From: Macrostomum lignano
Lineage: Eukaryota
NCBI GenBank assembly: GCA_002269645.1
Contig: NIVC01002444.1
Coordinates: 1-64,000 of the forward strand
Reading direction: 5' to 3'
Length of the DNA stretch: 64,000 nucleotides
Shown here: piece by piece, positions 1-64,000 of the stretch
How positions within the stretch are numbered: position 1 is the stretch's first letter
Layout of the letters: each line of letters opens with the position of its first letter
Notes under the pieces: model-generated
The model's database searches: none
What the model was told of the DNA's origin: nothing
Seen by the model: the letters and a program-made list of their open reading frames with translations, nothing else
Made by a program: the position numbers and the translations under genes

Positions 1-464
1 TTCTACTTTCGTTTTTATATGTATACAATCGTATTACACAGATTTTTTATTATCCAAAATGTTCAACAGCACTTGCTGGTCAGAAATGATTTTATGAGTT
101 CAGCGGACTTTCTATACAAATTACTTTCTGATCATTGAAGTAGCTAGTGATTGAGTCCTGTCTAAATTATCATACTAAAATCATGTTCCATAGTAAGGCT
201 TAGCCTACTCAATAAGCACACTGATCTATAGTTGATCTTGCGTGACCAGCGGCAGTCAACGCGCAGCTTTCACGCCTTTTACATGCCACCATCGCATGTA
301 ATAATAATAAATATAATATAAATAATAAAATTTATTGACCGCGGCCTGGTCTCCAAAGCGATGGAGCGATGGGGCATCTCACTGTTCAGCCTATAAAACC
401 ACTATGTCTGAGTATTGTACTCATATTTAGGCACTAATGAACTTGGTGCTCATCCTAATCGACA

Positions 465-1367
465 ATGAGGCAGGTGCTTCATATTCGGCGGTCGCTGTTC
501 CGTCGGCCCAGCGTCCAGCCTCTGTATGACCGTCCAGAGACTCCGGTAGCAACAATAGTTCAACTAAATTCAAAGGAATCCATGACTGTAGGAGCAGTGC
601 CTCAGCCTGAAACCATGGAATATAAATCATCACAGGTACAATCTAAGCATAAAATTGTTGATTCTCAACCTGTACCGATAGTGTCTCAACCTGTACCGAC
701 AGTGTCTCAACCTGTACCGATAGTGTCTCAACCTGTACCGACAGTGTCTCAACCTGTACAGACAGTGTCTCAACCGGTACCGACAGTGTCTCAACCGGTA
801 CCGACAGTGTCTCAACCTGTACCGACAGTGTCTCAACCTGTACCGACAGTGTCTCAACCTGTACCGACAGTGTCTCAACCTGTACCGATAGTGTCTCAAC
901 CTGTACCGATAGTGTCTCAACCTGTACCGACAGTGTCTCAACCTGTACCGACAGTGTCTCAACCTGTACCGACTGTAGCTCAACCTAAACCGATATTGCC
1001 TCAACCTACTTTGATGGCACGTCATCAGGCTACTAAAGTTGTATCTCAATCTGAAGTGACAATATCTTTTGGTACAGAAGTGACATCAATGGCGGACGCA
1101 AAGCGAAAAAAGACAGAGATTTCTGAGCCAGCTTCTCAGCGTAAGGCGGCACCAACGCCACCATCAGAAACACCAGCACGGCTAACATCTGCAACCTCTC
1201 TGCCAGCTTCCCCTGAGAGCAAGGTCTGCTTTCGAATCAGACCAACGCTTGAGGCCTGTCGCCGACGCCGCAGCCACTGCTGTCACTGGAGGAAGATTTC
1301 TGTCGCAATCAACAACTGTTGTATGGAGCACCATGCGAGCACCTACTCGAGGACAGCGGGGCTGTGA
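465..1367 (+). CDS. Possible S/T/P-rich mucin-like ORF or exon containing 15 VSQPVPT repeats; coding status uncertain
   Basis: 300-codon open frame. The 21-bp repeat is in frame and fades into similar peptide (VAQPKPILPQPTL). No recognisable domain. Confidence 0.25.
   Translation: MRQVLHIRRSLFRRPSVQPLYDRPETPVATIVQLNSKESMTVGAVPQPETMEYKSSQVQSKHKIVDSQPVPIVSQPVPTVSQPVPIVSQPVPTVSQPVQTVSQPVPTVSQPVPTVSQPVPTVSQPVPTVSQPVPTVSQPVPIVSQPVPIVSQPVPTVSQPVPTVSQPVPTVAQPKPILPQPTLMARHQATKVVSQSEVTISFGTEVTSMADAKRKKTEISEPASQRKAAPTPPSETPARLTSATSLPASPESKVCFRIRPTLEACRRRRSHCCHWRKISVAINNCCMEHHASTYSRTAGL
660..985 (+). repeat. 21-bp minisatellite (gtgtctcaacctgtaccgaca), about 15 copies
   Basis: Tandem periodicity read directly. 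Confidence 0.95.
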
Positions 1368-1702
1368 GAGTGGCCACGTTGGCGGCAGTGGCGGTCACGG
1401 CAGGACTCCTGATCGCCTTGATCGTGCTCTGGGCGAGAGTCGGTATTCAAGCTTCTAGTTCCGATGCGGTCGAGCTTGAACTCAACTCCACCCTTGAGGG
1501 CTAGACAGCAAAGCTCATCTGTGACATTGACTCTGCACTTCTTCTGCACATCGGGTGCCGCGGCGTCTTGTTGTCTCAACCCTGCATCGACTCTGGGTGG
1601 GTCAATCTGCTTCTGTTTTATTAGTTACACTATCCCGGTCCACAGTCATAAGTTAATCTCGTCATTTTAGTTGACGATTGAATGGGCAGAAAAAGTAAAT
1701 AT

Positions 1703-1708
1703 TTTATT
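1703..1708 (-). terminator. Candidate polyadenylation signal (AATAAA, minus strand) for the Cys-rich peptide gene
   Basis: tttatt on the plus strand about 110 nt downstream of the TAG at 1816-1818, in AT-rich sequence. Confidence 0.5.
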
Positions 1709-1815
1709 TGTTTAATAAATAAGCCATGGACTATTAGTCTCTGACCATTTTTTTCGGATGTCTCCTTTTGTCTATTTAATTTTATCATTTTGTCAGTCTA
1801 TCGTAGACATTCGCC

Positions 1816-2047
1816 CTAAGGATGCCTCCGACCCACGTGCCTGCCCAGCACGCACAGCCGGTTCACCGTGACGTCGTCAACCGGGCGACAGGTGTGCCTG
1901 GCTGCCTGGCAGCAGTCCAGGTGGCTCACGCAGTTGACACCGTGCGGGGCGCAGCACCGCTTTCTCCTCTGGTTGCAATAGAGGTAGCTGCCGCACTCGA
2001 TATCCGACTGACAGTTAAGGTTCAGGTACTGCAGCTGCATCTGCCGC
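1816..2047 (-). CDS. Exon 2 of a secreted cysteine-rich (knottin/toxin-like) prepropeptide: (K)RQMQLQYLNLNC...GRRHP*
   Basis: Acceptor catcccgcag|g at 2048/2047 (phase 2). 10 Cys in pattern C-x5-C-x5-C-x6-CC-x6-C-x5-CC-x6-C-x11-C. TAG at 1816-1818. Confidence 0.8.
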
Positions 2048-2689
2048 CTGCGGGATGCGCGTGTTGAAGGCAGAGTTTATCTTACATGTAATGTATGATA
2101 TGTGTAGTGGCAGAGCGTTGGATACTCTGGCTCAAGGCCTTTCGTGACACCGTTCCACAGCAATCACAAAGGCTCGCAGATACATCACAGACGAATGTCG
2201 AGATTGGCTCTCACAATCGTTAGTTGGTTAGTTTGATGGGTCAGTTCGACAGTCAACTCACAGCACGCTAGGAGGCAAGCAGCTACACATTTTTACTGAC
2301 ACCGGAACACGCACAACTTTCTCACATGCACACACTCTGGGCCTTAGGGGTTGGCCTTCATGGAGGTGGTGAAAAGCACGACAAGCCTCGGGTTAATTTT
2401 CGTGCAAAAGCCCCAAACTGATGTGGGTACTTCCGAGTACTGAGCTTCCCTGGTCGTTACTTAGGAAATCGAGTCCTGATTTTCTGGTACAAGCGTACTA
2501 TGGAACCAAGCGATACTGCAGCTCCATCATGAACCTTTGTTCGATTGGTCACTTTTGCGACGTCGCGGTGAGGTGTTGCTAAGGAAGGTTTATGAAGTCT
2601 CTTGTCTCCGCAGCGTGTTTTAACACAAAAAGCGTGTTTCGACCCAACAAAGGGGTTGGAGTCTGACCGGACATCAGTGAGAACGAATG

Positions 2690-2915
2690 AATTCAAGCTC
2701 CCCAGACGTGTGTGCACGCGGCTTGCTCAGCTGAGGAGCGGTTATTCTATGCTTCTCGCCAGCTACCGACACCGTCTGGACCCTTCGATCCAGGACATTT
2801 GCTCGGCCTGTGAGGCCGCCGCGCATCTGTTCTGCTCCTCAGTTAATCCATCTGATCTTGAAGTTGCCGATCTCTGGCGGCGGCGCGTGGAGGTCGCCGA
2901 ATTCCTCCGCCACGG
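2690..2915 (+). mobile_element. Degenerate 3' end of a non-LTR retrotransposon ORF2 (C-terminal Zn-knuckle region), inside the peptide gene intron
   Basis: Translation LPRRVCTRLAQLRSGYSMLLASYRHRLDPSIQDICSAC..HLFC..DLW..VAEFL matches the typical LINE C-terminal LAQLRSG...C..C...HLF.C...LW pattern. Confidence 0.65.
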
Positions 2916-2998
2916 CGACTCGGCGAACTGGGCGATGGTTACACACGCACACGCAAAACAGCTACCACATAATCAACTAGTAGTCGAAGCTCTCTTAC

Positions 2999-3135
2999 TT
3001 AACGTGCTGAGAGTCGGCGTGGGCGAGCCTGTCACTCGAGTCCAGGATGAAAATTTCATTATCGGCAGTCGCTGGTTGCACAGCAAGAACGGCCGCTGCG
3101 CCCGCCACTGCTGCAATGAAATTTGCCAGCTGCAT
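2999..3135 (-). CDS. Exon 1 of the secreted Cys-rich prepropeptide (signal peptide plus acidic propeptide)
   Basis: ATG at 3135. MQLANFIAAVAGAAAVLAVQPATA|DNEIFILDSSDRLAHADSQHV. Donor aa|gtaaga at 2999/2998 is phase 2, matching exon 2. Confidence 0.75.
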
Positions 3136-4904
3136 CTGACTGCTTATTGTCAGCTGTTGGAGACTGACGATGCTGGGAAGTATGATGATTATAATGATGA
3201 AGAGAAGCAAGGTATAGGTCTGAAATTTAATGGACTCTGCGTACCTCTGCAGCAGCGGAGTGTTGGGTGGTGGGTGTGGGGTCAGTGTACTCGTACACTA
3301 GAGACGCGGGCAGCCAGTGAAGATCACTGGGGGGGGGGGCTATCCCAGTTGCAAAGTCATGAGGAAGCAAGGCAGAAAGAGCGCAAAGCGGCATGGGAGG
3401 CTCTCAGTTGTTAATTATTTGTCTATTTTTCTCACAATCCACAAAACTGTGTATTTTAAAACTGAGACTTGATGTGACGTGAAAAAACGAATGCCACTTT
3501 TATCGCCTTTAAACAGTCAATTAGGACAACGAAAACAAAATAAAGGTGTATGGGGAAGGTCGGGTTGATTCAGACTCAAAAGTGCAAATGGATGAATGTC
3601 AGACGCAGGAGCTGGGCATTGAACTGCTCTTCAAAAAATGGACAAATAATGCATTTAGATGACAACTCTGATGTAGCAGATGGGATTAATTTGAGCATTT
3701 TGTTGGGATTCTAAAATTACACTACTTAATTTCAAATGACTCAATGCTTTAACAGATCATAAAGGTATGAGAGCAGTGAATTTCTCGAGTAATTTTAGAC
3801 GATTTACATCAATATCTAGCCTTTTGCAGAACTAAACAAAAAATAAAATTTATCAAGGGATGCGAGAATTTCACAATGATAAGAGTAGTTTATTATGACA
3901 CTGCAATTGATGGACAGAAAAATACAAGCAGAACAAGCAGACAGACAGACAGCGAGGGTGCTAAGCAGCTGCAAAAGTCAATTAAAAACAAAAATTGACC
4001 CAAAAAGATTGTAAGAGTTTGTTGCGCTGAGAATAAACTAGAAAGTTAAGAACAGTTAGGAACTTCACAATTAGGCTGGCTGACTTTTCAGAATGCGTTT
4101 GATGACAAAAACCAACGATGCGGCAAATGACACGCAGTCAAACTCCATTTATTTAAACGTATTTTAGTCTAGGGCTTATCATAAGAAAATAAAAATATTA
4201 AAATTTCAACTTAAATGTTTAACAGCAATTAGCGTTCGGAGAACCATTTCTATTTTGCAGTCACCAGTCGGAATGTATTCCCGAAACCTTGGTGAGCAAT
4301 CTGTATTCAACTCAGAGCGACGTGTCTAACTTTACATCGAGTACACTTCATCCAGACACAATGGCAATTAGCTTTGGCGATTATTTAACAGTTGCTCCTT
4401 AATGTACATTCACCCCATATACACTTTTCATTACGTGACTGGTTTTTCCACGTTTATTATCTATCCGTGCCGCCTTATCCATGCTTTTGCGTGAACTTAG
4501 TGAGAAATAATGCCGCGGAAAAGCAGTCACGTGATGAAATTTGTACATGGGGTAAATGTACATTGGGGAGCAACTGTGCAATAATGGCCAAAGTTAATAG
4601 CTAGCTATTGCGTCTGGGTGAAAGTATGTATCCGGACAATGGCATCTGTACTGGGAAAAGTGCATATAAAATGCACTTGCTTAATGTTTAGTGTGTAGCT
4701 TTGTTGAGCAATGGCTGGAAACCTGCCCTCGTATTTCGGACATTACATTACATTCGGCTATAGTAGATAGTCCTACCATTGTTTCAAATTGTTTAGCAGA
4801 GCTTCGGCGTAATAAAAGATCACTTAGAACCTTCAAATTAGACATCACGATTTACTACGGAAACTCTGCTTTGGCGCCAGTTCAAGTTCATCGTTTCTCC
4901 AAGT

Positions 4905-5314
4905 TCAAAGATCGGTGGCCGGCGGGCTACCGCCGCCGGCGTTGCACCCGCCGGGCACCAGCGGCTGCTCCAACAGCGGCTCCGAGTGGCGGGAGCAGCG
5001 CCGGGAGCCGGGCCGTTGCTCCTTGGTCCGCAGCCGCAGCCGCTTCTTCCAGTAGGCCCGGCCCAGCTTCTGCGAGTGCTGGGCGTGGCTGGCGCTCTCC
5101 ACCACCAGTTTGCGCATCTGCTTGACTTTGCCGCCAGCAAAACTGTTCACCTTAGCCAGCAGCGCCTTGGTGGCGTACTCCTGCACGGAGCTCTTGGACA
5201 CGTGCACAATTTGAGAGTGCGAATAGTAGAGCATGAAGTGGTTCACCAGGATGGGCACGGTGAAGGCGATCAGCAGGAGGCCGCTCAGGGCGCAGGCGGA
5301 TCCGACGATGCGAC
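4905..5314 (-). CDS. Shaw: Kv3/Shaw-like K+ channel, last coding exon (S6 and C-terminus)
   Basis: Acceptor aaacgcag|gt at 5315/5314. (G)RIVGSACALSGLLLIAFTVPILVNHFMLYYSHSQ matches Kv S6. TGA at 4905-4907. Confidence 0.9.
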
Positions 5315-5469
5315 CTGCGTTTAGGAGTGCAGAGGGAGCAGCTTTATTGTGGAGTTCAATGATTTTGTACTCTGTGGACTGTTAGATTTAACTGGTTAAA
5401 AAGCCTGTTTGTTTCTGTACAGCATTTTGTGCAAGAAGAAGTACGCGTGTTGGTGCACAAATCGTATAC

Positions 5470-5910
5470 GAACCTGTACAATATTCAGTACACAAGATCT
5501 TGTACAATATTCAGTACACAAGATCCTGTACAATATTCAGTACACAAGATCCTGTACAATATTCAGTACACAAGATCCTGTACAATATTCAGTACAAAAG
5601 ATCCTGTACAATATTCAGTACACAAGATCCTGTAATATATTTCAGTACATAAGATCCTGTACAATACTTAGTTCACGAGATCCTGTGCAATATTCAGTAC
5701 ACAAGATCCTGTAATATATTTCAGTACATAAGATCCTGTACAATACTTAGTTCACTAGATCCTGTGCAATATTCAGTACACAAGATCCTGTAATATATTT
5801 CAGTACATAAGATCCTGTACAATACTTAGTTCACGAGATCCTGTGCAATATTCAGTACACAAGATCTTGTAATATATTCAGTACATAAGATCCTGTACAA
5901 TATTCAGTAC
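5470..5910 (+). repeat. 26-bp minisatellite (gatcctgtacaatattcagtacacaa) with a 3-unit higher-order variant block
   Basis: Tandem periodicity; variant triplet repeated about 3 times at 5627-5860. Confidence 0.9.
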
Positions 5911-7674
5911 ACCAATTCCAGTACCCAATATTCAGTAAAGTATTCTTAACACGATCAAAGGTTGCTACTTCTAGTAGAACTTTAAGAAATGCGCAGCTCC
6001 CGAAACTGACGAAATCATAGAATGAATTTTTCCGCCACTCGATTTTATATCCTGTGTAGTACAAACTCGAAGACTGTCCTTTTGTCTGCCCCTTCAAAGC
6101 AGCGAAAAAATGGTGGATTAGAGCAATAATCTTCGCAATAGCTACTGCTTTTAAAGATGTTTTAGCTTCGTAATTTTCCCTGCCGCGACCAGTGAATCTC
6201 CCTTTCTGCCCATCCCAATATAGCTCGTGGTTCCTCCGTCCGCTTCCCGATTCGGATTAATTCTGTTTTATTCCCTGGATTAAGCCACTACAATACCAGT
6301 CAATCAATAGTGTCAGGCAACTGATGCTCATCGTTGGTACTGCTTCCTGGACTACACCCCATCCCTCAGGAATATTGGGTTATTTTTGCCGGGCCAATGG
6401 CTACAGTAGATTATTTATGCAATCCCCTATCTTAATTCATTAATTCCTAAGAGCCAGTGTATGTAGCTGGCGTGCGCTAGACGCCAAAATGTTCTAAATG
6501 AACGAATTTCTATCAGCTGTAGATACTCGTAGCAGTCGTGAATTTGAACTGCTGGATGAACAAAGGACGACGATAGTCTTGGTTCCATAAGCGGACTTGT
6601 TGATTCAGCCAACAAGTAGCTAAGCGTTTTTCATTGCATCAGTCATGGAATCCGAAGGACTAAGTAACTGGAGTGGAAAACAGCCTTCCATTGCGGTCGT
6701 GGAGGACTCTGAAAACTTTAGTGCCTGGAGTGGAAACAGTTGACGAATTTCATAACCTAACTATAGACTCTGGCTTCAAGTGGGAGCTGAAGGGGGTCGC
6801 TACCATGGTCCGCAGTTGATCGATGTAGTATTCGAGCGGCAAATTGGTCGTCTGTCAAATCGGACACGAAATTTTGAAACGTAAACCATTCGGCCAAGCG
6901 TGACGGACCGACCGTGGTGCCATGCAGTCAGGGATGAACTGCAGGCCTTGAACTGCATTCGAATCTATTTTTATCTCCTACTAGACTTTTTTACGCTATA
7001 AAATTAAAAGTGCATTGGATTTCTGCACCAAATACAAGCAGAATTGCCCGTATTACTTGTAAGCATCCAAGTGGGCGCAACTGGGGAACTGGGGAATGGG
7101 TGAGCGAATGTGCGTTAAATTTCGGTTGTAATTTTCTCCAGATTTTGCCCCTTTAATCAGAATTAAAAACTGGGCAACTCTGACTGACTGACTGACTGAC
7201 AGACTGCTTCTGACTTTGATGTCGATGGCAAGCTGAGTGCGCAGCGTCCTTAAAGCCTGTCTGTTGCTGGGCTAAACATTCTTCTTTTTTAAAGAGTAAA
7301 ACCGGCATAAAATGCAGCAAACCCTTGAAGTTACTGCATCTGAATCTGCATCTTGAAACCCAATGGTAGGGCAGGGGCCAGTGCTTTCAGGGCTGCACGC
7401 GTGGAAATATAGGAAACAAAAGCAACTGCAGTAGAAGTGATTGTAAAATTTTGATAGAAGGAAAAGAATACCATGCGAAGAGGGGGAGTGAAGCCGGCCA
7501 TTTGGAAATTAATCAATTTATTCTGGCTCCAGGTGCTCTCCATTCTCCAATGCTCCAATCTCTGATGGCGATGATCGGGACTGAAAATCAAAGCTTCAAG
7601 AAAACTTCAGTCAAATGCTGCCGTTTGGGCGGAGTGGGCTGGATATTGAGAAAGCTGCCGACCAGGGGTCCCAA

Positions 7675-7975
7675 ACCGATAGGTCAGGAAAAGGCCCAGG
7701 CACCCCAACCAATCGGTCAGGAACATGCCCAGAGAACCCAACCAATCGGTCAGGAACATGCTCAGACACCCCAACCAATCGGTCCGGAACATGCCCAGAG
7801 AACCCAACCAATCGGTCAGGAACATGCCCAGAGAACCCAACCAATCGGTCAGGAACATGCCCAGACACCCCAACCAATCGGTCCGGAACATGCCCAGACA
7901 CCCCCACCAATCGGTCAGGAACATGCCCAGAGAACCCAACCAATCGGTCAGGAACATGCCCAGAGACCCCAACCG
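7675..7975 (+). repeat. 33-bp minisatellite (ccaaccaatcggtcaggaacatgcccagagaac), about 9 copies
   Basis: Tandem periodicity; explains the 11-aa repeats in six ORFs. Confidence 0.95.
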
Positions 7976-8024
7976 TCTGGCTTTGTCTGACTCCCAGCAT
8001 AGCAGCATTTTCGTAACAACTTAC

Positions 8025-8891
8025 CAGCGTTGGTCTGCGGTACCAGGTCTCCGTAGCCTACTGTTGTCATGGTAACCAGCGACCACCAGAAGCCGTCGAA
8101 CATGGAGGTGAAACGCGAGTCGGTGCCCTGTCTGCCACCTCCGTTGCCCCCGCCGCCACCGCCCGGGCACTTTGAACAGTCAACGGCACCTCCCTTGCCA
8201 CCGCCGCCTCCGCTGGTCGGCTCGTTGCGGGATTTCTCGCAGAAGAAGATCAACGTGCTGAACAGCAGGGTGCCCAGGGCAACAAATACTCCCATGAGCA
8301 TGAGGTCTCGGAATGAGGTGCGCAGAGTATAAATGAGCACCTGCAGGCCTCTGTAGTGCCGGCCGATTCGAAGCAGCCGCATGAACAGCGCGATCTTCAG
8401 GAAGGAGATGTACTCAGCCAGGCCGAAATCGTTACTGTCCGAGAACTCGATAATGCCAAAGAAGAACTTCAGCAGCTCGTTCACGTAGAATGGCAAAATA
8501 GACAGCATGTCGATGATAGTGTAATTGTTTTTAAAGTAGGCCAGCTTGTTCTTGCAGAAGAGCAGGCGGACGAAAAAGTCGAACGTGAGCACGCCGAAAG
8601 CAATCCAGTCTGGGAAGGTGAGCCAGTCCACCTTGATCTGCGGGTTGGCGTTCGTGTGGTTTCCGTACCAGGCCGGATGCTTGGCCGAGTAGAATGCAAT
8701 CTCGCCTGGCGACATCGGCCGCTGAAATCGATCCGAGGTGCTGGCCACGAAGCTGAACACCGTGTAAAGCACCGTGACGCTCAGGATGACGGCGTACACG
8801 GCCGCCGGGAAGCTGGACGACGGATGGTCCAGAATCTTCCAGCAGCGACGGCGCAGAGCGGCCAGGGCGTCTTTCACGCGCCGGCGCCATC
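8025..8891 (-). CDS. Shaw: Kv3/Shaw-like K+ channel exon encoding S1-S5 and pore helix/selectivity filter
   Basis: Acceptor ccgcag|ga at 8892/8891; donor g|gtaagt at 8025/8024. W.ILDHPSSS pre-S1, NNYTIIDMLSILPFY (S3), RHYRGLQVLIYTLRTS (S4-S5 linker), FWWSLVTMTTVGYGD (filter). Confidence 0.95.
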
Positions 8892-9128
8892 CTGCGGCGA
8901 GTTGGAATTAAAGAAGATTTCAAAACTGGTGAAGCGCTTTTGAGACAAGATTTGGTGTCGTTGGAAAACAAGGATTATGCGAGCTCGTAAGCTATTTTCG
9001 TCCAGAAATACTACGACAGATCTAGTGGGATTTTCCTATATAGGAAGCTGTTTTATCGCTTGCTTCGGAAGGAAGATAGACTGAAATTCTCGATTCGATT
9101 TTGCTTGAGTTAGATTGTCACTTTACTT

Positions 9129-9250
9129 CAGGTGTCGGCAAACCCCAGCCCGGGGGCCACATGCGGCACGCGAAGCCTCTCTATCTGGCCTTCGGGTCCT
9201 TTGAAACTTCACAATAGCAATCCGGCCCCGCTCAAGGTTTGTGTCTCTTC
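9129..9250 (+). mobile_element. hAT-like (Charlie-type) left terminus remnant followed by a CT-rich tract
   Basis: caggtgtcggcaaac...gggccacatgcggc resembles hAT termini; a related copy lies at 20668-20790. Confidence 0.5.
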
Positions 9251-9546
9251 TCTCCAATCTTCTCTCTTACCTCTTCTCTCGTCTTCTCTTCCTTCTCTCC
9301 CATCTATTCCCCTCTCTCCTCTCCTCTCTCTTCTCTCTCCTCTCTACCCTCCTCTGGCTCGCACTCATGCACCCGATTCTCTGGCCAAGGTTATCCGCCT
9401 CTTTTAGTTTTCAATTCGATCCAACAGAAGATCCCTTCCTAGAATCAGTTCAGCAAGATATGGGAGTCCCATACTAGAGACTTAGAGACTAAACAAGGAA
9501 TATCAAGCATCTGGAAGTCCCAAGGATCACTCCATTATTTACGAAC

Positions 9547-9795
9547 CATGCGCCTTGGCCGGGTCAAGGTCCAGCGGATCGTCAAACTCCACCCCCTCAG
9601 GCAGCAGCAGCGGCTCGCTTTCCATCTCTTCTTTGAAGAAATTTTCAAACTTCTTCAAGCTGACCAGACGACTTTTAGTATCCATGAGGTGGCTCACGCA
9701 GCAGTTCTGGATCTCGATCACGGATTGGACACCCCACAGGGCCAGCTCGCGCTCCAGCAGCGGGCCGCAATAGTGATGCGGTACGTGCAGTTCAC
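9547..9795 (-). CDS. Shaw: Kv3/Shaw-like K+ channel exon, C-terminal half of the T1 (BTB) domain
   Basis: Acceptor ttcaag|gt at 9796/9795; donor g|gttcgt at 9547/9546; 249 nt, phase 1-1. GELHVPHHYCGPLLERELALWG...NCC is the H-x5-C-x21-CC variant of the non-Shaker T1 zinc site. Confidence 0.9.
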
Positions 9796-10240
9796 CTTGA
9801 AGGTTTGGATTTTATTTTTTTATCGGTTTTTATAGGTTTTTTGGGTTTTTATAGTTAGCGCCTGACCTGATAAAACTGGCCAACAACTGGTCTAGACAAC
9901 TGTATAATGCCTGAAGTGCTGTATACCTGTATCACCTGCCCCTGGGTTTAGTAGCAGATCGATATTACCCTCGAACTTGCCATTCACGATGCAAGGGCTC
10001 GGGCCAGACCTCACAGAGGTGTGTACATGCCAGTAGATGCAAAGGTCAGGACCTCTGTACTCTCTTCGTACGCTCGTATACATGTATGCTTCCCCCAAGG
10101 TCAGCAAAATATGAATAACTACTTGTCTCATAGGTACAACTGTCGCAATGACTTGAAGAAGCTTAACTTATTTATCTGCCACGCTATTCGGATAAGTTTA
10201 CAGCCCGAGACTGTGAAGCTGTCAACATCTCATCGCTCAC

Positions 10241-10588
10241 CGTAGCGGCAGTACCACAGCACGATCTTGAAGATGGCCGGGTCCCTGTCGAAGTAGTACT
10301 CCTGCTGAGCTGCCCTGTAGATGCCGTCGTGCAGAAGCTTATCGTAGATGTGCCGCTGCTTCAGCAGAGTCGAGCGCAGCACCTCGAACCGGGTGCCGCT
10401 GACGTTCATGCGGACCAATCCGAGCACGTCGATGCTGTCCAAGTCCAGCGACTCGCCGCACTCCATCGAGGCCTCGTCGATGAAGTGCAGATTCTCGAAG
10501 TCTGTCTTGGCCAGCTCCAGCAGCTGCAGGCGCTGCGGGTCGCTCACTGTCGAGGACGCGCGGCTGCCCTTGCGACCTCGGCGGCCGA
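10241..10588 (-). CDS. Shaw: Kv3/Shaw-like K+ channel exon, N-terminal half of the T1 domain
   Basis: Acceptor tctcttcag|tc at 10589/10588; donor g|gtgagc at 10241/10240. VRMNVSGTRFEVLRSTL...EYYFDRDPAIFKIVLWYCRYG. Confidence 0.92.
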
Positions 10589-11016
10589 CTGAAGAGACGG
10601 GACGTCGATTTTGGGATTAAATGGAATCGTTTTTCTCAAATCCTAAAAAACTTCAAGTACTCAAAATTTCGCCTACTCAAAACTATTCTTGGTAATCAGG
10701 AAATGCAAAAATGTGAAAAAAAATTGTTCTCTAAGAGGAATTAAGTATTAATTTGTGTACCTTTTAGTGAAATTTCACATTTTGTAAATGTTTCTTTCAA
10801 AAACGTACAGAGTTACAGAAAAATTATGGAAATTCATATCATGTAAAATTTTGTTTTACAAATATATATTTGGAATATTTTGAAATACGAGTAGCCTTGT
10901 ATCATGTCTTCCAAAGTAAAGCAAAACGGTGCATGCAGATGGTGACATTTGAGAGCATTTGTTAAGTTCAGAAATAATCTGGACGGCATCGGAGGCCATG
11001 AGTTACCAATCATTAC

Positions 11017-11151
11017 CTGTGGAGTTACCCAAACCAACTCTATGAGCATCGGAGGCCGCGGCGGACGCGGAGGCACCAGAGTGGTGCTGCTCCCTGTTTG
11101 AGAAGTCGTCGACCCGTCCGACGCGTTGGCAGTGCATGCCCACGCTCAAAG
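11017..11151 (-). CDS. Candidate cassette or alternative first exon of the Kv gene (135 nt, phase 1-1; internal ATG at 11137)
   Basis: GC-rich island in an AT-rich intron; open frame LSVGMHCQRVGRVDDFSNREQHHSGASASAAASDAHRVGLGNST; donor g|gtaatg; acceptor pyrimidine tract is weak. Confidence 0.4.
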
Positions 11152-12956
11152 CTGCTCAAATCTCAGCCTCACAACCTCTGTCAAGTTTCTGATGATTTTC
11201 AATGCAGCTCACTCCTTGAATGGGATTCTAGGAAATAGAAATTCAACTTTCTTACGCATGGGAAATCTTGGTGCAAGGAAACTGATATACTGGCCCGGAA
11301 AATTTTGATTGGTCAGAAAGATTTTTGGTTGGATTTCAAGCCCCATTCTGAGCTGTCCATCCGCGATGGAGGATCTTGGTTGAAGCAGTGCGCTTCTTGC
11401 AGAATACTATAAACTTTTTACACTGGAAACTTGTTTTTATATCTGTCTGATTGGCTTTCCACACGGGGCCGCGAGGCTGGACCCGAAGTGGAATAACAAG
11501 AGAAAATAAGACATCAAATGGCCGTTAAAGACGATTCCCTCAGCGCTAAAAATAGGCCGGGTCTGCTAAAGCGATGCGAAATCCTAAAAATCACATGGCA
11601 TTCAAAAGCAAGCAATGAGAAAGAGCCCATTTGCTCTTCCGTTTGGGCCGTTCTGCGCCAGAAGTGCAGCACTTCCGGAAGGCACTTAGAAATTGATTAT
11701 GCTTGGTAAATCGGTATTGGCGCAAGATTTAGGGGAAGATAAAGATAAATGGCGTGGGATAACGAATCCAAAGCTAATTTATAGCTCCAAGGTAAGTCTG
11801 ATAGCCCACAGGCCGAGTGGGCATGAACACTATAGGGTAGAACTGCTACCTGGAGAGAGCCGGGACTAAGCAGTCTTGCCACAGGCCGTGACCTGGAGTA
11901 CTAGATCGAGTACGCACTAGGCAATGTGTTCTGCCACATGACCAGGCTGATCGACAAGCCCGTGCGTTTAGCTAAATATGAAAAAAAAATTAAATTTACA
12001 GTCACCAACATTCATCTGTGAGATCTTCATTCACTGAGACCCCAAAGGTCCGGATTTCTTGTTCTTCTTCTAATGCATGTAATATGCCAGAGGCTTTCTA
12101 CATGTCTGACAATGAGAAAGTCAGGACCTAGAAGGACTGAATCGTCTTTAGAATCGTCTAGAATCGTCTAGAATCGTCTAGAATCGCCTAGAATCGTCTT
12201 TAACGGCCATATGATGTCTTATTTTCTCTTATAAACCCTGTGAGAGCGTGTACTTCGTATGAGCGTGTCCTTGCCGCTGCTCCCATAATGCTTTCCATTG
12301 GATTTCCAATCCAGATTGGTCAGTCCAGAACTCCACGGCTGCGGCGAAGCAGGCAAACCTGCTGCGTAGAAGAAAAAAGCAGGAAATTTCTGAGCCCCCC
12401 CCAGCCTGCCACTTGCCACAGGTTCTTTGGGGAAATCGCGAAAAATTTTCATTTTATTCATTTCTTCATAAGAAACAGTTGTTCTAGTAGAAAAAAAAAT
12501 CTAGAAAATCGCGATTCGGCCTGGATTTTTACCGCCACCGGTTGAGCTTATCCCAAGGACAGCTAAAATAGGATGACGCAACACTTTGCATTTTGTTCCA
12601 ATAGGATCTTTTCCGACCCATAAAACAATAAAGTAATGGCGGTAAACTTGACCACTGTCTAAGCTGAGTTTTTTAGGAAATAAATTCGATTTCTACAAAT
12701 GACAATTCTGTTTGACAAGAGCACACTAAATTGACGAATTTACTTTTGAAAATGTGTAAGTGTAAGTTTTAACATTTTTCACTTCCTAAGTCATAACAAA
12801 AAAATGTTTTTTTAACTCAATAGATACATTATTAAAAAAATTATTTAGCTATAAAATGAACCTTGACATTAAAGAAGCTACTGAATCGTTTTAAAGTACG
12901 AATCGAAGGTAGCCTCCAATGGTAACCTTTTTCGATTTTTGCTCCCCTTTTACTTT

Positions 12957-13283
12957 CCAGGGTCATAGCTACGGTACTTACTCTCCCAGGGTCATAGCTA
13001 CGGTACTTACTCTCCCAGGGTCATAGCTACGGTACTTACTCTCCCAGGGTCATAGCTACAGTACTTACTCTCCCAGGGTCATAGCTACGGTACTTACTCT
13101 CCCAGGGTCATAGCTACGGTACTTACTCTCCCAGGGTCATAGCTACAGTACTTACTCTCCCAGGGTCATAGCTACGGTACTTACTCTCCCAGGGTCATAG
13201 CTACGGTACTTACTCTCCCAGGGTCATAGCTACGGTACTTACTCTCCCAGGGTCATAGCACTTACTCTCCCAGGGTCATAGCA
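12957..13283 (+). repeat. 29-bp minisatellite (ccagggtcatagctacggtacttactctc), about 11 copies
   Basis: Period 29 read directly. Confidence 0.95.
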
Positions 13284-13348
13284 AGAGTATTTATTCTCCC
13301 ACGTGTCGGCTCCCAGACTCTCCCCCGAAAGCTGCTGAGTCTACTCAC

Positions 13349-13834
13349 GCCTGCCCGAGTAGCCCGGCTCCTCAGCGGCCGCCAGACTGCCAGCATCCGA
13401 GACTCCAGCCTCATTAGCCGCGGCGTTGCCGGACGATGCGGATGTGGCTGCCGCCGCTGCCGCCGCTGCCGCTGCTGAGACAGCCGCCGCGGCCGCTAGG
13501 CTTTTCTTCCGGCGGAACAGCAGACTGCCCAAGCTGGGCCGACCGCCGCCGCCGCCGCCGCCACTGCTGTTGCCCTTCGCCTCGGAGCTCGCGTCTATCG
13601 AATTCGCCGGGCTGCTCCTGGCGTTGTTTCGCCTGTCATTGTTGATGTCGGCTGCGACCACTGTCGGATAGGCGACTGCGCAGGAGGAACCGCTGCTGCT
13701 CCGGCTGATGGCGGAAGTTCCAGCAGCCGCTGCCGCCGCGGCCGCGTCCACAGTTGCCGAACGGTGCTGGAGAATCCGGGCAGTCAGCCGGCCAGATGGC
13801 GGAGGCTGGCAGTAGGAAATTTTCCTCTGCTGCT

Positions 13835-13865
<31 letters not shown>

Positions 13866-13952
13866 TGCAGCCCTGGCATGCTTGCTGTTGCTGGGGTCTC
13901 TCTCTCGCAAAGAGAACTCATCAGTTGACGAGGTGTGCATAAAGTGAGCCAT
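13349..13952 (-). CDS. Shaw: Probable first coding exon of the Kv gene (low-complexity polyQ/polyA/polyG N-terminus)
   Basis: ATG at 13952 with an in-frame TAG two codons upstream; donor c|gtgagt at 13349/13348 is phase 1, matching the T1 exon. Linkage to the channel is inferred from phase and strand. Confidence 0.7.
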
Positions 13953-14649
13953 ATTCTACTGCTTTTAGAGCTCACAGACTTCGAGCTATAGAAACTGTTC
14001 TGAAAGCAAAAATATTGATATTTTTCAAGCTTACTACTCATGCATCAGTAGACGTCAGTAAATTATAAGGTAAATCAAGATTTTTATGAAATGTAGACAA
14101 TGGATAAATGTATCAATTGGAGCAATCGATAAGGGGATTACGATGGCGGCAATCAGTAGACATGCAGGTAGGCAAGGGATAACACAGCCGGCCTCTAGCG
14201 AGTCAGATTTATCTGGCCCTCCTATCTGGCCTAGACATTTTTGCCGCCCTAGCTCCGGCTCTTACAAGCTGTCTGACTGGCCATCTAGTCTGCTTGCACT
14301 TCGGTGGGCAGCTTTCGCCACTTGCCTGCCAGCGCCGGCCAGAGGGACTTATGGATGGCCGGCATTGTGGAGCTGCATTCTCAATGTTTACTAAATATTC
14401 GTTTGACCCAACCGGCCCCCACTTCGTTCATGCCGTTAGGCAGGGAAATAGCTCATTAGTATTAGCGTTCTGTAAGTACCAGTAGTCTGTTAGTCTGTTC
14501 TTTCGCTGCCGTAGAAGCTTAAACACTGAGGCTCGAGGAAGCACTTGAAGCAAAAATACACTAAGAAACAAAGACAAGGAGGATGCAGAAACACAGCCTA
14601 TATGCAGAAACACACAGTAGTGTATTTGGCTAAGACACGTACGAGTCGA

Positions 14650-15060
14650 AGACACGAAAACATGCATGAAGACACATCGACATGAAGATAGAATGACATA
14701 AAGACACGAAGACATGCATGAAGGGACATCGACCTGAAAATAAGAAGACACGAAGACATGCATGAAGGGACATCGACATGAAAATAAGAAGACACGAAGA
14801 CATGCATGAAGGCAGATCGACATGAAAATAAGAAGACACGAAGACATGCATGAAGGGACATCGACATGAAAATAAGAAGACACGAAGACATGCATGAAGG
14901 GACATCGACATGGAAATAAGAAGACACGAAGACATGCATGAAGGCAGATCGACATGAAAATAAGAAGACACGAAGACATGCATGAAGGCAGATCGACATG
15001 AAAATAAGAAGACACGAAGACATGCATGAAGGCACATCGACATGAAAATAAGAAGACGAG
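14650..15060 (+). repeat. 44-bp minisatellite (gacacgaagacatgcatgaagggacatcgacatgaaaataagaa), about 9 copies
   Basis: Period 44 (14703 to 14747). Confidence 0.93.
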
Positions 15061-16104
15061 GAGACACTGTAAACGGTCTCAAACCGAGCCCTTATGGTTA
15101 AAAAACGCTAAGCAGTCGTCTCACTTTCTCAATGAATAAATGTGACAACAGACTGGCAAAAAATAGATCTCCCACCATTCCAAATCCCTAGGCAATTAAA
15201 ACAACAAGAACAGACTCAGGATCGAGCTTGCGACCGCATTTCCCAACTGAGCACTTCTTATCGGCCAGCCTTCAGGCGGATCCCAGGAGGATCAGAGGAA
15301 GATAGAGTTCACCCCCTCCAGTTGCTATTATCCGGCCCACTGCCTGCCAGCGGGGCAGCCGCTGGAAACGGGGCCCAGAAATGAATTTGGACATCAGCGA
15401 ATCCTGGGAATAGCTATTGGATAATTTCAAGGCATCCGAAGCTATCTTTGTCGCTATGCTAGCAGCTGTCGTGTTGTCGTGTGATCCAAATCCATGACGG
15501 CCAACTACCACAATACAGAGTGTACATACCTGACGATTAATTAGAAAGGAGTCAGCGGAATGGGCAGAGTTTCGTTAGTACTCTTAAGCAAGCAACTCGA
15601 ACTCTTATTGTCCCGCTCTTATTGTTCCACTGTCTTTCTGCTTCCACTCTCCACAGCAAAATGTTACGCACAGTTAAGCTGTTTTTGATAGATGAAGCCA
15701 ATAAATTGTCTCTTTACTGCGCGCTAAATATCGCTTTATGGGAATTAGAAAACGATTTTTTCTCTTACAAACTAAACCCCGGGGAGGTCAAAACAAACCG
15801 ATGTATCATAATCTCTGCTTGCGGCCGCCAGCGCAGGGCCCTTGAATTCTGAATGCTTCGCGGGCCCCGTCGGAACTGTGATAGAAATTGAAAGGGCGAG
15901 GCCAGAAAAACAGTCGGCCGCAGAGAATTGGAAATTTCGGGCAACGTCCCAAAGTTCAGCGAAGGATTTTTTATCTAAGGCATGGATCAGCTGGGGGGGG
16001 CCTGCTTCACCTGGCCTCTACCAGGTCGCGGTCATAAAAACTTCTAATTGGAGAAAGTGGGTAGTAATGATGCTTGAGATAAATCAATCGGCTCTAATTG
16101 CGCA

Positions 16105-16655
16105 GGATCCGCCCCTATCTGCACACTATCCGCCCCTATCTGCACACGATCCGCCCCTATCTGCACACGATCCGCCCCTATCTGCACACGATCCGCCCCT
16201 ATCTGCACACGATCCGGCACTATCTGCACACGATCCGCCCCTATCTGCACACTATCCGCCCCTATCTGCACACGATCCGGCACTATCTGCACACGATCCG
16301 CCCCTATCTGCACACGATCCGCCCCTATCTGCACACGATCCGGCACTATCTGCACACGATCCGCCCCTATCTGCACACGATCCGCCCCTATCTGCACACG
16401 ATCCGGCACTATCTGCACACGATCCGCCCCTATCTGCACACGATCCGCCCCTATCTGCACACGATCAGCCCCTATCTGCACACGATCCGCCCCTATCTGC
16501 ACACGATCCGCCCCTATCTGCACACTATCCGCCCCTATTTGCACACGATCCGCCCCTATTTGCACACTATCCGCCCCGATCTGCACTCTATCCGCCCCTA
16601 TCTTTACACGATCCGCCCCGATTTGCACACGATCCGCCCCTATCTGCACACTATC
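16105..16655 (+). repeat. 21-bp minisatellite (gatccgcccctatctgcacac), about 26 copies
   Basis: Tandem periodicity. Confidence 0.95.
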
Positions 16656-17579
16656 CGCTTGATTTGCACGAAATAATGACACTAGCACTATACTTAAGCT
16701 ACCAACAAACAAGCCAAAAATAAATTGATTTGATCTCAGCCGACTCACCCAAGATGCCGAAGTTCGACTCTGGAGCGGCAGCAAGTAGAGCGGGGGCGGA
16801 GATGTGTATCGGGTCAAAGATTCGCAGCCGAGCGGCCGGTTGCTGCAGCAGAAATCCTATCTGGGACGGGTGGCGGGGAGAATAATGAGATGAGGAAACG
16901 ACTCAACTGAGTTATAGGCGAGTTGCCATGGGGCCCAGCTCAAGCTGAATGAGCAAATCCGATATGGGCAGGAGGCGGGCAAGGGCCGGGGCGCAGGTTA
17001 ATGAGCGGACAAAAGGCTGGGTGGAAATGGCCTATCAATCACGCGGGACCAGTTGCCCCCCCCCTGTTCCGCCTCCTTCTCTTTCTCTACCTGACTCGGG
17101 CGGCCGGCCTTGCGTCAACACGCCGAGGATGGCCGCTTGGTTGAGCGGCGAAGAGAGAAGCAGCCCAATACGATGACGTCTGAGATGGCAGGAGGGCAAA
17201 CGCTGATTGTGCAGGGGCCACCGTATTGCAGTTGGAGGTTAAGCTGCAGTTTTTTTAATAGGGGGATTCTGTAGTTCAAGGGAAACCAAGGGGAGGAGAA
17301 ATATCCCAAAGTGGAATGGAGGAGTAGAGCGGGATGAGGGATCGGGCGATGCCTGCTCACGATTTCAACCGGAATTGGCAGTGCGGCGCCGACTGGGAGG
17401 CGATCCGAGAGGCTGAACAAAAAAGCTTGGTCGGAGTTTGAAGTCAGGCCCTGCTGGCTTGGGCAGAGGCCTGCAAGACGACTGGGCAGCTGGATTAAAC
17501 ACTGCCAGCCAATCAGAGCGCTGCCAGGCTGGTATTGGTCTCTCGCCTCAGTTTCTGTGGCGCTGGCGGCGAATGGCCT

Positions 17580-17950
17580 GCCTGCCTGTCTGCCTCAGTG
17601 TCTGCCTCAATGCCTGCCTCAGTGTCTGCCTCAGTGTCTGCCTGAGTGTCTGCCTTAGTGTCTGCCTGAGTGTCTGCCTGAGTGTCTGCCTGAGTGTCTG
17701 CCTCAGTCTGTCTGAGTGTCTGTCTCAGTATCTGCCTGAGTATCTGCCTTAGTGTCTGCCTCAGTGTCTGCCTGAGTGTCTGCCTTAGTGTCTGCCTGAG
17801 TGTCTGCCTGAGTGTCTGCCTCAGTCTGTCTGAGTGTCTGTCTCAGTATCTGCCTGAGTGTCTGAATCAGTGTCTGCCTCAATGTCTGTCTAAGTATCTG
17901 TCTCAGTGTCTGCCTCAGTGTCTGCCTGAGTGTCTGCCTGAGTGTCTGCC
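17580..17950 (+). repeat. 12-bp minisatellite (tctgcctsagtg)
   Basis: Tandem periodicity. Confidence 0.9.
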
Positions 17951-20667
17951 GAGTCAGCGGAATGAGCAGAATTACATCTGCGCGTATGGGACGATGGGAC
18001 GTTTATGGGACTATGTCGCCGAAGGCGTTGCAACCAGGGTGGCCACAGCCTACTTGCAGATAGGTACGTGTTCAGTGTATGTCAAAAATAGAATTTTGCA
18101 GTCCCTACGTGAAAGCCACCAATACGATTGTACGCAGCATTCGGTCGTCATAGACTTTAGGCAGGCGATTTCGCAGCCGCATCTTCACGCTGCTCCACCT
18201 TCCGAGCTTCTCTGTCTCGGTCTTCGGGATGCGATAAAAGTCAAATATTTGCCAAATTGGATGCCAATCCCGCGAAATTTTTCTTTCCCAATTTGCAAAG
18301 TCAACTTCATCAAAAACTAAGGGAAAAGGAGACTGGGGGAGGATCCCGCGCGAGGGAGTAAACAGAGAAGAGGAGGGAGGACCCGCGGTCTGGCCGGCAA
18401 CGAGAGCGCAAGTTCAAACAAGCTTCATTGGACGGGAGGGAGAAGGTAAGGACCCGAGCTTCTCGGAGATCCATTCGAGTCCGGTTTTGCTGAATTTTAG
18501 CTTCGATTTCTTTCTGTCACCTTCTGTCCTCAACGGACTGTTGCCCATTTTCCTTGAGCCTTCATTTTAAGGGACCATTTATCAGTCCTGACAAGTTAAA
18601 AAAGTTCCTGATAAATTTGAGCATTACGATATACTCGTAAAATCAGAGCTACCAATGTTAGTTCCCGTCTGACTGTCTTCTAAATGTTGATGACTCAAAG
18701 TGGTATTATATAATTGCCTCATTGTAAACACGATTCAAGAACACGGGCTAACTTTTTGTTGCGCACCTTCTCAAACAAGAATCAAGTCGCCAGCCCTCCG
18801 GACCGTTGAGATATTCGACGATTCTGCCAGAAGGTCGGATTTTTTCCTTAAGCGCCAGTGTGTTCAATGTAACACTGTGCGCCAATCAGCCCTGCGCCTC
18901 AGTGCAGCCTTGCCAAGCCTCCAAATTTCATCGACCACGTGTGTCTGCTTTAGCTCTGACTTCGTTAGTAACTGGTCTGCACCCAGGCGGAGCTTCTGGA
19001 CCTTCAACAGGTGGTACTAAGTCACTATGGACATGCTGATGCAACTTTCTCGAGTTTCGCTGATCAAGCCTCGACTGCTGGACATACTCAGCAAGTCTCT
19101 CAAGCATTCAGTCACCCCCTTTTTCATTCTTTCTCTCGCAACCTTGCTGAGGCAAAAATGTCTATGGCACAAAGCTACTACAAACTACTGCAAGTAGATG
19201 CAAACTACTCGTAATTGCAAATAACGGTTGCATTAGGATAACGTTGAATCAGCCAGTCAGAATACAGAATATTTAAATTTGTCTGCTTTCACGCTAATAC
19301 GCGTACGATAGCTAAATATGGATAGAGAGAGACTATAACGCTTGCTCTGTTGCACCCGCTGTGCCATGTTTGGAGGGAAGAAGTCTGCGCGAAAATCAGA
19401 GTAGCAGACAGGAGTTATGATTGCATACAGGGATTCAGAGCAGAAGAGCAACTTTGCTGACACCAGGAATCGGTAATGGATGACTTTGTACGAGAGCGAG
19501 AATTGTGGAATTAATCTGGAAATTGGTTTGCTCTCGATATCCCCCTCTCACTCACTCTGTCCCTTCGCCGACTCGGTGCTTTTGAACCGAAAAATGTTCT
19601 ATTGGGGGCTGTAAAACATAATTCCAAAGATTGCAGGATGCAGTGGGGAGTCTGCCAGAGAGATATTGGCTAATAAAATGATCATGAAAAAGGCCGAGAG
19701 GACGAGGCGCCGACTAACTTTCAATTCTCTCTTTCTACCAACCGCGTTAGTACTCTTACAAGAATGGATCGTAAATTGTCAGCTTCCGTCTAAGCTCCAT
19801 CCCGCGCACCGCTCGCAGGAGATAGGGATCGGTATCGACAGGCCATTTACTAAGAGAACAGGCGTCAGCAGAGAGTACACTGAGCTATGCACGCAGATTT
19901 TTTTCTGACACTCGCAACAACAACAACAACAACAAAATACGCTGTCAGGATGGCAAAAGTCAGCGTCACAGGGCGCGCTTCATGGCTTGGGCGCGAACAA
20001 AGGCCGCGCCACCGGCAGTGTCCGGGGCGCCGGCGTCAGCCAGCAGACAGTCGACGTAACGCCGAGTTCGCGCTTGACCTCACCGGTAGGGTGCCTGCAG
20101 CGTGAGCAGCAGCACCTCCTGCACCGGCTGTGGGCAGTACGACTCGGCGCGGATGAGATGGCCTGCGCAAAGTCAGTCGCAAAGTCAAGTCGCTAAAAGA
20201 ATAGATGGGCGATCAGTCAACCGGCCAAGCCATTCTGAGTCTACAGAACTGCAGAACTTGCACTGCTCGCCACTGTCAGTGTGCCTATATGCGTTACATT
20301 CTGGCAGCACACAATGAGGCTTAATAACGCAAATTGCCGCATCTCCTCCGCTTGATGATGGCCGAGAAAAAATCGCATTATCTGGTCAGCCTTTTTTGGC
20401 CCGGGTGGTACACTGAAACAAAGTAAACTTGGTCTTAGTAAACTTGTAGGTTTGTGTAGCTCCCAGTGATCTCTGCTGTTCTGTCGTGAGTAAGTTCAAC
20501 GGTTGCTTTTGCTTGCGAGCGCACGAAATGTTTCGATTGCAGGCACGCTTCATACGAAAGTGGAGAAGTCGCTGCAGAGAGCTTCTCTCACAGACAAAGT
20601 TTTCTGGGCAAATTTAATTTCATCAGCAGTGCAGAGAGTTTCCAACGACCACTACAAATCACTTAGT

Positions 20668-20790
20668 CTGGGGGTCGGAAAACTCCCCGGAGTTTGTGGG
20701 CCATCAGCCACATGCGGCCTGCCAGGCCTCCCTATCCGGCCCTCGGGTCCTTCGAAACTTCACAATAGCAATCCCAAGGTTTGTGTCTCT
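20668..20790 (+). mobile_element. Second hAT-like terminus remnant, related to 9129-9250, also followed by a CT-rich tract
   Basis: Shared sequence gccacatgcggc...tcgggtcctt.gaaacttcacaatagcaatcc...aaggtttgtgtctcttc. Confidence 0.5.
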
Positions 20791-21444
20791 TCTTAGCTCT
20801 CTTCTTTCTTCTCTCTTCTCTTCCCTGCTCTCTCTCCTCTTTTTCGTCTCACTCTCGTTTCCTCTCTCATTTCCTCTCTCATTCTATCTCTCCTCCTCTC
20901 ATAATCTCTCTCTCTTCTCTACTATCTTCTCTTATCTCCTCTCCCCTTCTATTCCCTCTCCTAGCTGGGTTAGTCAAGCAAGGTTAGTTAATCAGGTTAG
21001 TCAAGCATGAGAAACTAAAGTGGAAGGGCACCGAACTCACAAATCTTGCAAATTTTGCCGGTTTTCACTACAAAATTGAAACTAATTCACAATACCTCAA
21101 ATTCTGAACTTCCAAATTGCAAATCAAGCAAGTGTGTCAAGCCATTTTTATGATTTTTACCGGAGACAAGCAGGCCAACAAAATTCTGGCGAAATTTCTA
21201 CTGTTCCTGCCTCTTTAGTGCATTTTAGATGGTCTTTCTATACCGATTTTGTCTATGGCAAAATCCCCATTTTGCGTTGTGCAATATACGAGTCTAAAAC
21301 GAGTAAACGAGTACGAGTAAAGTGTACTATCAAATCACGAGAATATTAGCAGATGGAGGCGGGTCTCTATACGAGTTAATCGTCCTATCCTCAGAGGCGC
21401 AACTGCCAGTACTACTGGCCGTACTACTGGAACTGTACCTAGCC

Positions 21445-21862
21445 CAGGGGCGTAGCCAGGAATTTTGATTGGGGGGCCGTGAGTTAGGGGGCGCCAGCTT
21501 CTTATAGGGGGGGCGCCAGTTTCTTTTAGGGGGGGGCGCCAGTTTCTTATAGGGGGGCGCCAGTTTCTTATAGGGGGGGGGGGCGCCAGTTTCTTATAGG
21601 GGGGGGGGGGCACCAGTTTCTTTTAGGGGGGGGCGCCAAGGCCAGAGTTTTCTTTTAGGGGGGGGGGCGCCAGTTTCTTTTAGGGGAGGGGCGCCAGTTT
21701 CTTTTAGGGGGGGGGCGCCAGTTTCTTATAGGGGGGGGGGGGCGCCAGTTTCTTATAGGGGGGGGGGCACCAGTTTCTTTTAGGGGGGGGGCGCCAAGGC
21801 CAGAGTTGGTTGATTGGGGGGGGGCCACGGCCGTCCTTGCCCCCCCTCTGGCTACGCCCCTG
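21445..21862. mobile_element. MITE with perfect 15-bp TIRs (CAGGGGCGTAGCCAG) and an internal G-run repeat
   Basis: caggggcgtagccag at 21445 and ctggctacgcccctg ending 21862. cctagcc occurs on both flanks (right copy offset by 3 nt, so the TSD is imperfect). Interior is about 21-bp gccagtttcttataggggggg repeats. Confidence 0.8.
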
Positions 21863-22949
21863 AGTCCTAGCCACCTTCGATAAGTAAATATATCGCACTC
21901 GTTACACAGTCAATTCCTCCCGAGGATTAGGGTGGATCCAAATCCAAATCCAAAAAGCTGGTTAAGCGAGCAAGACAGAAAAAAGCACAAATTAAAAATG
22001 TAAGCCAAATTTATTTCCATACTTGACTTTTCTTCTTGACATGACGCGCAATTGTGGGCCGGTCTTCAAATTGTTTTAGCCATTCCTGCTGTAATTGAAA
22101 TGAATTGTGCAGCATTGGAACATCGCAAAAAACTTCAAGGTGAGGCAGCACCAGCTTCTTTGGCTCTTGGGTCTCTTGCTTTTTTTATGCGGAATGAACT
22201 CACAAAACACCGACTAACTGCTGTATGCGCAGTTGCACTAATCTCAAAGTATTCCCATTTTGCTGGTTTCTTGATCTCCCAGCGGTTTGTCGTTAGCTTT
22301 GATTCCACTTAATAACTGTCGTACGGCATAGTTCTTCATCTACAGCAAAGCATGGAACGCTAGCTGATGTTTTACGAGCTAGATTCAATTTATCCACCCT
22401 ACCAAAATTCCATGATTGCATGCAGTCTTGCCGGTCAAACTATGGAGATTTCTAACGAAAAATATTCAATGTCATTCTAACTTTATGATGACGGATTGTG
22501 CTTTCGTTCAAAAGCAAGGTAAGAAGGTATTCGTTGCTGCTTGATTTTATTCAGACCAATAATTGGATGAATTACGGCCGATAACACGCCTGACTCTCGA
22601 GCCAGTCACCTCGGGCTCGATTCCAAAAGCAATCGTATACGAAAATTTCCTTGCGGTTACGTCAATGAAAACCAACTCTTAAGCTCAAAGTTGTACAATG
22701 ACAAGAAATTTAGAAGTCAGGATCATTTCAAATCATGCGAGTGTTTAACTAACTTGGCTTGGCTTAGGGCATCGACGGGCAGATGCAGCGAGGAGGCGTA
22801 GGAGACTGTCCATTCCGCTAGCCCCTGGCTGGCGACCAATGACTTCCGTTGAAGTGGTGTCGCTCAGGGGGACCCGTCGGTTTTGCCTGCGGTCCTCCTC
22901 TCCAGCGGTGGGGAAGAGCTCAGCTCGTCCCGCGTCCCTGAGGTACCGG

Positions 22950-23420
22950 GCGAGCAGCGGTATGCTCTCGGGCCTGAAAATAAATGAGAGAGTCTGGCTC
23001 TTGTGAAAGCTGGGCCGTGGAAGATAAAGTGCTCAGTGCTTTCACTGCCTGAGCGACAGAAGGGGCACCGCGCCTCAGGTACCTGGCTCTAAGATTCCTG
23101 CTGTTGAGCCTGAGGAGGGCTCTACGCAGGAGGGGGCAGGCCAGGGACGGCAGCACGGCATTGCCTGCAATTCCAAGTCTCGTGCCACTTGAGGAGATTT
23201 TCAAAGTGAGCCCAGCGCCCCTAGGCCCGGCCTCAGCAGCCCGCCGGTGGAGCCAGCCTTGACCAGCAGGTCAGCGCACTCGTTGCTGAGGAAACCAGCG
23301 TGGCCCGGGGTGCTCCATTTAAGTGTTTACCTGAGTACGCGTTGTTGGTCTTGTGTGCTCAGGGATCAGTGCGATTGGCACAACTGCCACCCTGCACTGT
23401 ATATATATGCGGCTCGACAA
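22950..23420 (-). mobile_element. Degenerate RNase H-containing LINE remnant (I/R1/LOA-like)
   Basis: Minus strand 23317-23246 reads WSTPGHAGFLSNECADLLVKAG (RNase H W.PGH.G..GNE.AD.LAK.G motif), followed after frameshifts by W..TWNCRQ...LLRL.SRNLR. Confidence 0.6.
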
Positions 23421-24849
23421 TCATCGGCAGCACCCAAAGACCGATGCGAACCAACTGCCAACGGAATGACGATCGAAACCAAGTGTGTACATGCTTAGCA
23501 TCATCTCAGAATGTCACATTTAACGGTTATAAAAGATCGCCGATTGAGGCTGCAAGAAATCTCTTTTAATGTGTGCAACTCTTCGAACACCTGTGTCCCC
23601 ACAGCTGAGGTTCTGACTCAACAGTAAAAGTTCAGCTGACGAAATTAAGAGCTTTGAAACCGGCCCTTGAGTTCGAACCTCTATTTGTGACTAGCATATA
23701 CTCGTAGAAGCTCACAGCGATCCTGCAGATTTAATTTGGATAGCAAATCCATAATGCTAAACCAAACACTATTTACTTAGTTTAGAATTCAGGGGGTTGT
23801 TTCATCAACTTTGTCCTAAGACTGACTTTTAAGTCCGACTTAAGCTCGAAATAAGGACTCAGTCATAATTGTGCTCTATAAACATTTATGACTGATTTCT
23901 AACTTCCATCCTAGCTAAGATCGAGCTTATGCTCTACGGGAAGAGCTGGTGGAAAGCTGGTGAAGAAACTTTCTGTCCAGTAAGCCTTGTGAGTGTCTAG
24001 ATAATGTGTCCATGGTCATCTATACGCTCGTAGTAGTCAGTAGCTACATTATGAATATCAGTTTCTTTATCATCTATACTCGATGTCACTCGACTTGGGA
24101 CAGCTCTCGGTGCGTCTTAAAGTTAGAATCGAAGTTGAGGGTTTCAGCCATAGAATGCTTCTCTATAGAAAAGTACCCCAACCATATTTTCAATAGTAAG
24201 TACATTAACACCCTTAAAGCATGGGTATTAATGTACTATTAACTGCCCGCTAATTTGCATTAAAGTAAGTTGAAAGCATTAAAGTCCTGCAAGCGGGCTT
24301 AAATGTAGTCTGTGGCATTAAAAGGCAGGAATAAGTGCCCAGCGGGCACAAATGTCATGGTACAATCTTACTTTAGGTCGCACATAATTTGGTTCCCAAG
24401 GTTCACTTTTTTCTTTATAAAACACATATCACTCCGAAAGTTTATGCCTCAGTTGGATCTTAAGCTTAAACTTAGCTAGCCTTATAAAACAGCTATAATA
24501 TTCCCCTTAAAACTGATATTTTTTAAATATACATGTAGTCGAACGGTTGATACTACTAAATGGCATAGACTGCTAATGTTGAACAAATAGCAAATAATTG
24601 AAAGCGCAATAAAAACCAAGGCTTTAAGTAAAGATACTGGGATTTAATCCGTGTGCATTGCAGTTCGAAGAGCCCCGCTGGAAATAAACAAATTGCAGTG
24701 CGTCGGCACTTTCAATGCTGCTTCGAGTTATTTTGCTTCCGAATTTTGCGCTCGAGGCGTCGTACAGTGCCTCCAGTGGGTAATAATACAAGACTTGTGT
24801 CGTTCAGAACGTGTTTATACGCAAAAACGGACTTTAATGTAAATATAAG

Positions 24850-26246
24850 CTACAATATAATTGTAGAAATTAAGGTGCGTGTTGAGAAAAACATGGTAGT
24901 AGAATTTAGCTGCTTCTCGTGGTGTTTGCTTTTTGTTATAACTGCATCATTTTTGAAAATCAGCAAAATCCACATTTTCAAGCAGTGGAACTTTGGAATT
25001 CTCCGCGACTTTCTAACGGCTGGTACCACAACAGCAGGCGGTTCCTTGTACTCTCCGCTAGGCGACGGGGCAGAATCGGAATTGGGCCACGAATTTCTGA
25101 CGGGTCGATTGACTCCATATAGCATTTGGACTTTTCGAATGCCTTGAATAGACGCCTAAAGACTGACCGGCGGCCGTAGACGCTCTTCATTGGCTCTGCT
25201 AGGCGGTACCGATCCGACGGGGCGATGCGGTCCTGGAAGGAATCAAAGCCAGGTATGGCTATTGCCAAACACTCGAACGGGCTGGGGTCAAATATGATCA
25301 TGCAGTATTGAAACTGATTTTAACCTTGACAAATTTCGCAAGCAGTGTAAGCTGCTGCTGGATATTGACAGCCCTTTCGTTTGGCTATAGCCAATTTTAA
25401 GCCTCACTAATCCGTGCACCTTCGCATAGGGCACAAACCGATTCATTTTGGGGAATTTTTTCTGCAGGGAATCGTTAAAAACAATTCCAAGACCAAAGAT
25501 TAGAGAGCGGTCATGACGAAGTAATCAACATGCAAAATATAGTGAACCAGGAAAACCCCTTCTGCTGGGCTTGATCTAAATTCTCATGCTTGAAGTCTGG
25601 AGCAATTGACAGTCGAAACAGTTTAACCCAACTGCAAAAAAAATCTTACCATAGTTGGCCACTTCATCACCTCGACCGCCTGCATGCGGCCCTTGGTGAA
25701 AATATAGCGAATCTTATTGGGTCCAGATGTGTCAATCTTGCTGTTTTTCGGTGCCGGCTGTTGAGCAAGAGAGTCACAGCTATCTGAATTCGAGTCCAGT
25801 GTTGATGTCTTTACTATGTTTTCCACAGAGTTCGAATTTATTGGGGCACCTGGCGACTGCTCATATCCAGAAGCTTTCGATCTTAATCGACTATTGTGCC
25901 TAGCATCAGCAGCCTCCTCGTGAACGGTGGTCAAAGGCGGCGAACTTGATCTGCGTCGAGTGCTGCCCAGCAGACGAGGTCGAAGTCGCTGTAATCGACG
26001 AATCGATCGTTTGCGACGCGAGCGTTGACTAGCAGCAGCTTCGGTCGGTGATGATCCACACGAGACGATCTGCATTGTTGTTGTCACGGCAGCCTGCTTC
26101 CTGTCCCGGCTAGCTAAACCCTTATAGAAGCGCAGGCACTCAGTATTATCATCCGGTAGAAGACTATTATCGACTTCTTGGCTTTGCTGTGTACGGAGCT
26201 GTTGCTGCAGCTGCAAATGTTGCAGCGAATTCAGTGACTGCCGCAA
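24850..26246 (-). mobile_element. Possible highly decayed non-LTR retrotransposon (basic/Ser-rich N-region plus RT-start-like fragments)
   Basis: Frameshifted fragments IDPSEIRGPIPIL...LLLWYQPLESRGEF / RIPKFHCLKMWILLIFK loosely match the RT-proximal GPD.I...L...G.IP..WK...ILI.K pattern; no YADD seen. Confidence 0.3.
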
Positions 26247-26680
26247 CTGATTTAAAGACCGTTTCGATCGACGTTGCTGGATTGAGATTGGCCGGATATC
26301 GTCATCTAAATAGACGAAGAGATTTTATTCATAGTTAGTTACTTGATTATCTACTTTTTTAATTTTTTATGGAAAAATGTATAGAAATAATTAGAGACAA
26401 ACTCTTACCATATGCACTGGGGCTGGATTGGCGTATCATTATTTATTCGGTCAGAATGTTTTTTTAACAGGCGGCCCAAATATCCAGCAAGTTTTAAAAT
26501 CGAAATTAGGACCAAACACTGAAAAAAGTGAGAAGAAATTAGCATCGATCAATAATTATAAACGTATTTTTATCGACAATTGAACCATAGACAGAAATTC
26601 CGTTTGACTGTTAATGTTAATAAATCATCATTCACCCTTCATTCTCGTTTAGTGTATCCTTCGTTTGTTGCACGAATAAA

Positions 26681-28560
26681 GGGGATGTCAACTTAAGCAC
26701 CAGAATGGAGCCCGAAGTTAAGCTCCGGACCAAACCGACTGCAATCGATAACTTGTCGGCCCAGACGACTAGAATCGCCGAGACATCTCATCCCAGGCCC
26801 TGACTTGGGGTCCCAGGGGATAAAGGGGATAAAATGGGGATTTTGTGTCAACTTAAGGCTCTGGAATGGAGCCCGAAGTTCAGCTCCGGACCAAACCGAC
26901 TGCAATCGATAACTTGTCGGCCCAGACGACTAGAATCGCCGAGACATCCCATCCAGCTTTAAGTGACGAAGCTCCATTCAATTCGAATCTCGCATTTGCG
27001 GGTGTATTTCATTTCAGCTATTGTATATTGTTTGTTAAGTAATAAAAATGATTTGCTCGTATCGAAATAATGTTAAAAACGCCGATCTTAAAACTCACTT
27101 TGTAAAAATTAACAGGTAAATTAATTTGGTTATTAGTAAGCAGAATTTTTGGACGATAAACCGAAGCCATGTATATTGGTAAAATAAAGCATGTCATGCA
27201 AAGCAGCAAACGTTTTTAAGCAAATAAAGTCACGCCTCTTACGCATAGCTCAGTAAAATCATAATTGCAAAAGTTTCTTAGTCCTAAAAATGTTTTTGGG
27301 TTTAAGTTCCTTGCTGCAGTAAAAATGCTGCGAATTTTTAGTTAATTGTGAGTCTGAAAGAAATTGAAAGAACTAATGCAAAGCTTTTGATATTTGATGA
27401 CAGTCTGAATTATCTTTGAACACATGTAACCTATGGTACGTAAAGAATGCGTGAGATGACATTTTTCTTAATCTGCATGTCCCTTAAAATCTGCAATACA
27501 AAACGTACAGTACACTCGTTTAAAACAATTGTAGTTTAAAAGTGCAACGAGCACGATGCACTCAGGCTCACGTACGAACGGGTTATAGTCTGACGTAACT
27601 TTCATGTCGTCAATTCTCGTCCACACACAGCTCAGTACGCTTGCTGTGAAATGTCCCGACTTCAGTCGGCTTCCATGGTGTGATATTGTGGCCACTGGCT
27701 TACCAAGTGTAGAAACACCCCCTTACCTTAATGAAAAGCTTACAGGAGTTTGAAGCTTTATAGGTGGCCATCCATACTAGCACGATCAAGATAAATCAGG
27801 GTAAACTTTCCAGGTGTTACTACGATCTCTTGATTACAATCGCCAAGGCAATTGGCATCCGAACATTTCTCTGCCTGAGGAGCGACAAAAGCGCAGAAGA
27901 TTTTGTCTAAACTGACAATTGAGCGCTCAAACCGACAGAGAGGAATGAAAATCACTCTGTTATTGATTGTACCAACAGGAACTTCAGCACTTGTGCGCTG
28001 GCAATCCCGACAAGTTTGAATGAGTGAAAATTCTGTGAAAGCATCTGATGACAGAAATTCCAGATGTATTAGAAGCGTTTGAACAAATTCGTTGACACAA
28101 TGGCGCTGATTTTTTTAAATGAATCTGGATGTTGCAACCGAACTGCCGTTAACAGTGGAGTGACTGTTGCAGACCGCTGTTGCATCCCCGTCAGAAGACG
28201 AAGCAGCTCTCGATGGACTTAGTTGACACAAAATCCCCATTTTATCCCCTTTATCCCCTGGGACCCTAAAGAAAGGGAGCCGGATGGGATGTCTCGGCGA
28301 TTCTAGTCGTCTGGGCCGACAAGTTATCGATTGCAGTCGGTTTGGGCCGGAGCTGAACTTCGGGCTCCATTCCAGAGCCTTAAGTTGACACAAAATCCCC
28401 ATTTTATCCCCTTTATCCCCTGGGACCCCAAGTCAGGGCCTGGGATGAGATGTCTCGGCGATTCTAGTCGTCTGGGCCGACAAGTTATTGATTGCAGTCG
28501 GTTTGGTCCGGAGCTGAACTTCGGGCTCCATTCTGGTGCTTAAGTTGACATTCGATCCCC
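26681..28560. mobile_element. Non-autonomous DNA transposon with long TIRs (about 270-340 bp, built of about 160-bp tandem subunits); TTAA-like flanks, Kolobok-like by terminus
   Basis: 26681-26950 is the reverse complement of 28219-28560. Termini GGGGAT...ATCCCC; right flank ttaa, left flank taaa. Confidence 0.8.
27500..28140 (-). pseudogene. Decayed ubiquitin-specific protease (USP, peptidase C19) catalytic-domain fragment inside the TIR element
   Basis: Motifs in order: NQRHCVNEFVQTLL (QDE-box-like), TCRDCQRTS, SLDKIFCAF, KCSDANC, PGKFTLIYLDR, VATISHHGSRLKSGHFTA..WTRIDDMKV (His box). Frameshifts and stops present; Cys box absent. Confidence 0.65.
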
Positions 28561-31500
28561 TTAAAGGGGAGCACCCGACGAAATGGCAATAAACTTGAGG
28601 ATTGGTTGGTTGTCTTACAGTTTTAATGATAACAACAAATCTAATAGTTATATCGAATTGAGGGAATTTTGGACCAAAAAATGACTTAAAATTTCTGTAG
28701 CGGAGAACAATAATAAAACTAGAATAACGTAATTGAGAGCGCCCCCTTCTCTATGTCTCTCCTCTGCCTGCATTGCCACCATCATGTAGAACCCTCTTTC
28801 CCTGACACCCTATATGGCTGTGATATCGACTGACACCTTTCCTTGACACCCCATATGGCTGCGATATCTGACACCATTTTGGTATTTTAAATGCTAATAA
28901 GTACACTTTTGTTTCTTTGCGTGCTCATATGCTACGATTTTTTAAATTCCAGCGAAAATAAAAAGCGAGAGCACGATCATGCAACTCGGCTCAACTCTGT
29001 ATTTAATTTAATTTCCTCAATTTAATACTTTTTCTTCCTTGTCGATTGTTGCTTGCTTGCCTGGGTTTTAGCATGCTTAGCAACATATTTGTCCATTCGT
29101 CAAAAATGTTTGATAGACTGTAGTCCTAGTCCTATGGTCAGTATGGTGAAGCTGGTATTAAGTTGTTATTGATGTTGTTGCAATTTGATATTAATTAGGC
29201 CTAAACTTATGATTTAGCTAGCTAGGCCTATTATATTTTTAAAGAAAGGATAGTCCAACTAAAAAACCAGAGAAAGTGGCCTTTCCACTGAAAATTAAGA
29301 GCAAAAGATGACAGAAGGAAGAGTGAGTTGGCAAAACTAAAGGGAGTAAGTATCAACAAGTCCAAGGCTCAAGGGCAGGTGGGCTAAAAGAAGAGTCATG
29401 TCTAGTCATGTAACAGGTGTGATTCTATTGCCTATATTCAAAATCCCACTGCTGTTACCAAAAGTTGTAACAGGCCTTTTAGCTCTCTCTAGAAATCCTA
29501 CTAATGCCACCAAAGTTGTCGTAGCGGTGCTCCTCTACGATACGGAATCCCACCGCTTAGTCACCAAAGTTGTCAAAGGGCTAACCTTCTGTCTTTATAA
29601 ATAATGCCACCAAAGTTGTAACAGGGTACTCTTCTATTTTCTATTATTGAATATCCTGTCACCAAAGTTATAACAGGGGTTAATTCTTCTTACTGATCTT
29701 TCTGGTTATTACTGGTAGCGCATGTACTTCTATTGGTAGCGTATGTACTTCTATTGGTAGCGTATGTACTTCTATTGTACTTTCTGGCCTGAGCGGTCTT
29801 TAGGCACTGTCTATTCTATTCCTATACCCTTCTAAAGATATTATTCTCTCAGTCCTGGGCGTTTCCTGGATCAGAGGGTCACAGCCTTATGATATGAGGC
29901 GTTTTTCCTGCCCTGAGGCGATCTTACTACTTTGTAGTGCTTTCCTGCCCTGAGGCGATTCTCGCTCTTTAGCGGTTTCTGATACTCCCAATTTGGGTCT
30001 TTATCCTCTAAGAAATGATTAAGTCTTAAAGCGATATCAATATTTTTGAATGAACTAAGTTTGCTTATTAAAAACCGAGAGGCGGCAAAACGGTTGACTC
30101 TTCAAGCCTGCTCAGCGCGTCTATTTATACTAGAAATTCGTTACGGTTTAAACAAAATAATAATCGCGGAAATATTTTCGCAAACCACAACATTCAAACA
30201 AATATATATATTTCGCGCGGATTTGAATAAAGGTTTTCTAAGAAAGGCAAACATAGAACGAGTAAAATTTAAAAGTATTAGAGCTATTATTAATGCACTG
30301 TTTCAGTCACAAGACTCACAACTCAAAGGAAATGTGGATGGGACTAATTAAATATAAAAAAGACTAACAATAGTAATGAAAGTTCAGTAGAACTTACAAT
30401 TACAATAGAATTTAATAACCATTGGCATTTATACAAGTTATAATATAGCCTACCTACTATAATGGCTATACTAGTAATAATATTTATTAATATACAGTAC
30501 AGTTATAGTAGGCCTATGCTTATTTGGCAATGTCCTAGTTTCCCAAATTAAATTTTAATCTAAAATTTAAAAGAAACAAACTAAAGCAAGTTTATTAAAG
30601 ATTTAAAACATGTCTTAGGTCTTAAAAGATAGGACAGGACAAGACCAGGTGTATCCATTGTTATAGTCAGCTCCACCCTGACATTAAAACTGCATAGCTG
30701 GAGCTTCCTGACAATGGCTGTAATTCTATGAGTTGGCTATTAGATGATTAGTTGCTAGCCAATGCATAGTTGACTCAGCTATCAGCATCAACTATTAATA
30801 GCACCAGATTGTGGTGACTGATCTCAAGGTCATAGAGGTTGGCCAATGGCCGCAAACTGGCAGGAGATACAATATCTACAGGCATTCAAGGTTGTCCAGG
30901 CATGATTTTTGCTGAAAATAAAAAAAATTAAGTCAAAATAATTTAATACAGGAAACTAGGCCTAGGACATTAGGCCTACTAATTATTTATATTATTATAT
31001 ATAACTTTATTTATCTAGGCTTGCCTAGACCAAATTCTAAGTGACATAAAGCTTGATAAAAATATTTTTTAAACATAAAACAATATTTATATTTTTTATT
31101 GTGTCAAATTTACTTATAGGGTACTATCATATATACACAACCTCCTAATTTATACTGGCCATTTGACTTACTTTTTGACCAAAACTGTGACTTATCTATA
31201 AAAGAAATGTAAGCATAAATTAATATAATTTTGGATAAATAGTAAGTTTTATGGCTATATTAATAAGGCTAAATGTCTTTTCATTTAATAAGTACAATAT
31301 CTATGTTTTTGGGTAGGCTTTTTTGTAATTTACCTTGGCTGGGCCCCTTGCTAGCTGGCTAGATTAGCTGTTTTAACCAGGTGTTGCATATGTATATAGT
31401 AATACTATTAAAAGATATAAATAGTTTATAAATTCATTATCATTAATTTAACAACATTTTTATTGTTCAAGTTGTTATTTTTGTTTGTTGATTTTGTATT

Positions 31501-31644
31501 GTTTTAAGATAAAGATAAATATTTAAACTAAAGATTTAGATAATAAAAGATATTTCAATATAATGCTGAAGGACCTTTCTTGGAAGTAATATAGTTCTAG
31601 AAAACTGATTAATTATCTTAGACAGTATCATTTGTTAAAGTTAA

Positions 31645-32939
31645 TGAGGGGTGATCAAAAAGTTCTGCAAGTGACCTCACAACTCAGTGTTACAGCAGCC
31701 ATGGCATCTAATCAGTTTCACATTCCCTCAAAGTACTTTCCACCCCTATCTATGTACCATTGCAATGTGTATGCACCATGTCTAAAATCATGGTACTCTG
31801 AAGTTGGTATACCTATAGAGCTGAATGTACCACTTAGGCAAGGTCTTGTATGTGTGAAAATGGCTTCCTAGAAATGACGGATTTGATCCTTGGGAATAGC
31901 CAAAAGTTGCATAGTGCTATGTCTGGAGAGTAAGGAATTTGGGGCAGCAGCCAGACCCCTTGCTGCTCCAGGTACGCCATGGTTGATACTACTCTATGTA
32001 GTGCCATATTGTCATGGTGCAGCAGGAGTTGAGGTCCATGCCTGGTTTGTGCACGTTCCTGCCACTCCTGTAGCATGCCTGGCAGAACTGTCTGTTTAGA
32101 ACCTGACAGTCACTGTGACACCTGCTAGAAGGATATTCACCAATACAATACCCTGAGAGTTGAAAAAATGGTGAACATCTACTTTCAATTGCAGAATCTG
32201 GTCTTCAGCACCTCAGGCCTCGGGCTCATCTTCTGCAAGCCAGACCATGTTGGACTGCTTATCCTTCATGGTAAAAAAGGAGATCCAACATTTGTCTCCT
32301 GTGATGACATCTGACAGTCATCGTGGGCCATGGGGCTCAAACATTTGCACCCACAAGTGCACCCTCTCTGCTTGCTACTCCAGAGTGAGAAGATGGGGCA
32401 CCCACTGAGTGCAGGTCTTTGTGCGGCCCAGTTGCTCATGCATGATGTTATGAGCACTTCCATAGCTGACACCAAGCTCATAGGCAAAAAATCTTAGCGT
32501 AATGTTCCAATCCTGCATTGGCATGAGCCACATCTTCAGTCACGGATGTCTGGGGTCAGCCAGACCTTGGTTCATCGTTGAAGCTGTCCCAGCCTTCCAA
32601 GAAATAGTGTAGCCAGCGGGCAACCGTGTCAAATGATAGAGTAGAGTCAGCTAAAAATTCACCAGATTGGTATGAATCTCAATCACTTTGCAACCAAGTT
32701 GCATGCACATAAAGATATAAAAGCAAAAACTGTCTTTTGATGTTTCCATTAGGTACTGAAAACACATAGAAAATATATGGCTGTGAAATTTGACTGGAGC
32801 ACATTTGGAAGCCAAAGTGCATATAAATATAGCAAACAGATATAGCTGCATATGTGTAAGTTTTTGGCTTTTGCCAATTCTACAAATGTATAACTAAAAG
32901 CTATAACAAAAGGTTGCAGAACTTTTTGATCACCCCTCG
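31645..32939 (-). mobile_element. Full-length (about 1.3 kb) decayed mariner (Tc1/mariner) element
   Basis: TIRs (c/t)gaggggtgatcaaaaagttctgcaa at both ends; TA at the right flank. Transposase motifs NDEPRSG, WVPHLL, ITGDKCW, HHDN, PYSPDIALCNFWLFP, with stops and frameshifts. Confidence 0.92.
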
Positions 32940-35089
32940 TATCCATTGTAGGAATAAAGGATATTACCAAACATTTACTGTTAAAGCCAAGATATATTTT
33001 AATTCAAAAAGTCATCTTTAAGGCTTATACCTAACCTATCAAATAGTCAAATTAGTATTATTTAAATTCATCAAAAACTAATTTTAAATTGAATAATGTA
33101 CATGCTTTTGCTTTGTCACTCTATAATAATAATAAATCTTGCTAGCCTACCCCATCCAATCTAGTACAATAGACAAATAGGTTTAGTCTATTCAATTAAT
33201 GAATATATCCCAAGAGGAAAACAAAACATGTAGCTTTCAACAATGAATAAATTTATAGAGAGAAGCAGCAATGCATGCTAACACAAAGTCTAGAAAACTT
33301 TAAGCTGCAAAATGGTTCCCTTATTTATAAGTTATACACTTAGACTAGGCCTATAAAGCATTATTTATAGGGTTCTATAGGGTTCTATTTATGAGCTGCA
33401 ATCTAATTATTGTCAAATCTGCATCTAATAAAAAAATAAATATCTTAGTTAAGTGCTTATAATTAGCATTGAAATTAATTAAATGATCATATAAGAGTGA
33501 TTAATTCTATGCTCCTAGCCTTAGTGTAAAGTATCTTTTCATTTTCCTATATAAGGAATGCTCTGATCACTGGAACAAAAAAATTGATATTGTAGTACTA
33601 ATATACAGCTTTAGAGACCTTAACTTTTAACTTGTAAACAAATTGACTAGTTTATAAAATCTGAAACACAACTATGAAACTAGAGTTCAAGTACTTTTAG
33701 AAGTTTCTTTTAAGCCTTTTTGCCAAAACATGAAATTTAAGATGGTTCACTGCTACCATTACTTTTAGCTAGTGTTATTACTAGAGTCCTTCTAATGCTA
33801 CTTATAGTAGACAAATCGCGTGCTAACAAAAATTCTAGCCTAAGTTTTGTGAAAGATGCAGAAAAAATTGACAGGTAGGTGAGATTTTTTATATGGGCAG
33901 TAGATTTTTCAGTTTTGGGCCTCTCGAACCTTGCACAACTGAGTAGGGTTGCATTACACTGCCGAGCCGCATTTAGAGTCTGTTTTATTGGATAATTTAT
34001 GAATGGCACGTCTATAAAAATAGTAAAATTGGCAGCAGAGTTTGGCGCGCCGGCTCTGCGTGGCCAGGCTATTAAAAAGCAAGCTGATTGGGGAGGCGGG
34101 GGTTTGGAAAGGTGGGAGAATTTACGCCTTCTCTCATCCCCTATCCAGCGCAGCCCGCGATGCACTTGAAGCGAGAGAGAGAAAACTGCATTGTCCCACT
34201 TTCTCTCTCATTCCCCAATTCTCTTCTTACTCCTGCAGCCAGTGTATTGGTATGAGCTGCAACTCTTTCTCCCCGCCCCTGTTCCGGAAATAAACTGCCA
34301 AAACCTAGTCCCAGTCGTTATAAAACAGTTTTAACAATTGAGTTGCAGATGCGCAGAACTGCGATGTGGATAGGCTATGTTGAAACTATGTGGGTAGCTG
34401 CCTGATATTGATTTTTACTTCTAATAGGCGTCAAAAATTATCCGCGCTTAAAATTATTAATGTCCCATTATGTCCTCCATCAGCAGCTGAAGCTGCTTAT
34501 ACATGATGTGCCATGCGGGCGTGACTACCTATCAAGGTGATTGGTTTCACGCGTCACTATCAAGGGTTTTCCTACTCATACGCATAGCGAAACCGTCTGC
34601 TTCATGGTCGCTGAGGCCCAGGTGGCTGTCCTACGTTTTTCTCACTCTGGATTGTTGCGACCATTGACTGCCAACAGTTGCTAAAGAGCTATTGCTCCGG
34701 CCTATCTGCAGATGTAGAGCTCTGGGCTCGATGCGGATTTATTCTCTAAGTGCTTCTGGTTTCTGCTGCTGCTGCTGGGATAGCGGCTAGCTGCTGCTTC
34801 CGATGGCTATGGTGAGCCTGCTTGCGCACTGCTGAATAAACCTAACCAGATGTGAAAGTAATTGAGGAAGTGCGTTAGAAGGACAGAAGAGGATATTATT
34901 ACAGAGAACAGAAACAGACGGGAAACTAAGTTCATTGTCATTACATTATTGAAGTAAAATTTTAATATTAGATGCGCGTGCGAACTGAGTGGGTGTTATT
35001 GACTTATTTTATAAGCAGTGGAAATACAAAATGTGACTTTATAGTTCCACACAAAAGAAAACTCGTATTTCGAGGCACTTTCTATGATC

Positions 35090-35765
35090 TCAATGCTCTG
35101 TCGAAGTGCTCAAAGCTCTATCAAGAATCTCAAAGATCTGTCGAAGATCTCAAAGCTCTGTCGACGATCTCAAAACTCTATGGAAGATCTCAAAGATCTG
35201 TCGAAGATCTCAAAGCTCTGTCGACGATCTCAAAACTCTATGGAAGATCTCAAAGCTCTATCGAAGATCTCAAAGCTCTGTCGAAGATCTCAAAGCTCTG
35301 TCGAAGATCTCAAAGCTCTGTCGACGATCTCAAAACTCTATGGAAGATCTCAAAGCTCTATCGAAGATCTCAAAGCTCTGTCGAAGATCTCAAAGCTCTG
35401 TCGAAGATCTCAAAGCTCTGTCGACGATCTCAAAGCTCTGTCGAAGATCTCAAAGCTCTGTCGAAGATCTCAAAGCTCTGTCGAAGATCTCAAAGCTCTG
35501 TCGACGATCTCAAAACTCTATGGAAGATCTCAAAGCTCTATCGAAGATCTCAAAGCTCTATCGAAGATCTCAAAGCTCTGTCGAAGATCTCAAAGCTCTG
35601 TCGAAGATCTCAAAGCTCTGTCGAAGATCTCAAAGCTCTGTCGAAGATCTCAAAGCTCTATCGAAGATCTCAAAGCTCTGTCGAAGATCTCAAAGCTCTG
35701 TCGAAGATCTCAAAGCTCTGTCGAAGATCTCAAAGCTCTGTCGAAGATCTCAAAGCTCTGTCTTA
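35090..35765 (+). repeat. 20-bp minisatellite (gatctcaaagctctgtcgaa), about 33 copies
   Basis: Tandem periodicity; produces three spurious ORFs. Confidence 0.95.
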
Positions 35766-37364
35766 GATCTAAAAAACTGCTCTATCAAAGATCTCATTGC
35801 TCTGCGAAGTACCTTGATGATCCCAGCCAACAGCAATTGAATAGAAGATCAATGAGCTTCACTAAAAGCCAGATAGATACAATGCTGGCACATGCACTCA
35901 ATGAAGGTGTCGAATGAAGGCGCGGCACATGATCAAGTATGTCGTTGAAGCGCATCGCCCTTGCTATTAGCTATTAGGTAAAGCCGTTGCATGGCGTTGA
36001 GAAGCCAGCACTGAGGCCGGGGCAACATCCAGTTTGGTAACTTTTTGCTTGCTGCCGATGCCTTAATAGCGGAAGCTTGGCAGCGTATGTTTGCTCGCAT
36101 CGCTGCCGCGCACACGGATGCGGCTAAACACACATCAACACACTACTGGCGCATCAACGTGTTTGTGCTGATGCATTCCATTCATTGACGGCTAGTTTCA
36201 TTATATGGGGAGGGGGAGTGGCTGATGCGGCAGGACTTTTCGCAAATTCATTGGCATTAGCCCACAGGCCACATAGCAGCCGGAACTTGAAACACGGGCG
36301 CGTCGTGTCGCCCGTCCTTTGAAATTTGTGGGGCATTTAGCTTTGAGGGAGACTGGAATGCCCCCTCCCCGCAAGCAATCGCTTATTGTATGTGTGCACA
36401 CGGAGAGAGAAGGGCTGTCCTTACCGCGAAATCGCTAATGGGATATGGTGATGAGGCTGACAGGTAAATAATACTTGCTGACATTCAGCTGCCAACTCTC
36501 TCTCCACCTGTCTCTACTATCGTTTTACTGTCCTTGTATTCGCAGTTGCTAATGCAAATTGCTATAGGTCGGAAATCGCACAGTCCCAGGGCAACAATCT
36601 ATTTTGATTTCCAATCAGTTTTTTTGGTTTGTTTTCTTTTTAATAGAAAAATCGACTAAATTTAAGTCACTCTTCAGTGTCTGAGGCTGTAGATGGGTGC
36701 CCCTCCTGCCTCTCCTGCCCAGCTGGTAATTTGCCGGCACAATGCTACTCGCTGCTGGAAACCTCTGCCTCGCTATTGGTTGGCTGTCCTAGTGGAATTG
36801 TTGTGGGGAGAAGTATTTGGGGGGAGGGAGGGAGGAGTAACAGTAAAGGCTGTAGCAAAAGAATCCAAGCTTATGCTGCTCGCAGTCTGACTGAACAAAT
36901 TTGCCTTGTTGTGTAACTTCCAATCCATTGGCCCTTGTTCTGATTTATTCCCTATTTAATTCGTTGGACTTACCATTTTTTAAGTATTGATTCTCGTCTC
37001 GTCTACTCGACTTTCAATGAAATTTGACGCATCGAGCGAGCCAGTGAAATTTCAAACGGTCTGGTCAATCATTGTTTGATTAATTGGCAACATCAATTCT
37101 AACAGGTTCAGAGGCTATTTTACCTACTCCTGCATCCTGCCCGAGTTTGGGGTAAGACAGCTGGATAATGCGAGGCAATTAATCAAAATATTGATGTAAA
37201 TTGCATAATTACGAATATTGATCGTTGCAAATATTCGTTAATTTGCTGGTTCTTGTTGCCGTGTTTCTCATGTGTGAATTGGTCATTGGTTCACTATCTA
37301 CTCAAATTAGTGTCTACTTGAGCGTATCTTTTATCTCAATGTCCACTCCATTCTATTGTCTAGG

Positions 37365-39340
37365 ATGTCCCTTGGTTCACTGTCCACTCCGGATTGTCTA
37401 TGATGTCCCTTGGTTTACTGTCCACTCCGGATTGTCTATGATGTCCCTTGGTTCACTGTCCATTCCGGATTGTCTATGATGTCCCTTGGTTCACTGTCCA
37501 CTCCATCTGATTGTCTAAAATGTCCCTTGCTTCACTGTCCGATCCATCTGGTTGTCTAGGATGTCCCTTGCTTCACTGTCCGATCCATCTGGTTGTCTAG
37601 GATGTCCCATGGTTCACTGTCCGATCCATCTGGTTGTCTAGGATGTCCCATGGTTCACTGTCCGATCCATCTGGTTGTCTAGGATGTCCCTTGCTTCACT
37701 GTCCGATCCATCTGATTGTCTAGGATGTCCCATGGTTCACTGTCCACTCCATCTGATTGTCTAAAATGTCCCTTGCTTCACTGTCCGATTCATCTGGTTG
37801 TCTAGGATGTCCCTTGCTTCACTGTCCGATCCATCTGGTTGTCTAGGATGTCCCATGGTTCACTGTCCGATCCATCTGGTTGTCTAGGATGTCCTATGGT
37901 TCACTGTCCACTCCATCTGATTGTCTAAAATGTCCCTTGCTTCACTGTCCACTCCATCTGATTGTCTAAAATGTCCCATGGTTCACTGTCCGATCCATCT
38001 GGTTGTCTAGGATGTCCCATGGTTCACTGTCCGATCCATCTGGTTGTCTAGGATGTCCCATGGTTCACTGTCCGATCCATCTGGTTGTCTAGGATGTCCC
38101 ATGGTTCACTGTCCGATCCATCTGGTTGTCTAGGATGTCCCATGGTTCACTGTCCGATCCATCTGGTTGTCTAGGATGTCCTATGGTTCACTGTCCGATC
38201 CATCTGGCTGTCTAGGATGTCCCATGGTTCACTGTCCGATCCATCTGGTTGTCTAGGATGTCCCATGGTTCACTGTCCGATCCATCTGGTTGTCTAGGAT
38301 GTCCCATGGTTCACTGTCCGATCCATCTGGTTGTCTAGGATGTCCCTTGCTTCACTGTCCGATCCATCTGATTGTCTAGGATGTCCCATGGTTCACTGTC
38401 CACTCCATCTGATTGTCTAAAATGTCCCTTGCTTCACTGTCCGATTCATCTGGTTGTCTAGGATGTCCCTTGCTTCACTGTCCGATCCATCTGGTTGTCT
38501 AGGATGTCCCATGGTTCACTGTCCGATCCATCTGGTTGTCTAGGATGTCCTATGGTTCACTGTCCACTCCATCTGATTGTCTAAAATGTCCCTTGCTTCA
38601 CTGTCCACTCCATCTGATTGTCTAAAATGTCCCATGGTTCACTGTCCGATCCATCTGGTTGTCTAGGATGTCCCATGGTTCACTGTCCGATCCATCTGGT
38701 TGTCTAGGATGTCCCATGGTTCACTGTCCGATCCATCTGGTTGTCTAGGATGTCCCATGGTTCACTGTCCGATCCATCTGGTTGTCTAGGATGTCCCATG
38801 GTTCACTGTCCGATCCATCTGGTTGTCTAGGATGTCCTATGGTTCACTGTCCGATCCATCTGGCTGTCTAGGATGTCCCATGGTTCACTGTCCGATCCAT
38901 CTGGTTGTCTAGAATGTCCCATGGTTCACTGTCCGATCCATCTGGTTGTCTAGGATGTCCCATGGTTCACTGTCCGATCCATCTGGTTGTCTAGGATGTC
39001 CCATGGTTCACTGTCCGATCCATCTGGTTGTCTAGGATGTCCCATGGTTCACTGTCCGATCCATCTGGTTGTCTAGGATGTCCTATGGTTCACTGTCCGA
39101 TCCATCTGGTTGTCTAGGATGTCCCATGGTTCACTGTCCGATCCATCTGGTTGTCTAGGATGTCCCATGGTTCACTGTCCGATCCATCTGGTTGTCTAGG
39201 ATGTCCCATGGTTCACTGTCCGATCCATCTGGCTGTCTAGGATGTCCTATGGTTCACTGTCCGATCCATCTGGCTGTCTAGGATGTCCCATGGTTCACTG
39301 TCCGATCCATCTGGTTGTCTAGGATGTCCCATGGTTCACT
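37365..39340 (+). repeat. 41-bp minisatellite (atgtcccatggttcactgtccgatccatctggttgtctagg), about 48 copies
   Basis: Period 41; older 38-bp variants at the left edge. Confidence 0.96.
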
Positions 39341-40669
39341 GCACTGTCAATAACGTTCAAATCTGTAGTTCCATTTATTATATTGCCTCAGTCGATGGCC
39401 ACTTGTGTGACTACACTTTGCAGGCTTTTAGGAGTATATTTTAATCCTCGCGAGTTTCCAATTGACTTGAGCTGCTTTGGAGTCCCTATCACAATCTCGC
39501 GCTCCCTGATACTCCGTGTGTGAGCACACAATGTTGCTGCTGGCCTCGTGTGTTTTCTTCCCCACCAAGGGCGGGAACCAATTGGTATTAGTTAATAAAT
39601 CATACTTAAAGCACTTTATATGCAGGTTTTGCGTCTGCGAAATGAGCAAAGCGACGTCTGCGCAGCAGAACCTCGACCTAAATGTAATAATATGACTTGC
39701 AGCATACCGAATCCTTATTCTGTCTGTCGCAAGCTGCTCTCTGCTCGCTACCCCCCGCCATAGACTGAAGCAAAAATCAATGAGTCCAATCCCGTCCCTG
39801 CTCAATTCTGAATCCGCAGCCGGAAGTGAACCATTCCCCGTCGCAGAAAGTCTGTGTATGTACCTAAGACCCCTGTCTGTCCTGGCTAAAGCGAGTATTG
39901 GAGCTTGAGGTTATCACATTAAACTGCTACCAGTTGAGGCCGGGGTCGGCGCTGCTGACTGAATCTGCGGCTGCTGCAGCATGGCCTAGTCCGAACTATA
40001 TTGCATCGGATTGGATAAGATAAAAGCAAAGTTTTCTCCCCTACCCCCCTGCCCGGTCCTGTTGCGCCCCTGTTAACAGGAGCTTCCAACTCCATATACT
40101 TAGTTCCTTCGCAGTGCGCGGCACAGTTTAATCTTTCGGCCTGGTAGATCGGGGGGGGGGGGCTTGAAGGGAGGCGGTGGGCAGAAAAGAAAGAAAAATG
40201 TAAGCATGATCGCCCGGGCTGGCATGGATCGTGTGTCGGCAACATCGCTTTTCAGTGTGTAGTGTATGCTGTGTGTGTGTGTGTGCACAGCGAGCAAACA
40301 GCAAAGTGGCCGGAACACACCCTATTTTGGCTGCCGCTCTTCCATCCTGCCATCCTCGATTTCCCGAATGCCAGCCTCCGCTATAGAGATCCAATCCGGC
40401 GCCTCATCATCGCCCATTCTTTGCAACTGGCAGAACCCCGTGGCATACCATGTCTTCTAAACGTCCTAAACATTCGTATCAGTAGCTAAAATATGCACGT
40501 TTGGCGAAAGACAGTTTACAACTCCTTTTAATTAAGTATTTCAACTCGATTGGTTTTTCTAATGCCAGAGTGAAAGCTGGCGATTTCGATGGTAAGATGA
40601 GTGATGTCCTGAGTTGTTGTGTTAATACTATTGTGTACTTTCATTTAAAAGTTTTGTATGAAACTTGAT

Positions 40670-41785
40670 AAAACTGCTTCATTGATCAAACTGCAACTAC
40701 TGTTTATCAAACTCCAGCTACTGTTTAAACTCCAGCTACTGTTTATCAAACTCCAGCTACTGTTTAAACTCCAGCTACTGTTTATCAAACTCCAGCTACT
40801 GTTTATCAAACTCCAGCTACTGTTTAAACTCCAGCTACTGTTTATCAAACTCCAGCTACTGTTTATCAAACTCCAGCTACTGTTTATCAAACTCCAGCTA
40901 CTGTTTATCAAACTCCAGCTACTGTTTATCAAACTCTAGCTACTGTTTATCAAACTCCAGCTACTGTTTATCAAACTCCAGCTACTGTTTATCAAACTCC
41001 AGCTACTGTTTATCAAACTCCAGCTACTGTTTATCAAACTCCAGCTACTGTTTATCAAACTCCAGCTACTGTTTATTAAACTCCGGCTACTGTTTATCAA
41101 ACTCCAGCTACTGTTTATTAAACTCCAGCTACTGTTTATCAAACTCCAGCTACTGTTTATCAAACTCCAGCTACTGTTTATCAAACTCCAGCTACTGTTT
41201 ATCAAACTCTAGCTACTGTTTATCAAACTCCAGCTACTGTTTATCAAACTCCAGCTACTGTTTAAACTCCAGCTACTGTTTATCAAACTCCAGGTACTGT
41301 TTATCAAACTCCAGCTACTGTTTATCAAACTCCAGCTACTGTTTATCAAACTCCAGCTACTGTTTATCAAACTCCAGCTACTGTTTATCAAACTCCAGCT
41401 ACTGTTTATCAAACTCCAGCTACTGTTTATCAAACTCCAGCTACTGTTTATCAAACTCCAGCTACTGTTTATCAAACTCCAGCTACTGTTTATCAAACTC
41501 CAGCTACTGTTTATCAAACTCTAGCTACTGTTTATCAAACTCCAGCTACTGTTTATCAAACTCTAGCTACTGTTTATCAAACTCCAGCTACTGTTTATCA
41601 AACTCTAGCTACTGTTTATCAAACTCCAGCTACTGTTTATCAAACTCCAGCTACTGTTTAAACTCCAGCTACTGTTTATCAAACTCCAGCTACTGTTTAT
41701 CAAACTCCAGCTACTGTTTATCAAACTCCAGCTACTGTTTATCAAACTCCAGCTACTGTTTATCAAACTCCAGCTACTGTTTATA
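40670..41785 (+). repeat. 21-bp minisatellite (aaactccagctactgtttatc), about 53 copies
   Basis: Tandem periodicity. Confidence 0.96.
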
Positions 41786-42999
41786 TAACAGACTGGCGCC
41801 ACTTCTGTACACCTGTTTTTCTCATAGCCGTGGCTATATTATTCTTAGGTTTCGGGCCACTTTTCTTGATCCAGAATGCCACGGTCGCAAAATGCGCTGC
41901 TGCTTTTGACGCAATATTTATCTACCGACGCTGGATATTCTATCCCTATTTGGCAGGTTTTTCCTCTCTTTTTTGTCTCTTACCTTCTCTCAGTTTTACT
42001 CGACATTGAAGCCGAGCAACAAACTTGGTCTTGGTCTGCCTCAGCCAAGCTACCGCTTAAACAGTAGGAATTCGATCCCCGAGCTCTTGATGGTGGGTGC
42101 CGCGCAATTTGCCACCTAGCTAAGCCCTTCTCTCTGTGCTGCTTAACGCTTGCTAGCACGTATTGGCTCCTCCCCATTTTTTTCTCGGTTGTTGCTCAAG
42201 TTCCCCACAATTTGGCCTTGGCTCAGCTCCTCCCCCCCGACTCAGCCGGCATTGTGGCATTGTTGTTGGTGTCTGTGTCTCACCGTACCACTACCCGCGC
42301 TCTGTTTGACACGGGCTCCACCCTCGCGTTTTAAAAACCGCACCAGGGCCAGTAGACTGGGAAAGAATAGGGACCGGGCTGTGAATAAAAGGCGCTCAAC
42401 ACCCCTCCTTTTTCATCCTATTTCATTTCTCGCCTCCGCCTCAAGCCAATTCCGAGCAGCTCACCGATCCATTGAACCGCCTCTGACTGACAGCTGAGAC
42501 TACAAAAGAGAATCTCTCTAGCTCTGTGCTCTTGTGTTTTCGCCTCAGCAGCTAGGCAGCTAGTAGTGTCGGGGGAACCAACTGAAACAATGAATAGCCC
42601 GGATAGTCGGTATAGCGCCTAGGGACGCCCAGGGAAGGGGGTGGAGAATTTTGGGAATAAGAATAAAAAACAACACAGCTAGTCAGCTGAAATTTCAGCA
42701 CTGGATCTCCGGCTAGGCTGGGTCTGTTCGAAGCTTTAAACTAAAAAAATGGGCCACTTTTTATTGAGAAAAATAGCCGGGTGCCAAACTCTTGCATCGT
42801 TAGCCACCCGTTCGCGTTACGGAATGGCGCAGTCAGTCTGACCGTATCGATTCCCTCTGTTGCCTCTGTTCAGTTTACCTGCCTGTTTTCCTATTCCCAA
42901 GGATTACTTGCAGAGGCTTACAGATCTTAATACTCTTTAGATGCAGTCATTGTATAGTCATAGTCATGCCACTCGTATGGTCATTGTATGATCATGCCG

Positions 43000-43850
43000 C
43001 TCCTTGGGTTACTTTATGATCCTACTTTAAGATCCTACCACTTCTTATGGTCATTGTATGATCCTACCACTTCTGTGGTCATTTTATGATCCTACCACTT
43101 CTGTGGTCATTTTATGATCCTACCATTCTTGTGGTCATTGTATGATCCTACCATTCTTGTGGTCATTGTATGATCCTACCACTCTTGTGGTCATTTTATT
43201 ATCCTACCACTTCTGTGGTCATTTAATGATCCTACCACTTCTTATGGTCATTGTATGATCCTACCACTTCTGTGGTCATTGTATGATCCTACCATTCTTG
43301 TGGTCATTTTATGATCCTACCACTTCTTATGGTCATTGTATGATCCTACCATTCTTGTGGTCATTGTATAATCCTACCATTATTGTGGTAATTGTATGAT
43401 CCTACCATTCTTGTGGTCATTTTCTGATCCTAGCATTCTTGTGGTCATTTTATGATCCTACCACTTCTGTGGTCATTTTATGATCCTACCATTCTTGTGG
43501 TCATTTTATGATCCTACCACTTCTGTGGTCATTTTATGATCCTACCATTATTGTGGTCATTGTAAGATACTACCTTTCTTGTGGTCATTTTCTGATCCTA
43601 GCATTCTTGTGGTCATTTTATGATCCTACCACTTCTGTGGTCATTTTATGATCCTTCCACTTCTTATGGTCATTGTATGATCCTACCATTCTTGTGGTCA
43701 TTTTATGATCCTACCACTTCTGTGGTCATTTTATGATCCTACCATTCTTGTGGTCATTTTATGATCCTACCACTTCTGTGGTCATTTTATGATCCTACCA
43801 TTCTTGTGGTCATTGTATGATCCTACCACTCTCGTGGTCATTTTATGATC
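43000..43850 (+). repeat. 27-28-bp minisatellite (atgatcctaccacttctgtggtcattt), about 30 copies
   Basis: Tandem periodicity with variant units. Confidence 0.92.
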
Positions 43851-46749
43851 CATTGTTGCCATTGCTTTCAGTGTTCGGCTACATCCACGACCCTGCAGTG
43901 AAATATTATTTTCCCTTCCTCTGTTTAGCTTGCCGCCATCATACACAGGCTTAGTCCCAGGAAAGTGACAGTGTTGCCTCTGTACCGGATAAACTACGCC
44001 TTTCTCCTACTCACAACTAACTCTCTGCGGCTGCACTAAGCAAGGCATTAACTAAAGCAGCAAAAAGTGGGAAACAAAGATGGAGAATGAATGAATGAAT
44101 GAATGGCTAAGACATAGCAGCCGATTGCTAAAGGTGCGGTTGTTGCGACTGAGGTGGGAAAGGCAGTTAACACAGGGGTGTTGCAGTGACGCCTTGTGAA
44201 AAACTGTCACGGCGTCTTCTCAGTGCCGACTTCAGGCCCAGCAGCAGCAACAGCAGCCTACTGTATGCGCTGACGCGCCCTCTTTACTTCACATTACACC
44301 ATTTTCTTATGCTTAGCTTTCCTCCGTTCTGTTCTTCTGTCTCTGCCCCTTCCAAATAATACCTTCCCTTTCTTTGAGGCTCAGGATGCCGGACGCTCCG
44401 CGCCAGCTTCAGAACTACTATAATAGCTTAGCTACTACTAATGCAACGCGATGCCACCCAAGCGGAGGGTGTGAAGCTGCGGAACAGGCTACGATAATGG
44501 AGAGAGTGCCCTGCTCTCATCCCAACTCAGTAGTAGTTAGTAGTGGTTAGTAGTTTTCCTCTAACCTGCTTCCCTTTGTGAAAAAATAGCACCTATACAC
44601 GCGAGGAGAGAATGGAGGAAGGGGATGGCGCATGAAGCACTGGTGGCATTGTTTTCAGCCCGACAGTCCTTAACACGCCGCACAGGTGAGGGTACTGGAA
44701 CTGCCGCTGGCGCCGGCCCACTTTGCACCTGCATCTCATTGTCGCTCTTCTCCTCACACCTCCGTATACCAAATTCTCTATTTCTTTCTTCTCTTTCACG
44801 CCTGTCAGCAGATGCTGCTTCAATTCCACTGAGGGTGTTGGGGACTTAACGAGTTGCGCGTTGCCTCCCCTAGCTTAAAATCCCTCACTCACTCTCCCTT
44901 TCTCTCATTTCTCTGTCTGTCTTTCTCTCTCTCGGCATTTGAGAGGCTCCTCTTCCCACACAGAACTTATGTGCTCCCGGGGCCGGCTAACTAGAAGGAT
45001 CTGCTGCCGCTGCTGTGCGTCGCCCCCTTCTATTTCGCTCTCAACTTCACGTCGGTCCGTTCTCCCATTGGCGTGTACATACGCATGCAAAAGGCTGCGT
45101 GAGAATGGCATGTAGGCATGCGCGCGCCAGTGTGTAGGTGGCAATTTTCTGTTTGTTTTTTACCGCTTCCGCCTGGAGAGAGAGGCAGCTTTTGTAGCCA
45201 AGAGGTGGGAGGTAAACTGGGGTCTGAGAGGAAGAAAGTAAAAGTGAGAGTAAAAGAGGAAGTAGTGGGAAGGTAGGCAAAAAAGAGAAAAAGAGAATTA
45301 AAGCATGAGAAAGGTAGAAAGGTGCGAAACATGAGCATATAGTCGTCAGTTTCTTCTCTTACAGTTCAGCCGTACCTTGTATGCTGATTTTTTGCCTGAT
45401 TAGAAGGCAAAGTGCTTCCAAAATTAATTTGGAAGTATGCATTAGTGTGCGAGAATTAAGAGACGCAATTTTCTATGTAAGCTTCATGGCAGCGTTATGT
45501 ACTTGATAGATTTGATTGTTTCCTGTTCTGATTAGTGTTTACAGGACAGCCGCAGATGTAGACAGTAAAGTTTATGAATATTTTATTGTAGATCCCGAAG
45601 GTTGGGGGTTTCAATTAAAATACCCAAATTTACCATCGTCTAAAAGCGTCTTATGAGACCTAAATTTCACAAGACCTAAAGTTTTTCAGACCTAAATTTC
45701 ACAACACCTATAAAGTGTATGAGACCTAAATTTCACAAGACCTAAAGTTTATGAGAGGTCTGAGAGGTTTATGAGACCTAAATTTACAATTGTCAAGAAA
45801 TTTCTATCATTCACTTTTAGGAAAACTTTAGACAATACGAATTTTTTGAGCGATATTGTGAAATTTAGGCCTTGTCAAGTTTCTGTGTTATGAAAAAAGT
45901 GTAGGTTATGTGATGGGAAATTTAGATTTTGTGAAAACTGAAGGCGCGAGGCTGCTGATGAACGAGAAAAAACACATAGGAAGTTTCATTTTATGAATAG
46001 TAAATCGTAACGTCTTTTAGGGGGAATAATTCGACCTTCCCGAAGGCGTCTTCGAATAACTTGGAAGAGCGTTTTCGGAGCCGAACTTTTGCTGTGCAAA
46101 GTTTAGAGCGAAGCTGTAGCATTTGGAACGGATGCAAGCATTCATGATAGGCTCGTAGTGATACGCTTGGCATTTCCCTTTTACTGACTCCGTTGATCTG
46201 CATAGGTTATAATTGGGTCTTTATCTAGCACTAAATGATGCTTATAAATGCTGTGTATATTACTGTTATATCGTTTTCTCTTAGCTAACCATTGCCTCAA
46301 TACTGTCTTCTAGAAGAAGTTGCGTAGAAGTGGCTGCGCAGTTTTAACTTTGCGGGCTTAAGCAAAATTTTAGCGACTATATTTATGGCATCTAGACGTA
46401 GCTTAAAAAACTCAGGTGGGAGGCATCAAACTCCATCTAGCAACCGATTATGATTGTCTGGTCTCTTGGGGCTTTTACGAGTATTGTTGTTCTTTTCTGC
46501 CTTGCGAAGATACGAACTTCTGGTGACTAAGGTCTACTGCCGAATAACAATAAAATTAGAAAAAATTATTATTCTTCCTCTAATAGCGGGAATATACCGT
46601 TCAAGACTTCCATACCACAAATTCCAAGGCCTAATATCTTGATCGCAGAATCTAGGATCCCAGTCCTTATATACCGATCGAAACTCGGAGACCTTAGATC
46701 AAATTTATGATTTCTGTCCAGGCCTGTAGTCCTGATTCTGGGAACTGAG

Positions 46750-47075
46750 ATCCCGATTCCAGACACTGAGATCCCAATTTGAACACCGAGATCCCGCGAT
46801 TTCAAAGCTTGCGATCCCGATTTCAAACACCGAGATCCTGATTCCGGACACCGAGATCCCGGGATTTCAAAGCTTTTAATCCGATTTCGGACACCAAGAT
46901 CCCGATTTCGGACACCGAGATCCCAATTTCGGACACAGATCCCGATTTCAAAGCTTGTGATCTCGATTTCAAAGCTTTTGATCCCGACTCCAGACACCGA
47001 GATCCCAATTCTGGACGCAGAGATCCCGATTTCAAGGCTTGTGATCCCGATTCCAAAAATCAAGATCCCAATCCC
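46750..47075 (+). repeat. Degenerate repeat built on gagatcccgatt(t)c
   Basis: Recurring atccc motif with irregular spacing. Confidence 0.7.
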
Positions 47076-48071
47076 GAATCATATGAACTAATTTAGAAAA
47101 TTTTCCAAGCAAAATCTACTTTTAAAAAGTTGGCTTTCTGGTCAGTGAGAATCCGAGCCGAACAAGGGAGCAATCAGGCAGCAGTTAAAATAGAGAAAAA
47201 AGCGCGAACGCAGTTCCGGCCATTTTTTCCTTTTGGATTCTTCAACTGGGAGGCTCTAGGATATTTTTTGTCAGCCTCTTTAGTTTTGTTCCTGTTAGTT
47301 TCTGCCGCGGTAGAAGAAAATTCGAGCAACAGTTGCGGATGACGCGGACCCGGTTTTGACGGGCACGCCAAGCAGATTGTGCACTTTCAAAGTATTTTTA
47401 AATGGCCGCGGAGAGTGTACTTTCGTATATCTTAACTCTCACTTTCTTGCAATATGAAACTGGTTTATTGTGTGCAGTCTGTAAATAATGTGTCGCTAGC
47501 TTTGGTTGATTCAATGATTGGGAGTTCTCGGAAAGCATAGGGATCCACAAGTTTTAGGTTTGTATGCTGTTTTGAAGAGGGTCCAAACGATCCAAGGTCC
47601 AAAGTCTATAGGTCCAAAGGTCCAGAGGACCCTTAACACTGAGCCTCTCTGATTCATAGAATTTGCACAAGTCTGCTGACTCCATGTTCATGGATTGCTC
47701 AAATATGAAGATTGATAAAAATCTATAAATCCCAAATAATTATAGAATCATTGATGTTTTAAATGAAATATGAATTAAAAAACAAATTGAAGCTTTAAAA
47801 GTTCTATATACTTTGGAACAACGTTGACACCAAAGCAACGGTTTCTCTCCTTGAGCAAATTAAGCGGGGCTCCAGATAATGTTGGAACTTCCTTCCTGAA
47901 GCTTTGTAATTGAGAATTCGAAAGTAGTTTCTTACTGTATTCCTATCTGCTCATATCGCCATCATAAGGGAAAATTACTGCCTTGTCTGACCTCCTCGCT
48001 GGCTCCGATGTGTCAATCAGCTCTGTTGCTTGGTGGCGTGGTGAGCTCACAAACTTGTTGGACGTAATGCA

Positions 48072-48370
<299 letters not shown>

Positions 48371-48579
48371 GCTGGCTGTTGACTCAGAAACAGTTTCTTT
48401 TAACAACCGTGTTTCGAATATAGGAACGGGTATAGTCGGAGGAGGGCGTCTGCTTAGCAAGCACCGAAGCTAGTGCTTGCGTGGACCGTGGCTTAAAATG
48501 CTCATTGTTCAGCGCTTTTCTTTATTGAATGGTCATTCTCTCCTAATGATCTGGGCTTCTGTCTCTGTTCTTGCATTTT

Positions 48580-49290
48580 CTCCCCCCTCTTGTCTCAGTC
48601 TCACCCTCCTCTTGTCTTGGCCTCCTCCCCCTATTGTCTCTCAATCTCCCCCCTCTTGTCTCAGTCTCCTCCCTTTCTTGTCTCAGTCTCCTCCCTCTCT
48701 TGTCTCAGTCTCCTCCCCCTCTTGTCTCAGTCTCCTCCCCCTCTTGTCTCAGTCTCCTCCCTTTCTTGTCTCAGTCTCCTTCCCCTCTTGTCTCAGTCTC
48801 CTCCCTCTCTTGTCTCAGTCTCCTCCCCCTCTTGTCTCAGTCTCCTCCCTCTCTTGTCTCAGTCTCCTCCCCCTCTTGTCTCAGTCTCCTCCCTCTCTTG
48901 TCTCAGTCTCCTCCCTCTCTTGTCTCAGTCTCCTCCCCCTCTTGTCTCAGTCTCCTCCCCCTCTTGTCTCAGTCTCCTCCCTCTCTTGTCTCAGTCTCCT
49001 CCCCCTCTTGTCTCAGTCTCCTCCCTCTCTTGTCTCAGTCTCCTCCCCCTCTTGTCTCAGTCTCCTCCCTCTCTTGTCTCAGTCTCCTCCCCCTCTTGTC
49101 TCAGTCTCCTCCCTCTCTTGTCTCAGTCTCCTCCCTCTCTTGTCTCAGTCTCCTCCTCCTCTTGTCTCAGTCTCCTCCCCCTCTTGTCTCAGTCTCCTCC
49201 CTTTCTTGTCTCAGTCTCCTTCCCCTTTTGTCTCAGTCTCTTCCCCCTGTTGTCTCAGTCTCCTCCCTCTCTTGTCTCAGTCTCCTCCCT
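48580..49290 (+). repeat. 22-bp pyrimidine-rich minisatellite (cttgtctcagtctcctcccYct), about 32 copies
   Basis: Period 22. Confidence 0.93.
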
Positions 49291-49539
49291 CTCCGCTTTC
49301 TCTCGTGTTTATCTCCTCCCCATTTCTTGTGAAATAAAAAACATTCTCCACAATTTTTACTCCGATAACCCCAGCCATACTACTTGCAGCACTACTAATA
49401 AACTTTATAAACTTTACGGTTTCCTCTTTCTGTTCAGAGTGTCGTATCCAATGAGACGCGGGATCAGTAACCAATTCCGTCTGCATTGAGGCTCTGTCCT
49501 ACTGCTCTTTCCTTCTTTTTTTGGCCGACGCATCTGTTC

Positions 49540-49805
49540 GCTTTTGGGCAAAGCAGCGCGAATCGATCCGCCAGTCCAATCTGATTGGCTGCGCCTCTCT
49601 GCTTCTCCCGCGGCCTCCCTTTTTATTGAGTCGCTCGCTTCCTTCGTCTTCATCATTTTCAGCCTTCTCCCTCCTTCAATCGGCAATTATTTCTGTCGGC
49701 TTCCATCTGCCTGTGCCTCTCTCAGCCGTTTCTTCTTTGCCAGTTTGAACACTTCAGAATTAATTTATAGTTGAGGAAGACGCCGGCTGAACCTCGCCAA
49801 AGGTA
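49540..49805 (+). promoter_or_regulatory. Candidate promoter and 5' non-coding exon of TCF
   Basis: CCAAT boxes on both strands (ccaatctgattgg), a donor-like aag|gtaact near 49803, and an acceptor ttgcag| at 51276 ahead of the ATG. Inference only. Confidence 0.25.
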
Positions 49806-51404
49806 ACTTTCTGTGGCTATGTTCATAATAGAGAAAATATGCTTGCTTGATTAATACTGGCAGCCCAGGTGTTACGCTAGCTTGGAGAGTGTTGAGAAAG
49901 ATGAAAAATTAATTAACGACGTAACGAACCCTTCCGAGTTTGGAATAATTCGAGTTGGAAATCTGTTTTGCACTGAGCAGCAGATCTGCCTATGCGCGTC
50001 AGGCGGTTAACAAATCTGTTTGCAGTGCTGTCCGGGTGTTCTCTCTAGTATAGTCCAGCATGTCAGTCACACCGGTTCAGTTTACTGTGGATGTGTGTAT
50101 AATGTGTGTGTTTGTGTGTGTATTCTGCCGCCCCTAAGCTTACTGCTCCCGTGTCCCGATGTTCTCGAGGCTCAAATTGTCTGAAGTGGCGGCACCGCAG
50201 GAAATTCAGAATTCTCTCTCCGCCTTCTCACTTAGGGCTCATGACCACTCTCCAGCGTCTCCGCTTCTTCAACTACTCTCTTAATTCATCTGATATATCT
50301 GCCCCACCCTAGCGGCGCTACCTGCGGCTTTGTTGTGCCAACCGGCCCAGCTTGTTGTCTTAATTTTCTTCTGCCTGAAAATTTCTCTGACTACTCTCAC
50401 AGTCTATTCTCTGCTTGGCCCTGGTTCCCACTGGTCTATTATTAAATTAATCTTTGTCTTTTGTCTCGCTCCGCTAACTAGCAGCCAAAGTTCTATTTTA
50501 TTGGTCTGCTTTGGTATGTGTGCGCGCGTGTGAATTGTCTCGGCCCCTACCCTGCATTTCTCTCTGCCCTCCCTCTCAATCGGTGTGTTTATCTGTTCTC
50601 TCTTTGACAGTTCTCGCTCATTTAGCCTATATCGGTTATCGCCGCCTATCCAGGTTGTCAAAGCCTGTCTCGCCATTGCCAGGTTCCATCTCTTCTCATT
50701 TTCATCGCACACGATCTTGGGACAGAGTGACCAGCAACATTATTCATATAGAAAGTCGCCGCTCAGACAGGAAGTGAACCTTGACTTGCAATTTAGACTT
50801 TTTAATATATAAGTACCTTAATTAAATACGCATTGCCTGTCTCCATCGTTTGACCGACCTGTCTCTCATTTTTATTGAGTTTCTTGCTTGGTCCTCCCGG
50901 TAACCTGTCGGCAAGGTAAGCTGTAATCCGCGGCTTTTCAGCTTTTGCTACAAAAAAATCCCCTGTTTTCATTGTCCCTTAGACAAAATCGAAGGCGAGC
51001 GGGAGCGGCTTCCCTTTTATAGCGCCGCCAATCAATCTTGTTGATTGATTCTTTGCATTGTCGCCTTTTGTTTCTTTTGGCTTTTACCGATTCATCACCT
51101 TCTATTCATTGCATCCGATCCATTCAAAATTGTCATTAAGTTATCTTCTTCTCTACGAAAACTCTTTTTGTTCAGAGATTTTTTTGTTTAGTGGCTGCAA
51201 TTGTTGTCTTCATCCAATATCTGTTTCGGGCCCGTTTCATTTCATGCCATCTGCCCTACTCTCGTTCGCCTTGCAGAAGCAGTGACTCCTGTTTAAAAGC
51301 ATGCCAGCTGCGCTGTCCTGCGCGTGAGCCTCGCAACCAGCCTCTCTCTAAGTACAGCGCGCGCTTATTCAACAACTGCTACTCGGCCACGCAAGTCGGA
51401 TTTG

Positions 51405-52125
51405 ATGGCCGCCGCATCAATGAGCGCCAGTGTTGGCCGGCCGAACGACGGCGTCTCCAAGCGGGAATCTGCGTCTTCTTCTGCAGCTGCAGCAGCCTCG
51501 CTTGTCCCCGGCGAGGATCTGGCCGCCTCAGACGAAGTGAAGAACTACAACCAGGAAGACGAGGAGGACAGCGTAGCGGCGCCGCCGTTCTCAGCCGGCG
51601 AGAATCTGCGCCAGGACAAAAGCGAACTAGTTGAGGAAGGCGAGAAAGCGCTTTGGAGGCCGTACGCTTCCACTGGAGGCGGCGGGAGTCATGCTGGCTC
51701 GGCAACTGCAAGCGCCGGCGACCGGGCTCACAATGCCCAGCCTCTTCATCTGCCTCATCCGCCTGTGCCGGCCAGGCTTTCTCAGCATTCACTATTTGGC
51801 GCGCCAAACAATGCTGCGGCCGCGGCGGCGGCTGCTGCAGCAGCGGCGGCGGCAGCGGCAGCCGCGTCGCCTCTATACGGCCACGGTAGCCCTGTGCCGC
51901 TGCACCAGTTCCTCAGCCAGTGCGCGGCGCTGTCCTTTCATCCGCCATTCCATCATCCCGGTTGGGTGGCCGCGGCCGCCGCCTCCGGTGTTCGCGGCGG
52001 CAGTGGCAGCGGCGACGGGTCTCGCCTCCCGCCTCATTTCTCAGCGGCTGCGTCCTCAGCGGCCTACTTGGAGGGTCTGCGCTCTCCGACCGTGGCTGCT
52101 TCCGCTGGCGTCTGCGGTAGTGGAG
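51405..52125 (+). CDS. TCF/LEF: TCF/LEF (pangolin-like) first coding exon with beta-catenin-binding domain
   Basis: GEDLAASDEVKNYNQEDEE...ENLRQDKSELVEEGE matches the TCF N-terminal D.LGA.DE..F..E...L...KS.LV.E.E motif. First in-frame ATG at 51405 (in-frame TAA at 51294). Donor g|gtgaga is phase 1. Confidence 0.85.
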
Positions 52126-52154
52126 GTGAGAACGGTTGGGGAAGTTGCTCTTGA

Positions 52155-53726
52155 AGACTGGGTCATACAATAGAGACTGTCCATCTCCTGGTCATAGAGA
52201 CTGGGTCATACAATAGAGACCTCCATCTCCTGGTCATAGAGACTGGGTCATACAATAGAGGCTGTCCATCTCCTGGTTATAGAGACTGTCCATCTCCTGG
52301 CCATAGAGACTGGGTCATACAATAGAGGCTGTCCATCTCCTGGCCATAGAGACTGGGTCATACAATAGGGACTGTCCATCTCCTGGTCATAGAGACTGGG
52401 TCATACAATAGGGACTGTCCATCTCCTGGCCATAGAGACTGGGTCATACAATAGGGACTGTCCATCTCCTGGCCATAGAGACTGGGTCATACAATAGAGA
52501 CTGTCCATCTCCTGGCCATAGAGACTGGGTCATACAATAGGGACTGTCCATCTCCTGGTCATAGAGACTGGGTCATACAATAGAGGCTGTCCATCTCCTG
52601 GCCATAGAGACTGGGTCATACAAAAGGGACTGTCCATCTCCTGGTCATAGAGACTGGGTCATACAATAGGGACTGTCCATCTCCTGGCCATAGAGACTGG
52701 GTCATACAATAGAGACTGTCCATCTCCTGGCCATAGAGACTGGGTCATACAATAGAGACTGTCCATCTCCTGGTCATAGAGACTGGGTCATACAATAGAG
52801 GCTGTCCATCTCCTGGCCATAGAGACTGGGTCATACAATAGAGACTGTCCATCTCCTGGTCATAGAGACTGGGTCATACAATAGAGGCTGTCCATCTCCT
52901 GGCCATAGAGACTGGGTCATACAATAGAGGCTGTCCATCTCCTGGTCATAGAGACTGGGTCATACAATAGAGGCTGTCCATCTCCTGGTCATAGAGACTG
53001 GGTCATACAATAGAGGCTGTCCATCTCCTGGTCATAGAGACTGGGTCATACAATAGAGGCTGTCCATCTCCTGGTAATAGAGACTGGGTCATACAATAGA
53101 GACCTCCATCTCCTGGTCATAGAGACTGGGTCATACAATAGAGACTGTCCATCTCCTGGTCATAGAGACTGGGTCATACAATAGAGGCTGTCCATCTCCT
53201 GGTCATAGAGACTGGGTCATACAATAGAGACTGTCCATCTCCTGATCATAGAGACTGGGTCATACAATAGAGGCTGTCCATCTCCTGATCATAGAGACTG
53301 GGTCATACAATAGAGGCTGTCCATCTCCTGGTAATAGAGACTGGGTCATACAATAGAGACCTCCATCTCCTGGTCATAGAGACTGGGTCATACAATAGAG
53401 ACTGTCCATCTCCTGGTCATAGAGACTGGGTCATACAATAAAGGCTGTCCATCTCCTGATCATAGAGACTGGGTCATACAATAGAGGCTGTCCATCTCCT
53501 GGTAATAGAGACTGGGTCATACAATAGAGACCTCCATCTCCTGGTCATAGAGACTGGGTCATACAATAGAGACTGTCCATCTCCTGGTCATAGAGACTGG
53601 GTCATACAATAGAGGCTGTCCATCTCCTGGTCATAGAGACTGGGTCATACAATAGAGACCTCCATCTCCTGATCATAGAGACTGGGTCATACAATAGAGA
53701 CCGTCCATCTCCTGGTCATAGAGACT
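52155..53726 (+). repeat. 43-bp minisatellite (gagactgggtcatacaatagaggctgtccatctcctggtcata), about 36 copies
   Basis: Period 43. Confidence 0.96.
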
Positions 53727-54916
53727 TAAAAGAAAGTTTTTTGACGGTCACATTTGAGGGTCACAATGACAGCCACATATGTGACAGTTTATTTGACGGT
53801 CACATTGCAGGGTTAAATTATTAACTGACGGTCACATTGCAGGGTTAAATTATTAACTCACGGTCACATCACGGTCACACTTACCGTCATACTTGACGGT
53901 CACAAGCGTGACAGGTAGTGTCACAATTTTGTCAGTCACCAAAAAATATGACCGTCTTACTTTTGTATGGGTTTGGTTATTTAATTTAATATGAACTGAA
54001 AAATTTTCACTGAAATTATCAGTTTTATTACTACTATTGAGTGAGGTGACACACTATCAGAGTTAGCCAATTTGTAGCAATATCTTTGGCATCCAAGTTG
54101 CCGATCAATTTCTAGTCCACTTGCCTGCTCCAAGTCTGGACTCTCACTATTCGCTGCAATTCACTCACTCTCTCTCTCTCTCTCTCCAACTCTTTGTTTC
54201 TCTTTTTCGCCTGCGCGCTGCCCCGTGACCGATGCTGGCGGGGCGCCTTCCACTAGCCCGCCTGTCAATCAAGCCTCGAATATGGCCCACTTATGCCCTT
54301 GTCTTTTCGCCTCCCTACCTTCCAGCTCTGTCTGACTCCCTTTCACCACCTAGGCGCTGACACTCCCGACTAAGCTACTCAAATTCTCTCATCTCCTCAT
54401 CCCGCGCAGCGCCAATGCTCTCCAGGAAGCCGCCACCCAGCTGGCCCGGCCTCCGCTCCGCCCCTACTTGTCGTTGACGTCTGCCTTGGCGCCCGCCTCC
54501 TCCTCCCAGCCTCCAGGCACTTTGCCCGGCCCTCTATTGCCATTCGTCACCATTGCTTTCAGCTTTTTTGCTCTCTTGAAATTGATGCTCTCTCTACCGT
54601 CTCTCTGCCTGCGCGCGTGTTTTTTATTCACCAGCGCAGCCACCTCCCGATTGTCTTCTTGCCTTGCCACTCTTCTATTTCTTCAGCTCAAGCGTTCGCT
54701 GTGCGGTGGGGCGCAGCCTTGGTTCTCTGGTCGCTTCGTTGGAGCGAAAATTAAAGTGAAGCTGCTGCTGTTAGGGGGCGGGGGCGAGCGGTTTAGTGGC
54801 CCGGGCTTTCTGCTTCTGTTGCTGCTAACCGTTGCTGTGTTTCTTTTTCTTCTTTCACTTTTTTCTTGATGCCTCCTTTTTTAGGCTGTGCGTTCTTGTA
54901 TTGCATCTTGATATAC

Positions 54917-55095
<179 letters not shown>

Positions 55096-55785
55096 TCTAA
55101 TCTACTCTATCTAATATATCAGTCAAACCCACACCTGATGCTTCGTAATCGTAACGTTTATCCCTGAACTCGACGAACCGAAACGCCCCCCCCCCTGGCG
55201 CCCCAGTCAGCGAGTTCCTGCGTGCGTGCCCGCAGCTCTCGCCCCGCTCCCCACCCGCCATTTTGATCGCGTGAACGGCTGAAATTCGAATAGCGAATCT
55301 CAGTCAGATGCCGAGGCTTCCGCTGGCCCTTTTCCTAATCTCTATTCTCTCCTCCCCTTTGTTGCTGCGTTGAACTTCCTCTTCTGCCTTTTTGTTTGTG
55401 TTGTTTTTGTTGCCTAATTAATTTTGTCCCGGAGTTCGAATCTCCCGCTCTCCCGAGGCGTCAGTGTCGTGACCCGGGCCGCACTCCTCTTTATTCTGTG
55501 CACCTCTGTTCACAATGGTTCCTGCCCCGGTCTTAATTGAATTCAATTTGCTGGCTTTGGCGCCCTCACGGCACGCCATCTTGATTTGTTTCTCCTTTAT
55601 TCTCTGCTTCTTCTGACAAAGGACTGCATCATTTTGTTGTCAAACTTTTTTTTCCGGCAAAAAAGTTAGATTTTGGGCAGGAAATTTCCTAGCAATGCTG
55701 ATGACTTATAACCGATTCTTTCAGATTATTGAGATCTTTCGTAAGCTTTGCCAGTGCAATCGATTTTTTTCTTTTTTAGGGTGCG

Positions 55786-56732
55786 AAATTTCTGCTTTGT
55801 AGAAGCACTTTGCTCAAACAGTGTTCTACATAAATAAATTTCTGCTTTGTAGAAGCACTTTGCTCAAACTGTGTTCTACATAAAGAAATTTCTGCTTTGT
55901 AGAAGCACTTTGCTCAAACCGTGTTCTACATAAAGAAATTTCTGCTTTGTAGAAGCACTTTGCTCAAACAGTGTTCTACATAAAGAAATTTCTGCTTTGT
56001 AGAAGCACATTGCTCAAACTGTGTTCTACAAAAAGAAATTTCTGCTTTGTAGAAGCACATTGCTCAATTGTGTTCTACATAAAGAAATTTCTGCTTTGTA
56101 GAAGCACTTTGCTCAATTGTGTTCTACATAAAGAAATTTCTGCTTTGTAGAAGCACTTTGCTCAAACCGTGTTCTACATAAAGAAATTTCTGCTTTGTAG
56201 AAGCACTTTGCTCAAACAGTGTTCTACATAAAGAAATTTCTGCTTTGTAGAAGCACATTGCTCAAACTGTGTTCTACAAAAAGAAATTTCTGCTTTGTAG
56301 AAGCACATTGCTCAATTGTGTTCTACATAAAGAAATTTCTGCTTTGTAGAAGCACTTTGCTCAAACAGTGTTCTACATAAAGAAATTTCTGCTTTGTAGA
56401 AGCACATTGCTCAAACTGTGTTCTACAAAAAGAAATTTCTGCTTTGTAGAAGCACATTGCTCAATTGTGTTCTACATAAAGAAATTTCTGCTTTGTAGAA
56501 GCACTTTGCTCAATTGTGTTCTACATAAAGAAATTTCTGCTTTGTAGAAGCACTTTGCTCAAACCGTGTTCTACATAAAGAAATTTCTGCTTTGTAGAAG
56601 CACTTTGCTCAAACAGTGTTCTACATAAAGAAATTTCTGCTTTGTAGAAGCACTTTGCTCAATTGTGTTCTACATAAAGAAATTTCTGCTTTGTAGAAGC
56701 ACTTTGCTCAATTGTGTTCTACATAAAGAAAC
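55786..56732 (+). repeat. 49-50-bp palindromic minisatellite (aaatttctgctttgtagaagcactttgctcaaacagtgttctacataaag), about 19 copies
   Basis: Period 50 (55861 to 55911); internal inverted repeat tgtagaagcact...agtg-ttctaca. Confidence 0.95.
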
Positions 56733-58185
56733 TTCTAGTCCGTATTCTCTCCCTTATCTGCAGTTTTCAATCTCCTGCCCTTATCTCATAGGAGTTGAAT
56801 TTGTAGCAAAAGTTTTGGAAACTGCATGCAGAACCAAACTGACTGCAGTTTACTTAACACTTCGCCACTCTCTAGCGCAAGTGAAAACCATACAGCACTG
56901 TATTCACTGTATCCATGCGCAGGCGTTTTCCCACCAGCGGCACTGCAAGCTGTCTGTCTGCCGCCCTCGCGGCTTCAGCTTATATGGCCTTCTATTTTTC
57001 TCCATCCGTTCCAAGGCGCGCTTGAGAGAGGAATAATCAGAGATGAAGCCCCCCCCCCTCTCTGCGGAGCTCGGAATCGACGAAGTGGTTGGAAAGCAAT
57101 AACGCGGCTACAGTTGTTGTTGCAATAAATTTCAACACTGGTCCTGCCTCAGTGTAGGTGGTGTGGGGATGTAGGGGCGGGGGGCCAGCAATAATCAAGA
57201 TGATACGCCAGCAAAGGCGCAACTAGGATATTCGGACGATTTTCGAGCTAAATCGATTTTTTGAAAGCGTCCCTGCTGCAATGCTGCGGTCAAGTAGGGG
57301 CTGGAGAGACCGGCTTGTATGCTAGATGAAGCCTGCTCACTGCTCACCTAGGCGCAGCTCCTCCCGGCCTGTCTGTTATACAGAAGAGAGGAAAAAATCC
57401 CAAACATTACGGCTTGCTCCCGTTTTTGATTGACAGGCGCATAAAAAAGGGAAACTATGCAGAGAACTCGGTTGATATAATGACGGCAGGTGAGATGTGT
57501 TGAGGCTGGTGCACGGTGATTCCAATGATAGAAGAGCTATGGGTGAGTCTATATTGGCTGCTGTGTCGAAGACACGAGAGCCACTTTTCTGGCCTCTTCC
57601 AGTTTGTCAAGTCGAGGCATGTTCTGCGAGCGCGCGGTTCTACTCGTTCTTTCGTGTCTCTGGGAAGCTGGGGAAAAGAAAACTGTTGGGGTGGGTGGGG
57701 GTTATGGGAGAGTTGGATGCGCGACCGGAAGGCCCCTGGCAACAACAGAAGGAAGTGAGAGGAGCCATTGCAAAGTTAAGAGCAAATGAAAGAGTGAGAC
57801 AGAGAATTGAAGAAGGATGCAAGATGACGAATGCTGTGGCCACAGCTTCTTTTAGTAGATTTTCCCTTTCAATATAGATTCTACAATTCTACTCCCAGTT
57901 TGACTGACAAGTCGGGAACTGAGACGCGGCGCTTGCGGGAGAATTGCGTGACTTTCGCCGCCTCCCTCCCTGCCTCTCCGTCACTCTCAAGCCCCCCCCC
58001 CACTCAGTTCCTCTATTGTTCCTACTCGCTATCCAAACCTATTTCTTTTCCTTTGTGTTGAATTCGGGCTACAAAGAGAGTGCTAATGCGCTAATTATAG
58101 CCGCGCTAAAATGTGCCAGCGCCAAACTAGGAGGGGGGGGGGCATCATCATTAGGGCACACATACTCGAATCTCACACTGCATTT

Positions 58186-58353
58186 GGGGATTATTCTGGC
58201 TTATTCTATATATGGAAGTGTTCCCTCCTATCTGTCTCTTGCAGTTCAGGGCTGCCTCTATCAGGGTCAGGGGATTATTCTGGCTTATTCTATATATGGA
58301 AGTGTTCCCTCCTATCTGTCTTTTGCAGTTCAGAGCCGCCTCTATCAGGGTCA
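58186..58353 (+). repeat. 84-bp tandem duplication spanning the TCF intron/exon boundary
   Basis: ggggattattctggc... at 58186 and 58270; each copy contains a pyrimidine tract plus cag. Confidence 0.95.
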
Positions 58354-59641
58354 GCCGTCCAGCCAGCGCCAGCAGCACCAGCGCCAGCACCAGCACCAGC
58401 ATCAGAGCCTGTCCCGTTCGGCGCTAATTGGCAGCACCACAGCCGAGCTGCGTTTGAAAGCTGGTCAAACAGTGGCGCCAGCTCAGCAGCACCAGCACCG
58501 GCAGCAGCAGCAGCAGAACCACGTGAAGAAGCCGCTCAATGCGTTCATGATCTTCATGAAGGAGCAGCGGCCCAAGGTGGTGTCGGAGTGCACGCTGAAA
58601 GAGTCGGCCGCCATCAACCAGATCCTTGGCCGGCGCTGGCACTCGCTCAGCCGTGAGGAGCAGGCCCGCTACTACGAGCTGGCCCGCCAGGAGAAGGAGC
58701 AGCACGCCAAGCTCTACCCAAACTGGTCGGCCCGCGACAACTACGGCGGCATTGCGCGTAAACGCAAAAAACAGAAGCTGAGATTTTCTCACTCTGTTGG
58801 CTTGAATGCGACCGGTTTGGGCGGCGGCGGCGGAGTTGGGGGCGACGGCAATCTGACTAGCGTTACTATGGCAACCTGCGGAATGAGCGCTGCCAATGCC
58901 CGGTGTAGCAGTCTTGGCAGTAGTAGTGGCGGCGTTGGCCTCCCGACCTCTTCTATTGCTGGCGCCGTCTCCACTCCGTCGTCGGCTGTTGCCGCTGCTG
59001 CCGCCCACGCGGCCGCCGCTGCCGCAGCTGCAGCCGCCGCGGCGGCCGCCTCCGCCGCCAAGAAATGTCGCGCAGTGTTCGGCCTGGAACGCCAGGATCT
59101 CTGGTGCAAGCCGTGCAAGCGAAAGAAGAAATGCGTCAAATTTGCCTCCGCCGATTGTTGCGAAAGCCAGTCGGTGCCGTCAACGCGGCACTCGCTGCTG
59201 CCCTCGGCGTCGCTGCAGTTGCCGCCCCCGCTGCCGCCGCCGATGAAGCGCTCTCGGCCGTCGACTCCGTGCAATGCCCAGAACTTGGCGACTGCCAGCG
59301 CCTGCTCTACTAATAGTAGCAGCAACAATCATAATTGTAACAACTTTTTCTGCTCGCCGAACGCCAGCAGCGGCGACGCCGGCGGCGGTTCAGGCGGCGA
59401 CGACGAGGACGAGGACGACGATGACGATGACTGCGACGAAGAAGAAGACTGCGACGAAGAGGACGCCGAGGGCGAGGGCGAGGGCGAAATCAAAGGCGAG
59501 AGCGTCGGGTGCGATGTAAAAATGTTGAAAACCTCGCCAGCCTCCGCCGTTCACTCGGATGGCGGCTATTCGCCATCACTGCCGCCTCCTCCGCCGACGC
59601 ACTGTCGGGCACTGGAGGCGCACGGCACGCCATCCTGCTGA
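58329..59641 (+). CDS. TCF/LEF: TCF/LEF exon with HMG box, basic tail, C-clamp and acidic C-terminus
   Basis: [17 protein letters not shown]...[18 protein letters not shown]...YYELA...[12 protein letters not shown]; RKRKK; [28 protein letters not shown]. Phase-1 acceptor ttttgcag| joins exon 1 in frame (about 677 aa); extra exons not excluded. Confidence 0.95.
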
Positions 59642-60217
59642 TAAAGCGTTGATTGCGCCATCAGTTCAGGTCGCCCCCCCCCGAACTGCTGCTTTGCGGA
59701 TCAACTTTCATTTGTAACTCTTTGAATTATGGCTCTGTCCGATTCCCAGTGCTCGCTTGGCTTTGTGAAGGCAGAAATTGTTTTAGCATCTCTTTCGTCC
59801 GATTGAAGCCTCCTGTCTCCTCTGTTCTTGACCCCCCCCCCACCTCACCTCGATCTTGTTTGTTGGCTCTGCTCTTCGCTTTCAATGCGCTATCTGATAA
59901 AGAAATGCCCCCCTTCCCCTGAGATAATGAGTTGTTTTTAAAAGAATTTTAATCATTTATCAGCAATTAACAATAATAGCCTTTGCACCAATTGCGAATT
60001 ACTTCATACTGTCTTTGTGCTCGATCTGTTTTTTTTATTTGTACACACGTGAAATATTGATGTTTTCAAATTGCCATACTGTTTGATATTCATTTTCATG
60101 TTTACCTTAAATTGCATTGCATCTTTGCGTGCTTCTGCACTTGCTCTGTCTAACTTCTTCTATTGCCTGTCATCTTCTCTACGAGAATGGTTGCCTGAAA
60201 TCTTATATATTCTCAGT

Positions 60218-60420
60218 TGCTGGGCCAGCCTCCCAGATCCTCAGTCGCTGGGCCAGCCTCCCAGATCCTCAGTTTCTGGGCCAGCCTCCCAGATCCTCAG
60301 TTGCTGGGCCAGCCTCCCAGATCCTCAGTTTCTGGGCCAGCCTCCCAGATCCTCAGTTTCTGGGCCAGCCTCCCAGATCCTCAGCTGCTGGGCCAGCCTC
60401 CCAGATCCTCAGTTGCTGGG
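60218..60420 (+). repeat. 28-bp minisatellite (gctgggccagcctcccagatcctcagtt), about 7 copies
   Basis: Period 28. Confidence 0.93.
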
Positions 60421-61124
60421 CCACCAGCAGCAGCCCAGATGCAGGGCAGAGTGCAGTCACGGTGAGGAGATGCAGGGCAATCATCAGTCTGTGTTGCTTC
60501 TCTCTATAGCTATCATAAAACTTTGCGACGGGCACACGCGGCTTACACAGTCCGCAATTGTGTTGTGCGAGCTTATTATGTACTTACAAAATTTATTATA
60601 ATTGAGAATTATTTGTTTGATGCGCGCACTTGTCTACTAGAAGTAACTTCGTACGGGCAAGCTCTTTTTAAAGAGAAAAAAACACTAAATACACGCTCTC
60701 TTAGGAATAAGGGCCTCAAGACGGTCCTGTTGTCTTAACTTTTCGGTTAGTTTTGTATATTTACTACAGTAGTTCCACGCGAGGGCCATAGGCCTGAAGC
60801 TATGCTGCTGGCTGTCCTGTATACAAATGTTCGAGGTATGCTTTGATCTGTTAATAACTCCAATCAGTACGAGTTACACAATTCAACCGCTGATTTTTAT
60901 AGCCAGTTTGTCGAATAAGACTCATAAAGATACGCTTTGAGTGTACATAGAGACTAGCTAACTCATTTCTAACACCCTGAGCCCTGATCTTGCTGCTACA
61001 TCTGGTCCTCGATAGGTACTCGGTTGCTCATTAATTAGGTTGCAAATAATCTTGATAGGTCCTCCGCGACTGCTTGGCTGGTCCATCTTTGGTCCTTGGG
61101 TTCTTAAACTTATTATGTTCCTTG

Positions 61125-61945
61125 ACTGGTCTCCAACTGGTCCCCGACTGGTCCTTAACTGGTCCTTAATTGGTCCCCAGCTAATCCCCAACTGGTCCCC
61201 GACTGGTCCTTAATTGATCCCTAGCTAATCCCCAACTGGTCCCCAACTGGTCCTTAATTGGTCCCCAGCTAATCCCCAACTGGTCCCCGACTGGTCCTTA
61301 ATTGGTCGCCAGCTAATCCCCAACTGGTCCTTGACTGGTCCTTACCTGGTCCTTACCTGGTCCTTAATTGATCCCCAGCTAATCCCCAACTGGTCCCCTA
61401 ACTGGTCCTTAATTGGTCCCCAGCTAATCCCCAACTGGTCCCCGAATGGTCCTTAATTGGTCCCCAGCTAATCCCCAACTGGTCCTCGACTGGTCCTTAA
61501 TTGGTCCCCAGCTAATCCCCAACTGGTCCCCTAACTGGTCCTTAATTGGTCCCCAGCTAATCCCCAACTGGTCCTTGACTGGTCCTTACCTGGTCCCTAC
61601 CTGGTCCTTAATTGATCCCCAGCTAATCCCCAACTGGTCCCCTAACTGGTCCTTAATTGGTCCCCAGCTAATCCCCAACTGGTCCCCGACTGGTCCTTAA
61701 TTGGTCCCCAGCTAATCCCCAACTGGTCCCCGACTGGTCCTTAATTGGTCGCCAGCTAATCCCCAACTGGTCCCCGACTGGTCCTTAATTGGTCCCTAGC
61801 TAATCCCCAACTGGTCCCCGACTGGTCCTTAATTGGTCGCCAGCTAATCCCCAACTGGTCCCCGACTGGTCCTTACCTGGTCCTTAATTGGTCCTTACTT
61901 AGTCCCCTAACTGGTCCCCTACTGGTCCTTAACTGGTCCCCGACT
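61125..61945 (+). repeat. Composite repeat (about 44-bp unit made of actggtcc-containing about 11-bp subunits plus agctaatcccc)
   Basis: Seen directly. Confidence 0.9.
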
Positions 61946-62644
61946 GGTCTTCAAGTAGTGCGCCCCTACTGGTCTTTCATTCGCTCCTGTATGTATCGGC
62001 CATCGTTATTTAAAATCGACCACCGCTCAAAATGAGCGAGAACTTGACCTTGACCGAAGCATTCACCGTATCGTATAATATACAGAGTATTTTAGCCTTT
62101 AAGCAGAACTTCTAGAACTAATCAATTAGTGCTATGCAATAAATTTGAAAGTCATAATCATTTTTGCCGCTAAATCTTTCAAGCTATAGTTTACGTAACT
62201 TTGTTATATAATGTACCAAATTTATTGCCTTGCGCACAATTTTACTATGATTTGTTAAATTTAACTGGACTCGCGGTCTTCAAGTGCCTAATAACACATT
62301 GCAATTGCAGAGCAGAACCGAATTTCTGTTTCCAATTCTTTTTTTACATTATTATATCGATGCCAAACAGGTTTTATTAATAAGCTACTTCATTTTTACT
62401 TGCAATTTCTTAACTAGCAATTGAGTTTTACAGACTGTCAAATTGCAGCATAAATTTGTATATCGATAATAACTTACAATTAATAAATATTTCCATTTGA
62501 TTTTAGCCTAACTAATTTTGTCTTTTTCTTTAAATTTATTTTATTTCCCAATCAGATTGTAAAGTAAAATTAGGATACTTTCAGGCTTTCGGGACTACTG
62601 AAAGTAGTCAGTTAGTAGTAGCTACTACTGAAATATTGAAGCTG

Positions 62645-63435
62645 CAGCCCACAGTACTTGAGCTGCACCACACAGTACTTGATCTATACCCCACAGTACT
62701 TGATCTATACCCCACATTACTTGATCTATACCCCACATTACTTGATCTATACCCCACATTACTTGATCTATACCCCACATTACTTGACCTATACCCCACA
62801 TTACTTGATCTATACCCCACAGTACTTGATCTATACCCCACATTACTTGATCTATACCCCACAGTACTTGATCTATACCCCACATTACTTGATCTATACC
62901 ACACAGTACTTGATCTATACCCCACATTACTTGATCTATACCCCACAGTACTTGATCTATACCCCACAGTACTTGATCTATACCCCACAGTACTTGATCT
63001 ATACCCCACATTACTTGATCTAAACCCCACATTACTTGATCTATACCCCACAGTACTTGATCTATACCCCACATTACTTGATCTATACCCCACAGTACTT
63101 GATCTATACCCCACATTACTTGATCTATACCACACAGTACTTGATCTATACCCCACATTACTTGATCTATACCCCACAGTACTTGATCTATACCCCACAT
63201 TACTTGATCTATACCCCACATTACTTGATCTATACCCCACATTACTTGATCTATACCCCACATTACTTGATCTATACCCCACAGTACTTGATCTATACCC
63301 CACAGTACTTGATCTATACCCCACAGTACTTGATCTATACCCCACAGTACTTGATCTATACCCCACAGTACTTGATCTATACCCCACAGTACTTGATCTA
63401 TACCCCACAGTACTTGATCTATACCCCACAGTACT
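62645..63435 (+). repeat. 21-bp minisatellite (cagtacttgatctatacccca), about 37 copies
   Basis: Tandem periodicity. Confidence 0.96.
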
Positions 63436-64000
63436 CAATCACTTCCGCAGACAGGCCGTCACTACTCCTGAGCGCCCACTACGCAGTGACAGATTGCAGA
63501 TTAGCAAATCAAATTAGTATCGCTGAGGGCTATCATGACAGACAGCGGTGCCGGCAGCTTTTTCAGCTCAGTACCGCAGAGTTCTTCATCTGCTGCTCGA
63601 TATGGTTTTGATGATATACTTACTGAGGACGGTGAGTTAACAGTAAATTGTATCTCTTACCAGTAAGGTCTTACTTGTACATTCATTCTTAGATAGTGCC
63701 ATTGATTGTCTACCAATTAATTTCTATACCATCAATTGCAGCCGACCCTGATTTTCAGCGCCAGCCAAGAGTAGGATTTTTACGACCAAGTGTGTGTCGA
63801 ATTGCTATCCAAAATGTTCATCCATTTTTTTGCGAACTAGTGGTTCAATTAGACTGCCTGCTATTTTGCTTTTTTGCTGTTGCTGACTTACCGGATGGGG
63901 ATAGACTTTGGTGTAGTGCGTAGCTAGCGGCTCCCCGCTGAGGGTCTGGAGGGTAGCTAGCGGCTTCCATGAGGGTCTGGAGGGTGGCTAGCGGCTCCCC

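Follow-up and report, generated by a model that had tools for sequence, protein, structure and literature searches.

The minus strand of the Macrostomum lignano window, which is the whole stretch of 64,000 nucleotides that was analysed (contig NIVC01002444.1, positions 1 to 64,000), contains a two-exon gene for a ten-cysteine prepropeptide, the product of which is most likely an extracellular ligand of an endogenous target. We assign this reading, taken as a whole, a probability of about 0.55. It is highly probable that the locus is a real gene for a secreted, cysteine-rich propeptide. That the peptide functions in signalling, rather than in defence or as a toxin, has slightly less than an even chance. 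The gene is an already predicted, unstudied one, and it belongs to a small undescribed family shared with ribbon worms. An extracellular ligand is the likeliest product because residues other than cysteines are conserved across phyla, the loci are single-copy and the gene structure is prohormone-like.

Gene structure and splicing

When nucleotides 3135-2999 are joined to 2047-1816 on the minus strand, the first exon of 137 nt and the second exon of 232 nt give 369 nt, which comprise 122 codons and a TAG stop. The in-frame translation is exactly the 122-residue product described in the first-pass annotation. The features of the locus are listed below.

3220..3225, minus strand: candidate spliced-leader trans-splice acceptor TTTCAG (tentative, from a motif match), 84 nt upstream of the ATG and in the same frame
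3064..3135, minus strand: start codon and predicted signal peptide, residues 1-24 (MQLANFIAAVAGAAAVLAVQPATA); the first in-frame ATG of the exon-1 open reading frame and the same start as in A0A1I8HBI9
2999..3063, minus strand: acidic propeptide, residues 25-45 (DNEIFILDSSDRLAHADSQHV), and the first two bases (AA) of the Lys46 codon, from the translation
2048..2998, minus strand: phase-2 GT-AG intron of 951 nt (GTAAGA...CCCGCAG), from the cis-splice consensus
2044..2047, minus strand: third base of the Lys46 codon and the Arg47 codon, forming the dibasic K-R processing site made by splicing
1834..2043, minus strand: predicted mature peptide Gln48-Val117, consisting of an N-terminal helix segment and the ten-cysteine domain, from the translation and AF2 with a four-sequence alignment
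1852..2013, minus strand: ten-cysteine domain Cys58-Cys111, containing the CCAPHG motif, from the cysteine positions
1816..1833, minus strand: C-terminal tail G118-R-R-H-P122 and TAG, a possible amidation and dibasic trimming signal
1703..1780, minus strand: candidate poly(A) signals, ATTAAA at 1780 and 1716 and AATAAA at 1708, located 35, 99 and 107 nt past the stop

The donor (AA^GTAAGA) and the acceptor (CCCGCAG^G) are both in phase 2, as had been claimed, and both agree with the cis-splice motifs of M. lignano, GT[G/A]AG and CAG (PMC8629364). Owing to this phase, Lys46 (AA+G) is present only once the exons are spliced, and the first complete codon of exon 2 is that of Arg47. The earlier statement that the KR site appears only after splicing is therefore correct. 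The 2999^2047 junction is effectively forced because stop codons flank it in both frames. The frame of exon 1 runs into a stop directly at the donor (AAG TAA). The frame of exon 2 is closed by a stop 12 codons ahead of Arg47; between the two, AG occurs only once, at the acceptor. The open reading frame list for the locus contains just two fragments, 1816-2040 and 2995-3210, and a poly(A) signal follows the stop, both in agreement with the first reading of the sequence. The putative trans-splice acceptor upstream matches the M. lignano trans-acceptor motif [T/C]TNCAG (PMC8629364); no SL RNA gene was found in the window.

The GC3 of the gene is 0.75, compared to 0.76 in the adjoining Kv-channel exon, and the GC content of its exons is 0.56-0.63 versus 0.43-0.46 in the flanks.

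Status of the gene

The 122-residue product is identical over its full length (100% identity) to UniProt A0A1I8HBI9, a predicted M. lignano protein. The gene had been called hidden, but with an identical model already in UniProt it is only uncharacterised. Literature searches with A0A1I8HBI9 and with the CCAPHG motif gave no match. The automatic name of the UniProt entry, 'SMB domain-containing protein', appears to be unfounded and looks like the result of a weak automatic profile match.

The identical public prediction, three homologues from other sources and the coding-like GC3 and GC content together place the gene beyond chance. It is hardly credible that the model is an artefact of gene prediction or a chance pair of open reading frames without function, even though the UniProt entry is itself a predicted model and exact-product look-up retrieved no assembled contig for either the 122-residue product or the 74-residue open reading frame of exon 2. 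The ten cysteines and further residues are kept across phyla, as is the phase of the intron. Furthermore, the splice junction is forced, and the codon bias resembles that of the neighboring gene.

The family

An exhaustive HMMER search across 1.84 billion representatives identified three true relatives. One is a protein of the nemertean Lineus longissimus; the other two come from a metagenome contig and from a contig of sequencing run SRR3581107. The three homologues (P0005, P0007, which is Lineus XP_064638886.1, and P0008) have whole-library E-values of 4e-6, 2e-4 and 2e-4, and the identity in the domain is 32-40%. All ten cysteines, as well as Pro80, His81 and Gly82, are invariant in the four members. 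The CC(A/S)PHG motif is common to the family and aligns together with the ten cysteines and the Arg preceding the mature N-terminus.

The gene structure is conserved as well. A phase-2 intron is positioned just upstream of the exon encoding the cysteine domain in all three genomic loci, those of M. lignano, Lineus (L001) and the metagenome contig (L003). The intron is 18 residues away from Cys1 in the Lineus and L003 genes, compared to 12 in M. lignano, and in the former two it lies just upstream of the basic cluster. The codon that it splits is Lys46 in M. lignano, Arg in L003 and Ala in Lineus. The BLASTP alignment with the Lineus protein starts at residue 22 and spans the splice junction. 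When the first exon of the Lineus gene is read through, a signal-like sequence is found, and the NCBI model of this gene probably lacks its signal peptide. In P0008, found on a 1.39-kb contig, a classical signal peptide (MASSRKLLMYTLVVMVMLSVSCNCARA), an acidic propeptide and the cysteine domain constitute one uninterrupted open reading frame.

Each of the loci examined has one copy of the gene. No paralogues were detected in the window by tblastn, and the sequence downstream of the Lineus gene that might have been a degenerate second copy proved to be noise. Molluscs, annelids, planarians and parasitic flatworms yielded no member of the family, and its four sequences stand among about 15 billion. 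Scans of metagenome contigs with the CC[AS]PHG pattern gave 291 pattern matches, none of which was confirmed. Nor is the family represented among the proneuropeptides, ~1,300 from nemerteans, brachiopods and phoronids, that Thiel et al. catalogued (PMC8557429), in the supplement of which the PHGY motif matched unrelated proteins only. A family as sparse as four sequences is odd for an ancient hormone.

Precursor architecture

The layout of the precursor appears to be conserved at the sequence level. It comprises a predicted signal peptide, an acidic propeptide, a basic cleavage site and a predicted cationic peptide of ~7-8 kDa with five disulfides. This layout, which had been proposed from the M. 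lignano sequence, recurs in the homologues. Heuristic signal-peptide rules pick out, in the M. lignano N-terminus, a hydrophobic core of 14 residues and an A-x-A motif ahead of Asp25; its N-region is devoid of positive charge. The propeptide has a pI of 4.3 and a net charge of -4, and the predicted mature peptide has a mass of ~8.0 kDa and a pI of 8.4. The same contrast runs through the family, with pI values of 4.1-4.3 for the acidic propeptides and of 8.1-9.1 (charge +2 to +8) for the cationic mature domains.

The four aligned members all keep Arg47, and a basic cluster precedes it in every one of them (KR, RRSR, KKYR and AKR...VR). Two signals to which importance had been attached fared less well. 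Gln follows the cleavage Arg in two members of four, so that an N-terminal Gln is not a conserved property. The G-RR amidation signal occurs in M. lignano only, where it is part of a lineage-specific tail (...HVGRRHP); the homologues end in CKNPTPARG, CINPPPPN and CRAP, one of them thus having a terminal Gly. Because the tail is lineage-specific, amidation may be considered for M. lignano alone. An internal RRKR sequence between Cys3 and Cys4, overlooked in the first-pass annotation, is not kept in the family as a furin site and is thus probably just a basic loop.

Cysteine framework and predicted fold

The full spacing of cysteines in the M. lignano peptide is C-x5-C-x5-C-x6-CC-x6-C-x5-CC-x6-C-x11-C. 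The last six cysteines (Cys78-x6-Cys85-x5-CC-x6-Cys99-x11-Cys111) have the inhibitor-cystine-knot (ICK) spacing in all four members. The knottin spacing C-x6-C-x5-CC-xn-C-xn-C that had been recognized earlier thus describes these six, but not the complete ten-cysteine framework.

With the single sequence, AF2 gave an unusable model (pLDDT 43.6). With the four-sequence alignment, the pLDDT of the best model was 79.7, although only one of the five models was confident. The best model has a helix at residues 2-9 and four β-strands, with a predicted C-terminal β-hairpin. A Foldseek search of the PDB with this model gave no match with E <0.1, all E-values being 0.17 or higher. ICK toxins, among them Tst2, lambda-MeuKTx-1, poecitoxin, SGTx1 and hanatoxin, predominate in the weak matches; their target TM-scores are 0.6-0.73, and 33-42 columns are aligned. 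The non-significant matches also include an Ascaris carboxypeptidase inhibitor at rank 3 (ten cysteines, 65 residues), squash trypsin inhibitors, Draxin and the C-terminal domain of Dkk1. The knottin fold that had been suggested therefore remains plausible but unproven.

Searches of PDB sequences with single-sequence, profile and C-terminal-half queries returned nothing significant, and the nemertide structure 6ENA was absent from both the sequence and the fold search results. With phmmer, a weak resemblance to omega-atracotoxin-Hv1a (E = 0.67) was seen in the C-terminal half of the Lineus protein. The toxin families of Pfam that were matched, all below threshold, are Conotoxin_I2 (0.016), Toxin_12 and calcine.

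Proposed function and alternatives

Exon 1 encodes an N-terminus that is hydrophobic and signal-like, along with a short, acidic propeptide, and exon 2 encodes the ten-cysteine domain. The protein would enter the secretory pathway, where the signal peptide would be removed after Ala24 and a furin- or prohormone-convertase-type enzyme would cleave after Lys46-Arg47. The expected product, some 70-75 residues long and mildly cationic, would be held by five disulfides; its C-terminal six cysteines may form a knottin-like module and the first four an N-terminal extension. A peptide hormone, neuropeptide or growth-factor-like signal is slightly favoured over a fast-evolving venom component. A narrower proposal, that the ten-cysteine 'CCAPHG' peptides represent a new, ancient spiralian ligand family with an endogenous receptor, being five-disulfide cousins of the CCWamide/agatoxin-like neuropeptides, is tentative and rather doubtful.

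M. lignano is not known to be venomous, and this counts against the peptide being a gland-secreted, five-disulfide knottin-like toxin directed at the ion channels of prey or predators, in the manner of spider ICK toxins and nemertean alpha-nemertides. Such a toxin is unlikely, although the spacing of the last six cysteines, the prevalence of ICK toxins among the fold matches, and the resemblances to omega-atracotoxin-Hv1a and to the Pfam toxin families all point in this direction. Toxin precursors, too, are built of a signal, a propeptide, a basic site and a cationic peptide, and ICK toxins are known from the mucus that L. longissimus secretes (PMC5864730). None of these toxin matches is significant, however, and the nemertide structure is not among them. 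Each locus has one copy without tandem expansion, and the conservation of non-cysteine residues across two phyla is unusual for venom peptides. An ICK-like spacing, and the presence of the peptide in two predators that secrete mucus, are just as compatible with a role as a toxin or in defence.

It is distinctly improbable that this is a stable, cationic, disulfide-rich peptide released into mucus or gut as an antimicrobial, for host defence or as a protease inhibitor. The combination of a cationic mature domain and an acidic propeptide is found in many defensin-type precursors, and carboxypeptidase and trypsin inhibitors are among the fold matches. These matches are all non-significant, three of the four members carry a modest net charge, and the loci in hand display none of the expansion or presence/absence variation typical of antimicrobial peptides. 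It is very improbable that the peptide is a divergent single-domain relative of a Dickkopf cysteine-rich domain (CRD) or of the colipase/prokineticin fold, which would modulate a developmental pathway such as Wnt/LRP. In its favour, the ten-cysteine spacing resembles that of DKK1 CRD1, Draxin and the C-terminal domain of Dkk1 are among the weak fold matches, and Dickkopf_N and the prokineticin-related peptides are the best matches in Pfam (for the M. lignano protein) and in hhalign, as described below. Yet no Dkk protein appears in the exhaustive HMMER results, the second colipase-fold domain is missing, the Dickkopf_N scores are far below threshold, and the hhalign alignment is gappy. An extracellular ligand of an endogenous target is the preferred reading of the gene.

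Significance

As a conserved ligand, the peptide would be an orphan signalling molecule common to flatworms and ribbon worms and a further example linking neuropeptides and knottin toxins. It would be open to direct study in M. lignano, for which RNAi, in situ hybridisation and transgenesis are available. A new ligand family would provide a new orphan hormone in a genetically tractable flatworm model. A mucus or gland toxin would be a new five-disulfide scaffold of interest to peptide pharmacologists. In either case, the SMB name in UniProt and the NCBI model of the Lineus gene illustrate how poorly short two-exon, cysteine-rich genes are annotated.

Comparison with known families

The earlier suggestion that no well-known family claims the peptide held in Pfam, PDB and hhalign searches. 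Membership could not be shown in the CCWamide/agatoxin-like, prohormone-3-related, prokineticin, Dickkopf_N or SMB families.

The N-terminal domain of Dickkopf (PF04706) has ten cysteines with spacings in an order similar to that of the M. lignano peptide, and it is the sole Pfam family matched by the M. lignano protein. Two of the four members match it (E = 0.17-0.94, profile positions 1-42 of 51) with 10.3-12.7 bits, far under the gathering cut-off of 25. Dickkopf proteins are 25-35 kDa glycoproteins with a colipase-fold CRD2 domain, whereas the M. lignano protein is a small propeptide that ends 11 residues past Cys10. The spiralian prokineticin-related peptides have the best hhalign score of the families tested, yet the probability is 20% and the alignment is gappy and cysteine-driven. 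The end of the Somatomedin B (SMB) pattern resembles the Cys6-Cys9 spacing, C-x5-CC-x6-C, but SMB domains have eight cysteines instead of ten. The PROSITE pattern PS00524 is unmatched, and there is no match to Pfam Somatomedin_B (PF01033) even at E = 10.

The ICK toxins, such as omega-hexatoxin-Hv1a and the alpha-nemertides, share the spacing of the last six cysteines; the M. lignano peptide differs in having four extra N-terminal cysteines and ~70 residues. The nemertean and brachiopod 'prohormone 3-related' peptides, which L. longissimus possesses (supplement of Thiel et al. 2021, PMC8557429), have a similar layout, in which a small secreted precursor contains a KR or RR site followed by a cysteine-rich peptide. 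They also contain the module C-x6-C-x5-CC-xn-C-xn-C after a closely spaced cysteine pair, a further likeness to the M. lignano peptide. However, their twelve cysteines form two ICK-like modules, compared to ten cysteines here, and the CCAPHG motif is absent from the catalogue that holds them. The hhalign probability is 3.2% with a local match of only 16 columns, and for CP3-r it is 1.3%.

In the short precursors of the CCWamide/agatoxin-like peptides (ALP) of protostomes (PMC8557429), one cysteine-rich peptide lies at the C-terminal end, behind a signal peptide, a propeptide that is not conserved and a basic cleavage site, as in M. lignano. The mature peptides are different. ALP have eight cysteines with C-x-C motifs; they also conserve an aromatic residue, and their C-terminus is aromatic and amidated (for example W-G-R). 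The M. lignano peptide has ten cysteines with two CC doublets and no C-x-C, and neither aromatic feature is present. Against the 11 CCWamides in the supplement of the same paper, the hhalign probability is 0.2%. In ALP, the mature peptide is encoded by the last exon and a phase-2 intron lies within a basic codon of the cleavage site, as it does at Lys46 of M. lignano; the Arg of L003 fits this rule, but the Ala of Lineus is not basic. This diagnostic intron through the basic cleavage codon is shared by M. lignano with its proposed cousins, the CCWamide/agatoxin-like neuropeptides.

Gene structure and splicing

The peptide gene lies on the minus strand and consists of two exons:

3135-2999, minus strand: exon 1, MQLANF...SQHV and then the two bases AA, with GTAAGA next
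2047 to the TAG at 1818-1816, minus strand: exon 2, which follows CCCGCAG and opens G CGG CAG ATG...

The joined coding sequence is 369 nt long, and its translation reproduces exactly, and in frame, the 122-residue product of the two-exon gene that the first-pass annotation had proposed. The exon junction is essentially forced, because the exon-1 frame terminates at an AAG-TAA overlapping the donor, the exon-2 frame runs into a stop 12 codons before Arg47, and the acceptor is the only AG between that stop and Arg47. The intron is in phase 2 and splits the codon of Lys46, 12 residues before Cys1. Both splice sites agree with the cis-splice motifs published for M. lignano, GT[G/A]AG and CAG (PMC8629364). 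Poly(A) signals are found 35-107 nt past the stop. The GC content of the exons is 0.56-0.63, compared to 0.43-0.46 in the flanks, and GC3 of the coding sequence is 0.75, compared to 0.76 in the neighboring Kv-channel exon.

Upstream of the start codon, at 3219-3251 on the minus strand, are two candidate acceptors for spliced-leader trans-splicing: CTGCAG, with an exon from 3246, and TTTCAG, with an exon from 3219. Both are in frame with the peptide coding sequence. The M. lignano spliced leader ends in ATG, and therefore a trans-spliced mRNA could begin translation within the leader, which could add 28-37 residues, including LLLFIIIIIIL.

Genomic surroundings

The neighboring features are as follows:

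465-1367, plus strand: 300-residue ORF with about 16 tandem VSQPVPT heptapeptides (array 663-1007)
2602-3414, plus strand: 270-residue ORF
7948-8877 and 10230-10547, minus strand: exons of a Kv-type voltage-gated potassium channel (Ion_trans, 2e-29; BTB_2/T1 domain, 1e-11)
37356-39341, 40685-41784, 52279-53726, 55785-56736 and 62648-63435: examples of minisatellite arrays
48075-48370: (CT)148 run

The channel gene, whose Ion_trans exon carries a TVGYGD pore, shares its strand with the peptide gene and is situated about 4.7 kb upstream of it. The 300-residue ORF runs toward the 3' end of the peptide gene, in convergent orientation; its repeat unit is 21 bp with 94% identity, and the ORF has no Pfam match. 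The 270-residue ORF covers most of the peptide-gene intron and exon 1 on the opposite strand, has no Pfam match and has no further copy elsewhere within the window. It contains LAQLRSGYSMLLASYRHRLDPSIQDICSACE, which we take to resemble the C-terminal tail of a non-LTR retrotransposon ORF2, so that the ORF may be a truncated retroelement lying antisense in the intron. Minisatellite arrays are unusually dense throughout the window, with more than 20 distinct arrays of 11-50 bp period and up to 53 copies.

Public annotation and relatives

The product matches a Macrostomum lignano entry, UniRef100_A0A1I8HBI9, publicly named 'SMB domain-containing protein', with 100% identity along its entire length, which places the window in the M. 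lignano genome. The gene is thus a predicted, unstudied protein in public data and not 'hidden', as had been claimed; a literature search found no mention of A0A1I8HBI9. The SMB label was rejected, as the PROSITE pattern has no match and Pfam Somatomedin_B gives none at E up to 10.

Eight matches came from an exhaustive phmmer search covering 1.84 billion cluster representatives. Four are repetitive or giant proteins aligned via low-complexity stretches, and another three are small and clearly homologous:

P0007: XP_064638886.1 of the nemertean Lineus longissimus, described as 'uncharacterized'
P0005: on a 2.6-kb JGI metagenome contig
P0008: on a 1.39-kb Logan contig from run SRR3581107

A profile search of a 5.8-billion-protein set recovered the same four sequences and no others, and two metagenome DNA scans found no further family members. 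The relatives are 32-40% identical to the M. lignano protein in the domain. All ten cysteines, Arg47, Leu54 and the Pro-His-Gly after the first CC doublet are invariant in the four-member alignment, giving the signature C-x5-C-x4/5-(F/Y)C-x6-CC(A/S)PHG(Y/V)xC-x5-CC-x5/6-C-x7/11-C. With its three relatives, the peptide gene makes up an undescribed family of four, marked by a distinct ten-cysteine framework.

Precursor layout

The P0008 contig carries one uninterrupted ORF in which a classical signal peptide (MASSRKLLMYTLVVMVMLSVSCNCARA) is followed by a very acidic propeptide and then the cysteine domain, the same architecture that splicing had been proposed to create in M. lignano. At the Lineus locus, the penultimate exon ends ...TCAGC before GTAAGT, and the last exon opens A ATG CGT... 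after TTTCAG; this phase-2 intron is 18 residues before Cys1. A metagenome homologue contig, L003, has its acceptor, TCTTTCAG followed by G, at the same position and in the same phase. An upstream acidic mini-exon (L003:712-742) encodes ESSDSDDTF, ends AG before GTGAGC and joins the last exon (L003:2018, G GTT CGA...) in frame. Because the mini-exon ends in AG and the acceptor is followed by G, the split codon is Arg, again in phase 2, as with Lys46. The public Lineus model XP_064638886.1 (L001:6001-6080, OU343001.1) has its splice just after MQKVVV and lacks a signal peptide. It is probably mis-spliced, because read-through of the first annotated donor gives MQKVVVVSSFIILVSLLFLFSSSEF, which resembles a signal peptide.

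The propeptides have a pI of 4.1-4.3, and the predicted mature peptides, of 61-75 residues, a pI of 8.1-9.1. All members carry a cluster of basic residues whose last is the invariant Arg (KR, RRSR, KKYR, AKR...VR), consistent with proprotein-convertase processing. The internal RRKR between Cys3 and Cys4 of M. lignano aligns with RRGK, AKGK and KRKQ in the relatives and would thus form a basic loop, not a processing site. The first-pass interpretation holds in part: the spliced precursor architecture stands along with the gene, but the N-terminal Gln, present in two of the four members, is not conserved, and the G-RR amidation signal is confined to a lineage-specific tail in M. lignano.

Predicted fold and function

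With the single sequence AF2 gave no usable model (pLDDT 43.6), and one of five models from the four-sequence alignment reached 79.7. In that model an N-terminal helix accompanies four short strands, among them a C-terminal hairpin. Foldseek found no match in the PDB with E below 0.1. Most of the weak matches are to inhibitor cystine knot (ICK) peptides such as sea-anemone Tst2, lambda-MeuKTx-1, squash inhibitors and spider toxins, and for these the target TM-scores are 0.6-0.73. Others are to the Ascaris carboxypeptidase inhibitor, Draxin and the C-terminal domain of Dkk1. In its C-terminal half, the Lineus protein bears a weak likeness to omega-atracotoxin-Hv1a (E = 0.67). As these fold and sequence matches are weak and mostly to ICK peptides, a C-terminal ICK-like module with a four-cysteine N-terminal extension is plausible but unproven.

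The gene is conserved and spliced, and encodes a cysteine-rich protein of prepropeptide layout. The M. lignano precursor would be secreted, a convertase would cleave it after Arg47, and the mature peptide would hold five disulfides. The main rival to an endogenous role is that of a toxin or defence peptide, to which the ICK spacing, the cationic character, the presence in two predators that secrete mucus and the sparse phyletic distribution point. An endogenous ligand, be it a hormone, neuropeptide or growth-factor-like molecule, is slightly favoured, because two phyla share conserved residues other than cysteine, each locus has a single copy, the gene is built like that of a prohormone and the cleavage Arg is conserved.

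Comparison with described families

Pfam matches to Dickkopf_N are sub-threshold only (10-13 bits against a cut-off of 25), and those to toxin families are scattered and likewise sub-threshold. The most instructive comparison is with the precursors of Thiel et al. 2021 (PMC8557429), whose peptides have eight cysteines, C-x-C motifs and an amidated aromatic C-terminus, features that the new family does not share. Against alignments built from the supplement of that study, hhalign gave probabilities of 0.2% for CCWamide, 1.3% for CP3-r, 3.2% for prohormone-3-related and 20% for prokineticin-related peptides, the last alignment being gappy and cysteine-driven. The family motif was not found in the catalogue of about 1,300 precursors. 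Because the cysteine count and motifs, the C-terminus and hhalign all fail, and the motif is not in the catalogue, the gene, judged from its sequence, would work like a prohormone or knottin precursor while fitting no described family. What it does have in common with the peptides of Thiel et al. is the position of the intron, which in those precursors falls within the basic cleavage-site codon, in phase 2 (PMC8557429), just as the M. lignano intron splits a basic codon in the same phase.

Follow-up and report, generated by a model that had tools for sequence, protein, structure and literature searches.

A probable deletion derivative of a terminal-inverted-repeat transposon family encoding a divergent ubiquitin-specific protease

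Proteases of the ubiquitin and SUMO systems, such as Ulp1 and OTU, have repeatedly been acquired by transposons, and to our knowledge nobody knows how the transposon benefits from them. The cysteine proteases carried as transposon cargo include Ulp1/C48 in Mutator-like and Ginger elements, OTU proteases in Helitrons and Ginger, and ubiquitin C-terminal hydrolase (UCH) domains in HLE2 (PMC2836005, PMC11417382). Cargo of the Ulp1 and OTU kinds is well established, Ginger elements being one example (PMC2836005). UCH was found in a 2024 survey to be "stably included" in Helitron-like elements, almost exclusively in HLE2, with enrichment in two subgroups (PMC11417382). The original prediction for the locus described here regarded ubiquitin-specific protease (USP) cargo as unusual. 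This view needs qualification, because UCH in HLE2 provides a precedent (PMC11417382), but it may still apply to transposons with terminal inverted repeats (TIRs): a full-text search of the literature returned no report of USP/UCH genes in such elements. USP cargo thus has a DNA-transposon precedent, from which the present case differs in its long TIRs and its probable DDE transposase.

The locus occupies positions 26680-28561 of a 64-kb stretch of DNA, referred to as the window. It is probably a non-autonomous, internally deleted copy of a TIR transposon whose full-length family members encode a divergent, compact USP. If true, a USP encoded by a cut-and-paste family would represent a third independent case of such an acquisition.

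Inverted arms and the USP remnant

The long inverted arms claimed by the original prediction are real. Positions 26685-26958 and 28278-28551 are 99% complementary over 274 nt in a repeat search and match at 98.54% over 274 nt in self-BLAST, far above chance expectation. Including the outer ends, the arms extend over 26680-26958 (left arm, the 3' TIR when read in the direction of the USP gene) and 28221-28561 (right arm, the 5' TIR), both given on the plus strand. Their lengths are 279-341 bp, their inner ends are unequal, and a 4-bp indel is located just inside the element ends. The terminal inverted repeats have symmetric ends, AGGGGAT at 26680 and ATCCCCT at 28561; the terminal sequence of the right arm reads ATTCGATCCCCT.

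Both arms consist of tandemly repeated 161-bp units. Of these, the right arm contains 2.0 copies (two full units, 28221-28550), and the left arm contains about 1.7, with a full unit at approximately 26686-26846 and a second one that is truncated at 26955-26958. Units within an arm are 91-94% identical, while the two arms are 98.5% alike, indicating that the unit was duplicated before the arms diverged. The hexamer GGGGAT occurs three times per 161-bp unit and also closes both outer ends. Sequence reading on the plus strand places GGGGAT at 26681, 26816, 26825 and 26836 in the left arm, and ATCCCC at 28233, 28244, 28253, 28395, 28406, 28415 and 28555 in the right arm. The 1.9-kb element holds 12 of the 42 GGGGAT/ATCCCC hexamers present in the 64-kb window.

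Self-BLAST detected no further copy of the arms or of the element within the window, and a 24-mer from the arm had 0 matches in the metagenome, viral and prokaryote contig collections. Exact look-up of the ORFs encoded by the arms gave no recorded match, the secondary structure of the 161-bp unit is unremarkable (z = 0.02), and an Rfam scan of the window was without match. The window as a whole is extremely rich in minisatellites.

The interior of the element carries the remnant of an intronless USP gene (UCH domain, peptidase C19) on the minus strand at 27537-28218, corresponding to residues 130-359 of P0121, a 362-residue protein that is its best relative in the protein search described below. 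Downstream of the remnant, an AT-rich non-coding stretch of about 580 bp (26959-27536, minus strand) contains only short ORFs, and a six-frame Pfam scan of this stretch yielded nothing meaningful. The remnant retains the Q-box, four zinc-ribbon cysteines, the His box with the catalytic histidine and the Asp box with its aspartate. The His and Asp boxes, SHHGSRLKSGHFTAS and WTRIDDMKV, align to SHHG..GGHYTAS and W.LMDDSRV of P0121.

Recognition of the domain by the Pfam UCH profile (PF00443, cut-off 23.9 bits) improves stepwise as the lesions are read through. The piece with the His box scores 19.3 bits by itself (E 9e-4), and reading through the frameshift near 27761-27776 raises this to 22.7 bits. 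With both frameshifts read through and the stop masked, the match exceeds the cut-off at 27.5 bits (E 2.9e-6) and covers profile positions 49-237 of 254. The reconstructed 231-residue fragment aligns end to end with residues 130-359 of P0121 in tblastn (35% identity, E 1.6e-46) and with contig L002, the source of a second relative, at 36% identity (E 2e-41). The best PDB match of the fragment corrected for one frameshift is the catalytic domain of USP8, with FTLIYLDRASMDGWPPIKLQTPVSFSL aligned to VLLVHLKRFSYDGRWKQKLQTSVDFPL. The C-terminal frame, which lies outside the query of the protein search, aligns with the C-termini of the relatives in the pattern LGKPV..SHHG....GH[YF]T.SV....W...D..V....NPF.

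Three lesions disable the reading frame. Frameshift 1 is located in a homopolymer run at about 28110-28117 (T7 on the plus strand, A7 in the gene), upstream of which homology to P0121 and L002 resumes in another frame. This third frame, 28218-28117, encodes VHRELLRLLTGMQQRSATVTPLLTAVRLQHPDSF, which matches residues 127-161 of P0121 and is also matched by L002. A stop codon at 28115-28117 was considered and rejected in favour of the frameshift in the T7/A7 run, because homology carries on to 28218. Frameshift 2 lies at about 27761-27776, where the tblastn segments 28111-27770 and 27758-27540 fall in different frames, and translation of the frame together with sequence reading locates an in-frame TAA stop at 27725-27723. 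All three lesions are on the minus strand.

The Cys box (G.RN.GN.CY.N) is absent from the pseudogene, and no remnant of it is present elsewhere in the 64-kb window. The right arm reaches inward to 28221 and coding homology sets in three bases further on, at 28218, which places the joint at codon 127-130. Coding homology that begins right at the edge of the arm is the mark left by a deletion fusing the 5' arm to mid-gene sequence. With the Cys box lost, two frameshifts and one stop, the window copy is a gene fragment from which no enzyme is made and which has no function of its own. Most of what the original prediction had stated about the coding region is thereby borne out: USP motifs follow each other in the right order in an intronless and disabled minus-strand frame, as seen in the 27.5-bit profile match, the P0121 alignment and the three lesions. 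The UCH profile, named there as a check, matches above its cut-off on the frame-corrected translation (27.5 versus 23.9 bits). The Cys box was indeed removed at the right-arm junction, as homology begins at P0121 residue 130, at 28218 beside the arm end at 28221.

Relatives of the USP and the shared terminus

Using the exact 118-residue translation of 27761-28114 (minus strand) as query, an exhaustive HMMER search of 1.84 billion representative proteins identified P0121 (E 1.1e-18), P0122 (E 1.5e-11) and P0123 (E 1.3e-6), encoded on the contigs L001, L002 and L003, respectively. These three are the only real relatives in this set. P0125 (E 2.9e-4, sharing the string FERSIV) and P0124 were judged spurious, as neither has a UCH domain. 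A search of the protein database with a profile again returned P0121 only, and no loci encoding USP relatives were found in the metagenome, viral and prokaryote collections. The UCH profile scores P0121 at 55.2 bits and L002 at 49.2 bits. In both, the Cys box is intact, reading CGLRNIGNDCYAN in P0121 and, at the upstream extension of the P0122 ORF, CGLRNTGNSCYAN in L002. The family is remote from USPs of solved structure, at about 20-23 bits to any of them. In the PDB its profile matches only USP15, USP2 and USP21 (E 3.5e-4 to 6e-3). An AlphaFold model of P0121 built from a five-row alignment was unusable (pLDDT 36.5).

Each of the three relatives is a singleton, lacks introns and lies on a short environmental contig. 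L001 and L003 originate from a metatranscriptome-based study of brackish microbial mats, co-assembly 3300040801 in IMG, the contigs concerned being Ga0450804_0237688 and Ga0450804_0240478. L002 originates from the Logan assembly of SRR31252246. P0121 and P0123, both from the one IMG co-assembly, are 36% identical to each other, and P0123 on L003 is decayed by several frameshifts. These traits (intronless singletons, a divergent pair with one decayed member in a single co-assembly, and rarity) are typical of transposon genes.

L003 also carries an end of the element. In a sensitive BLASTN comparison, the 40 bp at the outer end of the left arm (window 26717-26678, in USP sense) match L003 1851-1889 with 82.5% identity; the rows of the alignment are, in order, CTTCGGGCTCCATTCTGGTGCTTAAGTTGACATCCCCTTT and CTTGGGGTTCCATTTTGG-CCTTCAGTTGACATCCACTTT. 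The local score of this match is 24. None of 500 dinucleotide shuffles of L003, with both strands scored, reached this value (mean 12, maximum 18). When L003 is compared with the whole 64-kb window, two matches only are obtained, namely this terminus and the USP coding region, and the terminus is the sole non-coding match of the element to the contigs of the relatives. In L003 it follows the USP downstream at a distance of about 200 bp, oriented as it is in the window, and similarity ends where the window element ends. The USPs of L003 and of the window copy are about 32-35% identical. A 40-bp terminus that is 82% conserved beside a protein at 32-35% is an unusual pairing, which counts against the reading of the locus as a deletion derivative of a USP-encoding family. 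An inverted terminus was not seen at the 5' end of L003, which runs into a 23-bp minisatellite.

The association of terminus and USP in two very diverged copies suggests that the protease is cargo of the family and argues against a one-off capture. It also indicates that the left arm and the interior belong to one unit, and on this view the right arm most plausibly represents the 5' end of the element, moved beside the USP by internal deletion. The original prediction had left the choice between a deletion derivative of a USP-encoding family and a Pack-type capture; the terminus in L003 favours the former and speaks against the latter. As a Pack-type element, the locus would be MITE-like and would have captured part of a host USP gene in a single event, the USP being unrelated to the transposon family. 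The partial, disabled state of the fragment and its single copy in the 64-kb window would agree with this, and a parent USP gene in the host is still conceivable because proteins of this host seem to be missing from the databases: a TCF/pangolin exon in the window finds a best match of only 48% overall identity, confined to the HMG box. A capture of this kind is nevertheless improbable, since in the very diverged L003 a USP of this family is followed downstream by the same terminus in matching orientation, and the relatives are intronless orphans outside any conserved cellular USP group. In addition, a word-seeded search, for which a mis-stitched pseudo-protein served as query, found no near-identical parent protein.

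The same linkage bears on whether the locus is a single mobile element at all. A local inverted duplication, or two independent insertions of a repeat made of 161-bp units that by chance flank an old USP pseudogene, could explain why the arms are tandem arrays in a minisatellite-rich window and why their inner ends are unequal. Both outer ends, however, stop at the same position of the unit, at GGGGAT, the terminus of the left arm is tied to the USP in L003 as well, and the right arm approaches the coding homology to within 3 bp; moreover, the single arms have neither inverted ends nor duplications of their own. We therefore give this explanation very little credence, and the arms and the USP remnant are treated below as parts of one internally deleted transposon copy.

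Target site, transposase and superfamily

With AGGGG...CCCCT as termini, the element is flanked by a perfect 3-bp repeat, TAA at 26677-26679 (TAA|AGGGGAT) and TAA at 28562-28564 (ATCCCCT|TAA), which is a candidate target-site duplication. This observation comes from one copy with boundaries picked after seeing the sequence, and a 3-bp flank match, expected once in 64 for each choice of boundary, is weak alone. Under the TAA reading, the site before insertion would have been ...TTGCACGAA-TAA-AGGGGAGCACCC.... An 8-bp direct repeat, TAAAGGGG, present at 26677-26684 and 28562-28569, is a point against this reading; its own interpretation as a hAT-like duplication was rejected because the ends that it implies are not inverted repeats.

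If the termini are instead placed at GGGG...CCCC (26681-28560), the flanks become TAAA (26677-26680) and TTAA (28561-28564), with one mismatch in four. The original prediction had classified the element as TTAA-type on these boundaries; TTAA is present at the right flank only, the left flank being TAAA, and the flank beyond the shared terminus in L003 is TTTG (TTG in the 3-bp reading). TTAA-specific superfamilies fit worse, as just one of these three flanks is TTAA. A TTAA-targeting Kolobok or piggyBac element with a USP would be in line with the right flank, with a left flank that is off by a single base, and with termini that start with purines. Against it, the arms are 98.5% identical, so that a mutated duplication is not expected, and neither a THAP nor a piggyBac transposase signal was detected in the element interior or in the scanned region of L003. 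PiggyBac termini, which run CCC...GGG, moreover have the opposite polarity. This reading has a small chance of being correct, and the assignment to Kolobok is unsupported: a TAA duplication with AGGGG/CCCCT termini fits better, and the transposase-related signal in L003 points elsewhere.

That signal is a match to HTH_Tnp_4, the helix-turn-helix domain of DDE_Tnp_4 (IS5/Harbinger-type) transposases. It is located within the 1 kb upstream of the L003 USP, a region with broken ORFs on the same strand, and scores 21.7 bits (E 1.6e-4), below the Pfam cut-off of 27 bits. No DDE domain was detected in the transposase-like region by Pfam, NCBIfam or PDB searches, and BLAST of the region against an approximate HARBI1 sequence gave no match. 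Some of the upstream region could alternatively represent the N-terminal part of the USP in decayed form. The window element itself contains no detectable transposase, and a second ORF of the Myb/SANT-like type was found neither in its interior nor in the scanned part of L003 upstream of the USP. By eye, stretches upstream of the L003 USP resemble Harbinger motifs in the correct order. Based on the candidate TAA duplication and the weak HTH_Tnp_4 signal, PIF/Harbinger is the leading candidate for the superfamily, at a confidence that we consider about even.

The published UCH cargo raises the further question of whether the locus derives from a Helitron-like element (HLE2/Helentron) that inserted between T and T without duplication. 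UCH is reported as stable cargo of HLE2 subgroups (PMC11417382), and termini read as AAGGGG...CCCC leave flanks of the form T|...|T. The TIRs of 279-341 bp, however, stand against the short asymmetric repeats of HLE2, no Rep/helicase signal or remnant was found in the element interior or in L003 upstream of its USP, and the only match obtained in that upstream region is the weak HTH_Tnp_4 hit. Such an origin is the least probable of the alternatives considered. The probable reading of the locus thus continues to be that of an internally deleted TIR transposon.

Proposed mobility and comparison with known systems

In an internally deleted TIR transposon of this family, the deletion would have removed the transposase gene and the first approximately 130 codons, i.e., the 5' third, of the USP. 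The resulting copy would be inert alone and movable only in trans, by the transposase of an intact family member, which would probably be of the PIF/Harbinger type. Transposase-binding sites often recur as terminal repeats, and the GGGGAT repeats of the arms are putative sites of this kind. An intact USP would be expected to strip ubiquitin or a ubiquitin-like modifier from the transposase, from chromatin or from silencing factors, thereby favouring transposition; this role is speculative and is suggested by the analogy to transposons that carry an Ulp1 or OTU protease.

A more far-reaching version is put forward tentatively and is, in our estimate, rather unlikely to hold in full. The family would be an undescribed TIR lineage, possibly a branch of PIF/Harbinger, in which a fast-evolving mini-USP serves as standing partner of the transposase and replaces, or adds to, the Myb-like ORF2. 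At least two genomes, distantly related to each other, would contain it, and it would still be transcribed in nature, the latter because relatives come from a metatranscriptome-based study. The compact catalytic domain of about 275 residues is suited to biochemistry, and intact copies would permit testing whether deubiquitination affects transposition or host silencing. The orphan USP family, for which 1.84 billion representative proteins yielded only three real relatives, marks sequence space that is currently missed by genome annotation.

Compared with known USPs (PF00443, MEROPS C19; nearest structures USP2, USP15, USP21 and USP8), the remnant has the same order of boxes: Q-box, two CxxC zinc-ribbon pairs, P..L.I.L.R, HHG....GH[YF]T and W..iDD..V. 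The family differs from them in being very divergent, compact (catalytic domain of about 275 residues), intronless and orphan, and the window copy in addition lacks the Cys box and is disabled. With transposons that carry Ulp1, OTU or UCH, the family would share a ubiquitin(-like)-specific cysteine protease encoded as a separate ORF. In contrast to those, it would combine a C19-type USP with a TIR element, whereas the only published UCH case that was found concerns rolling-circle elements.

Among cut-and-paste elements, PIF/Harbinger transposons and Tourist-like MITEs resemble the locus in the candidate 3-bp TAA duplication, the G-rich termini, the state of a deletion derivative and the weak HTH_Tnp_4 match beside the L003 USP. 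The element differs from PIF/Harbinger in its arms, which are far longer (279-341 bp) and built of tandem units, in that no DDE_Tnp_4 is demonstrated, and in having a USP where a Myb/SANT-like ORF is usual. Long arms composed of tandem sub-repeats and unequal in length are instead reminiscent of Foldback and Galileo. Foldback-type and Galileo-type elements, however, generate 7-9-bp duplications and have other termini, while the 8-bp repeat TAAAGGGG leaves no matching inverted termini at this locus.

Divergence of the USP cargo and of the element ends

The decayed USP relative on the environmental contig L003 is accompanied by a terminus that closely matches that of the element in the window. 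Over the terminal 40 bp, L003 1851-1889 and window 26678-26717 are 82.5% identical, whereas the USP proteins of the two copies share only 32-35% identity. The element ends are conserved far better than the USP gene that they accompany. This disparity suggests one of three explanations: the ends are strongly constrained, the USP evolves very fast, or elements with shared ends have exchanged their cargo.

In the two environmental contigs with intact USP relatives, L001 and L002, the USP is preceded on the same strand by an ORF that runs off the contig start (L001 1-66 and L002 1-58), and both stretches are too short for identification. In L001, the end of the upstream ORF and the start of the USP ORF are 40 bp apart, and about 400 bp lie between the end of the upstream ORF of L002 and the codons of the Cys box, the catalytic-cysteine motif. 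The USP frame of L002 is open from position 249 and contains no ATG ahead of the Cys box, a hint of splicing or of a partner gene located upstream.

Element flanks and inferred empty site

The element is flanked on both sides by an 8-bp direct repeat, TAAAGGGG, at 26677-26684 and 28562-28569, and its right junction (28557-28569) forms the near-palindrome CCCCTTAAAGGGG. As a result, the empty site as inferred, TAAAGGGGAG, is similar to the AAAGGGGAT motif of the element itself. This likeness may be accidental, or it may reflect a target preference or the insertion of the element into related sequence.

Tandem repeats and other genes of the window

The minisatellite density of the window (1-64000) is unusually high. 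TRF reports 39 rows with a score of at least 150, and the minisatellites have units of 20-50 bp and arrays of up to 2 kb, e.g., at 37356-39341, 40685-41784, 52279-53726, 55785-56736 and 35086-35774. Many of the long 'ORFs' of the window are merely such arrays. Both ends of L003 likewise consist of minisatellites, with 19-bp and 23-bp units. A G-run-rich 24-bp tandem repeat, GGGGGCGCCAGTTTCTTATAGG, is present in about 12 copies at 21487-21824, and its G tracts vary in length.

A plus-strand exon of a TCF/pangolin-type transcription factor (57944-59641) encodes an HMG box (76 bits) with a C-clamp after it, and its open frame contains an 84-bp tandem duplication (58186-58354). No database protein exceeds 48% overall identity to this exon, and thus the database seems to lack the host species and its close relatives. 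On the minus strand, a single open frame (7948-8877) codes for segments S1-S6 of a voltage-gated potassium channel, and the 3' end of this frame is adjoined or overlapped by a 33-bp minisatellite (7670-7974). The top PDB matches of this frame are Kv3.1, Kv1.2 and Kv2.1, with E-values of about 6e-33.
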